Shown here piece after piece: positions 1 through 64,000 of a DNA stretch of 64,000 nt. Position numbers and translations under genes: made by a program. Position 1 is the stretch's first letter, and every line of letters begins with the position of its first letter. Origin of the DNA: a virus. The notes beneath the pieces are model-generated. The model was given only the letters and a program-made list of their open reading frames with translations, was not told the DNA's origin and did not search any database. The stretch lies in IMG/VR virus record IMGVR_UViG_3300032246_002986, positions 22,541 through 86,540 of that record, one strand, 5' to 3'.

Positions 1-175
1 GCAACCATTCGCTGCAACCACATACAAAGCAGCGTCCCTGATGATCTATGTTTAGGCTATTCCAGGGATATTCACATATGCAATCTAATTTTAAATCTTT
101 ATCGAAATCCATTTTGTGTACGCGATACTTGAATCGCATATCTGGATCAAGATCTTTGAAAGTTATCTTACTCAT
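1..175 (-). CDS. SPASM/twitch-domain (probable radical SAM) protein, truncated by window edge
   Basis: Not in ORF track. ATG at 175 overlaps the end of the 168..1316 gene and reads MSKITFKDLD...CICEYPWNSLNIDHQGRCFVCGCSEWL, the same CxxPW...G...C motif that opens the neighbouring rSAM proteins; open to position 1. Confidence 0.7.
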   Translation of the reverse strand, partial: MSKITFKDLDPDMRFKYRVHKMDFDKDLKLDCICEYPWNSLNIDHQGRCFVCGCSEWL

Positions 176-1316
176 AACTTATCGCCCGTGCCATCTCAGG
201 ATGATGATCACTGTATTTTTGTTTACGTTGGCGATCGCTCTGTTTCAAGACCCTGACTAATTCCCTGGTGCGATCAGGATAGGCCATCTGCATGAATTGT
301 ATCACTCCGGCGATATCTTCTTTATAAGGGCCCTGATACTCTGCAAATTTATCTGAGACTATTTTTTTAGCACTGGCATTAAGAGCTTTTACACTGAAAT
401 GATCTGCGCTGTGTAACACGTTGAAATAGACGAAATCGAAATGCTGTTGTTGTATCCAAGGTGCTATCTGGTCCAGATAATAGACATTCAGTGCGTTCAC
501 AGTGATGCACAGTTGCAGAACGATGTTGCTGCTGCCATCTCTGAGCTGACGAAACTTATCCAAGTTAGTTTGAGTATCTGCCCATTTAGCACCATAACGC
601 TGGTACTCGAATCGCTCATACATATCATCCACGCTCACCGCTATCTCCACTTTCTTGAAGTGCGGCCATAATTCCAGGCCTTTTTCCGGCACTATGGTGG
701 TGTTGGTGTTGTAATGTATCTCTATATTCTTGCTGTGACCATTCTGCACTGCCAATTCCAGTAATTCGAAATGCTCGTCAATCAGGAAAGGTTCGCCACC
801 TGTGAACTCGAAGTATTTGACCTTGTGCAGGTTGTCTCGGAGATCCGACCAGAAATCCCGGCTGTCCCTGGGCCAGTTGCCGCTCTTGAGGTTTGCTCGT
901 GCAGTGGTATTTTTTGGGCTTATGGCTATCTCTTCGGCTGCCCACTTGCTGCTGCTGAAACTGCCACAGATGCGACATTTGAGATTACATATATTGCCCA
1001 ATTTAAGATCTATGAATTGCAGTTGGTTGACACCTGCATCTATACTGACGCTGCGTAGCTTGTTGATGCTGTGCATACGCTTGCTGGTCCTGCCAGCTGC
1101 TTCTTCATCCCAGCAACGCACACAGTTTTCTGGTTTTTCATTCTGTAGGAATTGCTGCCTCATCTGGTTCATATAATCGCTGTGAAAAGCATCAGTGAGG
1201 GTATGGCTACGCAGATCTATGTCAGGTATGGTCTCTGTGCTGAGACAACAAACCTTGCACTTGCCCATGGGATCTGCTTCTATGCTGGTAAACGGTAGTG
1301 GACAAAAAGTGTTCAT
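168..1316 (-). CDS. Radical SAM protein with N-terminal SPASM/twitch-like domain
   Basis: CNLKCRIC (CxxxCxxC), FTGGEPF, YNTN; N-terminal CPLPF...CKVCC...CVRCW. Confidence 0.9.
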   Translation of the reverse strand: MNTFCPLPFTSIEADPMGKCKVCCLSTETIPDIDLRSHTLTDAFHSDYMNQMRQQFLQNEKPENCVRCWDEEAAGRTSKRMHSINKLRSVSIDAGVNQLQFIDLKLGNICNLKCRICGSFSSSKWAAEEIAISPKNTTARANLKSGNWPRDSRDFWSDLRDNLHKVKYFEFTGGEPFLIDEHFELLELAVQNGHSKNIEIHYNTNTTIVPEKGLELWPHFKKVEIAVSVDDMYERFEYQRYGAKWADTQTNLDKFRQLRDGSSNIVLQLCITVNALNVYYLDQIAPWIQQQHFDFVYFNVLHSADHFSVKALNASAKKIVSDKFAEYQGPYKEDIAGVIQFMQMAYPDRTRELVRVLKQSDRQRKQKYSDHHPEMARAISYE

Positions 1317-2593
1317 AGCAGGTCCTTGAATTCAGGTATGACATCCAGGATGTTTTCTCCACGTATCTGATCCAACTGATTGGTTTTTTGCCAAAACTTG
1401 GCCAGCAGATGTGATTTGTCCTCTGCGTTCATGAATTTGATAGCACTCTCGAATCCCACGGTGGCCCGGGTCAGTGTGTCGTGTGGACGCAACCATTCCA
1501 GATGTTCGGTGTATAAATCGGTTATCTGTTGTTTGGATTTCACAGGCAGCACATCCAATCGATACCTGTCAGGATTTTGTAGGATGTTGATATTAAGATC
1601 CTGGTGCTTGATGAAACCTTTGCTGACCCAGTCTTTGTGGAACTCTGGCAGATGCCAGGCGTTCATTATACTGAGCGTGGGACTGATGTAGAAATCCACA
1701 CCAGGACATATCTTGAGCATCTGTTCTCTGTTGGATTCCACATTGGCCCACTTGGTGCCCTTGCGTATGTATTCTGCTGTATCACCCATAGCATCCAGGC
1801 TGGCACCCACGCTGACACTGCGAAACTCTCGCCACAATTCAAGCACATTGGTCTTCTTGTAGACCAGTTCGCTGAAATTGGTGTTGTAGATCAGCCTGAC
1901 ATTGGTCCTGCCTCTGGCTATCAATTCCTTTAACAGGCGATAATGTTCTTCCATTATCAGTGGTTCGCCTCCAGCAAAATACACCTGCTCCAGATTATCG
2001 ATCTGGGGTTCCAACTGATTCCATATGTCATCGGGATCGCGTCCTGCGAAGTTGATGCGTTTGTTTTTGCTTTTCCATTCTTCTCCGGCCAGCTTGACCT
2101 GATCATCATACCAGTTACTACTGAAGATATGTCCACAGCTACGGCAACGCAGGTTACACAGGTTACTGAATCTGATGTCCCAGTAGATCAATCTCATCTG
2201 TTCCACGGTACCGTCGCTCAGCGTGTCATCCGTCAGAGCGATGTGATGTCCGAAATGCTTGTTGGCGCTCAGTCGCATACTGAAGAAACCCGACTGTTCC
2301 TGTTCATAACATCTGGTACAGCCAGCAACAGGTTCGCCATTCAACATCTTCAGTCTGACATCACGCAACGCCGTGTCATTCCATATTTCTTTTATGGTTT
2401 TATCACGGGTATTGCCTATGACATCGGCATCGTTGGTGTTACAACAGGGATATGCTTCTCCAGTGGGAAAAGCGTGGATGTGTATCCAGGGGTACATACA
2501 AAAACTGTCGTTGTTGTATATGAGATCCTTGTGTTTTTCAGAGAAATTCTTGACAGGTACGAGTGGGTCTTTGCTGTTATAGTTGTACTTCAT
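1313..2593 (-). CDS. Radical SAM protein with N-terminal SPASM/twitch-like domain
   Basis: CNLRCRSC, FAGGEPL, YNTN; N-terminal CMYPW...PCC...CTRCY. Confidence 0.9.
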   Translation of the reverse strand: MKYNYNSKDPLVPVKNFSEKHKDLIYNNDSFCMYPWIHIHAFPTGEAYPCCNTNDADVIGNTRDKTIKEIWNDTALRDVRLKMLNGEPVAGCTRCYEQEQSGFFSMRLSANKHFGHHIALTDDTLSDGTVEQMRLIYWDIRFSNLCNLRCRSCGHIFSSNWYDDQVKLAGEEWKSKNKRINFAGRDPDDIWNQLEPQIDNLEQVYFAGGEPLIMEEHYRLLKELIARGRTNVRLIYNTNFSELVYKKTNVLELWREFRSVSVGASLDAMGDTAEYIRKGTKWANVESNREQMLKICPGVDFYISPTLSIMNAWHLPEFHKDWVSKGFIKHQDLNINILQNPDRYRLDVLPVKSKQQITDLYTEHLEWLRPHDTLTRATVGFESAIKFMNAEDKSHLLAKFWQKTNQLDQIRGENILDVIPEFKDLL

Positions 2594-3932
2594 GATACCA
2601 TTCTGTTAATAGTGGAAAGGCTGACATAAAATCCTTGCCACGCCTGCGATCATACTGTATGATGAATGCACGTAGATCTAGGTCTAATGTCATACCATCA
2701 CTGGAATTGTTATGGGGTGTGGTAGCTGTATTTAAGTATTCGATCAGGCGCTTTACGTGTTCTCGCTCCATCTCGTGCAATAGATCGCTATCAGCATAAG
2801 TGTCCAAGAACAGTCGCAACCTATCACAGCACTGTTGTTTGATAGTATCAGGCATTACCACGGGAGATTGGAAGCTGGGAAATCTCAGGATGTTTAATGT
2901 GAATGTGGGTTTGCTTTTGCCATACTGCCTTTTGAAATCCATACACTGTTCCAGGAAATCTGGCAGTGTGGGTAAACATAATCCGTTGATCGTACACATC
3001 ATATGGAAGGCTTTTACGTTGCCGTGTGTGAGTAATTTGTGTATATTGTCGATATAATCAGTGTACACCAGCCCATCGCGTATCCATTCGGCCGCTGAAC
3101 CTGTGGCCTCGCAGCTGGTGTATATCTCCATATTGTCTATGTCGTGGGTGGCCTGTATCAACCTATCGATCAGATCGGGTTTAGCACCCAGGTTGCTGTT
3201 GACAGCCAGCCTGACATCGCTCTTGTTTTGCCGGAACCAATCGAACAATCTCCAGATATGCGGACTCATCAAGGGCTCGCCACCTGTGATACGCAACTCA
3301 CGTAGCGAGTTGTGTAGATCCGTGTCCCACCAACGGAAAAATGCTTCCACATATGGATTGGTTTCATCCAAAGCATACAACTGGCTGGCACTGTGCTCGT
3401 GAGTATAATGATTGCGACCGTCGCTGGTCAGATTGGTATAAGCACCATTCTGTTTGATATCTTTGACCCAGGTTGTGCTGAAAGCTGGATTACAATAACT
3501 GCAAGCGAAATTACAGGTCCTGTCGAAAGCTATCTCGAGTGTACGCAGATTGAAGTCGCTGTGAGGATCGGCGAAAGCATCCGATAGTTCTTTTTCACTA
3601 TAGATCATACTTTTATAAGGACGATCACTGATGGCATTAGGACTATTGTCTTCGATGCGCCAGCAGTATTCACATCCTGCAGGACGCTGCCCTTGTGCCA
3701 TCATCAATCGTTCTGTTTTCTTTTGGACGGTATTGTGCAAGGCACGTGGATTGATGGCGACTTGCTCTGCACTTACTTTATGCGGCAGAGGGTGATGGCA
3801 GCTGGTGGTCTGTCCGGATCCCAACCACACTGTAGCATTATACCATTTGGCACCACAGAAGCTGGCGCTTTTTGTATCTAATACTCTTTGTTTGTATTGT
3901 TGGAAAGATTCGTTGGATTTTTTGCTACGCAT
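2577..3932 (-). CDS. Radical SAM protein with N-terminal Cys/His auxiliary domain
   Basis: CNFACSYC, ITGGEPL; N-terminal CGAKW...SCHHP...GCEYCW. Confidence 0.9.
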   Translation of the reverse strand: MRSKKSNESFQQYKQRVLDTKSASFCGAKWYNATVWLGSGQTTSCHHPLPHKVSAEQVAINPRALHNTVQKKTERLMMAQGQRPAGCEYCWRIEDNSPNAISDRPYKSMIYSEKELSDAFADPHSDFNLRTLEIAFDRTCNFACSYCNPAFSTTWVKDIKQNGAYTNLTSDGRNHYTHEHSASQLYALDETNPYVEAFFRWWDTDLHNSLRELRITGGEPLMSPHIWRLFDWFRQNKSDVRLAVNSNLGAKPDLIDRLIQATHDIDNMEIYTSCEATGSAAEWIRDGLVYTDYIDNIHKLLTHGNVKAFHMMCTINGLCLPTLPDFLEQCMDFKRQYGKSKPTFTLNILRFPSFQSPVVMPDTIKQQCCDRLRLFLDTYADSDLLHEMEREHVKRLIEYLNTATTPHNNSSDGMTLDLDLRAFIIQYDRRRGKDFMSAFPLLTEWYHEVQL

Positions 3933-5352
3933 TGTCTGCCCTGTACTTACACTCGTCCCACCACTCTGTCATTTCTGGGAATGTATTTAAAAAGTTTGTA
4001 CCACGTCTATTATCGTGTTCTGTAAAAAATCGGTAAAAGTCTGCTTTGACCACAGGATCGTCCCGGCGATTGGCTCGCATCCAATCCACAACACGTTGTA
4101 GCCGCTGTATCTCATAATCTTTGAACCCTTGGAAACGCCGGGTTTCCGTTTCAGGAGTCTGTCTCATCCAGTCTGTGATCTGTTGCAGCTTCCAAGCATA
4201 GGCTTCGGGCATGATGTCCAGGCACTGCCAAGTTGGGCTGCGTAGTATAGGGGTATCGAACCACACACGTTGATAATCAGTGCTGAATTCCTGTCTGAGT
4301 TTCAGGATGGTATCCAATAAATTTTGTAAACCACCTATGCTGAGATTGTTCATTGTTATGATGAATGTTATGCTGCTGCGTTTGTCCACATCAGATAAGA
4401 ACTGGCCCACGTTGGTTATCATATGGTCATAATCCAGTCCGTGCCTGATATAATCTGCCTGCTCGTATGCGCTGTCCACACTGACAAACTGCATGAAGTG
4501 TTCCACAGCACCAGTGTCACATATCTTCTGCACCGTATTGATATACTTGAGCATCAGATGATCTTCTACACTGAAGTTGCTGGTGACATTCAGATGCAGA
4601 TCAGGTTTGGGATTTGCTATCACATAGTCCAACACACGAAAGGTGTTTTTGTCCATAAGCGGTTCACCACCGGTCATACGGAAATGTTTCAGTTTAGGAT
4701 ACAGATCCGGCCACCAACGCCAGAACGCTTCTACATAAGGATTATGGTCACGAACAGGAATAGGCTTACGATCACTAGCAAAATATTGTGGATCGTTATG
4801 TCTGTTGGACGTGGGGTACGCTCCATACTCTTTGATCTCCTTGGCCCAAGTGCTGCTGAACTGGGGGCTGCAATAACTGCAACGAAGATTGCAAGCACTG
4901 TTGAAATTCACTTCCACGTAACTGGGGATCACATCCCAGGTCAGTGGGTCTTTTGTGGTTATGTCTGCATAGGCTTCTGCTGCCCAGGGTTCACCACTGC
5001 GGTAATGCCTGTCGCTCAGGTTACCCGTGGCTTCCACTTTCCAGCAATAACTGCAACCCTGCGGTTTCTGGCCTTGGAGCATCTGTACTCGTTCGGATTT
5101 TTTATGACTGGTGTTATGTAGCGCACTGGGGTTATCTTGTAAATCATCTGCATTGATCCTGTGTAATGGTGGATGATAACAACTGTTGGTGTGTCCAGTT
5201 GTCAGGTGTAGGCTGGTCTGTTGCCATTTGGCCAAGCACAAGGCTGGTCCGAGCTGGGCTTGCATCTGCTCAGCACTGCTCATGAACTCGCTGTTGAGTG
5301 TGCCGTCGGTATTTACTGTCACTTTATCACCGGAATTTTCTAGCTGCGTCAC
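3925..5352 (-). CDS. Radical SAM protein with N-terminal Cys/His auxiliary domain
   Basis: CNLRCSYC, MTGGEPL; N-terminal CLAKW...SCYHP...GCSYCW; close paralogue of 2577..3932. Confidence 0.9.
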   Translation of the reverse strand: MTQLENSGDKVTVNTDGTLNSEFMSSAEQMQAQLGPALCLAKWQQTSLHLTTGHTNSCYHPPLHRINADDLQDNPSALHNTSHKKSERVQMLQGQKPQGCSYCWKVEATGNLSDRHYRSGEPWAAEAYADITTKDPLTWDVIPSYVEVNFNSACNLRCSYCSPQFSSTWAKEIKEYGAYPTSNRHNDPQYFASDRKPIPVRDHNPYVEAFWRWWPDLYPKLKHFRMTGGEPLMDKNTFRVLDYVIANPKPDLHLNVTSNFSVEDHLMLKYINTVQKICDTGAVEHFMQFVSVDSAYEQADYIRHGLDYDHMITNVGQFLSDVDKRSSITFIITMNNLSIGGLQNLLDTILKLRQEFSTDYQRVWFDTPILRSPTWQCLDIMPEAYAWKLQQITDWMRQTPETETRRFQGFKDYEIQRLQRVVDWMRANRRDDPVVKADFYRFFTEHDNRRGTNFLNTFPEMTEWWDECKYRADNA

Positions 5353-6259
5353 GCAGGAAACTCCTATACAAGTGTTCTGGCATCATTATATCTATATTCT
5401 CATAGGGTTGTTGGTTGCGTTTGAACCAGGCGCTTTGTTCTGGTGTGAGTTCCACGATATCCAATGCTAATCTTTTGGTCAATACCTCTGTGTGGAAATC
5501 TTGATTCTCTTGTGTCCAGCAATCATCGTACAGTTGATCCAGTTTATGGAAATCACGCACCTCAGTATAGTCCCAGTCTGGCTCGAACATGACTTTATAG
5601 GCACCGTGGCGAGCTCCTGCGATAGCCCAGTTGCCGTTCTCCACATCTGCGCCCACGCTACACCATATGGCCAGATTATCACGATTACCCACCCAGGTTT
5701 CAGATTCGAAATCTTCTGGATCTATGCGCCTGCCACGAGCCAGACACAGCTTGACGCCTTCGCGGAATCCAGCTCGCCAGGCCTGGTGTGATGTGGCATT
5801 GGGATATGTGGTGCTCCACACATCGTGCATCGCCCAGTAATCGTCTGCAAAACAAAACTCCACTAGGGTCTCATCGGTACCGTCCGTGGCTTCGTGTGTT
5901 TTCATATTCTGCACGAATGTCTTGGTCCAGCTACTGATGCCACCATTGCCATAACACAGGCCGTTCACGATGTTGCGAGCCCGCCAGCGGAATACTTTGC
6001 TATCGTTGGTATGATCTATGCGTAGCGTCTGATTGAAAAATTCCGGATCGGGACGATTGTCGCCGTCTATCAAGATGAAGCGTTCTGTACTGCTAGCTGC
6101 GGCTGCTGCCTTGTGTGCAGCATCTGAACCTTCCACACCGTGTACACGTTTGGCCCAGGGTGCGATGCTCTTTAGATATATGAAATTTTCATCAGCATCA
6201 GGTTCATCATAGCTGAGGAATACACAATCCAGATCCGAAACGTCAACTAACTCGACCAT
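5327..6259 (-). CDS. Glycosyltransferase-like protein (GT-A fold)
   Basis: CVFLSYDE N-terminal strand, DAAHKAAA helix, FILIDGDN (DxD). Start moved from 6340 to ATG 6259 (MVELVD), which follows AAGGATGGGG and avoids a long overlap. Confidence 0.65.
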   Translation of the reverse strand: MVELVDVSDLDCVFLSYDEPDADENFIYLKSIAPWAKRVHGVEGSDAAHKAAAAASSTERFILIDGDNRPDPEFFNQTLRIDHTNDSKVFRWRARNIVNGLCYGNGGISSWTKTFVQNMKTHEATDGTDETLVEFCFADDYWAMHDVWSTTYPNATSHQAWRAGFREGVKLCLARGRRIDPEDFESETWVGNRDNLAIWCSVGADVENGNWAIAGARHGAYKVMFEPDWDYTEVRDFHKLDQLYDDCWTQENQDFHTEVLTKRLALDIVELTPEQSAWFKRNQQPYENIDIMMPEHLYRSFLRDAARKFR

Positions 6260-6599
6260 AACCCCATCCTTGAGCGCCTGGATAATCAGCTGACACTGCA
6301 AACTGATTATCGTTATGTAAAGTATAGTACACATTGCCACCTGTTTGCAATCTAATAGTTGCTGTCGGTCGCATATCCACCGGTTTTCCGTCTATGACTT
6401 TGTAATCAGCAGCTCTGTTGAATATGAAACTATTGTCGACCACGACAAAAACTCCTGGCAGGTCCTCATAGGTTACCACTGTGCCAATTAGAGTGTGGGG
6501 ATCATAGTATAATTTATAAACCAATTTAACACTTGGTTTGGTCTGTTGTTCAACCAATCGGAAAACTTCAGCCCAGTACTCTTCGAAATTCATACTCAT
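6243..6599 (-). CDS. Hypothetical protein in GT/rSAM operon
   Basis: 118-aa ORF overlapping both neighbours on the operon strand. Confidence 0.65.
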   Translation of the reverse strand: MSMNFEEYWAEVFRLVEQQTKPSVKLVYKLYYDPHTLIGTVVTYEDLPGVFVVVDNSFIFNRAADYKVIDGKPVDMRPTATIRLQTGGNVYYTLHNDNQFAVSADYPGAQGWGYGRVS

Positions 6600-7395
6600 A
6601 TCTATCTATCAATTCATCAGTAGCGAATGTTTTCTGTTGGTAATGCAGGGGCCTGTGCTGTTTATAACCGCCGATAACAGGGCTGTGATCATCTTGTATC
6701 TGCCAATCCAGCTGTTCTGTCCACATCTGTTTGCCAGGTAGATTTTGCACCTCTGGTTTCATATGCACAAAACCAAATTTGGTATCTGCTGTGTGAATCT
6801 GTAAGATATTGTAAGCCAAGGCATATACTTCGTCCGTCCTGGCCGTATCATATCTACAGTTGATCAGGTAATGATCCCTGTACCAATTCCAGTCCAATAC
6901 GATCTGGTTACAAGTATCGTAAAATTGTTTTGCTGTGAGATCATATTCGAAATAAGTCCAAGCACTATAGATATCTGGCAACATATTATCATCGAAAAGT
7001 TTACGTTGGCTGCGATCTGTCGCAATACGATGATCATATGTGTAAACTGTATGAGTAAAATTTAAAGCATTTTGTCCATATATGTTCCACATATGGCTGT
7101 AGTCGCTGGTAAAAAGCATATCTGCTTCTGTCTTGATAGTGCGTTTATATGGACTCAGATTGAAAACATTCGTTTCGTGCATTATGGGATGCAACACGTG
7201 GCTCACGACGATTATTTTATCGAACGTGTTATTCTGTTTTTCTGTTATGCATTCACTTGTTTCGGTATCCACTATGACACTGAAGTTTGCATTTTTTTTC
7301 TGCGTGAGTTTACAACTCAGCGCCTGCAAGTAAGCCATCCGCAGATAATCATTGCTGTCTGTATTGGTCGCCACACACAAAAACCCTGCACTCAT
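6568..7395 (-). CDS. Glycosyltransferase-like protein (GT8-like, nucleotide-diphospho-sugar transferase fold)
   Basis: GFLCVA...DYLRMA, SPYKRTIKTEADMLF (ExD variant of DxD), RTDEVYA, FVHMK. Confidence 0.6.
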   Translation of the reverse strand: MSAGFLCVATNTDSNDYLRMAYLQALSCKLTQKKNANFSVIVDTETSECITEKQNNTFDKIIVVSHVLHPIMHETNVFNLSPYKRTIKTEADMLFTSDYSHMWNIYGQNALNFTHTVYTYDHRIATDRSQRKLFDDNMLPDIYSAWTYFEYDLTAKQFYDTCNQIVLDWNWYRDHYLINCRYDTARTDEVYALAYNILQIHTADTKFGFVHMKPEVQNLPGKQMWTEQLDWQIQDDHSPVIGGYKQHRPLHYQQKTFATDELIDRYEYEFRRVLG

Positions 7396-8147
7396 TTGCT
7401 GCCCTTGTTCATCAGATGCAGATCGGTATCTTTGAATCTGTTGCGATATAATTTGTCGCCTATACTATACTCATAGGTCAAACTATTGTTTTTGAATTTA
7501 TCATAATTTACCCTGCTGTCCATATTGATCAGCGGATAATTGGCAAATCCATAATCTGCCATACCATAACCTCCAGCTATATGGCAGGCAATGGAAAATA
7601 TGTAATCGTTTCTCACAGGCGTGGGATAAAATTTATACAGAGCGGAGTAATAGTCGTAATGTTGCTGTACCATTTTAGCACATTCGAATACATTATGAGC
7701 AATGTTGCCTTTATTGAATAACATCACAGTGGCCCAACACAGGGGTATGGCTGTTTTAGCCAGTTGCTCTTTACGTATTGTTCCACTGATAGGGTCATAT
7801 AATTCGGTAGTAATGACAAAGTCAGTGTTGCCGTTTATATGATTAACCAGTGTATCACTACAGATGAAATAATCGCTGTCTATGACAAGTGTGCGATCAT
7901 ATGGTGTAAGATCGTAAGCCTGTGTTCTGGCTAGATTGAACCATTGTTTTTTTAATCTGCGATTATGATCTGGAGCATCTATCACTATGTTATCGTGTTC
8001 CGATAACACTTCGCGATCGCTTATGATAGTCACCGGTAAATCCAGATATCTGTTGACCCGTTCGCCAGCTAATACAGCGTCAGATATGTAATCTATATCA
8101 TCTGTATTAAAAGCAAATATGCAGCAACCTTTAGAGTTGTTGGGCAT
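7392..8147 (-). CDS. Glycosyltransferase-like protein (GT8-like)
   Basis: GCCIFAF...DY, TPYDRTLVIDSDY (DxD), RNDYIFS, LHLMNK; paralogous to 6568..7395. Confidence 0.65.
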   Translation of the reverse strand: MPNNSKGCCIFAFNTDDIDYISDAVLAGERVNRYLDLPVTIISDREVLSEHDNIVIDAPDHNRRLKKQWFNLARTQAYDLTPYDRTLVIDSDYFICSDTLVNHINGNTDFVITTELYDPISGTIRKEQLAKTAIPLCWATVMLFNKGNIAHNVFECAKMVQQHYDYYSALYKFYPTPVRNDYIFSIACHIAGGYGMADYGFANYPLINMDSRVNYDKFKNNSLTYEYSIGDKLYRNRFKDTDLHLMNKGSK

Positions 8148-8463
8148 TTCTTACCTGTGTTTGTTCTTGGTATTGCTGTTGCCATTCGTTCATTACTTCT
8201 ACATAACGTCGTTTAGCCAGCGTCAGTAGTTCCATCCTGTTAACCATAACTGGAGTGTCATACATATCCAAGATTATCATTTCATCGTTCCAACCATCAT
8301 CTGGCAGGAGATTCAGCAACACAAACAATTCCGTATTGACTGGAAACACACCATCGCGATGTGTCACCGTTAATCTGCTGGTCATCAGAGTCTTGAGATT
8401 TTGTTTTGCCAGCAGACGGTCGTAGGTTGCACGGGCTTGATCACGTAATTGTTCTTGATTCAT
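8131..8463 (-). CDS. Hypothetical protein, first gene of GT/rSAM operon
   Basis: 110-aa ORF whose ATG lies 6 nt after a perfect -10 box. Confidence 0.7.
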   Translation of the reverse strand: MNQEQLRDQARATYDRLLAKQNLKTLMTSRLTVTHRDGVFPVNTELFVLLNLLPDDGWNDEMIILDMYDTPVMVNRMELLTLAKRRYVEVMNEWQQQYQEQTQVRNAQQL

Positions 8464-8469
8464 CTTGTA

Positions 8470-8498
8470 ATTATAACAGATAGGTTTAATTTTGTCAA
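8470..8498 (-). promoter_or_regulatory. Sigma70-type promoter, exact consensus; predicted leaderless transcript
   Basis: Minus strand TTGACA (8498-8493), 17 nt, TATAAT (8475-8470) with extended TGn, then TACAAG-ATG (8463). Confidence 0.85.
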
Positions 8499-9455
8499 TT
8501 AAGCTACAGTCACGTTGCCCACATTAGTAAATGCGCCCCAAGTATTGGCCAAATATGTGGTGATAGGGGGATACACTGTGCCTACGGTTGCTGTGGTACC
8601 TACTACTGTGTCTCCAAAGTCAGATGCAGTTTTACCTGTACCTGTGGTATCTGCAGCCGCATCCACAAAGCTGACTTTGATCAAAATCCTGTTGCCAGTG
8701 TCGCCATTGCCATTGATGTTAGTGCCACCAGTTGTGCTTGCTTCTATTTGTATATAGTTAGATGTGTAATCTGCTGCGCTGGGACTATCAAACACTTTAA
8801 ACCAAATGGTGGGTGTACTTGTCAACTGATAATAACCACTGGTTGTCAAGTTAGTGCCTGGTGTGAACCCAGTGCCAGTGTATCCGCTAGTACTAGCTCT
8901 GATATACCAGGTGCCTAAACCAGTATTTAAAAAACTGTTCCAATAAGTACTTTTGTTATTACCAGATAAACTAGTTCCACTGGCGTTAATTTGAATTTGA
9001 CCGCCAGCATTAAAGAAATATCTAGCAGCATCACCTGATGGAAATGTTACCAGATAATAAAAAATAGCGTTGGTGGTCCAGGTGGTGCTACTGGATGTCG
9101 TACCTGTATTGAGAGTACCAGTACCAAAATTCGCATAATTTGTCAATTTGTTAGATTGTAAAGTAGTGATACTGCTACTCAGTGAGCTGAGATAAGTCAC
9201 GATACCGCTAGCAGTCGGCCCAGTCAAACCAGTAGTGGTTCCACTGCTTTGATGTTGACTCATTGAGTTCATTCTGCTTATCATAGTTGCCCAGTCACTT
9301 GCGGCAACCACAGTGCTAGTACCTAGGTTAGTGCTTAGATTACCAGTTTGTCCATATCCACTGGAACCACTTCCTGCACTCCATAAAGTGTTTACACTGG
9401 TTGCAAAACCATTGTAATCCGCACCCTGAATCAAACCACCTGATGAATATGCCAT
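8499..9455 (-). CDS. Putative virion structural (tail/fibre-associated) protein
   Basis: G/S/T/N-rich, DAARYFFNAGGQI motif, end of late tail block, late box upstream. Confidence 0.6.
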   Translation of the reverse strand: MAYSSGGLIQGADYNGFATSVNTLWSAGSGSSGYGQTGNLSTNLGTSTVVAASDWATMISRMNSMSQHQSSGTTTGLTGPTASGIVTYLSSLSSSITTLQSNKLTNYANFGTGTLNTGTTSSSTTWTTNAIFYYLVTFPSGDAARYFFNAGGQIQINASGTSLSGNNKSTYWNSFLNTGLGTWYIRASTSGYTGTGFTPGTNLTTSGYYQLTSTPTIWFKVFDSPSAADYTSNYIQIEASTTGGTNINGNGDTGNRILIKVSFVDAAADTTGTGKTASDFGDTVVGTTATVGTVYPPITTYLANTWGAFTNVGNVTVA

Positions 9456-9474
9456 AACTTCCTATCCTTGTACC

Positions 9475-9481
9475 TATTTAT
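9475..9481 (-). promoter_or_regulatory. T4-like late promoter box (ATAAATA)
   Basis: ATAAATA about 20 nt upstream of ATG 9455; recurrent motif in window. Confidence 0.6.
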
Positions 9482-10866
9482 CTGACGCCAACAACCACTT
9501 GTATTAATTGTATGCTGTTGTCTTCTATGCTTTCCAAGGCCTTGCCTAGTATGCATCCTGGCACATATTTTTTGGGGTCCATTCTTTGACCAACTCCGGG
9601 ATTAGTGCTTGTGACGATACAATCACCTTGAGCTACAGGACCTTGCACATTAACGGGGACCTTGCCGGTTAGTGCTATGGGTAGTCCTGCGCTTTCCCCG
9701 TTGTCATTCATCAAGAATGCAGGGTAATCACTGAGCACCCCAGCTACTCTGGGATCGTATTCTTTGTCGGTCATCTCCACTTCCGCTTGTCCACCGAATA
9801 CCACGATTGCGTAGGGATGCAAGGGACTGCTGGGACGATAACATTCGGCCAAATCGGCGTATTTTGCTGTGGTACTAGTACCATAAAAATTTATACCGTA
9901 GATGCTATTAAAGCTGCTGGTTGTGCTACCAATGTTTGCAGTTACATTGCTTAATGGCACAACGCTATTTGCCACACGATAATTTGTAGCATACATATCA
10001 CCAAACATAGTACTGGCTGTACCTATACTCTGGCTGTTGTTGCTACTAGGAACAACTGCGCCAGCCATTGTTAGACCAGTAAGTGTGCCTAAACTTGTTA
10101 TGTTGCCCTGTGCTGCACGACTAACGGCAACCGCAGTTCCTAACAAATCACTATTAATTGCGCTGCTGACAGTCAAACCGGTCAATGTGCCTACGCTTGT
10201 CACATATGGTTGGTTATTTTGTGTCAATGTACCATACAGATTGGTACCTGATCCGCCAAAGATAGTGCTATTGACATTGAAACCAGGTTTAACAGTGCTA
10301 AATCCAGTGGTGTTGATGGGCGGACTAGCCGGTGTGAATTCCACATCCTTGCTGATGATAGCAGTGAGGATACCGTTGGCATACATAGCCAACACTACTC
10401 TGGGAGTACCATTGCTATCTATGATATCCAGCGGACGAGCTTGTGTCTCTTGTTGTGTGGTAGTATATACTGGACCAACTGTCTGCCACGCACTACCTGT
10501 GTATATTTTCAGCTGATTGTCGTTGGATTTATACCAAAGATCGCCCTGTGTCAGGCTATAGGTGGGCGCACTGCTGTCACTGTAGATGGTAGTGATGTTG
10601 CGCCACTGTGTACCAGTGTATACCAACAGGTAACCGTTGTGGATAGTCCCGTCCAGGCCTGTGGGATTGTAATAAATCTGCCCTTGCTGGGGGTTGCTGG
10701 GTCTGCTGGTACCAGCAAAATTTGTCATTATACTGACTAGATTTTGTTGCATCAACTCCCCATAATTTGGGTAGTTTTTACCAATCAAAACAAGACTGGT
10801 CGTGGTATTTCTTTCACCTGTACCAATCGAAAATGTGCCACTGGGTGCAACTATATTATATGACAT
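9478..10866 (-). CDS. Tail fibre/spike protein with shared N-terminal anchor and C-terminal autoproteolytic chaperone-like (peptidase G2-like) domain
   Basis: SLVLIGKNYPNYGE...NFA anchor; GDLWY motif; C-terminal YADLAECY...VAGVLS..PAFLMN...IALTGKVPVNVQGPVAQGD. Confidence 0.7.
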   Translation of the reverse strand: MSYNIVAPSGTFSIGTGERNTTTSLVLIGKNYPNYGELMQQNLVSIMTNFAGTSRPSNPQQGQIYYNPTGLDGTIHNGYLLVYTGTQWRNITTIYSDSSAPTYSLTQGDLWYKSNDNQLKIYTGSAWQTVGPVYTTTQQETQARPLDIIDSNGTPRVVLAMYANGILTAIISKDVEFTPASPPINTTGFSTVKPGFNVNSTIFGGSGTNLYGTLTQNNQPYVTSVGTLTGLTVSSAINSDLLGTAVAVSRAAQGNITSLGTLTGLTMAGAVVPSSNNSQSIGTASTMFGDMYATNYRVANSVVPLSNVTANIGSTTSSFNSIYGINFYGTSTTAKYADLAECYRPSSPLHPYAIVVFGGQAEVEMTDKEYDPRVAGVLSDYPAFLMNDNGESAGLPIALTGKVPVNVQGPVAQGDCIVTSTNPGVGQRMDPKKYVPGCILGKALESIEDNSIQLIQVVVGVR

Positions 10867-10886
10867 GATCTCACCTTATACAAGTA

Positions 10887-10893
10887 TATTTAT
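10887..10893 (-). promoter_or_regulatory. T4-like late promoter box (ATAAATA)
   Basis: About 20 nt upstream of ATG 10866. Confidence 0.6.
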
Positions 10894-12290
10894 TATACAC
10901 GACCAACTACTACTTCTATAACTTTTATAGTGTTTTCCAGATGATCTTCCAGACTTTTTCCTATTACACAACCAGGACAGTAAGAAATAGCGTCCATTCC
11001 TTGCCCTACTCCGGCAGTGCCGCTTGTGACGATTTGCTGGCCTTTCTGGACCGGTCCCCATACAGCGCAAGGCACACGCCCCTGTAGTGCTATAGCCAGG
11101 TATGTTTCATCGTCGTTTTCGTTCATAAGATAAGCAGGATTGGTACTCACTACGCCGGCCACTCTAGTATCGTGGCTCATATCCGTGGTAGTTATCTCTG
11201 CGGTACCACCAAATACTACTATGGTACCTGGAGGATAGTGCTGATCTGCTTTATATCTTTCAGCCAAATCTCCATATCTTGCAGTAGTACTGGTACCAAC
11301 GAAACTGACGCCGTATACAGTGGACCAATAGGCAGTGGCATTGCCCAGCGTGATACTGTTGTTGCTGCTGGGTATGACCTGACCAGCTGATGTCAGCCCA
11401 GTCAAATTGCCCACGCTGGTGATGTTGGTTTGAGCAGCGGTACTGATAGTTCCCGTAAGTGTTGCACCAGTATTGCCTATCAATGATGCGTTGATTGTAG
11501 CCGCATACAATGTGCCGTTGACATTGGCTGTGCTGAATGTGCCAGTATTGGCTGTGTTAGCGCCAATGGCGCCGGTGAAATAACCTGTAAGTTGACCACC
11601 CGAACTTGTTGTGACACTTGTAGCTACCACACTGTTAGGTGTGTTGGCACCCAGTGCACCAGTTAGATATCCATTGACCTGACCGCCCGAACTTATGATA
11701 AGGTTGGCGGCTTGTGCCGTGCCGGTGGTTAAAATCGTACTGGTTAGAGTAAGGTTCGCCCCACTGAAAGTTGTGCCTGCGTTACCTATAGTCGCTGCAT
11801 TTAGTGTTCCGGCAGTCAGTGTACCGTTTACTTGTGTGCTGCCAGTTGTGATACTGGTGAATGATCCAGTGTTGGCTATGTTGGCGCCGACTGCACCGTT
11901 AAGATAACCGTTAACTCGACCACCGTTACTGGCATAGAGATTAGATGCAGTAAAGCTACTTGTAGCTGTTATGGTACTAGCAGTGATACTGGTGTTTACA
12001 ACTAAACTACTTAGATGCCCGTAGACTGTCTGCCAGGTAGTACCGTCCCAGACGCACAGGTAATTGTTGACATTATCCCACCACACTTGTCCAGTTATGG
12101 GGTTGGCTGGGCCTGGGAAAGGACTGCTGAAATTTTCCAGCAGATACACGAAATTTTCGTTCAATGCTGTGCCATAAGTGGCATAGTTCTTGCCTATTAG
12201 CGTGAGGCTAGTTAAGGACGTGTCAATACTGTTGTCGTTCACTGTGCCCAGAGTAACTGTTTGGGCGTAATTCTTTATCGTATAGGCCAT
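10893..12290 (-). CDS. Tail fibre/spike protein, paralogue of 9478..10866
   Basis: SLTLIGKNYATYG...LLENFS anchor; internal GG(R/Q)(V/L)xGYxxGAxGAN repeats; C-terminal YGDLAERY...IALQGRVPCAVWGPV. Confidence 0.7.
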   Translation of the reverse strand: MAYTIKNYAQTVTLGTVNDNSIDTSLTSLTLIGKNYATYGTALNENFVYLLENFSSPFPGPANPITGQVWWDNVNNYLCVWDGTTWQTVYGHLSSLVVNTSITASTITATSSFTASNLYASNGGRVNGYLNGAVGANIANTGSFTSITTGSTQVNGTLTAGTLNAATIGNAGTTFSGANLTLTSTILTTGTAQAANLIISSGGQVNGYLTGALGANTPNSVVATSVTTSSGGQLTGYFTGAIGANTANTGTFSTANVNGTLYAATINASLIGNTGATLTGTISTAAQTNITSVGNLTGLTSAGQVIPSSNNSITLGNATAYWSTVYGVSFVGTSTTARYGDLAERYKADQHYPPGTIVVFGGTAEITTTDMSHDTRVAGVVSTNPAYLMNENDDETYLAIALQGRVPCAVWGPVQKGQQIVTSGTAGVGQGMDAISYCPGCVIGKSLEDHLENTIKVIEVVVGRV

Positions 12291-12310
12291 TGCTATCCAC
12301 CGGTTAATAA

Positions 12311-12317
12311 TATTTAT
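12311..12317 (-). promoter_or_regulatory. T4-like late promoter box (ATAAATA)
   Basis: About 20 nt upstream of ATG 12290. Confidence 0.6.
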
Positions 12318-12340
12318 CTAGGATGGAAAAATGATATTTT

Positions 12341-13459
12341 TTAATCTAAGCCGGTGCCGCTGCCGTCCGTGCCTGTTGCACCCGTACCACCAGTTCCATT
12401 GGGGTCGCCGGTGCCCGAATCATTTCCCGTGTCTATCACAGGACAAGGATCTGGCACATACACACGTGGAGCGTGTGTGGTCGCAGGGCAAGCTGTGTAA
12501 CCCATATAAGTGCTGTAACTAAGTTGAGTGAACAGGCAATTAAGGCCGGTCTTGTATCTTCCGGAATTGTCCGGATTGGCCACATAATATCCCGGACCGT
12601 TTTCTATGTACGGACCCTGATTTTGTATAGGTCCTGCACCCAACGGGTTCCTGGGACCAGATCCCACACCAGGAAATATTGCTGCTCCACATATACCCAT
12701 GCTTATGGTGTCGCTGAATATTCCACCATAACCCCAAGCACGGGCCACAGGTCTGGCAGTATATCCGTCCCATTCCACTTCATAAATGTGTTGGAAACTG
12801 GTATCGGTAGTTCCAGCATCCCACTTGACCAATGCCGCTTCATTCTGAAAAAAACTGAAATTTTCAGGAAAAACTCTGCCAGTCAACTGTTCTCTACCGT
12901 CGTATCTTAATCCTGTATTTCCAGCGCCAAAACTTATAGCATCCGAATACGGATGGGGTATATTGTAAGGCACATTATATACGCCGCTGGCATTGGGTAA
13001 GAGATAATGTGAGATATAATTTGCAGGTCTGCCTATCTGCAGATATACTTCCACCACTTGATTGACTGATAAGTTGTTGGTAAAAAATCCCGGGCTATCC
13101 TTGCCATAATTATCAGGTGTACCGAAATATACTGGTATCACTACCCAGGTTCCCGCAGCAGGCCTATCCAATGCTTCGAACACATCCATGGGTATACCTG
13201 GTAGATAATATGTGTTGACACCAGGACACTGGCGTTGTTGGCCTATTATCTGTACAATTCCTGTTCCGCAAGCGAAGGGCGGTGTGAATCTTTTACCATA
13301 GAAATACTCGAAATTTAACGTATTCTGAATGAATCTACCATAACCACCGTCATCTGTCCACCAATTCTGGTAGTAATAGGATCCTAGATCCGATCCATAA
13401 CTGTGCGGTTCGTCAATGATATCTTGGAAACTGAGCACACCGCTTGTTTTAATTGTCAT
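12341..13459 (-). CDS. Putative fibre-tip/adhesin-like virion protein
   Basis: Overlaps the S74 fibre gene; MTIKTSGVLSFQDI start; Gly/Pro/aromatic-rich with GT-rich C-tail. Confidence 0.5.
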   Translation of the reverse strand: MTIKTSGVLSFQDIIDEPHSYGSDLGSYYYQNWWTDDGGYGRFIQNTLNFEYFYGKRFTPPFACGTGIVQIIGQQRQCPGVNTYYLPGIPMDVFEALDRPAAGTWVVIPVYFGTPDNYGKDSPGFFTNNLSVNQVVEVYLQIGRPANYISHYLLPNASGVYNVPYNIPHPYSDAISFGAGNTGLRYDGREQLTGRVFPENFSFFQNEAALVKWDAGTTDTSFQHIYEVEWDGYTARPVARAWGYGGIFSDTISMGICGAAIFPGVGSGPRNPLGAGPIQNQGPYIENGPGYYVANPDNSGRYKTGLNCLFTQLSYSTYMGYTACPATTHAPRVYVPDPCPVIDTGNDSGTGDPNGTGGTGATGTDGSGTGLD

Positions 13460-15467
13460 TTAGCTTATCCTGCAGGATGGCTACCTTTTCATTCAGCGTT
13501 TTGATAGCTTCTATCAACAGCGGAACGATCTTTTCGTAATCCACTGCCAGTTTGCCATTAGTTCGTTCCACCACCGCTTCAGGAAGGATGTTCTGTATTT
13601 CTTGTGCTATCACACCCACATCGTGTTTACGGATAAAATGGCCATCTTCGCCGCCATGGTATGTCAAATATTCGTCTGACCAATCGAACTCCACTCCGTT
13701 TATCTGGCATACTTTAGCCAGTGCATCTGGAATTTTAACGATATTTTCTTTCAGTGTTTTGTCGCTGGCAGTAAAGCTGAAAATGTTATCTGCTGCACGA
13801 ATGGTTCCTGGTGCTCCGCTAGATGTGTTTGCTGCCAGAGCAGAACCTGCTATGCCGCTGCTGCTGTTGATATTGCCGCCAGCAGTGATGCCGTTAACCA
13901 CGGTGATGCTATTACCAACGTTCAATCTTTTGGTTATGCCTACACCACCGTAAAAAAGACTGGGGCCGCTGGAATAACTGGTACTATCTGATGTGCTGCT
14001 TACACCCAATGTGGCTGTGGTTACATATCCTGTGGTAAGGAGATTGGTAACACCAGTATAACCGCCTGATGTTATTAAATTTAGATTGTTGGTGCCCACG
14101 ATACTATCACTACCACCAAAAATACTAACATTGCCGCTTACAAGTGCAGGAGTGTATACCGCCGTATTGGCATAAAGGTTGGTAGAGCTGGGTATGCTCC
14201 AAGCACCATTCGTATATACCAAACGATCAGTATTATTGACCACTACAGCAAGACCATTTCCGTCGGTCCTGCCTTGGATGGCACTGTTTCCAGTTGTGCC
14301 TTTGAAATAAATGGTGCTGGTTCCATTCAATTTTTCGTTGCCATTGACTGTGAGCACTTCACTGCTGTCGGTAGTAGCTATGCTCACTTGTGTAGCATCT
14401 ATGTTATTGGCGCTGAGAGTGTCGCTCACTGCCACATTTGCCACATTGACATTCGCTGCAATCGTGGCACTGTCGGACAATGTTATGCTGGAGAACGATG
14501 CAGCACCGGTGACACTCAACGTGCTCTGTAATGCCGCGGCACCTGAAATGCTTAAGGTGCCCGTACCTGTTATGTTTTGGGAATTTAAATTCACACTCTC
14601 CACTGTACTGATGAATTTAACATAGCCGTTGGAAAAGATTTTTTGTGCCAAGATGTTGTTACCAATACTGTTGGTCACATTCACATTGATGTTACTACCG
14701 GCAGTATTATTGGTGAGGGTTGTGTAGGTGCTCGTTGTAGCTACAGATAATGTATTGTTGTTTCCCAGATTTACTGTGTTTTTAAAATTTTGCACACCAT
14801 AGAAATTATTGTTTACATCCAGACGAGCATAATTTGCAGCAACCACATTGCCCAACTGTTCTGAATTGGTGGCACTACCATCGAAATTATAACCTATGGC
14901 ATTGTTTATGCCCGGTTTCAGACTGATGAAACCTGCGATGCCAGGTTCAGGATAAAAAGTATCATTAGCGATTATACTGACCAACACGTTATGGTTGTAA
15001 ATTTTCGTTACCACATAGCTGTTGTTGTTTATATCTGCCAGGGTATCTACTTCGAAACCGCTTTTTTGTTGTGCAGAACTATAAATGGGGCTGATTATAC
15101 GGTAACTGGCTGTGTTTTCATCATAATACTTCAGCTGCTGCGTGTTGCTGTCATACCAGAAATCTCCGGTTTTGTTTGTGGTAGGGGCCACCGTGCTGTT
15201 GACAACATTGTTCAATGTCCTGAAATTAGCATCATATACTTTAAGTTGTCTGTGTGTTGTATCGAACCATAATTGCCCAGTCTGGGGATGTAATGGACTA
15301 TCACTGTTAGCGAAATTTTCCATCAGTTTCACAAAACTTTCTGCGATGATCTCGCTGTAAGCTGTGTAACCTATGCCAACTAATTGCAAGCTGGTGTCAT
15401 TATTCAAACTGCCGTCCTGGACGGTAGTGACTAGATTATTTGATGAATTTCTTACGCTATAGCTCAT
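13449..15467 (-). CDS. Tail fibre with C-terminal intramolecular chaperone (peptidase S74-like)
   Basis: Shared anchor SLQLVGIGY...LMENFA; C-terminal SDKTLKENI...VGVIAQEI...VDYEKIVPLLIEAIK. Confidence 0.8.
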   Translation of the reverse strand: MSYSVRNSSNNLVTTVQDGSLNNDTSLQLVGIGYTAYSEIIAESFVKLMENFANSDSPLHPQTGQLWFDTTHRQLKVYDANFRTLNNVVNSTVAPTTNKTGDFWYDSNTQQLKYYDENTASYRIISPIYSSAQQKSGFEVDTLADINNNSYVVTKIYNHNVLVSIIANDTFYPEPGIAGFISLKPGINNAIGYNFDGSATNSEQLGNVVAANYARLDVNNNFYGVQNFKNTVNLGNNNTLSVATTSTYTTLTNNTAGSNINVNVTNSIGNNILAQKIFSNGYVKFISTVESVNLNSQNITGTGTLSISGAAALQSTLSVTGAASFSSITLSDSATIAANVNVANVAVSDTLSANNIDATQVSIATTDSSEVLTVNGNEKLNGTSTIYFKGTTGNSAIQGRTDGNGLAVVVNNTDRLVYTNGAWSIPSSTNLYANTAVYTPALVSGNVSIFGGSDSIVGTNNLNLITSGGYTGVTNLLTTGYVTTATLGVSSTSDSTSYSSGPSLFYGGVGITKRLNVGNSITVVNGITAGGNINSSSGIAGSALAANTSSGAPGTIRAADNIFSFTASDKTLKENIVKIPDALAKVCQINGVEFDWSDEYLTYHGGEDGHFIRKHDVGVIAQEIQNILPEAVVERTNGKLAVDYEKIVPLLIEAIKTLNEKVAILQDKLNDN

Positions 15468-15482
15468 TATGTTTCCCCTGAT

Positions 15483-15489
15483 TATTTAT
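15483..15489 (-). promoter_or_regulatory. T4-like late promoter box (ATAAATA)
   Basis: About 15 nt upstream of ATG 15467. Confidence 0.6.
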
Positions 15490-15493
15490 CAGG

Positions 15494-16414
15494 TTAACCT
15501 ACGAGACTGATGCTCATATTGCTGTATTTGTAATCTATGACGCCCAAGCTATCAGCACTCACTTCCATCTGTAGGATATCACCCTGATTGCAGGTCAATA
15601 ATCCAGTGGCAGTCATGGGAATACTGACAGAATTGGTATGATATGCACGACTCATTACAGGCGTAGCTGCTTGATTCTGGTACCAGACCACCTGTTGATT
15701 GGTGGCAGTATTATAACCCAAACTATAGACAGTACCAGAGACTTGATATACCCCAGCCACAGGACAAGTAAACACGCCTGTACTGGTATTGAAGTAGTTT
15801 CCAGTATTGATAGCAACTGTGCTGGGTTTCCAAGTTGTTAATTGGGTCAGTCCAGAGCCAGTTATCACTGAATTATATACATATCCACTACCGCTGAAGT
15901 TAGGATTGTATGGTACACTCATCAGTCCACTTGCCGACACTCTAAACACATTGTTACCACCAATCTGGACAATGAAGCTGTTGGTACCACTTATTTTGTT
16001 CAGTCCATCATTCGTGGTATTTGGCCCGATAGTGATCCACTGTAAAGTGTCATAAAATTTCAGCTGCTGATTGGCCAGGTCCCACCACAGGTCGTTCTGT
16101 TGGGCACTGGTAGGCGTGGTGCTGCTGTAAATGATATTGGCTAAACTTTGCCAGCTGTTGCTAGCAGTGCCAGCTCGATAGTATTTCAACTGGTGATTGT
16201 AATTGTCATACCAAAGTTGTCCCACCAATGGTGATAACGGAGCACTGACGTTGCTGAAATTCTGCAACATATAAACCAGATTCTGGTTTAATAATTGTCC
16301 ATAAGTGGGAAAGTTCTTGCCCACAAGAGTTAGACTTGTGCTGGTGGTATCTATAGTTCCATCTTGTACAGTAGCAAGGGCAGTACCGTCGCTGTTATTA
16401 ATAAAAAAGCTCAT
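15494..16414 (-). CDS. Short fibre protein with shared N-terminal anchor and C1q/TNF-like head
   Basis: SLTLVGKNFPTYG...LQNFS anchor; YFNTSTGVFTCPVAGVYQVS is a C1q-type motif. Confidence 0.7.
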   Translation of the reverse strand: MSFFINNSDGTALATVQDGTIDTTSTSLTLVGKNFPTYGQLLNQNLVYMLQNFSNVSAPLSPLVGQLWYDNYNHQLKYYRAGTASNSWQSLANIIYSSTTPTSAQQNDLWWDLANQQLKFYDTLQWITIGPNTTNDGLNKISGTNSFIVQIGGNNVFRVSASGLMSVPYNPNFSGSGYVYNSVITGSGLTQLTTWKPSTVAINTGNYFNTSTGVFTCPVAGVYQVSGTVYSLGYNTATNQQVVWYQNQAATPVMSRAYHTNSVSIPMTATGLLTCNQGDILQMEVSADSLGVIDYKYSNMSISLVG

Positions 16415-16419
16415 TTTTA

Positions 16420-17100
16420 TTATCCTTGGCTACTTAAATTGGTGAGAGTCTGGATTCTCACTGTGTAGTCTATCTGTATCAAACGATTCAAACTTTTCTG
16501 TATGGGATGGAAGACCACGTGAGTGATCAAATTTCCAGTATTGGGAGTTCCAGCCCAGCTTTTCAATCCCAGCTCGTCGAATACAAACTGATCATTGAAA
16601 TTGGTGGTGTTGTCGAACGCCTGCTGCTGACCAGGTTCGCCATAATCCAGGGTACAAGAGACGAATATATCGCTGTACACTGTACCCGTAACGTGGCGGA
16701 TTTCCAATTTGTTGCGTGTGGGATCCAGGTTGTAGGTGCTGTTGCTGTCCACGCTTTTGTAATATGTCTGGTTATACAAGCTGGCGCTGGAACCTGAAGT
16801 ATTAGTGGGCAGATAAGTTATCACTCCCGTGGGATCCACACTGGTTCCACCGTTGCCCAGTGCCAATTCGCTTATGAATCCATATCCAGTATTAGCTAAA
16901 CTTTGCGCCAGAGCATAACTGAAATTTTCATAATGGATGGCATTCCTTTTGTCCACAAACACTTCTCCAATATCAGGATCAAATATTTTAATGTGTCCTT
17001 GCACATATACGCCGGACTTTTCGTTGGTTTCAGACATTTTTTCTTTCCAAGATTGTTCTACTGGATTATTTATCTGCACTGTATCTTGTGGTTCATTCAT
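16420..17100 (-). CDS. Putative baseplate/virion structural protein
   Basis: GHIKIFD...DKRNAIHYEN, FVFDELGL, THVVFHPIQKSLNR; ATG abuts the stop of the giant gene; true start could be a downstream Met. Confidence 0.65.
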   Translation of the reverse strand: MNEPQDTVQINNPVEQSWKEKMSETNEKSGVYVQGHIKIFDPDIGEVFVDKRNAIHYENFSYALAQSLANTGYGFISELALGNGGTSVDPTGVITYLPTNTSGSSASLYNQTYYKSVDSNSTYNLDPTRNKLEIRHVTGTVYSDIFVSCTLDYGEPGQQQAFDNTTNFNDQFVFDELGLKSWAGTPNTGNLITHVVFHPIQKSLNRLIQIDYTVRIQTLTNLSSQG

Positions 17101-20100
17101 TTAACTGGTCCTTAGGAAAGCTGCCTGTGTTTTATTGCTGGTTAGAATACTTTCTCCAGGATTGACGAACATGACGCCCTGTGTAAACACGGATCCGTTT
17201 GCTATCAATCTGGTGTTATTGTAACCATTACTTAATAAAATATCCTTATCAGCTGTGATAATAGTGTCTTGGCTGTTGGGTATTTCCATGAAACTGCCGG
17301 TGTCTTGCACCAATGTGCCAGCTTGATGTACTGTGGCTGCACCTGTTCCAGCAGTGCCTCTGCGTAGATTACCCAATCTGTTGTTAATCCTATCGCTATA
17401 ACCATAGATTATACGTTCGCCATTTACAAATACTATACCAGGCAGGTTATTGCTGGCATCTGGATTTTGCAGCTTACTAACATCATCCACATACATCCAA
17501 GTATCGGTCAGATTCAGATCCTGTTTCAAGTAAGTGGTTTTATTAGGCTTGACTGCATAATATTTTGTGTTGTCTTGGATATCCTTGAATATTCTAAATT
17601 CCACAGCATTCTGTCTTGTATCGCTGGCAAATATTCTCACAACTATGGTGCTGTTGCTGCTTACACCCAGGTCGTCACTTAGGATCAATTTAGTGGGTGT
17701 CTGCAGATAATATTCACTATAGGGACTGAGATTATAACCACCAGTGGTGTTCGGATCTTTCAGTGTGATGTACAGCTGGTTGTAGTTGTACACAGGCACA
17801 GGCAGTGTGAAAGTGCTGTTGAGGATAGCAACAGTGTTGAGTTCGTTATCGAATGGACTTTCGAAACCGTTGTTATCGAAACCAAGATCTATCACGGTAG
17901 TGGTATTGGTGCTGCCACTGAATATTTTTGTATACAAACCGGTCACGTCGTGATTGCCCATTGTTACCGCTGTAACAACGTCATATTGGTTCAAAGTAAT
18001 CCTGTTACTTAGGATCAATGTGTTGTTACCGTAAATCCTGTAATCAGCACTGCTGTAATCTCCGATAGTTATTTTACTGTTCAATGCAGGCGCTGTGGTA
18101 AAGACCACGTCCACATACCAAGTGGTGACGCTGCCCACTGTGACACTACGTTTGTTCAAGGTGTAATCTATGGTGTCTACCTTGGTCACACCATCAACCA
18201 CTACTACGATATCGTCGCTTATCACTATGCTGTAATCTTTCACATAGCTGTCTGTAAGAGTGAAGGTGGTAGTGATGGCATCTCCGATGTAATAACTCTG
18301 TTGGCTGGGAATCAGATCATTCTGGTTCAGTCTGACGATAGTGTAGGCCCCAATGGGATCAACATATTCGGCAGGGTTGGACAGATAGAAAGTATAATCG
18401 CTGGCATAACTGGGGCTGCTGCTATTAACAACAAAGGTCTGCTCTGTTATCTCGGTATATGCTCGGGTTCCCAGTGCCAGATTGTACAAGTGTATCTGTA
18501 CAAAATCATTTTCCGCAGGAGGTGTATCGAATCTCACACTGAGAATTTTCCTACCATTTGTGAGTTTGTTCACCAACTGCCAGTTGTTGACTTTGGATCC
18601 ATTGACTTTGACATAAGCCTGTTGCACATCGCTCAGGACGTTGTCTGTAAGATCGAAATCAGTTTCTGCACCATCCGCATAGAGATTGAGATCATAAACT
18701 GGGTTCACACCAGTGCTGCCCAACATTATGAAATATAATCCATCGCCGTCTTGCGGGCTTGTTGTGAAATCTACGGTTTTATTATACCAATCTATGGTAA
18801 AATCGGTATTTTCAGCCTGGGGGTTGCCCTTTGGACCGCTATTATCGTTGAAAACCAATATCTTTTCGATGCCGCTCTGTGGCCAACTGACACCTGTGAC
18901 AGCAGGGTCGAAGCTGTAACTCAGCACGCCTTTGCTGGCACCAGTGCTGAACACTTTTATTTCTGGTCCGCCGCTTCCTGCTAGTGTCCTTACTTTGATA
19001 TCCAATGTATCGCTCATTATGCCAGGCACAAGTTCTTCAGGAGCGTGGCTGCTGTATGTGTCCACATATTCACCGCCCAGCACGATGATATCTTCTGGTC
19101 TCAACCCCAACTTGCTGTCGGTGTAACTACTGATGATGTTAGTGTCTTCTTCATAATTACCCGCAGTGTCATACACGCCACTGATATCTTTGGTTTGGAC
19201 ATCGTAAGTTTTTGTGTCGAAATTCACTATATCATAATTTGGTGTCGCAACAAACACAGGTCCCAGGACATTCACGCCGCCGTAATGGATACCGGTCATC
19301 AACTGAGCTAGATCTTTGCCTGCTTGTCCCAGGGTAGGGCTGTAGTAACTCCAGATCCTATCGCAAGCATTGTCCAACCATAGACCATTATATGCACTGA
19401 GATATTCCATATCGAATACATTTTTGCTAGTAAATACACTGGCAAGTTTATAATTGATGCTCAGTGTACCTGCAGATGCAGGTGCGGTGAAGAACACAAC
19501 ATTTGGACTATTAATATTATCACGTATGATAACATAGTCTATATTTTCAGTTAACGCGGTGCTGTTCAAAGTCACTATGATGTTATCATTGGTGACCAGT
19601 ATGCTGTTGGTGTTGTTTGTTTGATCTATGGGATAACTTGTCTTGACACTATCTGTAGTGTAGGTGGTCACTTTGTTTATTTCAGCAACATAACTTGCTC
19701 TATTATAGATGATGATATCGTGAGCATCATAATCTGTATAGGGATACCATACTTTTACTTTAAGTGGTAAAAACTTAGTGAAATCGAATTTTTCAGTGCT
19801 GGTATGGTTGGCAATAACCCTATATGGTTCAAAATTATTGACTACCACTGTATCTATGCTATATGTAGTATCTGCCTGCCAATCCTGTATATTATTGAAG
19901 TAGGTATAACGATCAAATTTGATCGTGGTGTCGAAACTACGTGCCACATTGTTACCTAGTATAGGCACTACTTTAGCGCCTGTGCCCAGACCATAGACCA
20001 CGACTTGAGCATAAGTGTAATCTTTGCCCATATTTGTTACATTGACGGTATAAACGCCACCGTTCAAGATCTCGACCGTGGCTGTGGCGCCTGTGCCATC

Positions 20101-23100
20101 ACCTATCACTTTGACTGTAGTGCTGCCTGTGTAACCTGTGCCAGAACTTACCACATCTATCCTGATAACCTGATACTTGTGATTGTTATTCCAAGGCTGA
20201 TATATGGCTTTGGTTTCGATCAGGTTGGTGTCCAAGCTATTTCCCAGCTGTGGACTGCGATATGTTTTGCTAGTGGTATTGTAGTAACTGGGCAAATCGA
20301 AATCGCTCACACCAGTATTGGCGTAATCTGGACTGTTTTTATTGTCGTACTTGGCCACATATTGCTTCAACTTGGTGTGGAAAGGTTTGACTTCTTGGAA
20401 GAAGTCCGTGACAATGGTTTCTGGTTGTGGCAAGTATACTGGCAGTTTGTCCAGACCTCGGACACGGTGATAGATGTCTACGAAACTGGTTTTAAACAAC
20501 CAATCATTTTGCAGATGTTGATTAGCGGCAGTATCTATCATTATCTTGATGAGATTCTTGAATTTGCTGCGATATTCTGCAATCAGCAGCTGGTTTTGTA
20601 CCACTTCAAAAATATGTCTGAATTCTATGTTATTGTCGCTAGCGAATCCTGAAGCTTCCAGGCTTGCAGTCTGATAACCAAATCCCGCTGATACCTGATC
20701 ATATAGACTGGTGGCAAATTCGATAGTTCCATTTTGTTGGGCTATCAATTCTATGTTGTTATTGTTTATCAGCACGATTTTCCAACCATTGCTGGTGCTG
20801 TTCTTGATATAGATTATCTGGCCAACTTTAAGGTTTATATTGCTTAAATCTCGTTCTGTATCCAGGATGTAATCAAAAACGATGCTGTCGTTATACTTGG
20901 TGCTGTACCAATCCTTATAGGACCAATAATTGTTCACATTGAATTTTTGTACTTTATACAATGACCAAGATCTTGTACCCACGGCGTCGCTGACAAGTTT
21001 ATACACAGCCCATCCTTTAGCCGTGATGTCATCGCTCACTAATGCCAGATCATCTATCAGATATTCATTTTTATTAAGGAATTCCAATTCTTCATTGTTG
21101 TTTACTTTTACAGTGTATGTGTCTGCGATGGGTTCTGCATCCACATAATCCAGTGACTCCACAGCCTTGTTTCTGGTCAATACTATGGGAAACTCTGTGC
21201 ATATGGCATTCAGTTGCTCTATATAGAACTTTCTTGCAGTGAAGCTATCCTTGAATATGTTTTGGCGAGGTCTGAGATCTATACCATATTTCTCATTCAA
21301 GCTCAGAGCAGGATCCGGTACCATTCTGGTACCGCTGTCTTGGTTCGCCAGACTGTCATTTAGCTTATTAAGAAACTCTTCTGCTACACCTAGATCTGTT
21401 CCATCATCGAACAGTGTCCATTCCACGTGGACAGGTTTGGGGTTATTGATAGTTTTATATTCCACTACCACATTGGTGTCGTTATTGATTAAACTAGCAG
21501 CGTTGTAAATGGCGAAGCTGCCGGAATTAATGACAGTGGCAAAAGCATCCTGGGTATTTTTAGGATTAGCTATGGTGTTCTGGATTTCCAATGCAGTGGG
21601 ACGGGATTGACCTGGTCTCACTCTCAAGCTGTTGCGTACCCAGAAGTAGTACCTGGTCACCGGTAATCCAGTCTTGGTATCGATAACCACTTTTGTGCTG
21701 TAAACATTGTTTACAGTGTAAAGCGGAGGACTCAGCGGATTCTTAGCAGCATAATCGCTGGGGATAAGATCGCTTTCGATCCATTCGTAAATGCTCACTG
21801 TGCTGTTGGGGAAAGCCAGGGACCAGGTATTGAACTGATCCAGGGTGGATCCCTGAGTGTAGTCATAATATTTGATACTGTTTGTATCCCACCACAGGCT
21901 GCCTACTTTTTCCGGACCCCAGTTATTTTTCTTGTCAAAAGCAAAACTAACTGTAGTGGGAACGTTACTGTATGTGGCAGGATCATAATTGACACTGTAA
22001 TCGATATAACTTTCCATGCTGTTTGGCAGCTTATTTTGGAAAATGTCCACTATAGGCAATTCTTTTATCAATAAACCAGTGGTAGTGTTATACAGATAGA
22101 TCCTGGTTATTAGACTGCTATCGTGCTTAGTTTTGGATTGTCTGATAGTCTGCCAATTGGGTGTGCTAGTTTTATTATAGTAAACGTGCATCACACCAGT
22201 GGGATTGCCTAAAGTTTTACCATTCGGTGCCCCCACTACGATATACTGTTTACCTATGTCTATGCCTGTGCTGAATCTATCCAGACTGGAGATTGTCTTG
22301 GTGCTGATAAGACTCGCATATGCAAAGTTTCCGATATCATCTGCAGTCTCTGTGAGGCTTTGTTGATATTCATACAGATGTGCTGCACCGCTGCGATATA
22401 TTGTATCGTAATATCTGAGACTGAAACGATCAAAACTGGTTAAATTGTTGTCGAATGTTGTCGTCAGACGATTGTTGCTCAGTGTGGCGCCGATTACAAG
22501 GCTGTTGCCCCAATAATTCAGATTCAACTTTTCACCGAATCTTTCTGTATCCTGATTCAATGGACTGAATATTTTCTGGACCAGTTTAACTGGACTTAAA
22601 CCCAACTGACCCACGGTATTGATTAGTTCTTGTCCTGCGACAGGAACGTTGCGGATATCTAGTTTGTTGTTGCTTGTGGTATCAGTACTGTCGATCTTGA
22701 TATAACCGCTGCTGCTTATACTGGCAACTACTCCTCTGATATTTGCCTGGTTGATATCATTCACTGCACTGGCTATGGTATTACCAGTGAATGTAACTAT
22801 GAAATCATTGATACTGATCTTGCTACCAGTGAATTGTTCACTCAATGTGCTGACTGTGCCGGTCACAGAGCCGTACTGTCTTCCTACATCCACAAATCTA
22901 TAAACTATACCATTGTTGGTAGTGGTGTTATTGAAGTTAGGTGCGCTGACATAATAGCTACAACCAGTGGGACAGACAGCGACTTTCTGGCCAAAATTCA
23001 TTTTTTCCTGGCCGCTGTCTGGATACAATGTGTTTTTCAATACCAATTGATTGGTGTCGATTTTAACTATGCTGTCTGTGTCAGGAACATTAGCCAAGCT

Positions 23101-26100
23101 GATGAAATTATTTGCAGCATTATACGTAAAGCCGGACACGACACCATCCACATAAACAGTGGGATCGCTGATATTGCTCACGGTAGTGAATGTGCTGACG
23201 TTACCGTTGGCCACATATTTTTCCGCAGATCTGGCAAATAGATATGCTTGCCCATTTTTGTTATAGATGACATCTCTGGTATAAGAATGGTCCGGATCTC
23301 CCACCAAGAGCAGGCTGCCGTCGGAATTGGTACTGATACTGGTTCCCAGGCTGATGGATTCCAACTTGTCCTGATCTAACAGGCCAACTTCTTTGAACCA
23401 GCTGCTATAAGTGAGGTGGATGGCAGCGGCATTGGCTGGAGGATAATAAAAAGTTATGCTATCAGCATCTGGTGTTTTATAATAATCCACATCAGGAATC
23501 TGTAAGATACCGTCAACTGTGATTTTCACATCTCTTGCTGTCAGACTTTGGTTCAATGCATCGTTAGGAAAGGCAAATTCGCTGGTAGCACCAGTACCTA
23601 TACGGTAACTGACATTGCTGGTTACTTTCTTGTATTTGTAAGACCAGACATTATTGGTCACCACATCGCTGACATACATCCAGCTACCATCGCTGCTCAT
23701 GATTACATCAGTACCGAATGTACTACCTGGAGCCAGATTGGGATAGATGGTGAGCCTGGTACCAGCTGCTATAGTCGCAGTATTATTGATGCCTATGATG
23801 CTATACAGATTGGTGCCGCCTGGCCACAAGTTGTTGATATAGGTGTTGGCTGGTATGCCACTACCCAGTATAGCCATACCATTGGCCAGACCGGTCAAAC
23901 TACTGGTGTTGGCCAGCAAGATATTGGCATTGCTGGTGCTTGTGACGCCTGTGGTGAGATAGTTATAGTTGTCATAATGTATGACCTGATCCAGAATTAT
24001 GGCCTGGCTGTTGGCGATGGCGACATATACACTGCCCTTGCTATTATATTTTGGTGCTGTTATGGCTACCAGATTGTTGTCATTGATATCCAGGTTGGTA
24101 CCGAAACCGCTGCCACCCACATTGATATTGTTGCTGACCTGGCTGAATATCTTGACGAAGATGTTGGCGCCATTGGATACAGCACTGTTGAACACCAGCA
24201 CGTTGGGACTGTTGATGGTGTAATTGGCTGATGTGACGATGTTTCCGCCCACGCTAACTAGTGTGTTGCTGGTGCTGGCTCCATTAGGCAATATGAATGT
24301 TGTATAAGTGCCGTTACCTGTATTGCCATAGAGTTTAGTAGAGGTATAAGTCACACCTCCCTGTCCCTGGCCAGGATCTAGACTGCTTATCTCTCTCCAG
24401 TTACCGCTCTGATCCTTGTTGTAGACAAACACCTGACCGCCGAATCCTTTATCAGGTGCGCCTACAACAGTGATGCTTTCACTGGTATTGATTCTTATGC
24501 TGGTGCCGAATTGATCTGCTGGTACACTATATGTGGGACTGTGGGTCTCACTGTAGATCCAATTGGCTTTGTTTTGTTTGACAACGAACTCATCTCCGTT
24601 ATCGATGTAAACTATTTCCCCAGTCAACCAACCTCTCACAGGTGTCTTGTATGTGAAATCCTGAACGTTGCTGAATCGTACATTTGTTAACTTGTACACG
24701 TTGGCATTCAAGCTGCCGCTGCTGACAGTGCTGTTGTTGGTGATTTTCACAGTGAAGCTGGTATTGGTGGCTCTGGTTACACGGTAAAAACCGCTGAGAT
24801 CTATAACGCCGGCAGTGGTGCTACTGGAGCCAGTCTTGGCGTTCTTGAGCATGACATAATCCAGCACCACGAGTTTGTGGGGGATATCTGTTATGAAAGT
24901 TATCTCTGTGGGACTGGTCTGGTTTACGTTGATAACTTTCACATTGCCATTGGCTGAAAGTCTATAAACTCCCCACTGGTTGCTGCTGTCAGCAGCTATC
25001 CAAATCTTACTGCCTTCGCTCAAGATGGTGTTTAATTTACTAATATTGTATATTTTGTTTATATCGAACACAGTGGCATTGACATCTGTCAACTGGACAG
25101 GTCCTGCACTTGCATAGTTTTCTTTAGGTGCAGTAATGGCAGTGAATGGTTCCAGTGTGTAGGATTTGGGTTTGATCAACAGGTCTGTGTACTTCACACT
25201 GTTGTAGATATCGCTGCGCTGGTCGGTCTGGGACACAAACTCGAACAAATAATTGTTGTTTATGACTTTACTGTTGGCAAGACTGAATTCGATTTTTTCT
25301 CTGTTGCTGATGCCACCGTAGCTGCCGATCTTCACAGCCCATTGTTCTTTGATCTCCAGGTCGGTGTTCAAACGATTCTGGCTGTTACGCAGGAAGGCAT
25401 TCATTACCGCCTGTGTGCCTTTTTGCTTGATCATACCCAGATAGAACTTGTATTGGCTGGTGCGATCCATACCCAGATCCGTGAAATACTGGCGATCCTG
25501 GAATCCGAAAGCGTGTTTGCTTTGTCTATCTGCCGTGGTATTGAGGTCTGGACTGTCGCTGTCGTAGAAATTGGTGAACTGAGCTGCTTGGCTTGCCATA
25601 TTTGGCATCAGTTGCTTGTTGAGCATATCGCCGTTTATCTGATACCAGTTACTGGCGGTAAATTTCTTGTTGCCAGGGATGAAGTTTTGTGCAGCATAAT
25701 ATTGATTCTTATAGAGTACTATATCACCTTTGTAATAATCAGTGAAACTGGCCCATTGTTCCACTGGCACGTGATTTATCAGGAACCCAGGAGCATAAAG
25801 ACTACCGTTCCATTCACTGGTTTTAGCACCATCCAGACGCAATCTGAACTGTCTGCTGCCGATCTTTTCTTCATACAGCACATCGTTGAACACTGTTTTG
25901 TTATCGAACACCAGGCAATGTTCATATTGTACCACTGCTATGTCCAGCAGGTGTATGCCTTTTTGTTGGTTTTTCAGATTGATATTGAAATAATTGTCTT
26001 CACGGTATACTCTGTAATCGCGACCCGTCAACACTACCCCGTCGCTGTCTATGACTTTGGTATAGTTGTGATCATTGGTTATTTTATCCACGATACCGAA

Positions 26101-29100
26101 AGGACTGTTGAAACCCAATTTGGTTCCAGCTGGTGTGAGACTGATAACGGTGCTGCTGCCCCAATTCTGCTGATTCCAGAACAGGAATTCTTTTGCACTC
26201 AATGTGAAATCAGATATAGTGGCATTGTCTGGCAACAGGTTATCGAAAACAAAACCCTGATTTTCCAGATATCTGCCATAGCTTATCAGGAAGTCCACGA
26301 CCTGTTGTTGGCTTGTGAAAATGGTATTATAAGGATAGCTGGTGACAGAGTCGTAACTGTCCTGATAGACGATAGCACGTTCGCTACCGCTGGTGATGGT
26401 GTAGTTGTTGTTGGTGACACGGCTGGGTATCACCAGGAAGTATGGTCTTTCTTTATCGAATCCATTGATCTGGAAACCACTGGCTGTCTTCTGGATGATC
26501 ACAGCACTGTAGACGGCACGGCTCACAGGCGCACTCTTGCTTACTATCAGTTCATAATTCTCAGCAGGTATCAGGATACTGCTGTTGCTGCTCTGTGGGC
26601 TTACCTGGTCGGCCACCACTGTGAGATAACTCTTGTCAGTGAAGCCTGCCATCTTATACACCAGATTGAATGTGCTGTTTTCCACAACATCGGTCCAGTG
26701 GCTCTGGCTGTCCAGGTTCAAATATGTGAGACGTTCTTGTATCCAGATGTTTAAACCTGGCACATATTCGCTAGGGCTGCTTAATTTGAAATCGAACATA
26801 CGATTATTGTTGGCAACGTTTATGATCTGATCCAGTTTGCTGTTGTAAACCAGGTCTCTGGTATTATACTTCAATGCACAATATTCTGCAGGACGAGCCA
26901 GCATCCAGGCCAGTTGCACAGCGAATGGATAGTCACTGCTGCGTCTCCAGGCTGTCTCCTGTGGACTTTGGTCGCCTATCCTCCAATTATCTGCTGCTGT
27001 GCTGTCATCATATGATGTCACGATGCTTTGCAGCGGAGGCAACAGGTTACCGTGTTCATCCACTGGGATTATCTTGGTCAAACCTGGTCTGGAATAACGG
27101 GTATCGATATAACTGGCACTGGGATTGCCGTTATACACTTTACCTGCTTCCAGATCTTTCCACAGGCTCAAATTTTGTCCTGTGTAAGGCGCAGGTCCAT
27201 AATAGGCTTCCCACCAGGTTGGTTTAATGCTGAAACCCAGCATTTCCCAAGGATGAGTATGAGGTCTGTCTGTGTCATAGAAGTACTGATAGATACCTCT
27301 CCAATAACCAGGAACCGTATCTTTGAACAACTTGTCCGTGGCTTTGCTGTAATTGAAGCTGAATAGGTCGCTGGTCTTGACAAGTGCTTGTAGCGTATTC
27401 TCGAATACGTTGACCTTATTGTTGCTGGCCCAAGTCAAATAACTGGTGGCCAGCAGTTGTGTCCACTCAGCAAGGCTGTAATCAGTTTTACGGAAAGCAC
27501 CTGGCACCACACTGGGCAGATCGAAATTGCTGTTGTTCTGGTATGACACCTCTATGTTGTTGTAAACACGTTTTTCATATTCCAACAGGATATAGTCTCT
27601 GTAGTCGCCGTAAGCAACGGTGATGCTGCCATCGTGTCCCACTATGACCTGCTGTGCGCCGCTGCTGTAAGTGTCATCAGTGCGTATTTCAGGTATGAAC
27701 TTGGGGTATAGTCCCAGTTTAGTAGGTGTTGCTGGCACACTGCATCCGGCAGTAGTTGTGTATTCGTGTACCTTCAATACATCATTACGCACTATCGTCA
27801 GGCTGTCCAGTAATGTCAGAGTGTAGTTTACTAGGCTGTAATCCCTGTCTTTAACCAACAGAACGTCGTTGAGATAAATCAATACTGCCTGATAACCATA
27901 GGGTTTGGAAGCATAACTGTTTGTCAGATTAAATGTGCGATAAGTGGTATTTGCTATGGTATATTGGTTTATGATGTAACTGTTGCCAAACGCCACCATA
28001 TCTGTGTAATAGTAGTTGCTGGTAATCATGCTATTCTGGTTGAAATTCTGCAGGATTATATCCACACAATCTTTATAATTGCTGCTATTGGGGAATTGGT
28101 TGTTATTCAAATAGTCTATGAATTGGTATTTGAAATTCTGGTAACTTTGCGCTGCAAATACTATGGCTTTAGCAGGATCAGCATCTTGGTTAGCCAGCAT
28201 CAGAGCAGCTGGTCGTAGGCTAGCACTGTGCTGTAGCAATTTACCACCGATATTGGTGTAATTGATATCACGGAAATTATTGCTACCAGCAGCACTACCA
28301 GTCATCTCCAAGCTGTTATTGCCTATTTCGATCAGATGGTTACGCAGATCTCCCAGCGTAACTTGTGTTAAATCTTCGTTACCGCTGTTGAAGTTAAGAT
28401 TTTTAGGTATGCTGTAATCTTGCTTATAATTTAAACTGCTTCCGAATATTTTTATGAAAACACGATCAGTAGGCACCAGAGCAGTGGCGAAAGTTATCAC
28501 ACAGCTGGTATTGCTGGTTTTGATGGTGTAATCGGTATTCTGTGCTTTTAATTTACTGTTGACGTAAACGAACAGATTATTTTCAAAATAGCTGTTGCTG
28601 TATTTGACATCCAGATCGAAATTATTTGTCTGTAATTCAGTGACATCTATGGTTTTACAGATGTACTGCTTGCTCTTATCTGTAACGCTCTTCCATCCAT
28701 TGGCGAATTTGTAATTATCGTAACCATTGATGATAGCAGCATAACCCATATTGATGTTTTTTACTGTATCGGCTTTATTGTAGTTGTAATTGAATAGGTC
28801 GGTGTTGTAGTAATTTTCGAATACTATGTCGCCGATATTCCCTATGTTTTTATAGACAAGCGGAAAACCCAGTTCTGTATCACGACTGCCTGTGCCTATG
28901 GCATAATTAAACAGGTAGCTTCCTGCGAAATTACTGCTGGGATATGCACCAGTATCGCTCAAACTGATGCTGTCATTGTCCAGGATGTCGAAAAGAGGAA
29001 ACTGTGGACGACTGGTCTTCTGTTGGCAAGCGATGTATTCATTGTTTAGGAATTTGTAAACCTGTCCCTGTCTCACTGTGCCTTCCATTGCAACCACAGT

Positions 29101-31599
29101 GTCTCCATCAGAAAGTTGTTTAACGGGCACCAGGTTGATTTGGCTAGCTGTGTTGTCCAGATAAAATTCGGTGGCTCTGGGAATGTCTACTACCAGGTTG
29201 TTGCTTAAATAGACCAGATTATTGACTGTGTCCACGTATTTGACAGTGGCAGTGATGTTATTGCCAAAAATATTAGTGATTTCTGTACTGGTATTGGTAT
29301 CCATACAATAGCTGTATACTTTTTGTCCTTGCACTATGTTATTAACATCATAGACACTGATGACATTCGTACCCGCTGTGCTGTAATTATAAGTTGGATC
29401 CGTGGTATATGTGGCAGCGTTTACGTTGCGACTATAGTAGCTGGTTATCCGATAGACTGTCTTCCTTACCTCTGGATCGTGATCATTAGCAAACACCACT
29501 GTCAAACCATCCAGCAATTCTATACCGTCGGTGTCGAACACACCATCTGTATTGATGGCTCCGCTGTTCAAACCTTCCACTTCCAACATAGCATTGTTTA
29601 TTTTAGTGTCAATTACTGTGACAGGACCTGCAAAGTTATCTCCGTAATTGAACAATTTAAGATCAGGCAGGAATTCGATGACAGGTCTTTTGGCCTGATC
29701 AGCACTGTCGAAAACAAAAACCTGGTTGGAAACATCTGCTGCATATTGCAAAACATCACGATGGAACCAGCGATTGTTACGGCTCCAAGGATTGCCGTCT
29801 CTGCTGCTGCGATTGATCACCATGTAATCTTTTTGTGTAGGAGCATTGAGAGTGGCATCGAAGTTACCAGCATCATATGTGGTATCACTGAAGTAGTCAC
29901 TGATGTTGTTGTTGATAATTTCCGGGGTGACTAGATCTTGCCAAGGTATCAATTTGATGCCTTTGCCCACTTGTTCTACCACGTACTCATTATCCTGGTA
30001 AGACTTGGGATAGACGTTGCCTGTGAATTTAATTTTCAGTCCGCTGGTGAATTTCACACCATTGGGACTGATATATTGATCTCTGCCCAAGATCTGGTTG
30101 ATGTTCAATTGGGCACTGCTGCCGCTATCAACCAGGTTGATCACTCCATATATCAGGGGATTATCCGCATCCTGATAGTAAAGCGTATCCACGTTGGCTG
30201 TGAGATTGGGGAATGGCAGGACCTGACCACTGCTGTTCTTGTAGCAGTACAGATGCCCATATTTGGTTCCCTGGTTGACGAAAGTCTTATATTCATTAGG
30301 CCAGCCCGTTTCATAGGTCAATTTGATTTTTCTGAAATCAGGATTGGGTAGCTGGTTGTAAAAACCCACGAATACACCTGTGTTGGTCACTGTGGCAGGT
30401 TGGCTCAATACCAGAGTGGTAGTTCCTGCCCCGCTCACCACAGTGGTACTTGGCACTATGCCCTGACCGTATATGGCCTGACCGTTGACGATTCCGGTGC
30501 TGCTGGCAACTGTGATAGTGTTTGTGCTCAACAGCGTGGCAGTGGTGCTTGCTATCAGGCCACTCAATATGGTGGGATTGCTGTTGGTGACTACACGCCA
30601 GATTCCTGTGCGTTGTTCCTGTGGCACATCTGCCCAGGTATCCGCATAAGGAACATTGATATAGATCAATTTGTTGTCAAAGCTACGCACACCATCCATA
30701 TTGTACTGGGTGATGAAATCATCGTAATTTTGATCCTGCATCTTGTTGTAGGGCACATCCACGATCATATCGATTGTCAGGATATCAGGTAGGTTTAACA
30801 GTCTATCCTGTGCATCTTTAGTAGGCACATTGAAAATCAGGGTACCCTGATCCTGTCCGTTATTGACCACGCCCAGAACATCACGTGGGTTGATGTTGCT
30901 TTGTACAGTGCTAGTGCCAGTGGTGCCTATTTCGCTCTGGATCCAGAATCGGTGCCCTGGCTGATTCAATGCAAAAGTGTATTTGCCACCTCGTTGTAAT
31001 GTTATAGTGGGATTGGTGCTGCCTGTGTAGCTGCTGATGTTATAACCGCTTTTGCCGATGCTTGCGCTCTGTACTTCAGTCTCATCGGTGGTCACATAAC
31101 TGATGCGGTCCACAGTGAAATTCTTTTCCAGAGGCACACCTGCCGCTGTGACATCCACTGTGAGCGGGCCATTGGGAACCCAATAATATTGCCTGTAATT
31201 GGTCAGCTTGTCCAGATCCACGAAGCCATCATAATTGTAGTACTGGTTAGTGAACAGGCGGCTGTGATCGTTGTTCAGGCCACCGTTGCTGCTCAACTGG
31301 TTCAGCAATTCAGGATAGCTGTATACATTGTCTATCTTGTAGGTATTGCTATTGAATTGTTTCTTTTTGACTATTACGCCTGGCTCTAACTGGTAAAATT
31401 GGCTGTAACTGTCTGCTTCCCCGATGTAATAATCGTTCTTGTCATATATGGTGCTCTGATCTTGTTGACCGATATATCCGAATATCTTTTTGAGACTGGG
31501 TTCCTGTATCAGTTGATCCACTGTGGCATTCAACAGTCTCTGATTAGTCGCAGTACGAAAAACACTGGGTAGAAATTCGGAACTTTTACGCTTTGCCAT
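17101..31599 (-). CDS. Giant (4832 aa) virion structural protein, probable baseplate wedge/scaffold
   Basis: Uninterrupted 14.5-kb ORF directly after the gp6-like gene; FG-GAP-like propeller motifs (FGTSI...VVGAP...GQVFVY), G.TTTF repeat modules, SSGTGYT...GATA module. Confidence 0.8.
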   Translation of the reverse strand: MAKRKSSEFLPSVFRTATNQRLLNATVDQLIQEPSLKKIFGYIGQQDQSTIYDKNDYYIGEADSYSQFYQLEPGVIVKKKQFNSNTYKIDNVYSYPELLNQLSSNGGLNNDHSRLFTNQYYNYDGFVDLDKLTNYRQYYWVPNGPLTVDVTAAGVPLEKNFTVDRISYVTTDETEVQSASIGKSGYNISSYTGSTNPTITLQRGGKYTFALNQPGHRFWIQSEIGTTGTSTVQSNINPRDVLGVVNNGQDQGTLIFNVPTKDAQDRLLNLPDILTIDMIVDVPYNKMQDQNYDDFITQYNMDGVRSFDNKLIYINVPYADTWADVPQEQRTGIWRVVTNSNPTILSGLIASTTATLLSTNTITVASSTGIVNGQAIYGQGIVPSTTVVSGAGTTTLVLSQPATVTNTGVFVGFYNQLPNPDFRKIKLTYETGWPNEYKTFVNQGTKYGHLYCYKNSSGQVLPFPNLTANVDTLYYQDADNPLIYGVINLVDSGSSAQLNINQILGRDQYISPNGVKFTSGLKIKFTGNVYPKSYQDNEYVVEQVGKGIKLIPWQDLVTPEIINNNISDYFSDTTYDAGNFDATLNAPTQKDYMVINRSSRDGNPWSRNNRWFHRDVLQYAADVSNQVFVFDSADQAKRPVIEFLPDLKLFNYGDNFAGPVTVIDTKINNAMLEVEGLNSGAINTDGVFDTDGIELLDGLTVVFANDHDPEVRKTVYRITSYYSRNVNAATYTTDPTYNYSTAGTNVISVYDVNNIVQGQKVYSYCMDTNTSTEITNIFGNNITATVKYVDTVNNLVYLSNNLVVDIPRATEFYLDNTASQINLVPVKQLSDGDTVVAMEGTVRQGQVYKFLNNEYIACQQKTSRPQFPLFDILDNDSISLSDTGAYPSSNFAGSYLFNYAIGTGSRDTELGFPLVYKNIGNIGDIVFENYYNTDLFNYNYNKADTVKNINMGYAAIINGYDNYKFANGWKSVTDKSKQYICKTIDVTELQTNNFDLDVKYSNSYFENNLFVYVNSKLKAQNTDYTIKTSNTSCVITFATALVPTDRVFIKIFGSSLNYKQDYSIPKNLNFNSGNEDLTQVTLGDLRNHLIEIGNNSLEMTGSAAGSNNFRDINYTNIGGKLLQHSASLRPAALMLANQDADPAKAIVFAAQSYQNFKYQFIDYLNNNQFPNSSNYKDCVDIILQNFNQNSMITSNYYYTDMVAFGNSYIINQYTIANTTYRTFNLTNSYASKPYGYQAVLIYLNDVLLVKDRDYSLVNYTLTLLDSLTIVRNDVLKVHEYTTTAGCSVPATPTKLGLYPKFIPEIRTDDTYSSGAQQVIVGHDGSITVAYGDYRDYILLEYEKRVYNNIEVSYQNNSNFDLPSVVPGAFRKTDYSLAEWTQLLATSYLTWASNNKVNVFENTLQALVKTSDLFSFNYSKATDKLFKDTVPGYWRGIYQYFYDTDRPHTHPWEMLGFSIKPTWWEAYYGPAPYTGQNLSLWKDLEAGKVYNGNPSASYIDTRYSRPGLTKIIPVDEHGNLLPPLQSIVTSYDDSTAADNWRIGDQSPQETAWRRSSDYPFAVQLAWMLARPAEYCALKYNTRDLVYNSKLDQIINVANNNRMFDFKLSSPSEYVPGLNIWIQERLTYLNLDSQSHWTDVVENSTFNLVYKMAGFTDKSYLTVVADQVSPQSSNSSILIPAENYELIVSKSAPVSRAVYSAVIIQKTASGFQINGFDKERPYFLVIPSRVTNNNYTITSGSERAIVYQDSYDSVTSYPYNTIFTSQQQVVDFLISYGRYLENQGFVFDNLLPDNATISDFTLSAKEFLFWNQQNWGSSTVISLTPAGTKLGFNSPFGIVDKITNDHNYTKVIDSDGVVLTGRDYRVYREDNYFNINLKNQQKGIHLLDIAVVQYEHCLVFDNKTVFNDVLYEEKIGSRQFRLRLDGAKTSEWNGSLYAPGFLINHVPVEQWASFTDYYKGDIVLYKNQYYAAQNFIPGNKKFTASNWYQINGDMLNKQLMPNMASQAAQFTNFYDSDSPDLNTTADRQSKHAFGFQDRQYFTDLGMDRTSQYKFYLGMIKQKGTQAVMNAFLRNSQNRLNTDLEIKEQWAVKIGSYGGISNREKIEFSLANSKVINNNYLFEFVSQTDQRSDIYNSVKYTDLLIKPKSYTLEPFTAITAPKENYASAGPVQLTDVNATVFDINKIYNISKLNTILSEGSKIWIAADSSNQWGVYRLSANGNVKVINVNQTSPTEITFITDIPHKLVVLDYVMLKNAKTGSSSTTAGVIDLSGFYRVTRATNTSFTVKITNNSTVSSGSLNANVYKLTNVRFSNVQDFTYKTPVRGWLTGEIVYIDNGDEFVVKQNKANWIYSETHSPTYSVPADQFGTSIRINTSESITVVGAPDKGFGGQVFVYNKDQSGNWREISSLDPGQGQGGVTYTSTKLYGNTGNGTYTTFILPNGASTSNTLVSVGGNIVTSANYTINSPNVLVFNSAVSNGANIFVKIFSQVSNNINVGGSGFGTNLDINDNNLVAITAPKYNSKGSVYVAIANSQAIILDQVIHYDNYNYLTTGVTSTSNANILLANTSSLTGLANGMAILGSGIPANTYINNLWPGGTNLYSIIGINNTATIAAGTRLTIYPNLAPGSTFGTDVIMSSDGSWMYVSDVVTNNVWSYKYKKVTSNVSYRIGTGATSEFAFPNDALNQSLTARDVKITVDGILQIPDVDYYKTPDADSITFYYPPANAAAIHLTYSSWFKEVGLLDQDKLESISLGTSISTNSDGSLLLVGDPDHSYTRDVIYNKNGQAYLFARSAEKYVANGNVSTFTTVSNISDPTVYVDGVVSGFTYNAANNFISLANVPDTDSIVKIDTNQLVLKNTLYPDSGQEKMNFGQKVAVCPTGCSYYVSAPNFNNTTTNNGIVYRFVDVGRQYGSVTGTVSTLSEQFTGSKISINDFIVTFTGNTIASAVNDINQANIRGVVASISSSGYIKIDSTDTTSNNKLDIRNVPVAGQELINTVGQLGLSPVKLVQKIFSPLNQDTERFGEKLNLNYWGNSLVIGATLSNNRLTTTFDNNLTSFDRFSLRYYDTIYRSGAAHLYEYQQSLTETADDIGNFAYASLISTKTISSLDRFSTGIDIGKQYIVVGAPNGKTLGNPTGVMHVYYNKTSTPNWQTIRQSKTKHDSSLITRIYLYNTTTGLLIKELPIVDIFQNKLPNSMESYIDYSVNYDPATYSNVPTTVSFAFDKKNNWGPEKVGSLWWDTNSIKYYDYTQGSTLDQFNTWSLAFPNSTVSIYEWIESDLIPSDYAAKNPLSPPLYTVNNVYSTKVVIDTKTGLPVTRYYFWVRNSLRVRPGQSRPTALEIQNTIANPKNTQDAFATVINSGSFAIYNAASLINNDTNVVVEYKTINNPKPVHVEWTLFDDGTDLGVAEEFLNKLNDSLANQDSGTRMVPDPALSLNEKYGIDLRPRQNIFKDSFTARKFYIEQLNAICTEFPIVLTRNKAVESLDYVDAEPIADTYTVKVNNNEELEFLNKNEYLIDDLALVSDDITAKGWAVYKLVSDAVGTRSWSLYKVQKFNVNNYWSYKDWYSTKYNDSIVFDYILDTERDLSNINLKVGQIIYIKNSTSNGWKIVLINNNNIELIAQQNGTIEFATSLYDQVSAGFGYQTASLEASGFASDNNIEFRHIFEVVQNQLLIAEYRSKFKNLIKIMIDTAANQHLQNDWLFKTSFVDIYHRVRGLDKLPVYLPQPETIVTDFFQEVKPFHTKLKQYVAKYDNKNSPDYANTGVSDFDLPSYYNTTSKTYRSPQLGNSLDTNLIETKAIYQPWNNNHKYQVIRIDVVSSGTGYTGSTTVKVIGDGTGATATVEILNGGVYTVNVTNMGKDYTYAQVVVYGLGTGAKVVPILGNNVARSFDTTIKFDRYTYFNNIQDWQADTTYSIDTVVVNNFEPYRVIANHTSTEKFDFTKFLPLKVKVWYPYTDYDAHDIIIYNRASYVAEINKVTTYTTDSVKTSYPIDQTNNTNSILVTNDNIIVTLNSTALTENIDYVIIRDNINSPNVVFFTAPASAGTLSINYKLASVFTSKNVFDMEYLSAYNGLWLDNACDRIWSYYSPTLGQAGKDLAQLMTGIHYGGVNVLGPVFVATPNYDIVNFDTKTYDVQTKDISGVYDTAGNYEEDTNIISSYTDSKLGLRPEDIIVLGGEYVDTYSSHAPEELVPGIMSDTLDIKVRTLAGSGGPEIKVFSTGASKGVLSYSFDPAVTGVSWPQSGIEKILVFNDNSGPKGNPQAENTDFTIDWYNKTVDFTTSPQDGDGLYFIMLGSTGVNPVYDLNLYADGAETDFDLTDNVLSDVQQAYVKVNGSKVNNWQLVNKLTNGRKILSVRFDTPPAENDFVQIHLYNLALGTRAYTEITEQTFVVNSSSPSYASDYTFYLSNPAEYVDPIGAYTIVRLNQNDLIPSQQSYYIGDAITTTFTLTDSYVKDYSIVISDDIVVVVDGVTKVDTIDYTLNKRSVTVGSVTTWYVDVVFTTAPALNSKITIGDYSSADYRIYGNNTLILSNRITLNQYDVVTAVTMGNHDVTGLYTKIFSGSTNTTTVIDLGFDNNGFESPFDNELNTVAILNSTFTLPVPVYNYNQLYITLKDPNTTGGYNLSPYSEYYLQTPTKLILSDDLGVSSNSTIVVRIFASDTRQNAVEFRIFKDIQDNTKYYAVKPNKTTYLKQDLNLTDTWMYVDDVSKLQNPDASNNLPGIVFVNGERIIYGYSDRINNRLGNLRRGTAGTGAATVHQAGTLVQDTGSFMEIPNSQDTIITADKDILLSNGYNNTRLIANGSVFTQGVMFVNPGESILTSNKTQAAFLRTS

Positions 31600-31608
31600 T
31601 TTATTACC

Positions 31609-34600
31609 TTAATACGTGATGCTGCTGAGATTAATACCAGCACTGTTGATACCACTTAGAACACCGCTGACAACCTGGACGTTGTCCACAGTAGCACAAT
31701 TAATGAAGATTTCGTTGGGTAGACATCTGATTTCATACAAGCTACCGAAGTTCGCAGTGATGTCCACTGGCACCAAGATGATGCTGCTGAGATGTCCGTC
31801 CATTTTTTGATGGATATATGCACTCAATTCGCTGAAATAAAATGTGCTACCGAAGTCCCAATTTTCCAATGCGAAGTAGTTATTGATAGTATCGATGACT
31901 CGGCTTTTCAATTCCGTGTCACTGATAGTGGTGCCTGGGCTCTTGATGATCTGGAAATTGGCCTGTAGGCTTTTGGCGGATTTGCTGCCGAACAACAGCT
32001 TATACACACCGGCATTCAGGATCATCTCATCGCTCAACATCTTGTACTGGAATAGATCGCTGTAGCTGTTGTTGAGAGTTGTGGTATCCAGATCTGCTGG
32101 TTTGCTAACAGTACCTGTCAGATCCAGAACATAGTTTCTGTATTGCTCGTCATAACTGCGTGTGAGGATGTAGGTGTCGATCAGATTGCTGGGGGCAGGA
32201 TCGATTCTTCTTGTGTTTTCTGCATTGTGCTGGTATTCGAATACCAGATTTTGTCTACCACTGAATGCCAGATATTCATCAGATACATCTGTGAGGGAGT
32301 TCACTGCATTCGTGGTAGTGATCTGCCAAAACTTCTTGTCGGTTGTAGCATATAGCGTTTTGCCAGCTGAGAAATTATTACGCACAGTCAGGATATCGCT
32401 ATATGTCTTATATGTGTAATTTACCACACCCAGATCCTGCAGGCTATATCTCACCAAGTTGTCTATATCCACGTATTTTTTAAAAAATACCTTGCCAGTG
32501 CCTGCATTGAGATTGGTGAATATCTCGGGATCGTTGGGCAGGTTACTGAGATTGTTAACAGGATAGGTAACTTCCACCCTGGTGCTGTCCAGATATCCAT
32601 CAGATTCTATGATGTTTTTGTACACGTTGACGTTTATGTCGTTGAGCAACAAAGTATTGACACTCAAGATCCTCACATTGTCTTTGACCAGAGTATTGGT
32701 GCTGCTGTCATACACTTTGGTAGGGTTGGTGTTGATGAAGGCTACCTGCCTGCTGCTACCGAAAACGAAATCTTGTTGACGGTAAGTCACGGTGTATTTG
32801 ACACCATCCGTGTTGAATTTGAACAACCAACTGCTGTCGCTGCTGCCATATTGGCTGTTGAGATCGAAGTTGTTGTCACTGACTTTATTAATGGGGATGA
32901 TAGTCCAAGGATCTGTGACACTGCTGGTTTTAGCGTAATCGTAAACCAGCGCGAATTCTGTCTTGTTTATGATGTAATTGGTCAGCGTGTTGATGGTGGT
33001 TATCTGGAAATTGGTGCTCCAGGGAGCATATACTTTTTCCAATATAGCACCAGTGGGGATATTATCGCTCAGCGTCACAGCGCCTATGTTACGTCCAGCT
33101 ACCAGGACAGTAGTGGCACCTGTACCAGTGACGCTCTGTATATTGGTCCAGATGTACTGTTTGTCGGTCTCCAATGTGATAGCACCCTGAATTAGCGTAT
33201 TGTTCACATCAAAATAGTAACCAGTGGGCGCACTGAATTTAACCAAACTGCCCACTTTCAGATATTGTCGCACACTCGTGGTGCTGGATCCTATGGGCAT
33301 TATAGTTTTACTGGCGTCTAAAAAGAAACCTGTGCAACTGCTTACATCATTGGTACTGCGGCTCCAAGTAGTGAATGCCAGAGTGGGCATATACAGCGGA
33401 GTGTAATTTTCATAATAGAAGTGTTTTGTAGGGTTGCTGTTGAGCAAAGGCATTATGTTGTTGTCTATAACAGCCAGGATATCGTTCCTGCTGGTATATG
33501 TGAAATCGAAGCTCTGCAGATAGTTATTTTTGTAAAACACACCATCCTTGGCATAGATGTCGGTGCTGCTATATTTTCCAGTGGGATCAGTGATGTCCAA
33601 TCCACGGCTGACGCCACTGGCAAAACGGTTGACGCTCTTGACTTTAACTATATCGCTATAAGTGGTGTAGGGCAGGATGTTGTAATCTTCTCCGTTGACC
33701 ATACGATTCTGGGTATAATAAGCCTGCGGTGCCTTGGCTTTGATCTCATTTGTCAAATCCCTGCGGCTGCTGTTGCTGACAGTGTATTGCAAGCTGGCGT
33801 TGATGGTCAGTGTTTCTGTCCTGCCCAGCTTGCTCACATAAGGTATGGCCACTGTGACGCTGCTCATATCGCTGGGGCTGATGCGGTATGTCTGTCCATT
33901 GCTGATACGGTAATACACACGATAGTTGCCCAGTGGAATGTCAGCGAAACTGCCATCGCCGAATACCAGATCGATCTGATCGTTGATCCTGGTGTTTACG
34001 CTGTACAATGTGCGTATTCCACGAGCAGTGCTGTTGTAGATGGCATTGCTGCCAGCGGTGCTGGGTACCTGTGTCCACTGGTTACCTATAGTGCTATTAT
34101 TGATTTCATACATCCAGATATCATTGTTATTGATATTCTGGTTGTTGATGCTGAACACACGATTGGCTACTTTTTCCGTGATGCTGAAATCCAGGCTGGT
34201 CAATGTGCCTTGTTTGAAATACAAGAAAAATCCAGTGTTGGGACTGCTGTTGCCACGGCTGTCATTCTGATATACGAAGCCAAATTGTCCACGTGTGCCA
34301 GGATCCAATTCGCTGATGGTGTCAGTGGTCAATATGCTGGCACTCAACACTTCGAAATTCATGGTGTTCTGGGCTACTAGACTGCTGAATCCGAACACAG
34401 GCAGTATGGTAGTGGGCACAGCAACATTATATTGCTCTGTACGCACACCATTGATTGTCTTGTTTGCATAGGGTTTGCCGATCTTTTGACCGCTGCCCAG
34501 TGCAGCATTGAACACTTGGGTCATCTGGCCTGCCCAATTGGCATTGTTGGCATCGTTCCACACGATGTTCACACGGCTCAGATTCTGGTTATTGATGTCT

Positions 34601-34983
34601 GTGATGCTTTCAGTGGTGTTGATGCTCTGTATCTTTAAAAATCCACTGGCGCTGCGATTGCGGCTGGGATTATAATTCAACTGTTTTACCAGTTTCAATA
34701 CACTGTCGCGTCTTTCAGCCGTTTCCAGGAAATTTTCTCTGGCATTCAAATCGGTCCTGAACGCGATACTTTGTGCAGTGAATGCTATCAGATCCAACAG
34801 TGCCACATATTCTGAACTTTCGATGAAGTCGTTGAAATCTTCAGCATAATAGGTCTTGATGTAATCTATCATGACTTTTCTGATAGTTTCAAAGTCATAA
34901 CTCTGGAAATCTGCTTCACTAAAAGTGGTGTAGATTTTCTTCCAGTCTTCAGTCGCGAATATGTTGGTTTGTCTAGTTGCCAT
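31609..34983 (-). CDS. Baseplate wedge subunit, T4 gp6-like
   Basis: DFETIRKVM...DFIESSE..ALLDLIA...ENFLETAERRDSV..L...LNY; KAPQAYYTQNRMVNGEDY; follows gp25-like gene. Confidence 0.8.
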   Translation of the reverse strand: MATRQTNIFATEDWKKIYTTFSEADFQSYDFETIRKVMIDYIKTYYAEDFNDFIESSEYVALLDLIAFTAQSIAFRTDLNARENFLETAERRDSVLKLVKQLNYNPSRNRSASGFLKIQSINTTESITDINNQNLSRVNIVWNDANNANWAGQMTQVFNAALGSGQKIGKPYANKTINGVRTEQYNVAVPTTILPVFGFSSLVAQNTMNFEVLSASILTTDTISELDPGTRGQFGFVYQNDSRGNSSPNTGFFLYFKQGTLTSLDFSITEKVANRVFSINNQNINNNDIWMYEINNSTIGNQWTQVPSTAGSNAIYNSTARGIRTLYSVNTRINDQIDLVFGDGSFADIPLGNYRVYYRISNGQTYRISPSDMSSVTVAIPYVSKLGRTETLTINASLQYTVSNSSRRDLTNEIKAKAPQAYYTQNRMVNGEDYNILPYTTYSDIVKVKSVNRFASGVSRGLDITDPTGKYSSTDIYAKDGVFYKNNYLQSFDFTYTSRNDILAVIDNNIMPLLNSNPTKHFYYENYTPLYMPTLAFTTWSRSTNDVSSCTGFFLDASKTIMPIGSSTTSVRQYLKVGSLVKFSAPTGYYFDVNNTLIQGAITLETDKQYIWTNIQSVTGTGATTVLVAGRNIGAVTLSDNIPTGAILEKVYAPWSTNFQITTINTLTNYIINKTEFALVYDYAKTSSVTDPWTIIPINKVSDNNFDLNSQYGSSDSSWLFKFNTDGVKYTVTYRQQDFVFGSSRQVAFINTNPTKVYDSSTNTLVKDNVRILSVNTLLLNDINVNVYKNIIESDGYLDSTRVEVTYPVNNLSNLPNDPEIFTNLNAGTGKVFFKKYVDIDNLVRYSLQDLGVVNYTYKTYSDILTVRNNFSAGKTLYATTDKKFWQITTTNAVNSLTDVSDEYLAFSGRQNLVFEYQHNAENTRRIDPAPSNLIDTYILTRSYDEQYRNYVLDLTGTVSKPADLDTTTLNNSYSDLFQYKMLSDEMILNAGVYKLLFGSKSAKSLQANFQIIKSPGTTISDTELKSRVIDTINNYFALENWDFGSTFYFSELSAYIHQKMDGHLSSIILVPVDITANFGSLYEIRCLPNEIFINCATVDNVQVVSGVLSGINSAGINLSSITY

Positions 34984-35001
34984 TTTTTAATTCACCCAGT
35001 G

Positions 35002-35008
35002 TATTTAT
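35002..35008 (-). promoter_or_regulatory. T4-like late promoter box (ATAAATA)
   Basis: About 18 nt upstream of ATG 34983. Confidence 0.6.
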
Positions 35009-35031
35009 TAGCTGAATTATATGCTCAGTTA

Positions 35032-35418
35032 TTAAATCACATACAATTTTTTTGTCTTGCTATCGAACAAAACATTGAGAGCTGCTTGTTTGTTATCTGG
35101 AGAGAATGTCAACTGGAAATTGAGCACCAGTCCACGACCATCCGGAGACTCTTGCACAGTGGTGTTTTGCACCACACTAAATCTGGGATCATAACTGATT
35201 ATGCTGTCTATATTGGCTTTTATTTCTTGTTTGAGCGCATTTGTCAGTGGATCAAAAAGGCGATCCCATATGATACAACCGAAATCGGCTTTCATTAGTT
35301 TCTCGCCTTTCTTAATCTGCAGGTGATTCAAAAGGTCTTGTACTATCAGATCGTTATCCGATACCCTGTAGCTTCCGAAGTCTCTGTTTACTGTGCTGTA
35401 ACCGCGATATAATGACAT
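35032..35418 (-). CDS. Baseplate wedge subunit, gp25-like
   Basis: YRGYST...DLIVQDLLNHL..KKGEKLM..DFG..IWDRLFDP...YDPR. Confidence 0.85.
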   Translation of the reverse strand: MSLYRGYSTVNRDFGSYRVSDNDLIVQDLLNHLQIKKGEKLMKADFGCIIWDRLFDPLTNALKQEIKANIDSIISYDPRFSVVQNTTVQESPDGRGLVLNFQLTFSPDNKQAALNVLFDSKTKKLYVI

Positions 35419-35422
35419 ATGA

Positions 35423-35429
35423 TATTTAC
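35423..35429 (-). promoter_or_regulatory. Possible late promoter box (GTAAATA)
   Basis: TAAATA core 4 nt upstream of ATG 35418. Confidence 0.4.
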
Positions 35430-35430
35430 C

Positions 35431-38400
35431 TTAACACGCTGCCTTGCCATTCTGATCGCCCATCATCATGCTGCCAGGAGCATTGGGGCTACCATTATTG
35501 GAACCGTTTGCTCCTGGAGGAGGAGTATTGCCTGTGACAGGAGGTCCAAATCCAGCATCGCTGCCTGCTGCATCTCTCTGTACATCAGTCTGATCTGCTC
35601 TGGCTTCTGTACCACCAGTACCAGTGCCACTGCTGCTGCCGTCCCCAGTCACGCTGCTGGCCTGAGTTGTTTCACCGTTAGCGCCTTGTTCTCCCTGTGG
35701 TGTTGTGGTTGTGGTAGTAACAGGACCGCTGCCATTATCCACAGTTGTTCTTGTCACAGTATTGCCATTACTATCGGTGGTGGTAATACTGCTACTACTA
35801 CTGACCTGGGTTCCTGGGCTACCGCTTACCTGGGTAGTGACAGTCACACTACCGTCAGGACTGGTGGTGGTAGTGGTATTATTGACCGGAGTACCGCCAG
35901 CACTGGTTGTTTCTTGCTGAGTGGAACCTGCACCGTTTATGTTGGTATTGGTGCTCACATTATTGTTGTTGGATCCAGCATTGTTGTTTACGATTTCTTT
36001 GCCATCGGCATCTGTGATTTTGACACTGCTACTGCTGCTGCTGACACTGATATTGGTGGATCCATCGTTATTGGTCTGCACACTCGTGCTGCTGCTTTGT
36101 ATGACATTGCCCTGAGGATCAGTGGTCACTGTCGTGGTGTTGCCTTTGTTGTCATTGGTTGTCACTGTCTTGTTTCCGTCGCCATCATAACTGACTGAGC
36201 TAGAGGATTTGTTGGTGGCCACTGGCGTTCCATTATCCAGTTTCACATCGTCCACTTTATAACTGCTTGCTTTACCTGTTTGGTCATAAGTGGTTACAGT
36301 TTTGGTACCGTTGTTAATATTAGTGACGCTCACGAGATTGCCATCTGCATTGGTTGTCACTACAGTGAGACCTTCCTGGCCTAATGTGGTAACTTTGGTG
36401 CCACCAAAGTCGGTATTTTTTACATCCAAGATAGTATCTGTCTGTCCTGCATTACCGGGATTAGAATATTTGGTGTCATTGGCATTTTCTGTGACATAAT
36501 TGGTGTTGCGACTGGTTGTTTCAGTCTGAGAATTCACAGTCTGATAGGGGTCGGTCACTGTTGTGGTCACTCTGGTATCCACAGGTGGGGTATAGTCTAC
36601 CGCCACTGTTTCAGTACCTGTGTTCGTGGCAGTGCTATCAGTGGCAGGTGGTAGTCCTGTTACTGGATCTACTACGCCTTCGTTGGTTTTGATATCGGCC
36701 GCGGCAGTGGCTTCCTGTTGGGCCACTGCGGTTTCTTTTTCGGCAACCAGTGCAGTCTCTCTTTCTTTACTTGCTGCCAGATCGGTCGTAGCTTCATTTT
36801 CCAATTTACGAGCTTGGTTACCTAAACTTTGGTTCTGACTGGTCAATGCTGCTGTTTGTGTTTTATAAGTGTCTGCATCAATCTTTCCGGTATCATACTG
36901 TTCCTGAACAGCTTCTTGTTTTGCTCTTACATCTGCCTGCTGCGCTCTCAAATCAGCTGCCTGTGCTTGTTTTTCCTCAGCTTGAGACTGGATTGCTTTT
37001 TCAGATTCGATCTTAGTATTAATCTCGTCCACTGATTTTTGTGCAGGCGGATCTAACTTAGTAGCACCATTTTCCTGCTCTACCTTCTGTGCGACAGTAC
37101 CTTCGGGTTCCCCTTCCTTTTTTTCCGGATTGAGATCTCTGGCATCAGCAGGATTTGATGCAGACTTGGCACGATTTGCTTCGATCTCATCCAATTGGCT
37201 CTTTTTCATTGTTTCGCCACTGACCGGATCACGTACCATTGGATCGTTGGCATCCAATTTTTTCTGTGCCTCTTCTTTGAGCCTGATGGCTTCTGCGTTT
37301 TCCTTCTGTGCTCGTTCTGCACCTCGGATCATCACACCGTTGGGATTCTTGTCATTTGCCACTTGCCTGTAAGCAAGAGCATTATTGCTATCAGATTTAC
37401 CAGGTTGTTCATAGATCTTATGGGTGGATACACCATTACCTTTAGGCCAGTTCTGGTCCTGGACCAGTATGTACCTGCCGCGTTCGTCCTGTCCTTGGTC
37501 CAGATATACCGCTGCGTGGTTGCCGGTGTCCCTGTTGGCATAGCTGCCTTTGTCTAGTGTGGCGATGACCGCTCCTGGAGGTGGTGGATTGTCGAATATG
37601 TTTTGGCTGCTCGCCGGTCTCCAGGTGCTAACAACACCGCAATCCGAATTATAGAAAGGATACATCACACATTGTCCGTTGCCCACGACCTTGCCCATCA
37701 GTTCTGGATTGGGAACGGAACCGCTGTATACAGCACTGGGAACGCTTGGGTTTATCCCACTGCCACTGTTGGTGTTGTAATCGGTGCTGTAGTTGGCACT
37801 GGAACTCCAGTTGCCACCGCCGCTGGTACCCCCACTGACATTGATACTGCCGCCGTTGCTGCTGCCTCCTGAGAATAGATTGTTGACAGCTTTGTTCACA
37901 TATCCTGTAGCGATACCAGTAACTTTATTGACTACAGTGCTTATGGCTGCATTTTTAACTATATTCAACAGACTGCTGCTGCCTTTTTGGGCACTGGCAG
38001 TATAAACCGGACTGTAACCTCCGAAACCAAACTGCCCACTGCCGTTCTGCCAGGGTTTGGTAGTGGGAGCAATTGACTGGATCAGGTCAGTGGGAGCCAC
38101 TCCCAGGCTCAGCGCACAACCGCCCAGTATCTGATTGTAGGTGTAAATTATCCTGCCTTGCACGAATTTTATCATTGCACTGATGAACGCCACACGGGTC
38201 TTGCCCTCTTTGAGGTTCACATAATCATTGGGCGCGATACCCACCAGGTTTTGTGTGAATCGGGCCAGGCTTTTCACGTTGTTATCAGTGACATTTGCCT
38301 GCAGATACTTGGCTATCAGTTGGATGCAGGTGAGTTTATTGCCCGAGTAATAGCTGTCGAACAGGCTGACGAATGCGGCTATGCCCTGTTCAGGCTTGGT

Positions 38401-40437
38401 ATAGATGGCCAGGCTGTTGGCGAATCCCGCAGCGTATTTGTCATCAGGACCATATTGCAGATTACCAGGATTGTTTTGCAATTCCCCTGCACTGTATTTG
38501 GCTTTATCTGCCGCGCTCTGTGTCTTGAGGCTCACATCGAAGCTGGCACCTGTACCGTAACTGACATTCTGCAATGGTGTTGTGGTGCTGTAGTGTTGTG
38601 TCTTGGGATATTGTGGATTGCTGGTATTGTAGCTTTGCCCATTGTTGATCAAATTACTCACTGCGGTCTTGATGGTTGCAGTAGCGATACCGTTAACCAC
38701 GCTATTGACCACCTTACCGAAACCGAAGCTGCTGCCTTGGCCTGCGTTGCCGTTGTTGTAGGCAGCGGCGTTGGTGTTCATATTGCTGCCTGCATTGCCT
38801 CCGGTCTGGCCAGTGGCATCAGGGATAGCACTGTCGCGCAATGAACCGGTGCCTGCACTCGTGCCTATGTTGCCAGCATCGCTGGCTGCTGCCGCTGCCT
38901 GTGCTGCATCATTGCTGCTGCTCTGTGCAGTGTTGCTGCTCTGCCCTTCGAAACTGCCTTGCTGGCCATTGTTATATGTCACAGGGCCTATGTCGTTGGT
39001 CATTGATCCATAACTTTGTGGTGTCATACCGCTGCCGAAATTATTGGTGGCACCGAACTCTCCAGCTGCGCCGTCTGGCTGGCCATTAGTGGCTCCATAT
39101 GTGGGCTGTGCTGCCGGATTTGCAACACCACCTGATCCGCCTCCGTTGGTGCCTTTGTGTCCGGTCCAAGGTTCTTTGGTGGGCATCTGCATAGGCATCA
39201 TCGCGCCGCCAGCGTCCATTGCTTTGGTGGCCATGGTCGTCTGGATAGTGGTACAACTGCCTTTGACATTGATGATGCCGCCGCTGGCCACCTGCAAACA
39301 TTTGTCGCCTGTGAGATAAGTGTTCATACCTTTCAGGTGCAAGCCCATCATGCCGCTGATCTTGGTTGTGCCACCGCCTTTGATGTTGACATCTTTGCCT
39401 TCTATATTGACCGCCGCGTCGGATTTGATATCCACACTAGCTCCGTGTATCTTTATCCCAGCTTTGCTGTCCAGATTGATACCAGCCTGTGCATACATAT
39501 TGACCTGTGCGCCGCTGTACACGTTGACATCGCCTTGTCCGTTCAATTCCACCCAAGCCGTGCCTTTGCTGTTGATGATGTACATGAAATCCTTGGTATC
39601 GTTCATCAGGATCATATGGCCGTTGCTGCTTCGCAGGCGGAACATACGGTTGTTGCCCTGTGCGTCACCATCATCCATCACGAATGTATGACCACCGCGC
39701 CTGCCTTTGGTCTGAGCACTGTATGTGACAGGATCCGGACCTTGATCGCTGCTGCCATCATTGGGGTCAGGAGCGTTCTGTTCCACATTTTGCTGTATGG
39801 GTTGGCCTGGAGTGCTGATACCGAAAACACTGCTGGGTGTTTCGCGGAAAGCACTGCTGGTTCCTGGTCCACGATCAGGGTCCTGTAACAAGCCCTGTGT
39901 GCTCCAGATCTGTTTTTGTATGTCGTGGCTGGCTTTCTTGAGTGTATGTACACTTGCTAGCGCACTGGGGTCAGCGCCGTTATCATAATATTCTACCACA
40001 GGATCAGGACTGCTGTGATCCACACTGGCACTGATGCCTGGCAACATATGCAAGCTGGGCCATTCAGGCACACAGGCGAAATAATATCCCCTGGCTGGGT
40101 CACCATTGACAAACATACACATGACTTTGGTTTCCAGATCAGGAGGGGTGAACCACATACCATAGCTGTGGGGCGCACTGGCAAAATCAGCGCCTTCCAC
40201 TTTGTCTGTGACACCATAGAACGGCGTGCAGTAACTTACACTTCTCCAGCTGCTGTCATCATCAGGGTCACCACCCAGTTCCGGGATCCAGACCTGCAAT
40301 TTACCGCTACGCAGGGGATCGGTATTGCCTTTGACAATGCCTATGAAAGGCCCTGGGGCCATCCTGACACCAGCTGCCGATTCGTGTACTGTATGACTTG
40401 CGGCTTTTCTAGCTTCTGTGTTTTGTAAGTTTGCCAT
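35431..40437 (-). CDS. gp5/VgrG-like baseplate spike with C-terminal extension containing NNPGNL domain and NlpC/P60-type (BPSL0067/Tae2-like) amidase domain
   Basis: N-terminal OB-fold motif (GIVKGNTDPLRSGKLQVWIPEL...SYGMWFTPPD), beta-helix repeats, KEPWTGH; later NNPGNLQY, then GNGQC...STWR...GAVIAT...GNHAAVYL...VQDQNW; coiled coil; T/S/N-rich tail. Confidence 0.75.
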   Translation of the reverse strand: MANLQNTEARKAASHTVHESAAGVRMAPGPFIGIVKGNTDPLRSGKLQVWIPELGGDPDDDSSWRSVSYCTPFYGVTDKVEGADFASAPHSYGMWFTPPDLETKVMCMFVNGDPARGYYFACVPEWPSLHMLPGISASVDHSSPDPVVEYYDNGADPSALASVHTLKKASHDIQKQIWSTQGLLQDPDRGPGTSSAFRETPSSVFGISTPGQPIQQNVEQNAPDPNDGSSDQGPDPVTYSAQTKGRRGGHTFVMDDGDAQGNNRMFRLRSSNGHMILMNDTKDFMYIINSKGTAWVELNGQGDVNVYSGAQVNMYAQAGINLDSKAGIKIHGASVDIKSDAAVNIEGKDVNIKGGGTTKISGMMGLHLKGMNTYLTGDKCLQVASGGIINVKGSCTTIQTTMATKAMDAGGAMMPMQMPTKEPWTGHKGTNGGGSGGVANPAAQPTYGATNGQPDGAAGEFGATNNFGSGMTPQSYGSMTNDIGPVTYNNGQQGSFEGQSSNTAQSSSNDAAQAAAAASDAGNIGTSAGTGSLRDSAIPDATGQTGGNAGSNMNTNAAAYNNGNAGQGSSFGFGKVVNSVVNGIATATIKTAVSNLINNGQSYNTSNPQYPKTQHYSTTTPLQNVSYGTGASFDVSLKTQSAADKAKYSAGELQNNPGNLQYGPDDKYAAGFANSLAIYTKPEQGIAAFVSLFDSYYSGNKLTCIQLIAKYLQANVTDNNVKSLARFTQNLVGIAPNDYVNLKEGKTRVAFISAMIKFVQGRIIYTYNQILGGCALSLGVAPTDLIQSIAPTTKPWQNGSGQFGFGGYSPVYTASAQKGSSSLLNIVKNAAISTVVNKVTGIATGYVNKAVNNLFSGGSSNGGSINVSGGTSGGGNWSSSANYSTDYNTNSGSGINPSVPSAVYSGSVPNPELMGKVVGNGQCVMYPFYNSDCGVVSTWRPASSQNIFDNPPPPGAVIATLDKGSYANRDTGNHAAVYLDQGQDERGRYILVQDQNWPKGNGVSTHKIYEQPGKSDSNNALAYRQVANDKNPNGVMIRGAERAQKENAEAIRLKEEAQKKLDANDPMVRDPVSGETMKKSQLDEIEANRAKSASNPADARDLNPEKKEGEPEGTVAQKVEQENGATKLDPPAQKSVDEINTKIESEKAIQSQAEEKQAQAADLRAQQADVRAKQEAVQEQYDTGKIDADTYKTQTAALTSQNQSLGNQARKLENEATTDLAASKERETALVAEKETAVAQQEATAAADIKTNEGVVDPVTGLPPATDSTATNTGTETVAVDYTPPVDTRVTTTVTDPYQTVNSQTETTSRNTNYVTENANDTKYSNPGNAGQTDTILDVKNTDFGGTKVTTLGQEGLTVVTTNADGNLVSVTNINNGTKTVTTYDQTGKASSYKVDDVKLDNGTPVATNKSSSSVSYDGDGNKTVTTNDNKGNTTTVTTDPQGNVIQSSSTSVQTNNDGSTNISVSSSSSSVKITDADGKEIVNNNAGSNNNNVSTNTNINGAGSTQQETTSAGGTPVNNTTTTTSPDGSVTVTTQVSGSPGTQVSSSSSITTTDSNGNTVTRTTVDNGSGPVTTTTTTPQGEQGANGETTQASSVTGDGSSSGTGTGGTEARADQTDVQRDAAGSDAGFGPPVTGNTPPPGANGSNNGSPNAPGSMMMGDQNGKAAC

Positions 40438-40455
40438 TTTAGTTCACCTATATTA

Positions 40456-43251
40456 TTATGGTTGTAAATTATCTTCCGAATACCCAGGACTGGTATTAAT
40501 GGGCAAGGGAGGTAGTGCAGAACCGCCATACCCTGGCGGATTGGGTACGATAGTCTTGTTGTTGGCTTTTTCTGCCGTGGGATTGGTATTTCTATCAGAA
40601 CTGACCACGACTTTTTCGTCTGATCTAACTTTAACCGTGGTGCTTTCCGTCTGATTCCTGGTGCGGACATTCAACAACTTCTGAGTGAACTTGCCTCTCT
40701 GGAAATAACTGGTGACCTGTATCACGTTATATGTGCCGCTGAATGTGCTGTAGGCACCATCCTGATTGAACAAGCCGCTCTGATCATCGTAGTCGGTATT
40801 GGGGGTGCGGAAAAAGAAATTGAAATATGTTTCTCTAGTGAAATTGACGCTGCCGTTACCTATATAGGGACTGGGTCCGATTTCCGGTCCAAACAACACA
40901 GTGTCCTGGTCTATCCAATCGGGATCTCCCACTATGGTTATATCCAGTTGTATCATATCAGCGTCATTATCGAACAACTTGTTCATCAATTCGCCCACGG
41001 CGATATTGCTCTGATTGATAGTGGTGGGACCAGTGTTCTGTTGGTTGGCTAGGCCTCGTGTGTATAGATATTTGGGCTTGCTCCATCTGGGATCAGTGGA
41101 ACCATCATATTTGTCAGGCGCTGGTGGTGTATCTGATCCTGGAGTTTCATTGGTCTTATTGATGTAATTGGTGGGTACACCGTTTTTCAATTCGAAAAAC
41201 GCCATCTTGTACTCTATGCCCACATTGATGACATCTTTGTTGTCACCAGTATAGATGTAATTGTACTGTTTGACGATATCGCTGCTTGCTGGTGGTTTCT
41301 GCCCGAAACCCTGTGCATCTTGTCCCAGGATCTGGTATGGTGTCACGACGAATCTCACAGTGCGCTGGTAATAATTGGTAGCTGGATCCACGGGCCCCCA
41401 TTTGACCACAGGATTTATCTTGTAAGTATACAAGGGTTGATCCTTATTGGCACCATCTGGTTTGTGTTGATCAGTCATGAAGGTGCTTATCTTGATGATA
41501 CTGCTGATGAAATCGGTTATCTTGGTACCAGCCTGCGCCCTGAAAGTGTTGTTATTGAAATCTGCCGTGAGGCTTCCCACTTTACCAGCCTGTATGGCAT
41601 TGGGATCTTTACCGCTGGTCATAGCCACTGCACCAGTCTGGTATTTCTTGGGATCTGCTATCTTGGCATCGCCGATGGCTGGATCGAACCGGAATTCATA
41701 CACATTGGGCAGTGTCTGGCCCTTGTTGCCTGATTTGGTTTTTTCGATTTCGGCATTGTTGAGAGCCTTGTCCAATCCTTTGATAACAGTGGTGGTGCTA
41801 TTGGTGTTGCTGGGATTTTCCTGCACTGTGTTGAGCTCTGCTTCACGAGCACTCTTGGGTGCGGCGGTGGCATTGCCCTTGCTGCTGAGTTCTCCGTTGA
41901 ACAGGTCTTTGACCGTGCTGGCTTGTACTTCCACATGGAAGGGAATCACATTGTCCAGCACTGTCTTGGCCATATCGTTGCAGGGTATGGCATCCACATA
42001 ATATATGGCACCGCTGCTGCTGATCTTGAAAGTCATATTCAGGAGCGTCATTGGAATATACTTTGTTGTGTCTGGAATTACCTGAGGTATACCCTTATCA
42101 TCATAACCTAGGAATTCTATCTTGAGACAGAAGAACGTGGTGTCCCAGGTGCCATCTGGATTGACTTCCCTGCTGGCTGTGATCAATCTGCCCATGAAAT
42201 TGGCAGTGTAGGGTTCTGTCACTTCGAATTTGATCTTTATCACATCGCTGCCGCGGGTACGTTGTGTCTGTCCCACGATGGTCTGCATCTCCACATTGTC
42301 TATGCTGAGATCCGTGGGAAAATATTGGCTCCTCTCGTAGCCACCTATACCACCATCCGCACACACATAAATGCTGTTGGCCAATATGGCTTCACTGCCA
42401 CCGTCTGGATTGATAGCACCTGTGTACATCTGGTTTACAGTGTCTCGCGGTATCATATGCAGACTGATCCTATAAGTCCAGTTGACATAATCGTGTAATT
42501 TGTTGCCGCGTATGGTACCTGTATCGCTCTTGCCCTGCCCACCTTGATTACTGGGTTTGGCAGTGGCTTTGCCGCCACTGGTGATCTGGAATCCGCTGGG
42601 CTCCAACAAACCAGTGGGTCTGACCTGTGTGTTGGGATTGGGGTTACTGGATCCTGATTGGTCCAGTGCGTTGTATATGGGTTTGATGGTAATACCTGTA
42701 TTGCCGCCAGCCGGACCGTCTTCGAATTGCCCTTTATATTGTGCTATCAATTCTGGATTGATGCCAGACTTACCGCCTATCACCAGGGGTTTGGTCTGTG
42801 TTTCTGTTCCAGCTTTGGCAGCACCTGTGGCATCAGACGCCACAGGGGTAGTTGTACCACCGCTGTTGACAGTTGTGATTTTGCTTCCGTCCGTGCCTGT
42901 ATTGACAGTCGCCCCGGATGTTTGTGCTGCTTGAGCAGCCACGGGATTTTCACTGGCTGGTGTGCTTGTACCAAGTATGCTGGTAGCTACCCCTGTTTCT
43001 GAAATGTTGACTGTCTGGAAATATCCGGCACTGCCAGTGATGTAAGGCGTGTTTAAAGGCGATCCAAATCCTTTCCTGCCTAAACTGAGTTTGTCATAAC
43101 CTCCGTCCACTATGACTTTAGCCATGGCCTGGTCACGTTGTTCATTGGTCCATTCTTGTCCGTTAGCAGCCTGATATTGCTTGCTCAGATTTGTGATTTG
43201 CTGTTGCGCGGCTGTTAACTGATCTTTTGCTTCAAGGGTACTGGCTGGCAT
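40456..43251 (-). CDS. Putative baseplate hub / tail protein
   Basis: NKLHDYVNWTY, FEVTEPY, LKIEFLGY, IVGDPDWI, FSGTYNVIQVTSYF..GKFTQ.L; lies between gp53-like and gp5-like genes. Confidence 0.6.
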   Translation of the reverse strand: MPASTLEAKDQLTAAQQQITNLSKQYQAANGQEWTNEQRDQAMAKVIVDGGYDKLSLGRKGFGSPLNTPYITGSAGYFQTVNISETGVATSILGTSTPASENPVAAQAAQTSGATVNTGTDGSKITTVNSGGTTTPVASDATGAAKAGTETQTKPLVIGGKSGINPELIAQYKGQFEDGPAGGNTGITIKPIYNALDQSGSSNPNPNTQVRPTGLLEPSGFQITSGGKATAKPSNQGGQGKSDTGTIRGNKLHDYVNWTYRISLHMIPRDTVNQMYTGAINPDGGSEAILANSIYVCADGGIGGYERSQYFPTDLSIDNVEMQTIVGQTQRTRGSDVIKIKFEVTEPYTANFMGRLITASREVNPDGTWDTTFFCLKIEFLGYDDKGIPQVIPDTTKYIPMTLLNMTFKISSSGAIYYVDAIPCNDMAKTVLDNVIPFHVEVQASTVKDLFNGELSSKGNATAAPKSAREAELNTVQENPSNTNSTTTVIKGLDKALNNAEIEKTKSGNKGQTLPNVYEFRFDPAIGDAKIADPKKYQTGAVAMTSGKDPNAIQAGKVGSLTADFNNNTFRAQAGTKITDFISSIIKISTFMTDQHKPDGANKDQPLYTYKINPVVKWGPVDPATNYYQRTVRFVVTPYQILGQDAQGFGQKPPASSDIVKQYNYIYTGDNKDVINVGIEYKMAFFELKNGVPTNYINKTNETPGSDTPPAPDKYDGSTDPRWSKPKYLYTRGLANQQNTGPTTINQSNIAVGELMNKLFDNDADMIQLDITIVGDPDWIDQDTVLFGPEIGPSPYIGNGSVNFTRETYFNFFFRTPNTDYDDQSGLFNQDGAYSTFSGTYNVIQVTSYFQRGKFTQKLLNVRTRNQTESTTVKVRSDEKVVVSSDRNTNPTAEKANNKTIVPNPPGYGGSALPPLPINTSPGYSEDNLQP

Positions 43252-43252
43252 A

Positions 43253-43567
43253 TCAGCCTCCCAGCGACTTGATCAGGGTATTTTTCTGGGGCAGATAGAT
43301 GTGTGTGCCTGCCGTAAAATCCCACAGTGGATCAAGTAGAGTATTGGGGTTACGCATGGCGAATACCCACCACAGGTTGCTGTTGTGATACAGGTCGTTT
43401 GCCAATAGATCAGGACGCAGATGATAGGTGGGACTTATGGCAGCATAGATGTCATCAGCCTGTCTACCTATGGATCTGGGAACGAGTATGTCCAAAAACC
43501 TACCATCGAACAATGGAGTGTTGTAATATGGACTGGCTTGCCCGTAGTTTACCGGTGTGAATGCCAT
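43253..43567 (-). CDS. Baseplate wedge subunit, gp53/LysM-like
   Basis: YHLRPDLLANDLY..SNLWWVFA.RN...IYLP; start at ATG 43567 (TAATG overlap with upstream stop). Confidence 0.75.
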   Translation of the reverse strand: MAFTPVNYGQASPYYNTPLFDGRFLDILVPRSIGRQADDIYAAISPTYHLRPDLLANDLYHNSNLWWVFAMRNPNTLLDPLWDFTAGTHIYLPQKNTLIKSLGG

Positions 43568-44595
43568 TATAACCAACCTCCGCTGCCACCTGGGCTACCT
43601 TGTATGAGACTGCCATTCACGAAATTATCCACACCGAATTCATTGCTGATTTTGTTTCTGCTCCATAGCGGTATGAGGTTCATATTGCAGTTGGCCAATG
43701 TGGGTACCTTTTGTTTGTAGCCTCCAACTTCACAACTGATGTAATCCACATCAGCAGGGAAACTGTAATCGAAGCTGCCTACGACTACTGGAATGTGATC
43801 GAAGGTGTAGGGTCCATATGCATCCAGGAACAACACCGGAGGTGGTGTTCCTGCCAGGCTGTCCTGTCCATAGAACATCTTTGTCACGGACCTAAAGAAG
43901 TGTATCACTGCCACTATGTATTCCGCTTCGGCAGGATAGTTTGCACTGAATTGGCCATTGATACCGATGCTGTTGACAGAACTGTGTTGGTAAAGCGGAG
44001 TGGAATAATTGGTATGTACCAGGTTTTGCATTTCATAACTGGCAGTGTGGCTCACTGTTATGGTGGGCGTGATGGGGAACAACACACCGCCTATTTGATT
44101 CAGTGGTGCAAGTATGCTGCTCTGTCCTATGAATTTACCGCTTTGATCGTAAATGATCACACGATCTTCTGTGTCATCAGCAAATGCTGTGCTGCTGTTG
44201 CCGCTTGCTGGTCTTAGCATACTACCGTTGCTGGCTCCAGGAGGATAACCGCTTCCACTGAGCCTGTTGACCGCGGGTGATAATGTGTTGTTCAAAACAT
44301 TGTTCACAATGTTGACACCAGCATTGATAGCTGTGCTGACAACTGCTGTCTTGAGAGTCTGAGTGCCGTAATAGGCCAGATTGTTTATACCGTAATTGTA
44401 ATAGTTTTGTGCAGGTAGGTTATAACCTATGGTTCCTGGCAAGGGATTTGCAGGATTATACCCATTATATGTGGCCAGGTTATAATTGGTGTAGTAGGGT
44501 TGACTGGCGCTGATACCAGCAGTGTTAAACCCTGTTTGGTTTACCTGTGGCGTTCTGCTGTAATATTGACTGGGTGTATAAGTGAAATTTACCAT
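43567..44595 (-). CDS. Putative baseplate/tail-tube initiator protein with N/Y/Q-rich N-terminal extension
   Basis: GVLFPITPTI...HTNY, HFFRSVTKMFYG, GTPPPVLFLDAYG, VDYI; first gene of the late baseplate operon. Confidence 0.6.
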   Translation of the reverse strand: MVNFTYTPSQYYSRTPQVNQTGFNTAGISASQPYYTNYNLATYNGYNPANPLPGTIGYNLPAQNYYNYGINNLAYYGTQTLKTAVVSTAINAGVNIVNNVLNNTLSPAVNRLSGSGYPPGASNGSMLRPASGNSSTAFADDTEDRVIIYDQSGKFIGQSSILAPLNQIGGVLFPITPTITVSHTASYEMQNLVHTNYSTPLYQHSSVNSIGINGQFSANYPAEAEYIVAVIHFFRSVTKMFYGQDSLAGTPPPVLFLDAYGPYTFDHIPVVVGSFDYSFPADVDYISCEVGGYKQKVPTLANCNMNLIPLWSRNKISNEFGVDNFVNGSLIQGSPGGSGGWL

Positions 44596-44612
44596 AATTA
44601 AATACCTTATTA

Positions 44613-44619
44613 TATTTAT
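44613..44619 (-). promoter_or_regulatory. T4-like late promoter box (ATAAATA)
   Basis: About 17 nt upstream of ATG 44595. Confidence 0.6.
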
Positions 44620-44643
44620 TCTTTAATAATATGGCTATATAAT
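44615..44643 (+). promoter_or_regulatory. Sigma70-type promoter for the sigma factor gene; predicted leaderless
   Basis: TTTATT, 17 nt, TATAAT, then 6 nt to ATG 44650; weak -35. Confidence 0.55.
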
Positions 44644-44649
44644 GGTAGA

Positions 44650-45498
44650 ATGAGTATCACCCCCACACCCACAAAGCGCACCCCATACTTAACCAATAAA
44701 GAACTGCTGAGAGAAATACACAAGAGTAAAAACAGCTATTGCAGCTATCTCACTCCTGATGATCATCAGTATGACATAATCCTGCCCAGCCTGAGCAAGG
44801 TCAATCAGCGCACAACCGCTGAAGCCAAACGCAATCGTGCAGATCGCATCGCCAAGCTGGCCTGGGAAGCCAAAACCGCCACAGGCGTCAAAAGTCGCCT
44901 GGACGATCACAGTATTGACTGGCACAAGATAGCCAAGACAGAAGTGATATTCCGTATCATCTGTTGGGATCATATTCCACTGGCACCTGGTCGTAAGAAG
45001 AGCCCCAAAGCTGTAGCTGACCATCACACCAAGGTAAACTTTCCTCCTTTCCAACATTATCGTTATGATGAGAATGACGAACTTGTCTGTGTGGGCAAGA
45101 GCCACTGGCAGGGCGGTTTACAGAACGGCTGGTTCAACAAGGACCACGGCAAGATGACTCCACAACTGGCCAGGATGTTTATCAAACTTTGCGAGCGTTA
45201 CGGCAGCAAAGGCAACTGGAGAGGATACACCTACAATGATGAAATGCGTAGCCAAGCTCTGTTGCAGCTCAGCCAAGTGGGTTTACAATTCGATGAGAGC
45301 AAATCTAATAATCCTTTTGCTTATTATACTGCAACTATCACTAACAGTTTCACTCGCGTCCTCAACGTGGAAAAACGAAACCAACACCTACGAGATGATA
45401 TCCTGGAGATGAACGGACTGAATCCATCATATACCAGACAGACGGACAATGCCATTAAGGCAGCAGAAATACCACCACCAGCTACGGACGCAGTTTAA
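44650..45498 (+). CDS. Late-transcription sigma factor, T4 gp55-like
   Basis: YLTNKELL start; NWRGYTYNDEM; FDESKSNNPFAYYT...SFTRVLNVEKR; precedes gp47/gp46 as in T4-like phages. Confidence 0.8.
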   Translation: MSITPTPTKRTPYLTNKELLREIHKSKNSYCSYLTPDDHQYDIILPSLSKVNQRTTAEAKRNRADRIAKLAWEAKTATGVKSRLDDHSIDWHKIAKTEVIFRIICWDHIPLAPGRKKSPKAVADHHTKVNFPPFQHYRYDENDELVCVGKSHWQGGLQNGWFNKDHGKMTPQLARMFIKLCERYGSKGNWRGYTYNDEMRSQALLQLSQVGLQFDESKSNNPFAYYTATITNSFTRVLNVEKRNQHLRDDILEMNGLNPSYTRQTDNAIKAAEIPPPATDAV

Positions 45499-45500
45499 TA

Positions 45501-45529
45501 TCGACTTTTTTGTGTGAATTTAGTATAGT
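45501..45529 (+). promoter_or_regulatory. Sigma70-type promoter; predicted leaderless
   Basis: TCGACT, 17 nt, TATAGT, then 6 nt to ATG 45536. Confidence 0.65.
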
Positions 45530-45535
45530 GGTATC

Positions 45536-46549
45536 ATGGCAAACTTGTTTAAACGTGCAGCTATCTTTACCGATCTGCATCTGGGATACAAAAGCAACAG
45601 TCAGCAATTCCTCACAGATTGTGAAAATTACATAGACTGGTTCATCAAACTGGCGACAGAACAAAAGTGTGATATGGTTCTGTTTCTGGGAGACTTTCAT
45701 CACAATCGCAATAGCATTAATATTGCCACCATGGATGTCAGTCTCAGATTGCTGGAAAGATTGAACAACACATTTGATCGTGTGATGTTTATTCCTGGCA
45801 ATCATGATTTGTATCACAAGGATCGCAGGACACTCAACAGTGTCAGGTATATTGAAAAATTTTCGAATATACAACTGATCAACGATCAGTATACCGAAGG
45901 TGGAGTGACCTTTGTGCCCTGGCTCATCGGCGAGGAATACAAAAATATGCGTAAGATCAATTCAGATTACGTCATGGGTCACTTCGAATTGCCGCATTTT
46001 AAAATGAATGCCATGGTGGAAATGCCAGATCACGGCGAGCTACAGACAGATGACTTTAGCAACGCAGGAACGATCTTTACTGGACATTTCCACAAGCGTC
46101 AGCAGAGGGGCAACGTGCATTATATTGGCAACGCTTTCCCTCACAACTATGCTGATGCCTGGGACGATGAACGTGGTGCAGTAATCCTGGAGTGGGGCTC
46201 GGAACCAGTATATTATAACTGGGACCAAGCCCCACGTTACCGCACCTTGAGCCTAGCACAGATGCTGGACGAACCAGACAAACATCTGGATGATCGCACA
46301 CACGCACGTGTGCAGTTGGATATCAGTATCAGCTACGAAGAAGCCAGTTTCATCCGTACAGAAATGCAGAAATTATACAATGTGCGTGAACTCAGCCTCA
46401 TACCCAACAAGAATCAAGTGCTGACAGAATCGGCTATCGGCGAGGTAGCCTTCGAAAGCGTGGATCAGATCGTGTTGAGCCAGATTTCAGGATTAGACAC
46501 ACAGCATTACGATCAAAAATTGCTGATGGAAATTTACAATAATCTTTAA
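45536..46549 (+). CDS. Recombination endonuclease subunit, gp47/SbcD/Mre11-like
   Basis: Metallophosphoesterase motifs DLHLG, LGDFHH, GNHD, GHF, GHFH. Confidence 0.9.
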   Translation: MANLFKRAAIFTDLHLGYKSNSQQFLTDCENYIDWFIKLATEQKCDMVLFLGDFHHNRNSINIATMDVSLRLLERLNNTFDRVMFIPGNHDLYHKDRRTLNSVRYIEKFSNIQLINDQYTEGGVTFVPWLIGEEYKNMRKINSDYVMGHFELPHFKMNAMVEMPDHGELQTDDFSNAGTIFTGHFHKRQQRGNVHYIGNAFPHNYADAWDDERGAVILEWGSEPVYYNWDQAPRYRTLSLAQMLDEPDKHLDDRTHARVQLDISISYEEASFIRTEMQKLYNVRELSLIPNKNQVLTESAIGEVAFESVDQIVLSQISGLDTQHYDQKLLMEIYNNL

Positions 46550-46561
46550 AGAGTGTATAAT
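46533..46561 (+). promoter_or_regulatory. Sigma70-type promoter; predicted leaderless
   Basis: TTTACA, 17 nt, TATAAT, then 5 nt to ATG 46567. Confidence 0.7.
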
Positions 46562-46566
46562 ACAGT

Positions 46567-48339
46567 ATGTTGGAATTGCATAATTTAACTGTTAAGAATT
46601 TCATGAGCGTGGGCAACAACACCCAGGCCGTGAACTTTGACCGTAGAGACCTAACCTTAGTACTTGGTGAAAATTTAGATTTAGGAGGTGATGATACTGG
46701 GGCCAGAAATGGCACGGGTAAAACCACAATTATCAATGCTCTGAGTTATGGTCTCTACGGTCAGGCGTTGACCAACATCAAGAAAGACAATCTGATCAAC
46801 AAGACCAACGGTCGCAATATGCTCGTGACCGTGGAATTCGCCATCAATGGCAAACAGTATCGCATCGAACGCGGTCGCAAACCCAATGTCACAAAGCTGT
46901 ACATAGACGGCAACGAACAGACCGATTACACAGACAGCAGCCAGGGTGACAGTCGTGAAACACAACACGACATCGACAAGCTGCTGGGCATGAGCGTGGA
47001 GATGTTCCGCCACATTGTGGCACTCAACACTTACACCGAACCTTTCCTGAGTATGCGTGTGAATGATCAGCGACAGATCATCGAGCAGTTGTTGGGCATC
47101 ACTATACTCAGTGAAAAAGCAGATGCACTCAAAGAGCAGATCAAACGCACAAAAGATCTGATATCGGAAGAAAAGATCCGCATCAAAGCTGTGCAGGATG
47201 CCAACGAGCGCATCGCCACGCAGATCGATAATCTCAAAAAGAGACAGAAACTTTGGATCGCCAAGCAGGAAGAAGATTGCAATAAACTGGAACGCAATCT
47301 CAGAGATCTGGCCGAAGTGGATATCGATGCTGAAATCGTAAATCATAAATTATTGGCAGACTATCACGATCGTGTCAAAAGGAAAGCAGATGCGGAGAAA
47401 TGGATTAAAGCCATACAGCAGGATAAGGTTAAGGAAGAAAGAAACCAGACCAAGCTGGAAAAAGAGATCGCTGATCTGGAAAACCACACGTGCTACGCTT
47501 GTGGCGGTGCGCTCCACGATCAGAAACACGAAGAAGTCCTGTCCAGTAAACGAAAGCAACGACAAGAGTGCGCCCTACAGCTCTTGGCACTGAACACCCA
47601 AGAATTAGAACATCTGGATGTGTTACGTGAAGTGGGCAAAGTGGGCGATATGCCCAGTGTGATCTATGACACACTGGAACTGGCGCTGGATCATCGTAAC
47701 ACACTGGAAAATCTGGTGAAAGCACTCACTGCCAGAGAAGAAGAAGCAGATCCATATACCGATCAGATCACAGATATGGAGACCACTGCACTGGAAGAGA
47801 TCACCTGGGATCAGATAAACAATTACACAAGCATCCAGGATCACCAGGAATTCTTGCTCAAGATGCTCACAAGCAAAGACAGCTTCGTACGCAAAAAGAT
47901 CATCGATCAGAATCTGGCTTACTTGAACAATCGGCTGGCTGCGTATTTGTCGGCTATAGGATTGCCACACGAGGTCAAATTTCAGAACGACCTGAACGTG
48001 GAGATCACTGAGCTGGGCCGCGATCTGGACTTCGACAATCTGAGCCGCGGCGAACGCAATCGGTTAATCCTGTCTCTGAGCTGGGCATTCCGCGATGTGT
48101 GGGAAAGTTTGTACAAGCCTATCAATCTCTTGTTCATTGACGAGCTGATCGATTCAGGTATGGATGCATCAGGTGTGGAAAACAGTCTGGGTGTGCTCAA
48201 ACGCATGAGCCGGGAACGCAGCAAAAGTGTATTCCTGGTCAGCCATCGCGACGAGCTGGCTGGTCGTGTGAACAACATACTCACAGTCACCAAGGAAAAT
48301 GGCTTCACGTCTTATGGCAGCGATGTGGAGATGGCATAA
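46567..48339 (+). CDS. Recombination ATPase subunit, gp46/SbcC/Rad50-like
   Basis: Walker A GARNGTGKTT, coiled coil, Zn-hook CYAC, signature LSRGE, Walker B LFIDE, VSH. Confidence 0.92.
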   Translation: MLELHNLTVKNFMSVGNNTQAVNFDRRDLTLVLGENLDLGGDDTGARNGTGKTTIINALSYGLYGQALTNIKKDNLINKTNGRNMLVTVEFAINGKQYRIERGRKPNVTKLYIDGNEQTDYTDSSQGDSRETQHDIDKLLGMSVEMFRHIVALNTYTEPFLSMRVNDQRQIIEQLLGITILSEKADALKEQIKRTKDLISEEKIRIKAVQDANERIATQIDNLKKRQKLWIAKQEEDCNKLERNLRDLAEVDIDAEIVNHKLLADYHDRVKRKADAEKWIKAIQQDKVKEERNQTKLEKEIADLENHTCYACGGALHDQKHEEVLSSKRKQRQECALQLLALNTQELEHLDVLREVGKVGDMPSVIYDTLELALDHRNTLENLVKALTAREEEADPYTDQITDMETTALEEITWDQINNYTSIQDHQEFLLKMLTSKDSFVRKKIIDQNLAYLNNRLAAYLSAIGLPHEVKFQNDLNVEITELGRDLDFDNLSRGERNRLILSLSWAFRDVWESLYKPINLLFIDELIDSGMDASGVENSLGVLKRMSRERSKSVFLVSHRDELAGRVNNILTVTKENGFTSYGSDVEMA

Positions 48340-48347
48340 TTACCACT

Positions 48348-48863
48348 ATGCCCAGCCCCAGTAAAAACAAAGGCAATGCGTGGGAACGCGATGTTGCCAA
48401 ACATTTGACATCATTGTTCGGAGAAACATTCATAAGAGCGCCTGGATCAGGTGCTTACATAGGTGCAAGCAATCAACATCGCAAGCAGTATTTGCACGAG
48501 GGTCAGATCCGCAGTTTCAAAGGGGATATAATACCAGGTCAGAGCTTTCCCAAGTTTAATGCAGAGTGCAAAAGCTACAAGGATTTTCCCTTCCACCAAC
48601 TTTTTTCCGGATCGGTTAAACAACTGGACACCTGGTTGGACCAGCTTATGGATGCGGCCGACCCCGGCGACTTCAATATCTTGATAATGAAGTTCAATCG
48701 CAAGGGCAAGTTTGTGGCTGTGGACTTCGATGCACACAGCGATCTACCATTGTTTGTCCAACATCATTTTCTTTACGAATACAGAGAAAAACGCTGGGCC
48801 ATAATGGAGTATGATTTGTTCTGGAAACTAAATGCTGAATATGTAAAGGTTATGTGCCAATGA
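48348..48863 (+). CDS. Holliday junction resolvase-like PD-(D/E)xK nuclease
   Basis: SKNKGNAWERDVA...RAPGSGA...GDII...AECK. Confidence 0.75.
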   Translation: MPSPSKNKGNAWERDVAKHLTSLFGETFIRAPGSGAYIGASNQHRKQYLHEGQIRSFKGDIIPGQSFPKFNAECKSYKDFPFHQLFSGSVKQLDTWLDQLMDAADPGDFNILIMKFNRKGKFVAVDFDAHSDLPLFVQHHFLYEYREKRWAIMEYDLFWKLNAEYVKVMCQ

Positions 48864-49099
48864 CTATATGCACAATATTAACTGAACCACTGGCTAATTT
48901 ACAGATAGAGATTACTGCCTATAATAACAAAAAAATAAAAGTATCTACTATTAACCAGAATTTTAAAATGGAGCAGGTCCACGGAGGGGTCAACACAGGC
49001 AAAGAAGATCGTTATGTGTTGTTGGTCACTGTGGAATTGGATCAGCAGTTCATAGACAAATATAAGAAAAACGTACCTGTTTACAAGTATGAATGTTAA
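48860..49099 (+). CDS. Hypothetical protein
   Basis: ATGA overlap with resolvase stop; overlaps next gene. Confidence 0.55.
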   Translation: MTICTILTEPLANLQIEITAYNNKKIKVSTINQNFKMEQVHGGVNTGKEDRYVLLVTVELDQQFIDKYKKNVPVYKYEC

Positions 49100-50321
49100 G
49101 ACGCGACATCAGACTATAAGCCAGCCGGTGTGGCAAAGTCTATTCAACAGGTCAGTGAGACCCCATTACACAGTTGCTGGTAGACGTTATGATACAAAGC
49201 TACAAGCCATACAAGAAACAGAAAAAATACGCAAAGCGACAGGAGATAGCATCTGGAGCATAATAAAATTCCACTGTTTCGATGAATTAACAGATCATGA
49301 TTTCAGCATAGAACCTGCAGAAAGCTATCAGGAACTGTGCATACTAAGAGCGCATCAGTTGAGAGCAAAATACCAGAGCATCAGGCTATGGTATAGTGGC
49401 GGAGCAGACAGCCACACAACACTAAGAAGTTTCCATCTGGCCGGATTATCCATAGATGAAATAGTCATATTGCGTAACACCAGCATAGGCACAGATGCGC
49501 CTAGCAACACAGAAACCACCAATCTGACAATTCCCAGCATAGCCAGGATACAAGGATGGTTTCCTGGTGCCAAGATCACCAGTCTGGAATATGTGATAGA
49601 TGTCAATATTAAAAACCATATAGATGACAAAGATTGGCAAGCCAGACTCAGCAAGCTGGTATTACAGAGTCCTGTGACCAGGAATATGGCCAACAGTTTC
49701 GATCTGGACAACAGTCTAATGATAGCTTACAACAAAACCAGCCATTGCGAATTGGTGGGCGAACCCAAGCCCAGTCTGATAAAAAAACAGGGCCACTGGT
49801 ACACTTATATCGTGGACAATCAAATAGACACTAGCCTGATGTTACCAAATCTGGAATTGTTCCACTTCAGTCCAGATCTGCCACAACTATATGTGAAACA
49901 ATGTCATATGCTGAAGAATCAATATGAGCTGCTGATGACAGATAAACCCGACAATTACAGCCAGACATTGGACAAGGATTTCACACAAAAAAATATTTTT
50001 TTGCAGAGATACAACGAATGGGACACGGATAATCACAGCCACAAGCATCATCAATATGCAAAAAGATTCGATCACAATGGCGACTTCAACACCACAGTGT
50101 ATGCCATGCAGCGGTTCCAAAATGATGAATATTTCCACGATTACATAACAAATTTCCGTGAGGTTTTATTCCAAGAAGTTTATGATCCTCTAGCGGATTA
50201 TTTCCATAATGGCAGATTATTCCGCACTCCAATAGGTATGATCAGTCGCTTCTGGAATCTCAGCAAGCCAGGTAGTGCCAGTTGCGATGAATTATGGCCA
50301 TTGGGCTTCGGCAACTACTAA
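49089..50321 (+). CDS. PP-loop (adenine nucleotide alpha-hydrolase-like) protein
   Basis: IRLWYSGGADSH (SGGxDS). Confidence 0.6.
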   Translation: MNVKTRHQTISQPVWQSLFNRSVRPHYTVAGRRYDTKLQAIQETEKIRKATGDSIWSIIKFHCFDELTDHDFSIEPAESYQELCILRAHQLRAKYQSIRLWYSGGADSHTTLRSFHLAGLSIDEIVILRNTSIGTDAPSNTETTNLTIPSIARIQGWFPGAKITSLEYVIDVNIKNHIDDKDWQARLSKLVLQSPVTRNMANSFDLDNSLMIAYNKTSHCELVGEPKPSLIKKQGHWYTYIVDNQIDTSLMLPNLELFHFSPDLPQLYVKQCHMLKNQYELLMTDKPDNYSQTLDKDFTQKNIFLQRYNEWDTDNHSHKHHQYAKRFDHNGDFNTTVYAMQRFQNDEYFHDYITNFREVLFQEVYDPLADYFHNGRLFRTPIGMISRFWNLSKPGSASCDELWPLGFGNY

Positions 50322-50329
50322 GTAAATCT

Positions 50330-50430
50330 GTAGCGCCGACAAGACGCCGGAATAAAACACGACGCGAGGAATACTCCTTTATCAGGCATAGCCCAGAGAC
50401 GCCGTTCCGTATGCAGCATCACTGCTAACT
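50330..50430 (+). ncRNA. Candidate small structured RNA (unassigned; strand uncertain)
   Basis: GC-richer intergenic patch; CGGAAT/GTTCCG helix enclosing AGGA/TCCT and GGC/GCC hairpins; GCAG/CTGC hairpin; AGACGCCG twice. Confidence 0.3.
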
Positions 50431-50443
50431 CCCCATAAAATTC

Positions 50444-50472
50444 TAGACAGGACTTGCGATTTCCTGTATATT
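50444..50472 (+). promoter_or_regulatory. Sigma70-type promoter for the TTT cassette
   Basis: TAGACA, 17 nt, TATATT; followed by SD AAGGAG (50481-50486) and ATG 50492. Confidence 0.55.
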
Positions 50473-50491
50473 ATCAGAACAAGGAGTGATT

Positions 50492-51409
50492 ATGACTAAA
50501 TTTTATAGATTATTTGTTGTGGCGATCCTGACAATGGGATTGCCCATCTCAGCAACTTATGCACAGACCAAACAGCCTAAATTGACGATAGTACAAGGTG
50601 AAGCACCTGCCAGCAGCGGCTTGGGTATGCAGAATCTAGTGATAGAGGAACTACGCAAGGGTTATGACGAGATCAATATCATCAGCGTCAGCAACTGTGA
50701 CAAGGCAGCACAGGTCTACAACAGCATCACAGATACACCAGCAGTGTATATCCACACCAGTGAATACCAGTGGCTGAAAGAAGCAGGTATGCACACCTGT
50801 GGTGTCAAGATGTCACACGACAACATCTGGATGAATGTGGAGATGGCACAGGGTTTCTGTACCAAAGGTCCGGGTCCAGTGACATTCGAGGACTTCAAAA
50901 AGAGCAAGACTTTTGGAAGCATCGTGCCTTTCAGTCTCACAGACACAATGGTGGACCAGATCAACCGGGAACTTAAAACAGACATTAAAAAGATACCTTA
51001 TAATGGCGGCAGCGGTCTGGCACTGACTGGTATCCTGAACGGAGAGATAGATTATGCTCCCATTGCCTTGTTCCGTGTGTTGGATATGATGGAAGACAAG
51101 CGTGTGGCCTGCTTCGCCAAATACGGTCAAAGCAACGACAAATTGCCCAGCATACGCAATTTCATTCCCGGATTCTCCCTGGGAGATTACGTGTGGAACG
51201 TAGCTGGTGCAGCCAAGAATATGAATGCAGAACAGTTGAAGTATCTGCGAGATTTACATCAGGCCAGCTTGAAAAAAGGCACAGTACTACGCAACAGCCT
51301 GGACAAAGGAATGTGGGATGTAGCACAAGGGGACGAAAAAGAACTTTGGCGCAGATATAAAATCCAAGAAGACATTTTTGTAAGCTCGCTAGCGGCAGCT
51401 AAGAAATGA
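50492..51409 (+). CDS. Periplasmic substrate-binding protein, TctC/Bug-like (divergent)
   Basis: Signal peptide (MTKFYRLFVVAILTMGLPISATYA); KIPYNGGSGLALTGILNGEID resembles Bug/TctC PYkG...a..ll.G.vD; adjacent to TctA-like gene. Confidence 0.65.
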   Translation: MTKFYRLFVVAILTMGLPISATYAQTKQPKLTIVQGEAPASSGLGMQNLVIEELRKGYDEINIISVSNCDKAAQVYNSITDTPAVYIHTSEYQWLKEAGMHTCGVKMSHDNIWMNVEMAQGFCTKGPGPVTFEDFKKSKTFGSIVPFSLTDTMVDQINRELKTDIKKIPYNGGSGLALTGILNGEIDYAPIALFRVLDMMEDKRVACFAKYGQSNDKLPSIRNFIPGFSLGDYVWNVAGAAKNMNAEQLKYLRDLHQASLKKGTVLRNSLDKGMWDVAQGDEKELWRRYKIQEDIFVSSLAAAKK

Positions 51410-52752
51410 TAGGTTTTACATCTGGCAACATTCTGGTCATGACCAGCGGTATATTTGTGGGTCTTGTCAGTGGAATGTTGCCAGGGTTGACGATGATAAC
51501 GCCCACGCTGGTGCTGCTGCCCTGGTTATTCCAGTTGACAGCAGCCCAGATAATACTCTGGTATGCCACTGTACTGATAACACATCAGTTCATAGGCAGC
51601 GTAATAGCCACTTATTACAGTGTTCCCAATGACGACGCACATTGGCCAGCAGTGCTAGAAGGTCACGCCTTGTACAAACGTGGATCAGGACCAGAGGCCA
51701 TACAGGCAGCAGCTTTCGCTCATGTGATCACTATGATAATGAGTTTGCTACTGATGCTGGCCATAAGCGATGTAAGCAATCAGATAGCTTTGTTTTTCGA
51801 TACCAGGATACAAGCGGCAATTATAATACTAGTGATAACTGGTGTATTTGCTGTAAACAGCGAACCTGTCTGGGTAAAATCACTGATGTTGATATGCGGC
51901 ACAGCTTTGGGTTTCCTGGGAGAGTTGAACAGGCAATACCTGCACTGGGATATAAGTTATACAGATATAAATTTCAGCGATGGTATACCTGCTGTTCCCC
52001 TGATAGTGGGCATATTTGCCCTGCCCAACTGCATCAAAAACAATCAACAACTGCTGTCCACCGTCAATGTAGCACAGTTGCAAACCAAATTTTCAGATTT
52101 TAGGTACTATTTTACCAGCATATTTCACGGTTTGCTGGGTTTCATTTTCGGGTTGACACCGATGCTGACCAACGATGTTGCTGCAAATGTCAGTTATAAT
52201 CTGCAGAAATGGTGGCGAAATTTCCGACAAAAATATCGTCCTGGAGATGTCAGCTGCCTAGTAGCAGCAGAAAGTGCAGCCAATAGTGGGGCTGTAATCA
52301 GTCTAATGCCGCTGTTATTATTAGGGATTCCCATAACAGCTAGCGAGGCAATGATATACAGTGTACTAAACAGCAAAGGGTATGCTTTCAGTTTGAGTAA
52401 TTACGATTCCTATCTGATTCCTGAAATATTGGGCTGTCTGATCCTAGTAGGAATAGTGAATTATATCATAAGCGGTCCTCTCAGTGAGATGTTTGGAAAA
52501 TTGTATCTGTTCCTGAAAGATAGAGCGTTATCGGTGATTTTACTGCTGTTGGCAGCGAGTGTGTTGTATCAGGGATATAATCTATATTCATTGAAAGAGT
52601 ATTTGACTGTCATGCTTTCAGGCTTTATAATAGGTTATAGTTGTAAAAAATATAACTTTTATGTACTGATTTTTTGTTTCTTGATGGCTTCTCATACGCT
52701 GGATATTTTCTTGCGTATGTGGGTTTTCGCTAAAATTTATATACAAGGATAA
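51406..52752 (+). CDS. Tripartite tricarboxylate transporter large membrane subunit, TctA-like
   Basis: Polytopic; GLVSGMLPGL, LVAAESAANS..SLMPLLLLGIP. Confidence 0.8.
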   Translation: MIGFTSGNILVMTSGIFVGLVSGMLPGLTMITPTLVLLPWLFQLTAAQIILWYATVLITHQFIGSVIATYYSVPNDDAHWPAVLEGHALYKRGSGPEAIQAAAFAHVITMIMSLLLMLAISDVSNQIALFFDTRIQAAIIILVITGVFAVNSEPVWVKSLMLICGTALGFLGELNRQYLHWDISYTDINFSDGIPAVPLIVGIFALPNCIKNNQQLLSTVNVAQLQTKFSDFRYYFTSIFHGLLGFIFGLTPMLTNDVAANVSYNLQKWWRNFRQKYRPGDVSCLVAAESAANSGAVISLMPLLLLGIPITASEAMIYSVLNSKGYAFSLSNYDSYLIPEILGCLILVGIVNYIISGPLSEMFGKLYLFLKDRALSVILLLLAASVLYQGYNLYSLKEYLTVMLSGFIIGYSCKKYNFYVLIFCFLMASHTLDIFLRMWVFAKIYIQG

Positions 52753-52756
52753 AATA

Positions 52757-53482
52757 ATGTTTTTGAACGATAGAGAACAGGGTTATAAAGACGCAGGGAT
52801 CTATCATTTTGATCCCTACGCAGATACAAATGATATGCCGCAAATCGGTACATCACTGGATGCAGATATCTGCGATTTCATATACCAGCATATCAGCAAG
52901 CGTTTTACAGATTTCATTCCCCAAATGACCAGGAACAGTATGCAGCGCATATTGAAAACAGACATCAGCGGAGAAGAAGAAAGACTGGATATCCTGGAAT
53001 ATCAGACACAACTGGACTACAGCATTGTGATGAACAAGGAAGATCCTGGATTCTATATGCTGCAAATGAAATCCACAGATGAAATATACGATACTATAAA
53101 ACAAAAAGTGGAACAGCAGTATAGCATCAGATTGAACGACAGGGCTAAAAACAGCCTGGGTTATAGCAGTGCTATAGGATTCGCCTGGCAGGAACCTGGC
53201 CAGACCACTGTCAATCACATAGACAATTATCTTACGGATTATGACAAAAGATCCAGCAGATATCAAGATCCGGGCCATAGGAAGTTGATATGTTTTCTGG
53301 AGGATTGGCAGCCCGGACAATTTTTCATGATGGGCAACAAAGTCAGCCAAAAATGGCAAAAAGGACAAGCTGTGGTACTCAAATGGGGTATGCCCCATAG
53401 CACAGCCAATCTGAGCAATAGAGTACGAATCACAATGATGTTAAAGGTAATGGCAGATGAAAATCCAAATTTACCCTCTTAA
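52757..53482 (+). CDS. Putative 2OG-Fe(II)/cupin-fold oxygenase
   Basis: PGQ...HID, FLEDWQPGQ, W..G, PHSTAN...R.T (HxD...H triad plus Arg). Confidence 0.6.
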   Translation: MFLNDREQGYKDAGIYHFDPYADTNDMPQIGTSLDADICDFIYQHISKRFTDFIPQMTRNSMQRILKTDISGEEERLDILEYQTQLDYSIVMNKEDPGFYMLQMKSTDEIYDTIKQKVEQQYSIRLNDRAKNSLGYSSAIGFAWQEPGQTTVNHIDNYLTDYDKRSSRYQDPGHRKLICFLEDWQPGQFFMMGNKVSQKWQKGQAVVLKWGMPHSTANLSNRVRITMMLKVMADENPNLPS

Positions 53483-53669
53483 ACACGTGGAACTCACGCT
53501 GGATCGAGATAGTATTGTGTTTTTCGAGCCAAGCGGCTATGGGCAATATATAGTGGAAGATACAGATCACAACAACCTGGTAGGCAGTTATAGGCTAGAA
53601 AAAGGCACGAAAATCACTTGTCTAAACGCAAGTATCAAACAAATGACAGTATCTATAGAAATTTTGTAA
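53457..53669 (+). CDS. Hypothetical protein
   Basis: 70-aa ORF overlapping the oxygenase end. Confidence 0.5.
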   Translation: MKIQIYPLKHVELTLDRDSIVFFEPSGYGQYIVEDTDHNNLVGSYRLEKGTKITCLNASIKQMTVSIEIL

Positions 53670-53739
53670 AAACAATATATAACATACAAGCATCGGCATC
53701 ATAGGCTTCATAGGCTATATAGTCCCTTATAATCTATAC

Positions 53740-54030
53740 ATTTGAAGGTTGGCAGCACCCCGACATTGCTCGCTATTGGACACCGCACAGCCACGCGATA
53801 GGCTAAATGATGACAGCTCTGAGAAAAAGCAACTGTCGTGTAGACGATTTCAGTCTGACTGGGGATCGTATGCATCCGTTGGATTCAGCAGGATTAAAGG
53901 GGTACCGGCCAACCGCCCCGCTAGTAAAATAGTTTCGCAGTTAAGATATGGATAAGGACTCAACAAAAGTTCTTGTACTGATCCTGGAGACAGGATCAGT
54001 ATGGCTTCAGATCTAACAAAAAGTTCCTAA
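53740..54030 (+). ncRNA. Candidate structured ncRNA (about 290 nt, unassigned)
   Basis: TATAAT at 53728-53733; several nested hairpins; 7-nt long-range complement GGTTGGC/GCCAACC; perfect 11-bp stem with GAGA tetraloop at 53976-54001. Confidence 0.55.
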
Positions 54031-54040
54031 GATTAATATT

Positions 54041-54073
54041 AAAAAAAAGTTAACGAACGAAGTGAAGTTAACT
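54041..54073 (-). terminator. Probable intrinsic terminator of the minus-strand hub/rSAM operon
   Basis: AGTTAAC-12 nt-GTTAACT stem followed by T7-8 on minus strand, 8 nt after stop 54082; adjacent 8-bp hairpin TGGTTGCT/AGCAACCA (54073-54092). Confidence 0.5.
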
Positions 54074-54081
54074 GGTTGCTG

Positions 54082-54456
54082 TCAAGCAACCATACCATAA
54101 CCCATAACATTATGATACCAGATATAGAATGGATCAGGAATGGAAAAAGACCAACGACCTGGTTTAGTGATGGCGTGAGACTGATTGCTGGATAAATGAC
54201 CCAGATGAGGTAAAATCTCCAGATCATTTATGGAAATTTTTTCTATCAGAACAGTTGCATTTAAACTTAGGTTTTTTATTTCAATTTCTATGGGTGTGAG
54301 CAGATCCCAATGGGTCTGGCTTATCTTGTCTGTTATTTCCTGTCCATTGACAGTCAATCTGTATTTGCCTTCAGCTGCCAGATGTATGTCAAGACACAGC
54401 TGATCGGCGGTATCAATAGCCAAGACGTCTGAGAAATTCTGTATATCTGGGTTCAT
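54082..54456 (-). CDS. Hypothetical protein
   Basis: 124-aa ORF overlapping the upstream rSAM gene; PFYIWYH...GYG C-terminus. Confidence 0.6.
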   Translation of the reverse strand: MNPDIQNFSDVLAIDTADQLCLDIHLAAEGKYRLTVNGQEITDKISQTHWDLLTPIEIEIKNLSLNATVLIEKISINDLEILPHLGHLSSNQSHAITKPGRWSFSIPDPFYIWYHNVMGYGMVA

Positions 54457-55723
54457 AATCTGTTATCCTGTTGTCCCTGATCTTTTCGAAAGCCTTTAAA
54501 AATCTGGGTAGTTGTTTGCGGTATACATCTGCGTCTGCTGGTGTTTGATAACCGTCTATGAAATCTTTGTATTCGCATATCACATTGGCTATGCTCTGTG
54601 ATATCCTGTGGGCATTTCGTGTATTCGGCAGCACGGTTCTTTTGAGGTCATGTTTGATGATCACCTGCTGTAACTTGTGGCTTATTTCCTTCCTGATATC
54701 ATCAGGCAATAATTCCATCCTCAACACAGCTGGATAGGTCAGGATGTTGCAGCTTTCTGCACTCACATCATTGGCTATCATATATTCTGCCAATAGGTCC
54801 AAATGATAGATGCTGAAGATATTGGGTGTGATACGCAGGCTGACATATAGATTGGTTTTGGCACGTAGTTGCAAGAACTGATCCAGTATGCTCAATACGC
54901 TGCTGATGTCGCTGGGATATCTGATATAATCATTGAGAGAGGTCACTGTTTCTATGCTGCATCCCAGATGGAATTCTTTGAATTCTCTGGCATATCTTTC
55001 TATATTGCTGTTGTACACAGTGCAGTTGGTGGTGGTTCCCACGATGATGTTTTTGGCTATTCCTGCATCTATCAGTGCATCACACAGCAGGTAAAAGCTC
55101 TTGTCATATAAAGTTTCGCCACCCAGGAAATGAATATATTTGAGTTTATCCAGTTTTTTCAATTCTGTTACAAATTTATCCAGCAGATATGGATTCCTGG
55201 TCCAGCTGGTATACACAGCTGGTTGGGCAAATAGATCAGGTTCCAATTGATTTAGTTTGAGATAATCTGCGGCCAATTTGCTGCTGGCTTCGGGATAACA
55301 CATCACACAAGCACTGTTGCAGGTGTTTCCCAGATCTATCTGCAGATCTACAGGTTGATAATCACTGTGTCCTGCATTGTCTGCACTGTGATGAAACATA
55401 TCCAGGTGTGGGCTGCCTCTCAGAGACAGCTCGAAGTTGTCTGCTGTCACTGTGCTTTTCAACAGTTGCCGCCAGCGTCCATTCAACTTGTTATACTGAT
55501 CTTGTTGATGACATTTTTTGCAGATGTCGGGTTTTGCACCTGTCAGCAGATCTGACCTGATAGCACACATATCATCGCTGTTGTAGAAATCCATGATGTT
55601 GTGTGTGGCTATGTTGTAACCATTTGTTTTATCATCTATGCCCCAGCGACAGATCTTGTAATCGCCGTTATAGGTCAGTCTGATGTGTATCCACGGGCTG
55701 TTACAGAAACTGTCTCGCAACAT
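54413..55723 (-). CDS. Radical SAM protein with N-terminal SPASM/twitch-like domain
   Basis: CNSACVMC, FLGGET, TTN; N-terminal CNSPW...C...CKKCH. Confidence 0.88.
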   Translation of the reverse strand: MLRDSFCNSPWIHIRLTYNGDYKICRWGIDDKTNGYNIATHNIMDFYNSDDMCAIRSDLLTGAKPDICKKCHQQDQYNKLNGRWRQLLKSTVTADNFELSLRGSPHLDMFHHSADNAGHSDYQPVDLQIDLGNTCNSACVMCYPEASSKLAADYLKLNQLEPDLFAQPAVYTSWTRNPYLLDKFVTELKKLDKLKYIHFLGGETLYDKSFYLLCDALIDAGIAKNIIVGTTTNCTVYNSNIERYAREFKEFHLGCSIETVTSLNDYIRYPSDISSVLSILDQFLQLRAKTNLYVSLRITPNIFSIYHLDLLAEYMIANDVSAESCNILTYPAVLRMELLPDDIRKEISHKLQQVIIKHDLKRTVLPNTRNAHRISQSIANVICEYKDFIDGYQTPADADVYRKQLPRFLKAFEKIRDNRITDYEPRYTEFLRRLGY

Positions 55724-55962
55724 CAGAAGAAAGCCAGGCCCGATTTCTTAGTGGTTTCCATATTGTCTTCCACTATCTTGTTGATGATGTTGCGCTCGTG
55801 GACGCTCATATTCATCGCTTCGGTATAGTTGATTCCGCCACGCATGAACCAGCACATCCTGAGCACGTTTGTTTTGATCTTCCGCACATCGCCTTCGTAT
55901 CTGGCCACTAAATCAAGAACTTCTTGGTGTTTGAGTCTTAAGATAGTGGCTCGAAAAAATTT
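55723..55962 (-). CDS. -1 frame extension of the gp26-like gene (predicted frameshift product C-terminus)
   Basis: The -1 frame is open from the slippery site to TGA at 55725-55723 (FRATILRLKHQEVLDLVARYEGD...RMCWFMRGG...LAFF); the track's GTG start at 55908 has no SD. Confidence 0.65.
   Translation of the reverse strand, partial: KFFRATILRLKHQEVLDLVARYEGDVRKIKTNVLRMCWFMRGGINYTEAMNMSVHERNIINKIVEDNMETTKKSGLAFF
55904..55962 (-). other. Putative programmed -1 ribosomal frameshift signal
   Basis: In-frame A_AAT_TTT_TTC (55962-55953) plus downstream 7-bp stem GCCACTA (55950-55944)/TAGTGGC (55910-55904). Confidence 0.65.
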
Positions 55963-56780
55963 GCGTAATCGAATTGCACGTTGACATTGTACTGGTGATC
56001 ACATTCTTCACAACTAACCCTGGCTGGTGGCAGATCTGCCACTTTCTTGTATTCGTTCATACGAGCCTGGATGGTACGGATGGTGCTGTTGCTGCAATTA
56101 TTGTAAAATTCATTTATGAAGTTGCTGTCTGTGACAACTTCCCCTGTCTGGGTTGTGATGCTTTCGGTGCTCAGTGCCAGCAGCGCGATGCTGCCATTGA
56201 CCAGTTTTTTCAGATGCATATCGAATTGTGTGGCTTTGGCTTCATCATCCAGATTCTGATCATCTATCAATTGGATGATGCGCTGTTCTTCGAATCTGGC
56301 AATGTCATTTTTATTGCTTTGCTGGTAATTAAGTGGACGGAATTTGAAACTCAAACCATCTGCTAGCAAAGGCGTGTTGTAATCAGGGGCACGAACCCTC
56401 ATGAGCACATCTCCCAGACCCAGACCGTGGCTGGTTTCGTGGTTGCACTTGGGGCAACCACTCTGCATTTCCATCGTGTCGCCATAGGTGGCGATGCGGA
56501 TGGCTATCAGTAAAGCATCTGCATCTATCGTGGGCATAGCCCAGGCGTTCTTGATTTCAGGACAGCAACTTTCGATGACACTGACCACGCCTTGACCGTT
56601 CATGAGAGCATCTGGTGTGCGTAGTGTCACCTCGTCCCTGGCTGTCATTGGCATCACGCCGATTTCGCCATTGGCTGGCATATCTATCGTTCCAGGAATC
56701 CAGTATTTGCCCTCGCTGGGTAATTTCAAGAAAACCGCAGGCTGACGGAAATGGCTTACTAGAGGATTTGAATTTTGCAT
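55938..56780 (-). CDS. Baseplate hub assembly protein / tail assembly chaperone, T4 gp26-like
   Basis: LKLPSEG, PMTARDE..L, DADALLIAIRIATYG, CPKC and CEEC Zn motifs, ends NFF; start set at ATG 56780. Confidence 0.75.
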   Translation of the reverse strand: MQNSNPLVSHFRQPAVFLKLPSEGKYWIPGTIDMPANGEIGVMPMTARDEVTLRTPDALMNGQGVVSVIESCCPEIKNAWAMPTIDADALLIAIRIATYGDTMEMQSGCPKCNHETSHGLGLGDVLMRVRAPDYNTPLLADGLSFKFRPLNYQQSNKNDIARFEEQRIIQLIDDQNLDDEAKATQFDMHLKKLVNGSIALLALSTESITTQTGEVVTDSNFINEFYNNCSNSTIRTIQARMNEYKKVADLPPARVSCEECDHQYNVNVQFDYANFFEPLS

Positions 56781-56793
56781 TGATACTGCTTCC

Positions 56794-56800
56794 ATAAATA
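56794..56800 (+). promoter_or_regulatory. T4-like late promoter box (ATAAATA)
   Basis: 43 nt upstream of ATG 56844. Confidence 0.55.
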
Positions 56801-56823
56801 ATGATGATACACTTATATACGTG

Positions 56824-56830
56824 TATTTAA
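56824..56830 (-). promoter_or_regulatory. T4-like late promoter box (TTAAATA)
   Basis: 43 nt upstream of ATG 56780; faces the + strand box. Confidence 0.5.
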
Positions 56831-56843
56831 CAGTGAAGAAATC

Positions 56844-59216
56844 ATGGCAGAAATATCAGCAGCACAATTAGAAGCATTTGCCCAGGCTATGACACAGGCG
56901 CAAGCCCGTGTGGGTGGACTGGATGGTGCTCTCAGCGCATTACGTGCTAGGATAGATGGATTGAATCGCAGTATGCGTGGTGTCATGGATGATGCCGCCA
57001 ATGCTCGTGCAGACGCTGCTGCTGCCAGCGCAGCTAAAAAACGATTCCTGAATGAGCAATCTCAGATAGCCTCTGCTGCACAACAGGGACGTATCAGTCA
57101 GCAACGTGCTGCTCAGATGGAAACAGCCAGTCGTGAAAGATTCGCTGATGCCATGGACAGCGTGGGAGATAACCTCAGGACTAGCCTGGGTGGCATCAGC
57201 AGTGCATTGAACGCCAGCAACAGCCAGCTGTTCCAATTGACTGAAAATACCAAACGCTATAATGCTGTTCAAGGACAGACTATCAACGGGCTTGTAAGCC
57301 TAGCCGGTTATGCTCGCACACTGATCCAAAGTTACCAGCGAGGTGGCAGCAGTCTCAACGATATGGCCATGTCCATCGATGCTGCTAAAGTTGGTTTCAG
57401 TATCGTAGGAAATGTGGTACAAAATCTAGGTTCCAGTCTTGGTAACCTAATGATCAGTGCCAATCAAGCCAGACGTGGTGATGTTGGTCCTGCAGGCGGT
57501 GCTGGCGCTACTAGTAATTTTGCCAGAACAGTGGGCAATGCAGCCAATGGATTAAGCAGTGCATTCAGAAGTCTAATAAGCGGCGTATTGCCCATCTTTA
57601 CCAATGAACTGCAGAGCGCATATGAAACATATATGCGTATGAGCAGTGCAGGCGGGTTGTTTACAGACGGTTTGCAAGGTATGTTGAGTAGTGCTCAAGG
57701 TTTGGGTCTTACCATTGGCGAACTAACAGATGTAGTCACAAACAACAGAGAAAGTTTAGCTGGTCTGGGTATGAGCGTGGGCGAAGCAGCTAGGCAGATG
57801 GGTGAAATAGGCAAAATGATCCCAAATAATACTATCAGACAACTACGTATGTTAGGTATCAACGCTAAAGATCAGGCAGATGCCATGGCTGATGTGATGA
57901 AAGATATGCGAGTTAGCCGCAATTTCAATATGCAAGATGCTGCTCAGCGACAGCAGATAGCTGACCAGACAGCTATCTATGCCCAGAATCTTAAAACTTT
58001 AAGCGCCATAACTGGAGAAGATGCCAAAAGGAAAACGGAAGAAACACGCAAAGCCAACATGGTACTGGCGTTTCAGCAAAAACTATCCAATCTGGATCCC
58101 ACAGCTATAAGCAATATCAATCTAGGTATGTCTACCATGAGCCGCGAGATGCAGCAGGCGGTAAGAGAACAGACTGTATATGGCAGGATAGTCACACCTG
58201 AATTGGCAGTCATGGCACAACAGATGCCTGCTTTTGGTGCTGCTGTGCAGGAATCGGCCGAAGCTGTGCAAGCGGGTACATTGGATCAGAAACGAGCTCT
58301 GGATATACAAGCTAAGAACAGCGAAGCGATGCAGAGGCAAGCTCTAGGTGCTACAGCTATAGGCCGTGGAGGCATGGCCCCTGGTGCAGATGGATTGCTA
58401 CGTGGTACAACTGAAGGAATGGCCAATCAACTGCAAAGGGCCAGGGATATAACCGAAGAATCTGTGAAAAATGCACAGCAGCAGCAAAGGGATCTAACTG
58501 CTAATCCTCCACCTGAAGGCGGCGGTCCTCTGGCAACAACCAGAGCAATGGTAGATGCTGCTCAAGCTGGGCGAGAATTGGCTCTTATGATCCAAAAAGA
58601 ATTATTAGGACCCGAAGGCCCTATGAAAATGTTTGCCAGCGGTGTGAGAGATATGACCACAGCCATGGCAACCGCGCTGGAATTTTTTGTAGGTCCCAGA
58701 AACAAAAACGAGCTACCACAGCCCAATATACAACCTGGCAATCCTAATACACCCAGTCAGTTGGGAGAGTTGCTGAGTCAATTAGGTGATGGATTAAAAA
58801 ACATATTCCGTGATGCCGGTAACATAATAGCAGAAACCATAGGCCGAGCACTGGGCTCCACACCCACCCGCCAGTTGGCGATGGGTGGTGTCATCAGCGG
58901 TGATCCCAAAGGATTTTTAGCAACACTGCACGGAAACGAAGCGGTTATACCGCTACCAGACAGCTTGCGTGGTCCTGAATTTGCTCAAGCTATGCAGAAT
59001 CTAATAGATCAAGACAAAGCAGGAGCAACTGCTACGAACGGCTTTTCCAATGCTGATGCGATTGGTTTCACAGATGCTTTCGACCGCATCACCAAACCAG
59101 CTGCCCAAGACCAGATAGAAGTTTTGACAAATATTAAAGATTTGATGGAAGAAATGGTCAATTATAGCCGTAGTATAGCAGGGCATACAGAATTGACAGC
59201 TGTCAGGGTTTCATAA
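56844..59216 (+). CDS. Tape-measure-like tail protein
   Basis: A/Q/M/G-rich helical protein with no Cys or Trp; C-terminal AMGGVISG...LHGNEAVIPL motif. Confidence 0.65.
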   Translation: MAEISAAQLEAFAQAMTQAQARVGGLDGALSALRARIDGLNRSMRGVMDDAANARADAAAASAAKKRFLNEQSQIASAAQQGRISQQRAAQMETASRERFADAMDSVGDNLRTSLGGISSALNASNSQLFQLTENTKRYNAVQGQTINGLVSLAGYARTLIQSYQRGGSSLNDMAMSIDAAKVGFSIVGNVVQNLGSSLGNLMISANQARRGDVGPAGGAGATSNFARTVGNAANGLSSAFRSLISGVLPIFTNELQSAYETYMRMSSAGGLFTDGLQGMLSSAQGLGLTIGELTDVVTNNRESLAGLGMSVGEAARQMGEIGKMIPNNTIRQLRMLGINAKDQADAMADVMKDMRVSRNFNMQDAAQRQQIADQTAIYAQNLKTLSAITGEDAKRKTEETRKANMVLAFQQKLSNLDPTAISNINLGMSTMSREMQQAVREQTVYGRIVTPELAVMAQQMPAFGAAVQESAEAVQAGTLDQKRALDIQAKNSEAMQRQALGATAIGRGGMAPGADGLLRGTTEGMANQLQRARDITEESVKNAQQQQRDLTANPPPEGGGPLATTRAMVDAAQAGRELALMIQKELLGPEGPMKMFASGVRDMTTAMATALEFFVGPRNKNELPQPNIQPGNPNTPSQLGELLSQLGDGLKNIFRDAGNIIAETIGRALGSTPTRQLAMGGVISGDPKGFLATLHGNEAVIPLPDSLRGPEFAQAMQNLIDQDKAGATATNGFSNADAIGFTDAFDRITKPAAQDQIEVLTNIKDLMEEMVNYSRSIAGHTELTAVRVS

Positions 59217-59233
59217 AGTCTGTATATAAACAG

Positions 59234-59240
59234 ATAAATA
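59234..59240 (+). promoter_or_regulatory. T4-like late promoter box (ATAAATA)
   Basis: 18 nt upstream of portal ATG, followed by AGAGGA SD. Confidence 0.65.
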
Positions 59241-59258
59241 TTACCAGAGGATTAATAA

Positions 59259-61040
59259 ATGGCCTGGAAGAAACACTGGCGTATCGTTAGCGACGGCGCC
59301 TATAGCCCCGTAAATGGCAGTATCACTGACTACAGTGCAAACAGCTATCTGGGTAATCAAGCTAATGCAGCTTATAGAAATTATCAGAGCATGCTGCCTG
59401 ACATCTATTCTGGTCATCCCAATCGTATCGATCGTTATACACAATACGAGAATATGGATCTGGATAGTGAAGTAAATGCAGCCCTGGATATCCTTTCAGA
59501 GTTTTGCACCCAGCCCAACGAAGATACACGCACCGCATTCGAGATACATTTTCACGAAGATGCCAATGAAAATGAAATGATGATCCTGAAAGAACAGTTG
59601 ATCAGTTGGTATAATCTCAACGATTTCGATCAACGTGTTTTCAAGATATTCCGTAACACATTGAAATATGGCGACCAGGTTTTCATCCGTGATCCAGAGA
59701 CCTACAAGTGGTACTGGAGCGAAATGAACCGCGTGAGTAAACTGATCGTGAATGAAAGCCAGGGCAAGAAACCCGAAGTTTACTACATCAGAGATCTGGC
59801 TCCCAACTTACAGAACAGCACTATAACCAAAGCGCCAGGTCCCAACGACAGCTATGCACACGCTCCGTATATGGGCGGCAGTCGCAGCTATACAGCAGGT
59901 GGTGAAGTATTCAGTCCCAACACTCGTTTTGGTGCTGGCAACAACGAATTTCCAGTTGCAGCAGAACACGTGATCCATCTCAGTCTCACTGAAGGGCTGG
60001 ATGTCAACTGGCCATTCGGCGTCAGCATACTGGAAAGCATATTCAAAGTGTTCAAGCAGAAAGAACTGCTGGAAGATGCCATCCTGATCTATCGCATCAG
60101 TCGTGCGCCTGAACGCCGTATGTTCAAGATAGATGTGGGTAATATGCCTGCTCACTTGGCCATGCAGTTCGTTGAACGTGTGAAAAATGAGATAAATCAG
60201 CGCCGTATACCCACACAGGGTGGTGGTGGCAACAATCTCATGGACGCCAGCTACAACCCTATGAGTATGAACGAAGATTACTTCTTTCCTCAGAGCGCAG
60301 ATGGCCGTGGATCCAGTGTGGAAGTGTTGCCAGGTGGACAGAATCTGGGCGAGATCGACGATCTCAAATTCTTCACCAACAAGTTGTACCGCAGCTTGCG
60401 TATTCCCTCCAGCTATCTGCCCACAGGACCAGAAGATAGCGAACGTGCTTTCGTGGACGGTAAAGTTACCACAGCACTGATCCAAGAGTTTCGTTTCAAC
60501 GAATACTGCAAAAGACTGCAAAAATACATCGCTCCCAAGTTCGATACAGAATTCAAATTGTTCCTGAAACATCGTGGATTCAATCTGGACAACAGCATCT
60601 TCGAACTGCGTTTCAACGAACCGCAGAACTTTGCTGCTTATCGTGATGTGGAATTGAACAACAGCCGTATCCAGGCATTCACCAGTATCAATGCCACCGA
60701 TTATCTCAGCAAGCGTTTCATGCTCAAGAAATATCTGGGTCTATCAGATATCGAAATGGCAGAAAACGACAAGATGTGGCACGAAGAACGTGGTACCAAG
60801 AAACCCAGCAGCCAGTTGCAGGGCAGCGATCTACGCAGCGTAGGTGTTACACCAGGTGCGCTCAATACGGATATGGAAGCACTGGATGACATCGGCAACG
60901 AACCTGATCTCAATGCAGGAACTGGTATGCCAGAAACACCCAACGGCGAGGTTGGTGCAGGCGGCACAGCTGGTATGGGTGGTGCGGGTCCGGGTATGAG
61001 TAGTGGCCAGACAGCAGCTCCTCCTGGACTGGGTGGATAA
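59259..61040 (+). CDS. Portal vertex protein, T4 gp20-like
   Basis: EDAILIYRISRAPERRMFKIDVGNMP, EDYFFP...GRGSSVEVLPGGQNLGEIDD..FF..KLY.SL.IP. Confidence 0.93.
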   Translation: MAWKKHWRIVSDGAYSPVNGSITDYSANSYLGNQANAAYRNYQSMLPDIYSGHPNRIDRYTQYENMDLDSEVNAALDILSEFCTQPNEDTRTAFEIHFHEDANENEMMILKEQLISWYNLNDFDQRVFKIFRNTLKYGDQVFIRDPETYKWYWSEMNRVSKLIVNESQGKKPEVYYIRDLAPNLQNSTITKAPGPNDSYAHAPYMGGSRSYTAGGEVFSPNTRFGAGNNEFPVAAEHVIHLSLTEGLDVNWPFGVSILESIFKVFKQKELLEDAILIYRISRAPERRMFKIDVGNMPAHLAMQFVERVKNEINQRRIPTQGGGGNNLMDASYNPMSMNEDYFFPQSADGRGSSVEVLPGGQNLGEIDDLKFFTNKLYRSLRIPSSYLPTGPEDSERAFVDGKVTTALIQEFRFNEYCKRLQKYIAPKFDTEFKLFLKHRGFNLDNSIFELRFNEPQNFAAYRDVELNNSRIQAFTSINATDYLSKRFMLKKYLGLSDIEMAENDKMWHEERGTKKPSSQLQGSDLRSVGVTPGALNTDMEALDDIGNEPDLNAGTGMPETPNGEVGAGGTAGMGGAGPGMSSGQTAAPPGLGG

Positions 61041-61046
61041 TAAATA
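61040..61046 (+). promoter_or_regulatory. T4-like late promoter box (ATAAATA)
   Basis: 20 nt upstream of ATG 61067; GGAG SD follows. Confidence 0.55.
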
Positions 61047-61066
61047 ATCTACTGGAGAGCCACCTA

Positions 61067-61285
61067 ATGTTATTACAAGAAATGTTTATGCATCAGAAAC
61101 CAGAATACCAGGATCTGAGCAGCGACCAGAGCGTGGCCAAACCACAAGATCTTCGCAAGACCAAACTTACACTGGCACACATAAATCAGTTGCGTAAAAT
61201 GAACGATCAACGTACCGTAGAGTATATGGAAGAACTGCAAAATGTGCAGGTCCAATACGGGCAACCGGCAACACCGCCGCAATAA
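61067..61285 (+). CDS. Small head-module protein
   Basis: RKTKLTLAHINQLRKM; lies between portal and prohead core genes. Confidence 0.65.
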   Translation: MLLQEMFMHQKPEYQDLSSDQSVAKPQDLRKTKLTLAHINQLRKMNDQRTVEYMEELQNVQVQYGQPATPPQ

Positions 61286-61336
61286 TGCCTTTTGGCTCAT
61301 TTTGAGCCCGTTTAAACATATATTTAAACACATAGA

Positions 61337-61343
61337 TTAAATA
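61337..61343 (+). promoter_or_regulatory. T4-like late promoter box (TTAAATA)
   Basis: Upstream of AGGAG SD and ATG 61382. Confidence 0.5.
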
Positions 61344-61381
61344 TTATCACAGCACAGAACCCCACAGGAGTTTTTAATATA

Positions 61382-62197
61382 ATGCGTAATTACGAACAAC
61401 TAATTGAGTACATCATTAATGATGATCACGAACGTGCCCAAGAACTATTCCATGCTCTTGTGGTAGAAAAAAGCCGTGAAATCTACAATGACCTGGTAGC
61501 AGAAGAAATGGACCAGGAAATTGAAGAAGGTGGCGAAATGGATATGGATCAGACCGACGATATGATGGGCGACATCGAAGCCGATCACGAAGGTATGGAT
61601 TCAGATGATATGGGCGACCACGATATGGACCTGGATATGGGCGACGACGAAGATTTCGGCGACGAACATCACGGCCATGAAGATATGGAAGATCGTGTGA
61701 TGGATCTGGAAGATGCATTGGACGAACTGAAAGCAGAATTCGAAGCCCTGATGGCTGACGAAGCTGGTGAAGATCACGATATGCCTGCGGAAGGCATGAT
61801 GCGTGAATATGTGGAAAAAGTAGGCGAGCCATACAAAGGCGAGTTTGGTGGTAGTCCACGTAGCCAGAACGTAGGCGCCAACACAGGTGATCACGAAAAC
61901 ACAGGCGAGCGTAACACCAAGAGTGTTGTAGCTGGCAAGAACGATATGGGTGGTACTGCAAAGAACATCGCTCAGAGCGAAATGAACGAAAATCCAGATG
62001 ACAAGCAGTACAAAGATCCTTCCAATGCCTATGCAAAAGGCCGTGGTAATCTAAAGGGTGCTGGTAGTTTTGAAAACGTACCTGGTGCAAAAGCTGGCGG
62101 AGCATTTAAAAATGCTAAAAAGCCACAGAGCACTGAAGGCAAGTTTGCAACTGGCGGCGGTCCAAACGTAAACAAGAAAACACCTATTGCTCGCTAA
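61382..62197 (+). CDS. Acidic prohead core/scaffold-like protein
   Basis: Strongly D/E-rich; AQELFH..VVEKSREIY, EDRVMDLEDALDELKAEFE; positioned before the protease. Confidence 0.65.
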   Translation: MRNYEQLIEYIINDDHERAQELFHALVVEKSREIYNDLVAEEMDQEIEEGGEMDMDQTDDMMGDIEADHEGMDSDDMGDHDMDLDMGDDEDFGDEHHGHEDMEDRVMDLEDALDELKAEFEALMADEAGEDHDMPAEGMMREYVEKVGEPYKGEFGGSPRSQNVGANTGDHENTGERNTKSVVAGKNDMGGTAKNIAQSEMNENPDDKQYKDPSNAYAKGRGNLKGAGSFENVPGAKAGGAFKNAKKPQSTEGKFATGGGPNVNKKTPIAR

Positions 62198-62207
62198 GGA
62201 ATAAAAA

Positions 62208-62834
62208 ATGAACAACCTACTTGTAGAACATCTTAGCTATGACCAAGCAAAAATGGAAATGACTCATGCGAATGAGGGCAAAGATCTTCACTTGAAAGGT
62301 GTGTTTATCCAGGGTGGATTGAAAAACGCCAACCAGCGTGTTTACCCTGTGAATGAAATCAGCAAAGCCATTGAGACACTGAATAAGCAGATCAGAACTG
62401 GTTATTCAGTGCTTGGTGAAGTTGACCATCCAACTAACCTACGCATCAACTTGGATCGTGTTAGTCACATGATCACAGAGATGTGGTTAGATGGTCCCAA
62501 TGGCTATGGCAAAATGAAGATCCTGCCCACACCAATGGGTAATTTAGTTCGCACCATGCTAGAGTCAGGTGTAAAACTAGGAGTAAGTAGCCGCGGTTCA
62601 GGTAATGTCAACGAAGCCGACGGCGCAGTCAGCGATTTCGATATCGTTACTGTGGATGTAGTAGCCCAACCAAGTGCACCAAATGCCTACCCTACTGCGG
62701 TTTATGAAGGTATCATGAACATGAATGGTGGACATCGCGTATTGGAAATGGCTAGAGATGTTAAAAATGATCAACGAGCTCAGCGTTACTTGCAACAAGA
62801 AGTTGCCAAGTTTATTGCTGAGTTAAAGATATAA
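62208..62834 (+). CDS. Prohead protease, T4 gp21-like
   Basis: GVFIQG..KNANQRVY, LGEVDHP, LDRVSHMI, LGVSSRGSG, DVVAQPSAPNAY. Confidence 0.93.
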   Translation: MNNLLVEHLSYDQAKMEMTHANEGKDLHLKGVFIQGGLKNANQRVYPVNEISKAIETLNKQIRTGYSVLGEVDHPTNLRINLDRVSHMITEMWLDGPNGYGKMKILPTPMGNLVRTMLESGVKLGVSSRGSGNVNEADGAVSDFDIVTVDVVAQPSAPNAYPTAVYEGIMNMNGGHRVLEMARDVKNDQRAQRYLQQEVAKFIAELKI

Positions 62835-62851
62835 GTTCGGGAGAAACATTA

Positions 62852-63952
62852 ATGTTCGAAGCTCTAAAACCATTACTAGATAGTGGTATCCTGAACGAAG
62901 AAACTCGCCAGGGTCTGGAAGAAAGTTGGAATAACAAACTTACAGAAGCTCGTGAGCAGATCCGTGCAGAAATCCGCGAAGAGATGGCCAGTCGTTATCA
63001 ACACGACCGCACCGTCATGGTGGAAGCTCTGGACAAGATGGTAACAGAATCACTATCAGCTGAAATCGGTAAGATCGCTGCTGAGCGTGAAGCTATTGCA
63101 GAAGACCGTGTAAAATTTGCAAACAGAATGATGAACAAAGTTCAGAATTTTGACAGTTATCTGTCAGAATCACTGACAGCTGAAATTGCCGAACTACGTG
63201 GCGATCGTCAGCAAATGGCTCATGCTGTACAAAAATTAGAAGCATTTGTAGCTGAAAATCTACGTGCTGAAATTGCAGAATTTGCACAGGACAAAGCAGA
63301 TTTGGCTCGTACCAAAGTTGCTGTTGTTGCTGAAGGACGTCAACGTCTGGAAGCTCTAAAAGATAGCTTTATCCAGAAGAGCAGTGCTATTGTGGAACAA
63401 ACTGTCACTAACCATCTACGTTCAGAACTAAATCAACTTAAATCCGATATAGCAGAAGCCAAGGAAAATAACTTCGGTCGTAAGATTTTCGAAGCCTTTG
63501 CAACTGAATTCGGTGCTAGCTACCTAAATGAGCGAGCAGAAACCAAGAAGATGGAAAATGTTATTGCTAAGTTGCAACGTCAGATTTCAGAATCTCGTGA
63601 ATCTGAAGAAAAAGCTCTGGCTGAAGTTAGGAAGAGAGAAAATCAAATTCGTCAAATCAACGAAACACTGGAACGTAACCAGAAAATCAATAATTTGCTG
63701 AGCACAATCAGCAAAGAAAAAGCCGCTGTAATGTCAACACTGCTGGAATCAGTCCCAACAGATAAACTAGACGCAGCATTTAAAAAGTACCTGAAACCAG
63801 TTATGGAAGGCACTGCAACTACTCCTGTTGTTGAAAGACAGCAGATTGTGGAAAGCCGCGCTGAAGTTACCGGAGATCGTGCTGTTAAATCAGATCCTAG
63901 CTCAAACAATATCATAGAAATGAAGCGTTTGGCTGGTCTTGTCAGAAACTAA
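62852..63952 (+). CDS. Prohead scaffolding protein, T4 gp22-like
   Basis: Coiled-coil, E/K-rich, FGRKIFEAFA.EF; lies between protease and capsid genes. Confidence 0.8.
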   Translation: MFEALKPLLDSGILNEETRQGLEESWNNKLTEAREQIRAEIREEMASRYQHDRTVMVEALDKMVTESLSAEIGKIAAEREAIAEDRVKFANRMMNKVQNFDSYLSESLTAEIAELRGDRQQMAHAVQKLEAFVAENLRAEIAEFAQDKADLARTKVAVVAEGRQRLEALKDSFIQKSSAIVEQTVTNHLRSELNQLKSDIAEAKENNFGRKIFEAFATEFGASYLNERAETKKMENVIAKLQRQISESRESEEKALAEVRKRENQIRQINETLERNQKINNLLSTISKEKAAVMSTLLESVPTDKLDAAFKKYLKPVMEGTATTPVVERQQIVESRAEVTGDRAVKSDPSSNNIIEMKRLAGLVRN

Positions 63953-63969
63953 TATTGGAGATAGTAAAA

Positions 63970-64000
63970 ATGACACAAGAACTAATTGAAGGTCGTTGGA
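63970..64000 (+). CDS. Probable major capsid protein (gp23-like), start only
   Basis: GGAG SD, MTQELIEGRW; gp20-21-22-23 synteny. Confidence 0.6.
   Translation, partial: MTQELIEGRW

What the first reader, a model, noticed from the sequence alone, without database searches (positions are those of the whole stretch)
53728..54030. Candidate novel ~290-nt structured ncRNA with long-range pairing and GNRA-capped helix
Seen: the largest gap in a gene-dense window. After TATAAT (53728-33) come helices CTATTG/CGATAG (53773-78/53796-801), GACAG/CTGTC with inner GCT/AGC (53812-37), a long hairpin with several G-U pairs (53838-75) and GGGG-CGG/CCG-CCCC (53899-919). GCCAACC (53908-14) in that last hairpin is the exact complement of 5' GGTTGGC (53747-53), giving a pseudoknot or alternative fold. 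A perfect 11-bp stem with a GAGA loop (53976-54001) is flanked by near-direct repeats AACAAAA(A)GTTC. G-U pairs and the GNRA loop favour a + strand RNA. It lacks tRNA, tmRNA and RNase P hallmarks that I can recognise. Inference: an undescribed phage RNA (ribozyme-like, scaffold or replication primer).
Basis: partly seen in the sequence, partly recalled or inferred. Interest (0 to 1): 0.75.

Follow-up and report, generated by a model that had tools for sequence, protein, structure and literature searches.

The report
Twin-box knotted RNA in phage
The gene-free gap in this uncultured freshwater T4-like giant phage encodes a real, intricately folded non-coding RNA of about 350 bases from a widespread family of phages and bacterial mobile elements; it carries the same short word twice, and its job is unknown.

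Summary
Window ~53745-54092 (+ strand), with a conserved upstream box from ~53693, is a discrete conserved element. Relatives match only this ~390-nt stretch, not its flanks.

Of 127 sources searched, 101 matched a profile of the element, giving 88 distinct sequences.

Covariation supports helices H3, H4, P5, H6, H7, H8 and H9 and two pseudoknots. G-U cells outnumber A-C cells 272 to 78, which points to the + strand. The same loop pairs with GUUGG at 53878-82 instead.

The twin words are identical within one RNA in 85 of 88 sequences, and 25 different words occur.

Rfam 15 does not detect the window. A model built from the window's clade scores 66.7 bits on a Polynucleobacter locus that Rfam calls Methylobacterium-1, RF01712.

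Bacterial copies often lie beside site-specific recombinase genes. Function is unknown and no expression data were found. This scan has noted the same family before on other DNA, as the 'twin-box structured RNA'.

The parts
53693..53727 (+). Conserved upstream box: three phased GGC(A/T) repeats (53695-97, 53704-06, 53713-15; 9-nt spacing), then GGCTATATAGTCCC. Candidate promoter of a phage-specific type.
   Evidence: ATAGTCCC and the GGC boxes are invariant or nearly so in the 7-sequence alignment A2. Phased AGGCA repeats are seen in other clade members. No sigma-70-like site is listed here. The promoter role is inferred, not shown.
53751..53774 (+). H1 hairpin: GGCAGC / GCU(C)GCU, with the conserved loop ACCCCGACAUU.
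   Evidence: Read by eye. The stem changes to CUGACA/UGUCAG, CGCGAC/GUCGC, CAGC/GCUG, UAGC/GCUA and CACG/CGUG while the loop stays the same. Present only in the window's clade; not counted formally.
53784..53797 (+). H2 short hairpin: CGC / GCG.
   Evidence: Read by eye: CGCA/UGCG, CGUU/AACG, CGUA/UACG and AGU/GCU in relatives. It corresponds to the first hairpin of the Rfam RF01712 model. Not counted formally.
53812..53837 (+). H3: GACAG / CUGUC, enclosing the 18-nt block GCUCUGAGAAAAAGCAAC.
   Evidence: helix 1: 95.3% of cells paired, and 4 of 5 pairs change on both sides (for example AU 23, GC 15, UA 15, CG 14). The 18-mer was the probe, so its invariance is ascertainment.
53840..53873 (+). 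H4: long hairpin (53840-50 / 53863-73) with a 12-nt loop.
   Evidence: helix 2: 9 pairs, all with changes on both sides, 84.2% of cells paired. This helix was in the model that made the alignment, so the count leans towards it.
53854..53946 (+). Pseudoknot B: the H4 loop UCUGACUG (53854-61) pairs with CAGUUAAGA (53938-46), with one bulged A.
   Evidence: Alignment-free test. At least 6 contiguous pairs in 53 of 70 RNAs and at least 7 in 46 of 70, against 25% and 9.3% of 4754 cross-pairings. There are 37 distinct 5'-strand words. In the window only 6 contiguous pairs are scored.
53878..53913 (+). Pseudoknot A: GUUGG (53878-82) pairs with CCAAC (53909-13) in the loop of P5.
   Evidence: Found by RNAalifold on A3. 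helix 3: 91.1% of cells paired and 4 of 5 pairs change on both sides. These pairs were not part of the model that made the alignment.
53899..53919 (+). P5: GGGG / CCCC stem closing the loop that forms pseudoknot A.
   Evidence: helix 4: 94.1% of cells paired and all 4 pairs change on both sides (for example GC 47, AU 9, CG 3, UA 1).
53921..53932 (+). H6: short hairpin, CUA / UAG.
   Evidence: helix 5: 3 pairs, all with changes on both sides, 89.3% of cells paired.
53947..53972 (+). Twin-box module 1: UAUGGAU, then hairpin GGAC/GUUC whose loop carries ACUC + AACAAAA + G.
   Evidence: The layout xA-CUC-N7-G in module 1 and xA-UCU-N7-A in module 2 recurs in 85 of 88 RNAs, with the same N7 word in both modules.
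53973..54004 (+). H7: 11-bp stem (53976-86 / 53991-54001) with a GAGA loop, extended by three G-U pairs (53973-75 / 54002-04).
   Evidence: helix 1: 14 pairs, 10 with changes on both sides, 88.0% of cells paired. In the nearest relative an A-U pair becomes G-C and the loop GAGA becomes GCAA.
54000..54026 (+). Twin-box module 2: UAUGGCU, then AUCU + AACAAAA + AG.
   Evidence: There are 25 distinct 7-mers among the 85 RNAs. A 7-nt direct repeat at this spacing occurs in 81 of 88 RNAs, against a mean of 15.3 in shuffles.
54049..54072 (+). H8: GUUAAC / GUUAAC around the GA-rich loop GAACGAAGUGAA.
   Evidence: helix 2: 6 pairs, all with changes on both sides, 89.6% of cells paired. The two inner pairs (helix 3) are weak, at 55%.
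54073..54092 (+). H9: terminal hairpin UGGUUGC / GCAACCA. It overlaps the last 11 nt of the - strand ORF 54082-54456.
   Evidence: helix 4: 7 pairs, all with changes on both sides, 98.9% of cells paired. No U run follows it in the window, and the scan lists no terminator-like site there.

Best explanation
Window ~53745-54092 is the gene for a stand-alone, + strand, highly structured non-coding RNA of about 350 nt. It probably has its own promoter-like box upstream, from ~53693.

Shown:
- It is a discrete conserved unit whose flanks differ between genomes.
- It has a 5' core of three hairpins locked by two pseudoknots.
- It has a 3' domain in which a GNRA-capped helix separates two modules that display the same 7-8-nt word.
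- Two terminal hairpins follow.
- The family occurs in many uncultured aquatic T4-like phages and in integrated elements of Alpha- and Betaproteobacteria.

Inferred:
- The RNA acts in trans as a folded scaffold.
- Its two identical, exposed words engage two copies, or two equivalent sites, of one partner.
- That partner co-evolves with the word. It could be a dimeric protein or a nucleic acid that is not encoded nearby.
- The RNA serves the mobile element during host takeover or competition.

The partner and the benefit are unknown.
For: Discrete unit:
- blastn homology of five relatives at 70-79% identity is confined to window ~53703-54095.
- The nearest relative is about 96% identical in the gap but 86% over 4.4 kb.

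Spread:
- 101 of 127 sources matched the profile, giving 88 distinct sequences in 47 clusters at 85% identity.

Structure:
- 5' core: 26 pairs, 89.7% of cells paired against 61.5% in shuffles; covariation 0.653 against 0.184 (0 of 500 shuffles reach it); slid controls at most 0.126.
- 3' domain: 29 pairs, 88.7% against 62.7%; covariation 0.642 against 0.199.
- Pseudoknot A was not in the model that made the alignment and is still 91.1% paired.
- Pseudoknot B: at least 7 contiguous pairs in 46 of 70 RNAs, against 9.3% of cross-pairings.

Strand: 272 G-U cells against 78 A-C cells. The H7 loop changes GAGA to GCAA.

Not coding: 1-nt indels occur inside the core, and the spacing of the twin words is not a multiple of 3.

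Independence from neighbours:
- The next gene lies on the opposite strand in 39 of 80 loci that have one.
- Upstream genes differ: a GIY-YIG gene, a PDDEXK gene, a transporter cassette, or integrases.

Twin words: identical in 85 of 88 RNAs with 25 different words. They are also present in bacterial copies, for example CUUCAAGAU twice and CUUUGAAAU twice.
Against: - No transcript evidence: no RNA run is on record for this sequence, so transcription, ends and strand rest on sequence logic.
- The family was collected with an exact 18-mer (and first with a 21-mer), so these blocks look invariant by ascertainment and divergent members are missed.
- Alignments A5 and A7 were fitted to the nested helices, which inflates their pair counts.
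- The window's own pseudoknot B has only 6 contiguous pairs plus 2 more beyond a bulge.
- No partner for the twin words was found. There is no complement inside the RNA or within the loci, and no enrichment of the word in the window (4 matches against 2.87 expected).
- The words are not free. Most fit NNAURAU, which suits a protein site or a structural motif as well as a guide.
- The 3' model found only 42 of 70 sources.
- H9 overlaps the end of a - strand ORF, and the element sits between convergent genes in the window, so some hairpins could serve as transcript ends.
Confidence: 0.55

Rival explanations
1. A guide RNA. The twin words base-pair with DNA or RNA and direct an enzyme of the mobile element, such as the GIY-YIG nuclease in phages or the recombinase in integrated elements, to a programmable site.
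For: - The GIY-YIG-only protein (about 141 aa, PF19835) is the immediate upstream gene on the same strand in 61 of 77 loci that have an upstream ORF. Rearranged loci L013 and L068 keep the pair together.
- In 6 of 10 bacterial loci a tyrosine or serine recombinase gene lies within 3 kb upstream on the same strand.
- The twin words vary between lineages while their flanks stay fixed.
Against: - The window's 86.5-kb record has no GIY-YIG homologue. A PDDEXK gene follows gp46 instead, with a 5-kb cassette before the RNA.
- Cultured phages with the nuclease (Melnitz-3 at 68% identity, P-HM2, S-RIM8) have no such RNA.
- The neighbouring enzymes belong to unrelated families.
- No complementary target lies within the loci.
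- The words fit a consensus rather than being free.
- From recall, not from a call: a 136-aa GIY-YIG enzyme of T4 (endonuclease II) works without RNA.
Confidence: 0.08
2. An origin-associated or primer RNA. A structured transcript at the border between the replication and structural modules forms a stable hybrid that starts DNA synthesis.
For: - The element sits between the gp47/gp46 recombination genes and the gp26-like baseplate gene.
- From recall, not tested: T4 has an origin near uvsY and genes 25/26.
- The H8 loop holds a CGAAG mini-hairpin word, and GA-rich pentamer repeats occur in some clades.
Against: - Cumulative GC skew shows no turn at 54 kb.
- Bacterial copies lie in integrated elements next to recombinases, with no replication gene identified.
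- Two pseudoknots with G-U covariation point to a folded RNA, not to a hybrid-forming stretch.
Confidence: 0.07
3. A cis-acting transcript-end element: a 3' UTR, insulator or stabiliser that ends or protects the convergent transcripts meeting in this gap.
For: - In the window the element lies between convergent genes.
- H9 overlaps the stop of the - strand ORF.
- On the - strand, the H8 stem is followed by a run of eight T.
- In most loci the RNA follows a gene on the same strand.
Against: - The terminator scan lists no site within 53670-54081, and no U run follows H7 or H9 on the + strand.
- About 350 nt with two covarying pseudoknots and co-varying twin words is far more than a transcript end needs.
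- The same unit follows unrelated genes in phages and bacteria, and it has a conserved upstream box of its own.
Confidence: 0.1
4. A DNA-level site, such as iterons, a recombination site or a packaging site. On this reading the direct repeats bind a protein on double-stranded DNA and the hairpins are incidental.
For: - Direct repeats that co-vary are typical of protein-binding iterons.
- Upstream there are phased GGC boxes.
- The 12-mer of the H8 loop occurs in both orientations in bacterial copies.
Against: - Compensatory changes occur in 49 of 55 counted pairs, and G-U cells outnumber A-C cells 272 to 78. Neither is expected for duplex DNA sites.
- The two repeats always differ in the same way, CUC against UCU and G against A, which is odd for two equal DNA sites.
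Confidence: 0.05

Closest known systems
Methylobacterium-1 RNA motif (Rfam RF01712; Weinberg et al. 2010, PMC2864571, where I saw only the table row)
   Same: The 103-position model has an AAAG lead, a first hairpin, a 5-bp hairpin, a long hairpin and an ACCGuAGUU tail. These match our H2, H3, H4 and CCGUUGG. The Polynucleobacter locus L156 scores 49.9 bits against a cut-off of 40. Model R1, built from the window's clade, scores 66.7 bits on overlapping coordinates of the same locus. The paper gives no function for it.
   Different: The Rfam model stops before P5, so it lacks both pseudoknots and the whole 3' domain with the twin words. It has a shorter H3 loop; L156 shows an insertion there. 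It does not detect the window at E<=10, nor any of 15 phage loci. Of 9 bacterial-genome loci searched, only L156 reached the gathering score; a search at E<=1 over 8 of them found no further match.
Polynucleobacter-1 RNA motif (Rfam RF01718; Weinberg et al. 2010, table row only). Named as closest by earlier notes of this scan.
   Same: It comes from freshwater and estuarine Burkholderiales, the same habitat and hosts as several of our bacterial copies. In the genome that holds L161 it scores 84.7 bits at another locus. That match lies 52 nt 5' of a weak match to R1 on the same strand (10.7 bits, E 0.006 in 3 kb). It may therefore describe the 5' domain of divergent members.
   Different: It hits neither the window, nor 15 phage loci, nor 8 bacterial loci of the family. 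The adjacent R1 match is weak and lacks the 18-mer. I did not test whether that locus has twin words.
Large orphan structured RNAs carried by phages and prophages (GOLLD, ROOL, OLE, raiA; named from recall and from the abstracts listed)
   Same: They are long, with many helices and pseudoknots. They are carried by mobile elements, have no known function, and were found by comparative genomics.
   Different: There is no sequence or model match. This RNA is smaller, at about 350-400 nt. It has the twin co-varying words, which as far as I recall are not described for those RNAs.
Antisense immunity RNAs of P1/P7 (c4) and P4 (CI), recalled and not tested
   Same: In those systems, short words repeated in one transcript differ between related elements and so set specificity.
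   Different: There, the repeats are complementary to a third word in the same region. Here no complement exists in the RNA or nearby. Those RNAs are also far smaller and have no pseudoknotted core.

Membership tests
Rfam RF01712 Methylobacterium-1 | Covariance-model score at or above the gathering score of 40 bits | tested here: not met
   No match in the window at gathering score or at E<=10 over 53500-54300. No match in 15 phage loci at E<=10.
Rfam RF01712 Methylobacterium-1 | Order of elements: hairpin, 5-bp hairpin, long hairpin, ACCGuAGUU tail | tested here: met
   H2, H3, H4 and CCGUUGG lie in this order at 53784-53882, matching the model structure printed. The comparison was by inspection, not by score.
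Rfam RF01712 Methylobacterium-1 | Homology to a sequence that the family model accepts | tested here: met
   R1, built from 14 phage sequences including the window, hits L156 1937-2091 at 66.7 bits (E 8e-18). This overlaps the RF01712 match at 1906-2014. The shared 18-mer probe contributes part of that score.
Rfam RF01718 Polynucleobacter-1 | Covariance-model score at or above the gathering score of 37 bits | tested here: not met
   No match in the window, in 15 phage loci or in 8 bacterial family loci at E<=1.
Rfam RF01718 Polynucleobacter-1 | The same RNA as our family in some genome | tested here: inconclusive
   An 84.7-bit match in G002 lies 52 nt upstream of a 10.7-bit R1 match on the same strand.
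Twin-box structured RNA (working name from earlier notes of this scan) | Same 7-8-nt word twice, about 50-60 nt apart, flanking a capped helix, with CUC/UCU prefixes | tested here: met
   ACUC-AACAAAA-G at 53958-69 and AUCU-AACAAAA-A at 54011-22, on either side of H7. 85 of 88 family members show this pattern.
Twin-box structured RNA (working name from earlier notes of this scan) | Pseudoknotted 5' core | tested here: met
   Pseudoknots A and B.
Intrinsic terminator | G+C-rich stem-loop followed by a U run | tested here: not met
   The scan lists no terminator-like site between 53670 and 54081. The sequences after H7 and H9 have no U run on the + strand.
tRNA / tmRNA | Cloverleaf, or tRNA-like domain with a tag frame | tested here: not met
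   ARAGORN finds none in the window. There are no Rfam tRNA or tmRNA matches.
Riboswitch or other 5' leader | Lies upstream of a gene on the same strand | tested here: not met
   The next gene in the window is on the - strand. The next gene is on the opposite strand in 39 of 80 loci.
Nuclease-RNA system (GIY-YIG plus guide) | The nuclease gene is present together with the RNA | tested here: not met
   No homologue in the window's 86.5-kb record (the record is only about 25% complete by CheckV). Three cultured phages with the nuclease lack the RNA.
IS110-type bridge RNA | Adjacent DEDD/IS110-type recombinase gene | tested here: not met
   Pfam scans of 13 different window proteins, nine around the gap, show a TctA transporter, radical SAM, a baseplate protein, SbcC/SbcD-like proteins, a PDDEXK nuclease and a portal, but no transposase family.

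The most novel reading that the evidence does not exclude
The twin words are a programmable recognition device. A knotted scaffold RNA carried by phages and integrative elements presents two copies of one guide word. With them it brings two copies of a nucleic-acid target, or a dimeric effector that reads the word, into a fixed geometry. Each lineage thereby gets its own specificity for attack, exclusion or recombination.
Probability: 0.08. Interest if true: 0.9.

Novelty: new variant of a known kind. Interest (0 to 1): 0.6.

Why it matters
Large, intricately folded RNAs with no known job are rare, and in the past they have led to new biochemistry.

It also rides in integrated elements of Proteobacteria. 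Even so, the standard catalogue detects almost none of the copies searched here and describes only a fragment of the fold.

The full architecture given here provides a testable model. It comprises two pseudoknots, a GNRA-capped helix and two co-varying identical words.

The twin words are the lead. They behave like a specificity element, but they have no visible partner. Finding what reads them would show what this RNA does for a phage.

Tried and rejected
Expression. The look-up of sequencing runs listed no RNA holder. The listed holders were all recorded as DNA except one of unknown kind, and most are labelled freshwater or lake metagenomes. Read laying was not run, because contigs of DNA runs cannot show a transcript.

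Cultured phages. blastn of the window's element, of two other family members and of a 44-nt core against 50,697 phage records gave no real match. The 31 records are short chance matches inside coding genes.

Partner for the twin words.
- No complement of at least 8 of 9 positions at a consistent place inside the RNA.
- No 7/7 complement or third copy at a consistent position in 45 representatives.
- No positional enrichment of complements in 807 kb of loci: 9 on the + strand against about 12 expected.
- No enrichment of AACAAAAG in the window.

Pairing of box 1 with box 2. This is possible only where the word is palindromic (UCAUGA types), so it is not general. Judged by eye.

Small peptides starting at the UAUG of each module. 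Rejected, because the frame between AUG and the word differs between the modules and the spacing is not a multiple of 3.

Coding potential. The longest stop-free run in any frame has a median of 58.5 codons over 360 nt. There are 1-nt indels in the core.

Nuclease partner. See the rival explanations.

Group I intron with a homing-endonuclease ORF. Rejected, because in many loci no same-strand exon follows and Rfam gives no intron match.

Column-wise count of pseudoknot B. It failed on both the MAFFT and the model alignment because loop lengths vary. I replaced it with the alignment-free test.

Earlier survey.

Searches for print. 'Methylobacterium-1' is found in 3 papers, and only the 2010 paper concerns the RNA. 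Searches found nothing on this RNA.
Full report
WHAT IS THERE

The window is part of an 86.5-kb IMG/VR virus record that CheckV rates about 25% complete. The record carries T4-type genes:
- SbcD/SbcC-like gp47 and gp46,
- a gp26-like baseplate hub,
- a gp20 portal.

The gap 53670-54081 lies between convergent genes. On the + side are a 241-aa and a 70-aa ORF. On the - side are a 124-aa ORF and a radical-SAM/SPASM gene. It is the largest gap between long ORFs in the window.

Both strands fold better than shuffles, with z -2.83 for + and -2.44 for -. Energy alone therefore decides nothing. ARAGORN finds no tRNA or tmRNA. Rfam 15 gives no match at gathering score in the whole window, and only two chance matches at E<=10 in 53500-54300.

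A DISCRETE CONSERVED ELEMENT

One close relative (IMGVR_UViG_3300010885_053380) is 86% identical over 4.4 kb but about 96% identical in the gap. Its few differences include:
- two compensatory pair changes, GACAG/CUGUC to GACGG/CCGUC and an A-U to G-C change in the 11-bp stem;
- a loop change from GAGA to GCAA, which keeps a GNRA loop only on the + strand.

A 21-nt probe from the window found five further viral contigs. Their similarity of 70-79% is confined to window ~53703-54095; the flanks do not align.

Of 127 sources, 101 matched a profile of the element at E<=1e-3. This gave 88 distinct sequences in 47 clusters at 85% identity.

Both probes select for their own words, so those words are invariant by construction and more divergent members are missed.

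STRUCTURE

I built a covariance model of the 5' core (R1) from 14 sequences of the window's clade. It matched all 70 of 70 sources given to it, one match each.

On that alignment, 26 pairs in five helices are 89.7% paired, against 61.5% in shuffles.
- 463 cells change on both sides, against 143.7 in shuffles.
- The covariation score is 0.653 against 0.184, and 0 of 500 shuffles reach it.
- Slid controls reach at most 0.126.

H3, H4, P5 and H6 were in the model, so their counts lean towards it. Pseudoknot A was not in the model. It pairs GUUGG (53878-82) with CCAAC (53909-13), and RNAalifold first found it on a plain MAFFT alignment. It is 91.1% paired, and four of its five pairs change on both sides.

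Pseudoknot B joins the H4 loop (53854-61) to 53938-46. It could not be counted by columns. An alignment-free test gave these results:
- at least 6 contiguous pairs in 53 of 70 RNAs,
- at least 7 contiguous pairs in 46 of 70 RNAs,
- 37 different 5'-strand words,
- 25% and 9.3% respectively in 4754 cross-pairings.

Some misses come from a wrongly cut 3' segment in members with a long H6 insert. By eye, L129, L041 and L063 do have the pairing.

A second model for the 3' domain (R2) matched 42 of 70 sources at E<=0.01. Its 29 pairs are 88.7% paired against 62.7% in shuffles, with covariation 0.642 against 0.199. H9 is 98.9% paired, and all 7 of its pairs change on both sides.

Over both alignments there are 272 G-U cells and 78 A-C cells, so the + strand is the RNA strand.

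Right:
- H3,
- H4,
- the outer stem of the GGGG/CCCC hairpin,
- the GNRA-capped stem,
- the direct repeats,
- the + strand.

Wrong or unsupported:
- TATAAT is not conserved and is not picked up by the promoter scan.
- CTATTG/CGATAG does not covary, by eye.
- The long-range GGTTGGC/GCCAACC pairing loses its 5' strand in relatives, where it reads GGTCT in L004-L007.

Within the window's clade GGUUG is fairly conserved, so an alternative pairing cannot be excluded there. Nothing covaries to support it, however.

Upstream, a box with phased GGC repeats and GGCTATATAGTCCC (53693-53727) is conserved and may be the promoter. This is inference.

THE TWIN WORDS

In 85 of 88 RNAs the same 7-8-nt word occurs twice, about 50-60 nt apart, on either side of H7. 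The first copy has the frame xA-CUC-word-G and the second xA-UCU-word-A. There are 25 different words, including AACAAAA, ACAUGAU, GAAUAAT-type words, AAAUGAA and UCGAGAU.

The three RNAs without the pattern are two cut by contig ends and one with a 6-nt version. A 7-nt repeat at this spacing occurs in 81 of 88 RNAs, against a mean of 15.3 in shuffles.

Each word follows a UAUGRC block that closes a helix: pseudoknot B for module 1 and H7 for module 2. In many members the word lies in a hairpin loop (by eye).

Bacterial copies show the same thing, for example CUUCAAGAU twice in L140 and L159 and CUUUGAAAU twice in L138.

I found no complement to the word in the RNA, in the loci, or enriched in the window. 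Most words fit NNAURAU, so they are constrained. What reads them is unknown.

CONTEXT

In the phage loci the order is gp47, gp46, often a small ORF, a GIY-YIG-only protein of about 141 aa (PF19835), the RNA, and then usually a gp26-like gene on the other strand.
- The GIY-YIG gene is the immediate upstream gene on the same strand in 61 of 77 loci that have an upstream ORF.
- It is immediately upstream on the opposite strand in 2 more.
- Rearranged loci L013 and L068 keep the pair together.

The window, however, has a PDDEXK nuclease after gp46, then a 5-kb transporter cassette. Its record has no GIY-YIG homologue.

Cultured phages with the nuclease lack the RNA, both by pattern and by model R1. 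These are Melnitz-3 (68% identity), P-HM2 and S-RIM8. The nuclease therefore looks like a fixed neighbour in one lineage rather than a partner.

BACTERIAL COPIES AND THE LINK TO RFAM

The 18-mer found 40 stretches in 185,579 species genomes, where about 35 are expected by chance. About ten of them show extended homology. All ten that I passed to R1 matched it at 46.6-69.2 bits.

One of them, on a 279-kb contig of a Polynucleobacter MAG, is called Methylobacterium-1 by Rfam (RF01712; 49.9 bits against a cut-off of 40). Its model covers the equivalents of H2, H3, H4 and the CCGUUGG tail, and stops before P5. So the 5' third of the family has been in Rfam since 2010 as an sRNA candidate with no function given. 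In PMC2864571 I saw only the table row.

Earlier notes of this scan name Polynucleobacter-1 (RF01718) as the closest family. In my data:
- RF01718 hits none of the family loci.
- It does hit another locus in the genome that holds L161, at 84.7 bits.
- That hit lies 52 nt 5' of a weak R1 match.

It may describe the 5' domain of divergent members. I leave this open.

A tyrosine integrase, a large serine recombinase or a resolvase gene lies within 3 kb upstream on the same strand in 6 of 10 bacterial loci. In a sample of 121 genomes of the Polynucleobacter MAG's family, only that MAG had matches: two copies 44 kb apart in opposite orientation. Only 25 candidates per genome were scored, so this count is a floor. 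The patchy spread and the neighbours point to mobile-element cargo.

READING

Shown: a discrete, conserved, + strand structured RNA gene with two pseudoknots and twin co-varying words. It occurs in T4-like phages and in integrated elements, and the standard catalogue barely detects it.

Inferred: it is transcribed from its own promoter and acts in trans, and the twin words bind two copies or two sites of one co-evolving partner.

I could not test expression, because no RNA holder is listed.

Guide-RNA, origin-RNA, transcript-end and DNA-site readings are kept as rivals with low weight. The reasons are given in the rival explanations.

This scan has met the same family several times on other DNA and reached the same main points. 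I re-derived those points here before reading the notes. After reading them I followed their RF01718 lead.

Noticed in passing
window 48348-48863 and 49089-53669: After gp46 the window has a PDDEXK_15 nuclease where most relatives have a GIY-YIG-only nuclease. A roughly 5-kb cassette follows and separates it from the RNA. The cassette includes a TctA-family transporter (51406-52752).
   Followed up: partly
window 17101-31599 (- strand): An uninterrupted ORF of 4832 aa, followed by ORFs of 1124 and 1668 aa. These are very large proteins for a phage. I did not examine them.
   Followed up: no
window 54049-54072; also L083, L017, L010 and others: The H8 loop is built of GA-rich pentamers (GAACGAAGUGAA, GAGCGAUAGCGAA). 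One clade has four or five such units in a row (GAGUGAAGUGAAACGAAACGA). In L073-type members the region forms a GNRA-capped stem flanked by GA-rich strands, which may be a k-turn-like or protein-binding motif.
   Followed up: partly
L174 and L175 (G001, contig 27, 65937-66091 + and 110273-110428 -): One Polynucleobacter MAG has two copies of the RNA 44 kb apart, pointing towards each other. The first follows a tyrosine integrase. The second has an HNH endonuclease ORF upstream on its own strand. Whether they bound one element was not examined.
   Followed up: partly
L140, L159, L148 (MAGs labelled Sphingomonadaceae, Bacteroidetes and Dechloromonas): Nearly identical copies of the RNA and of about 110 nt upstream occur in MAGs assigned to different phyla or classes. 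This suggests recent transfer on one mobile element, or mis-binning of short contigs.
   Followed up: no
window 54413-55723 and 54082-54456 (- strand): A radical-SAM/SPASM gene and a 124-aa ORF with no family lie between the RNA and the gp26-like gene. Most relatives lack this insert.
   Followed up: no
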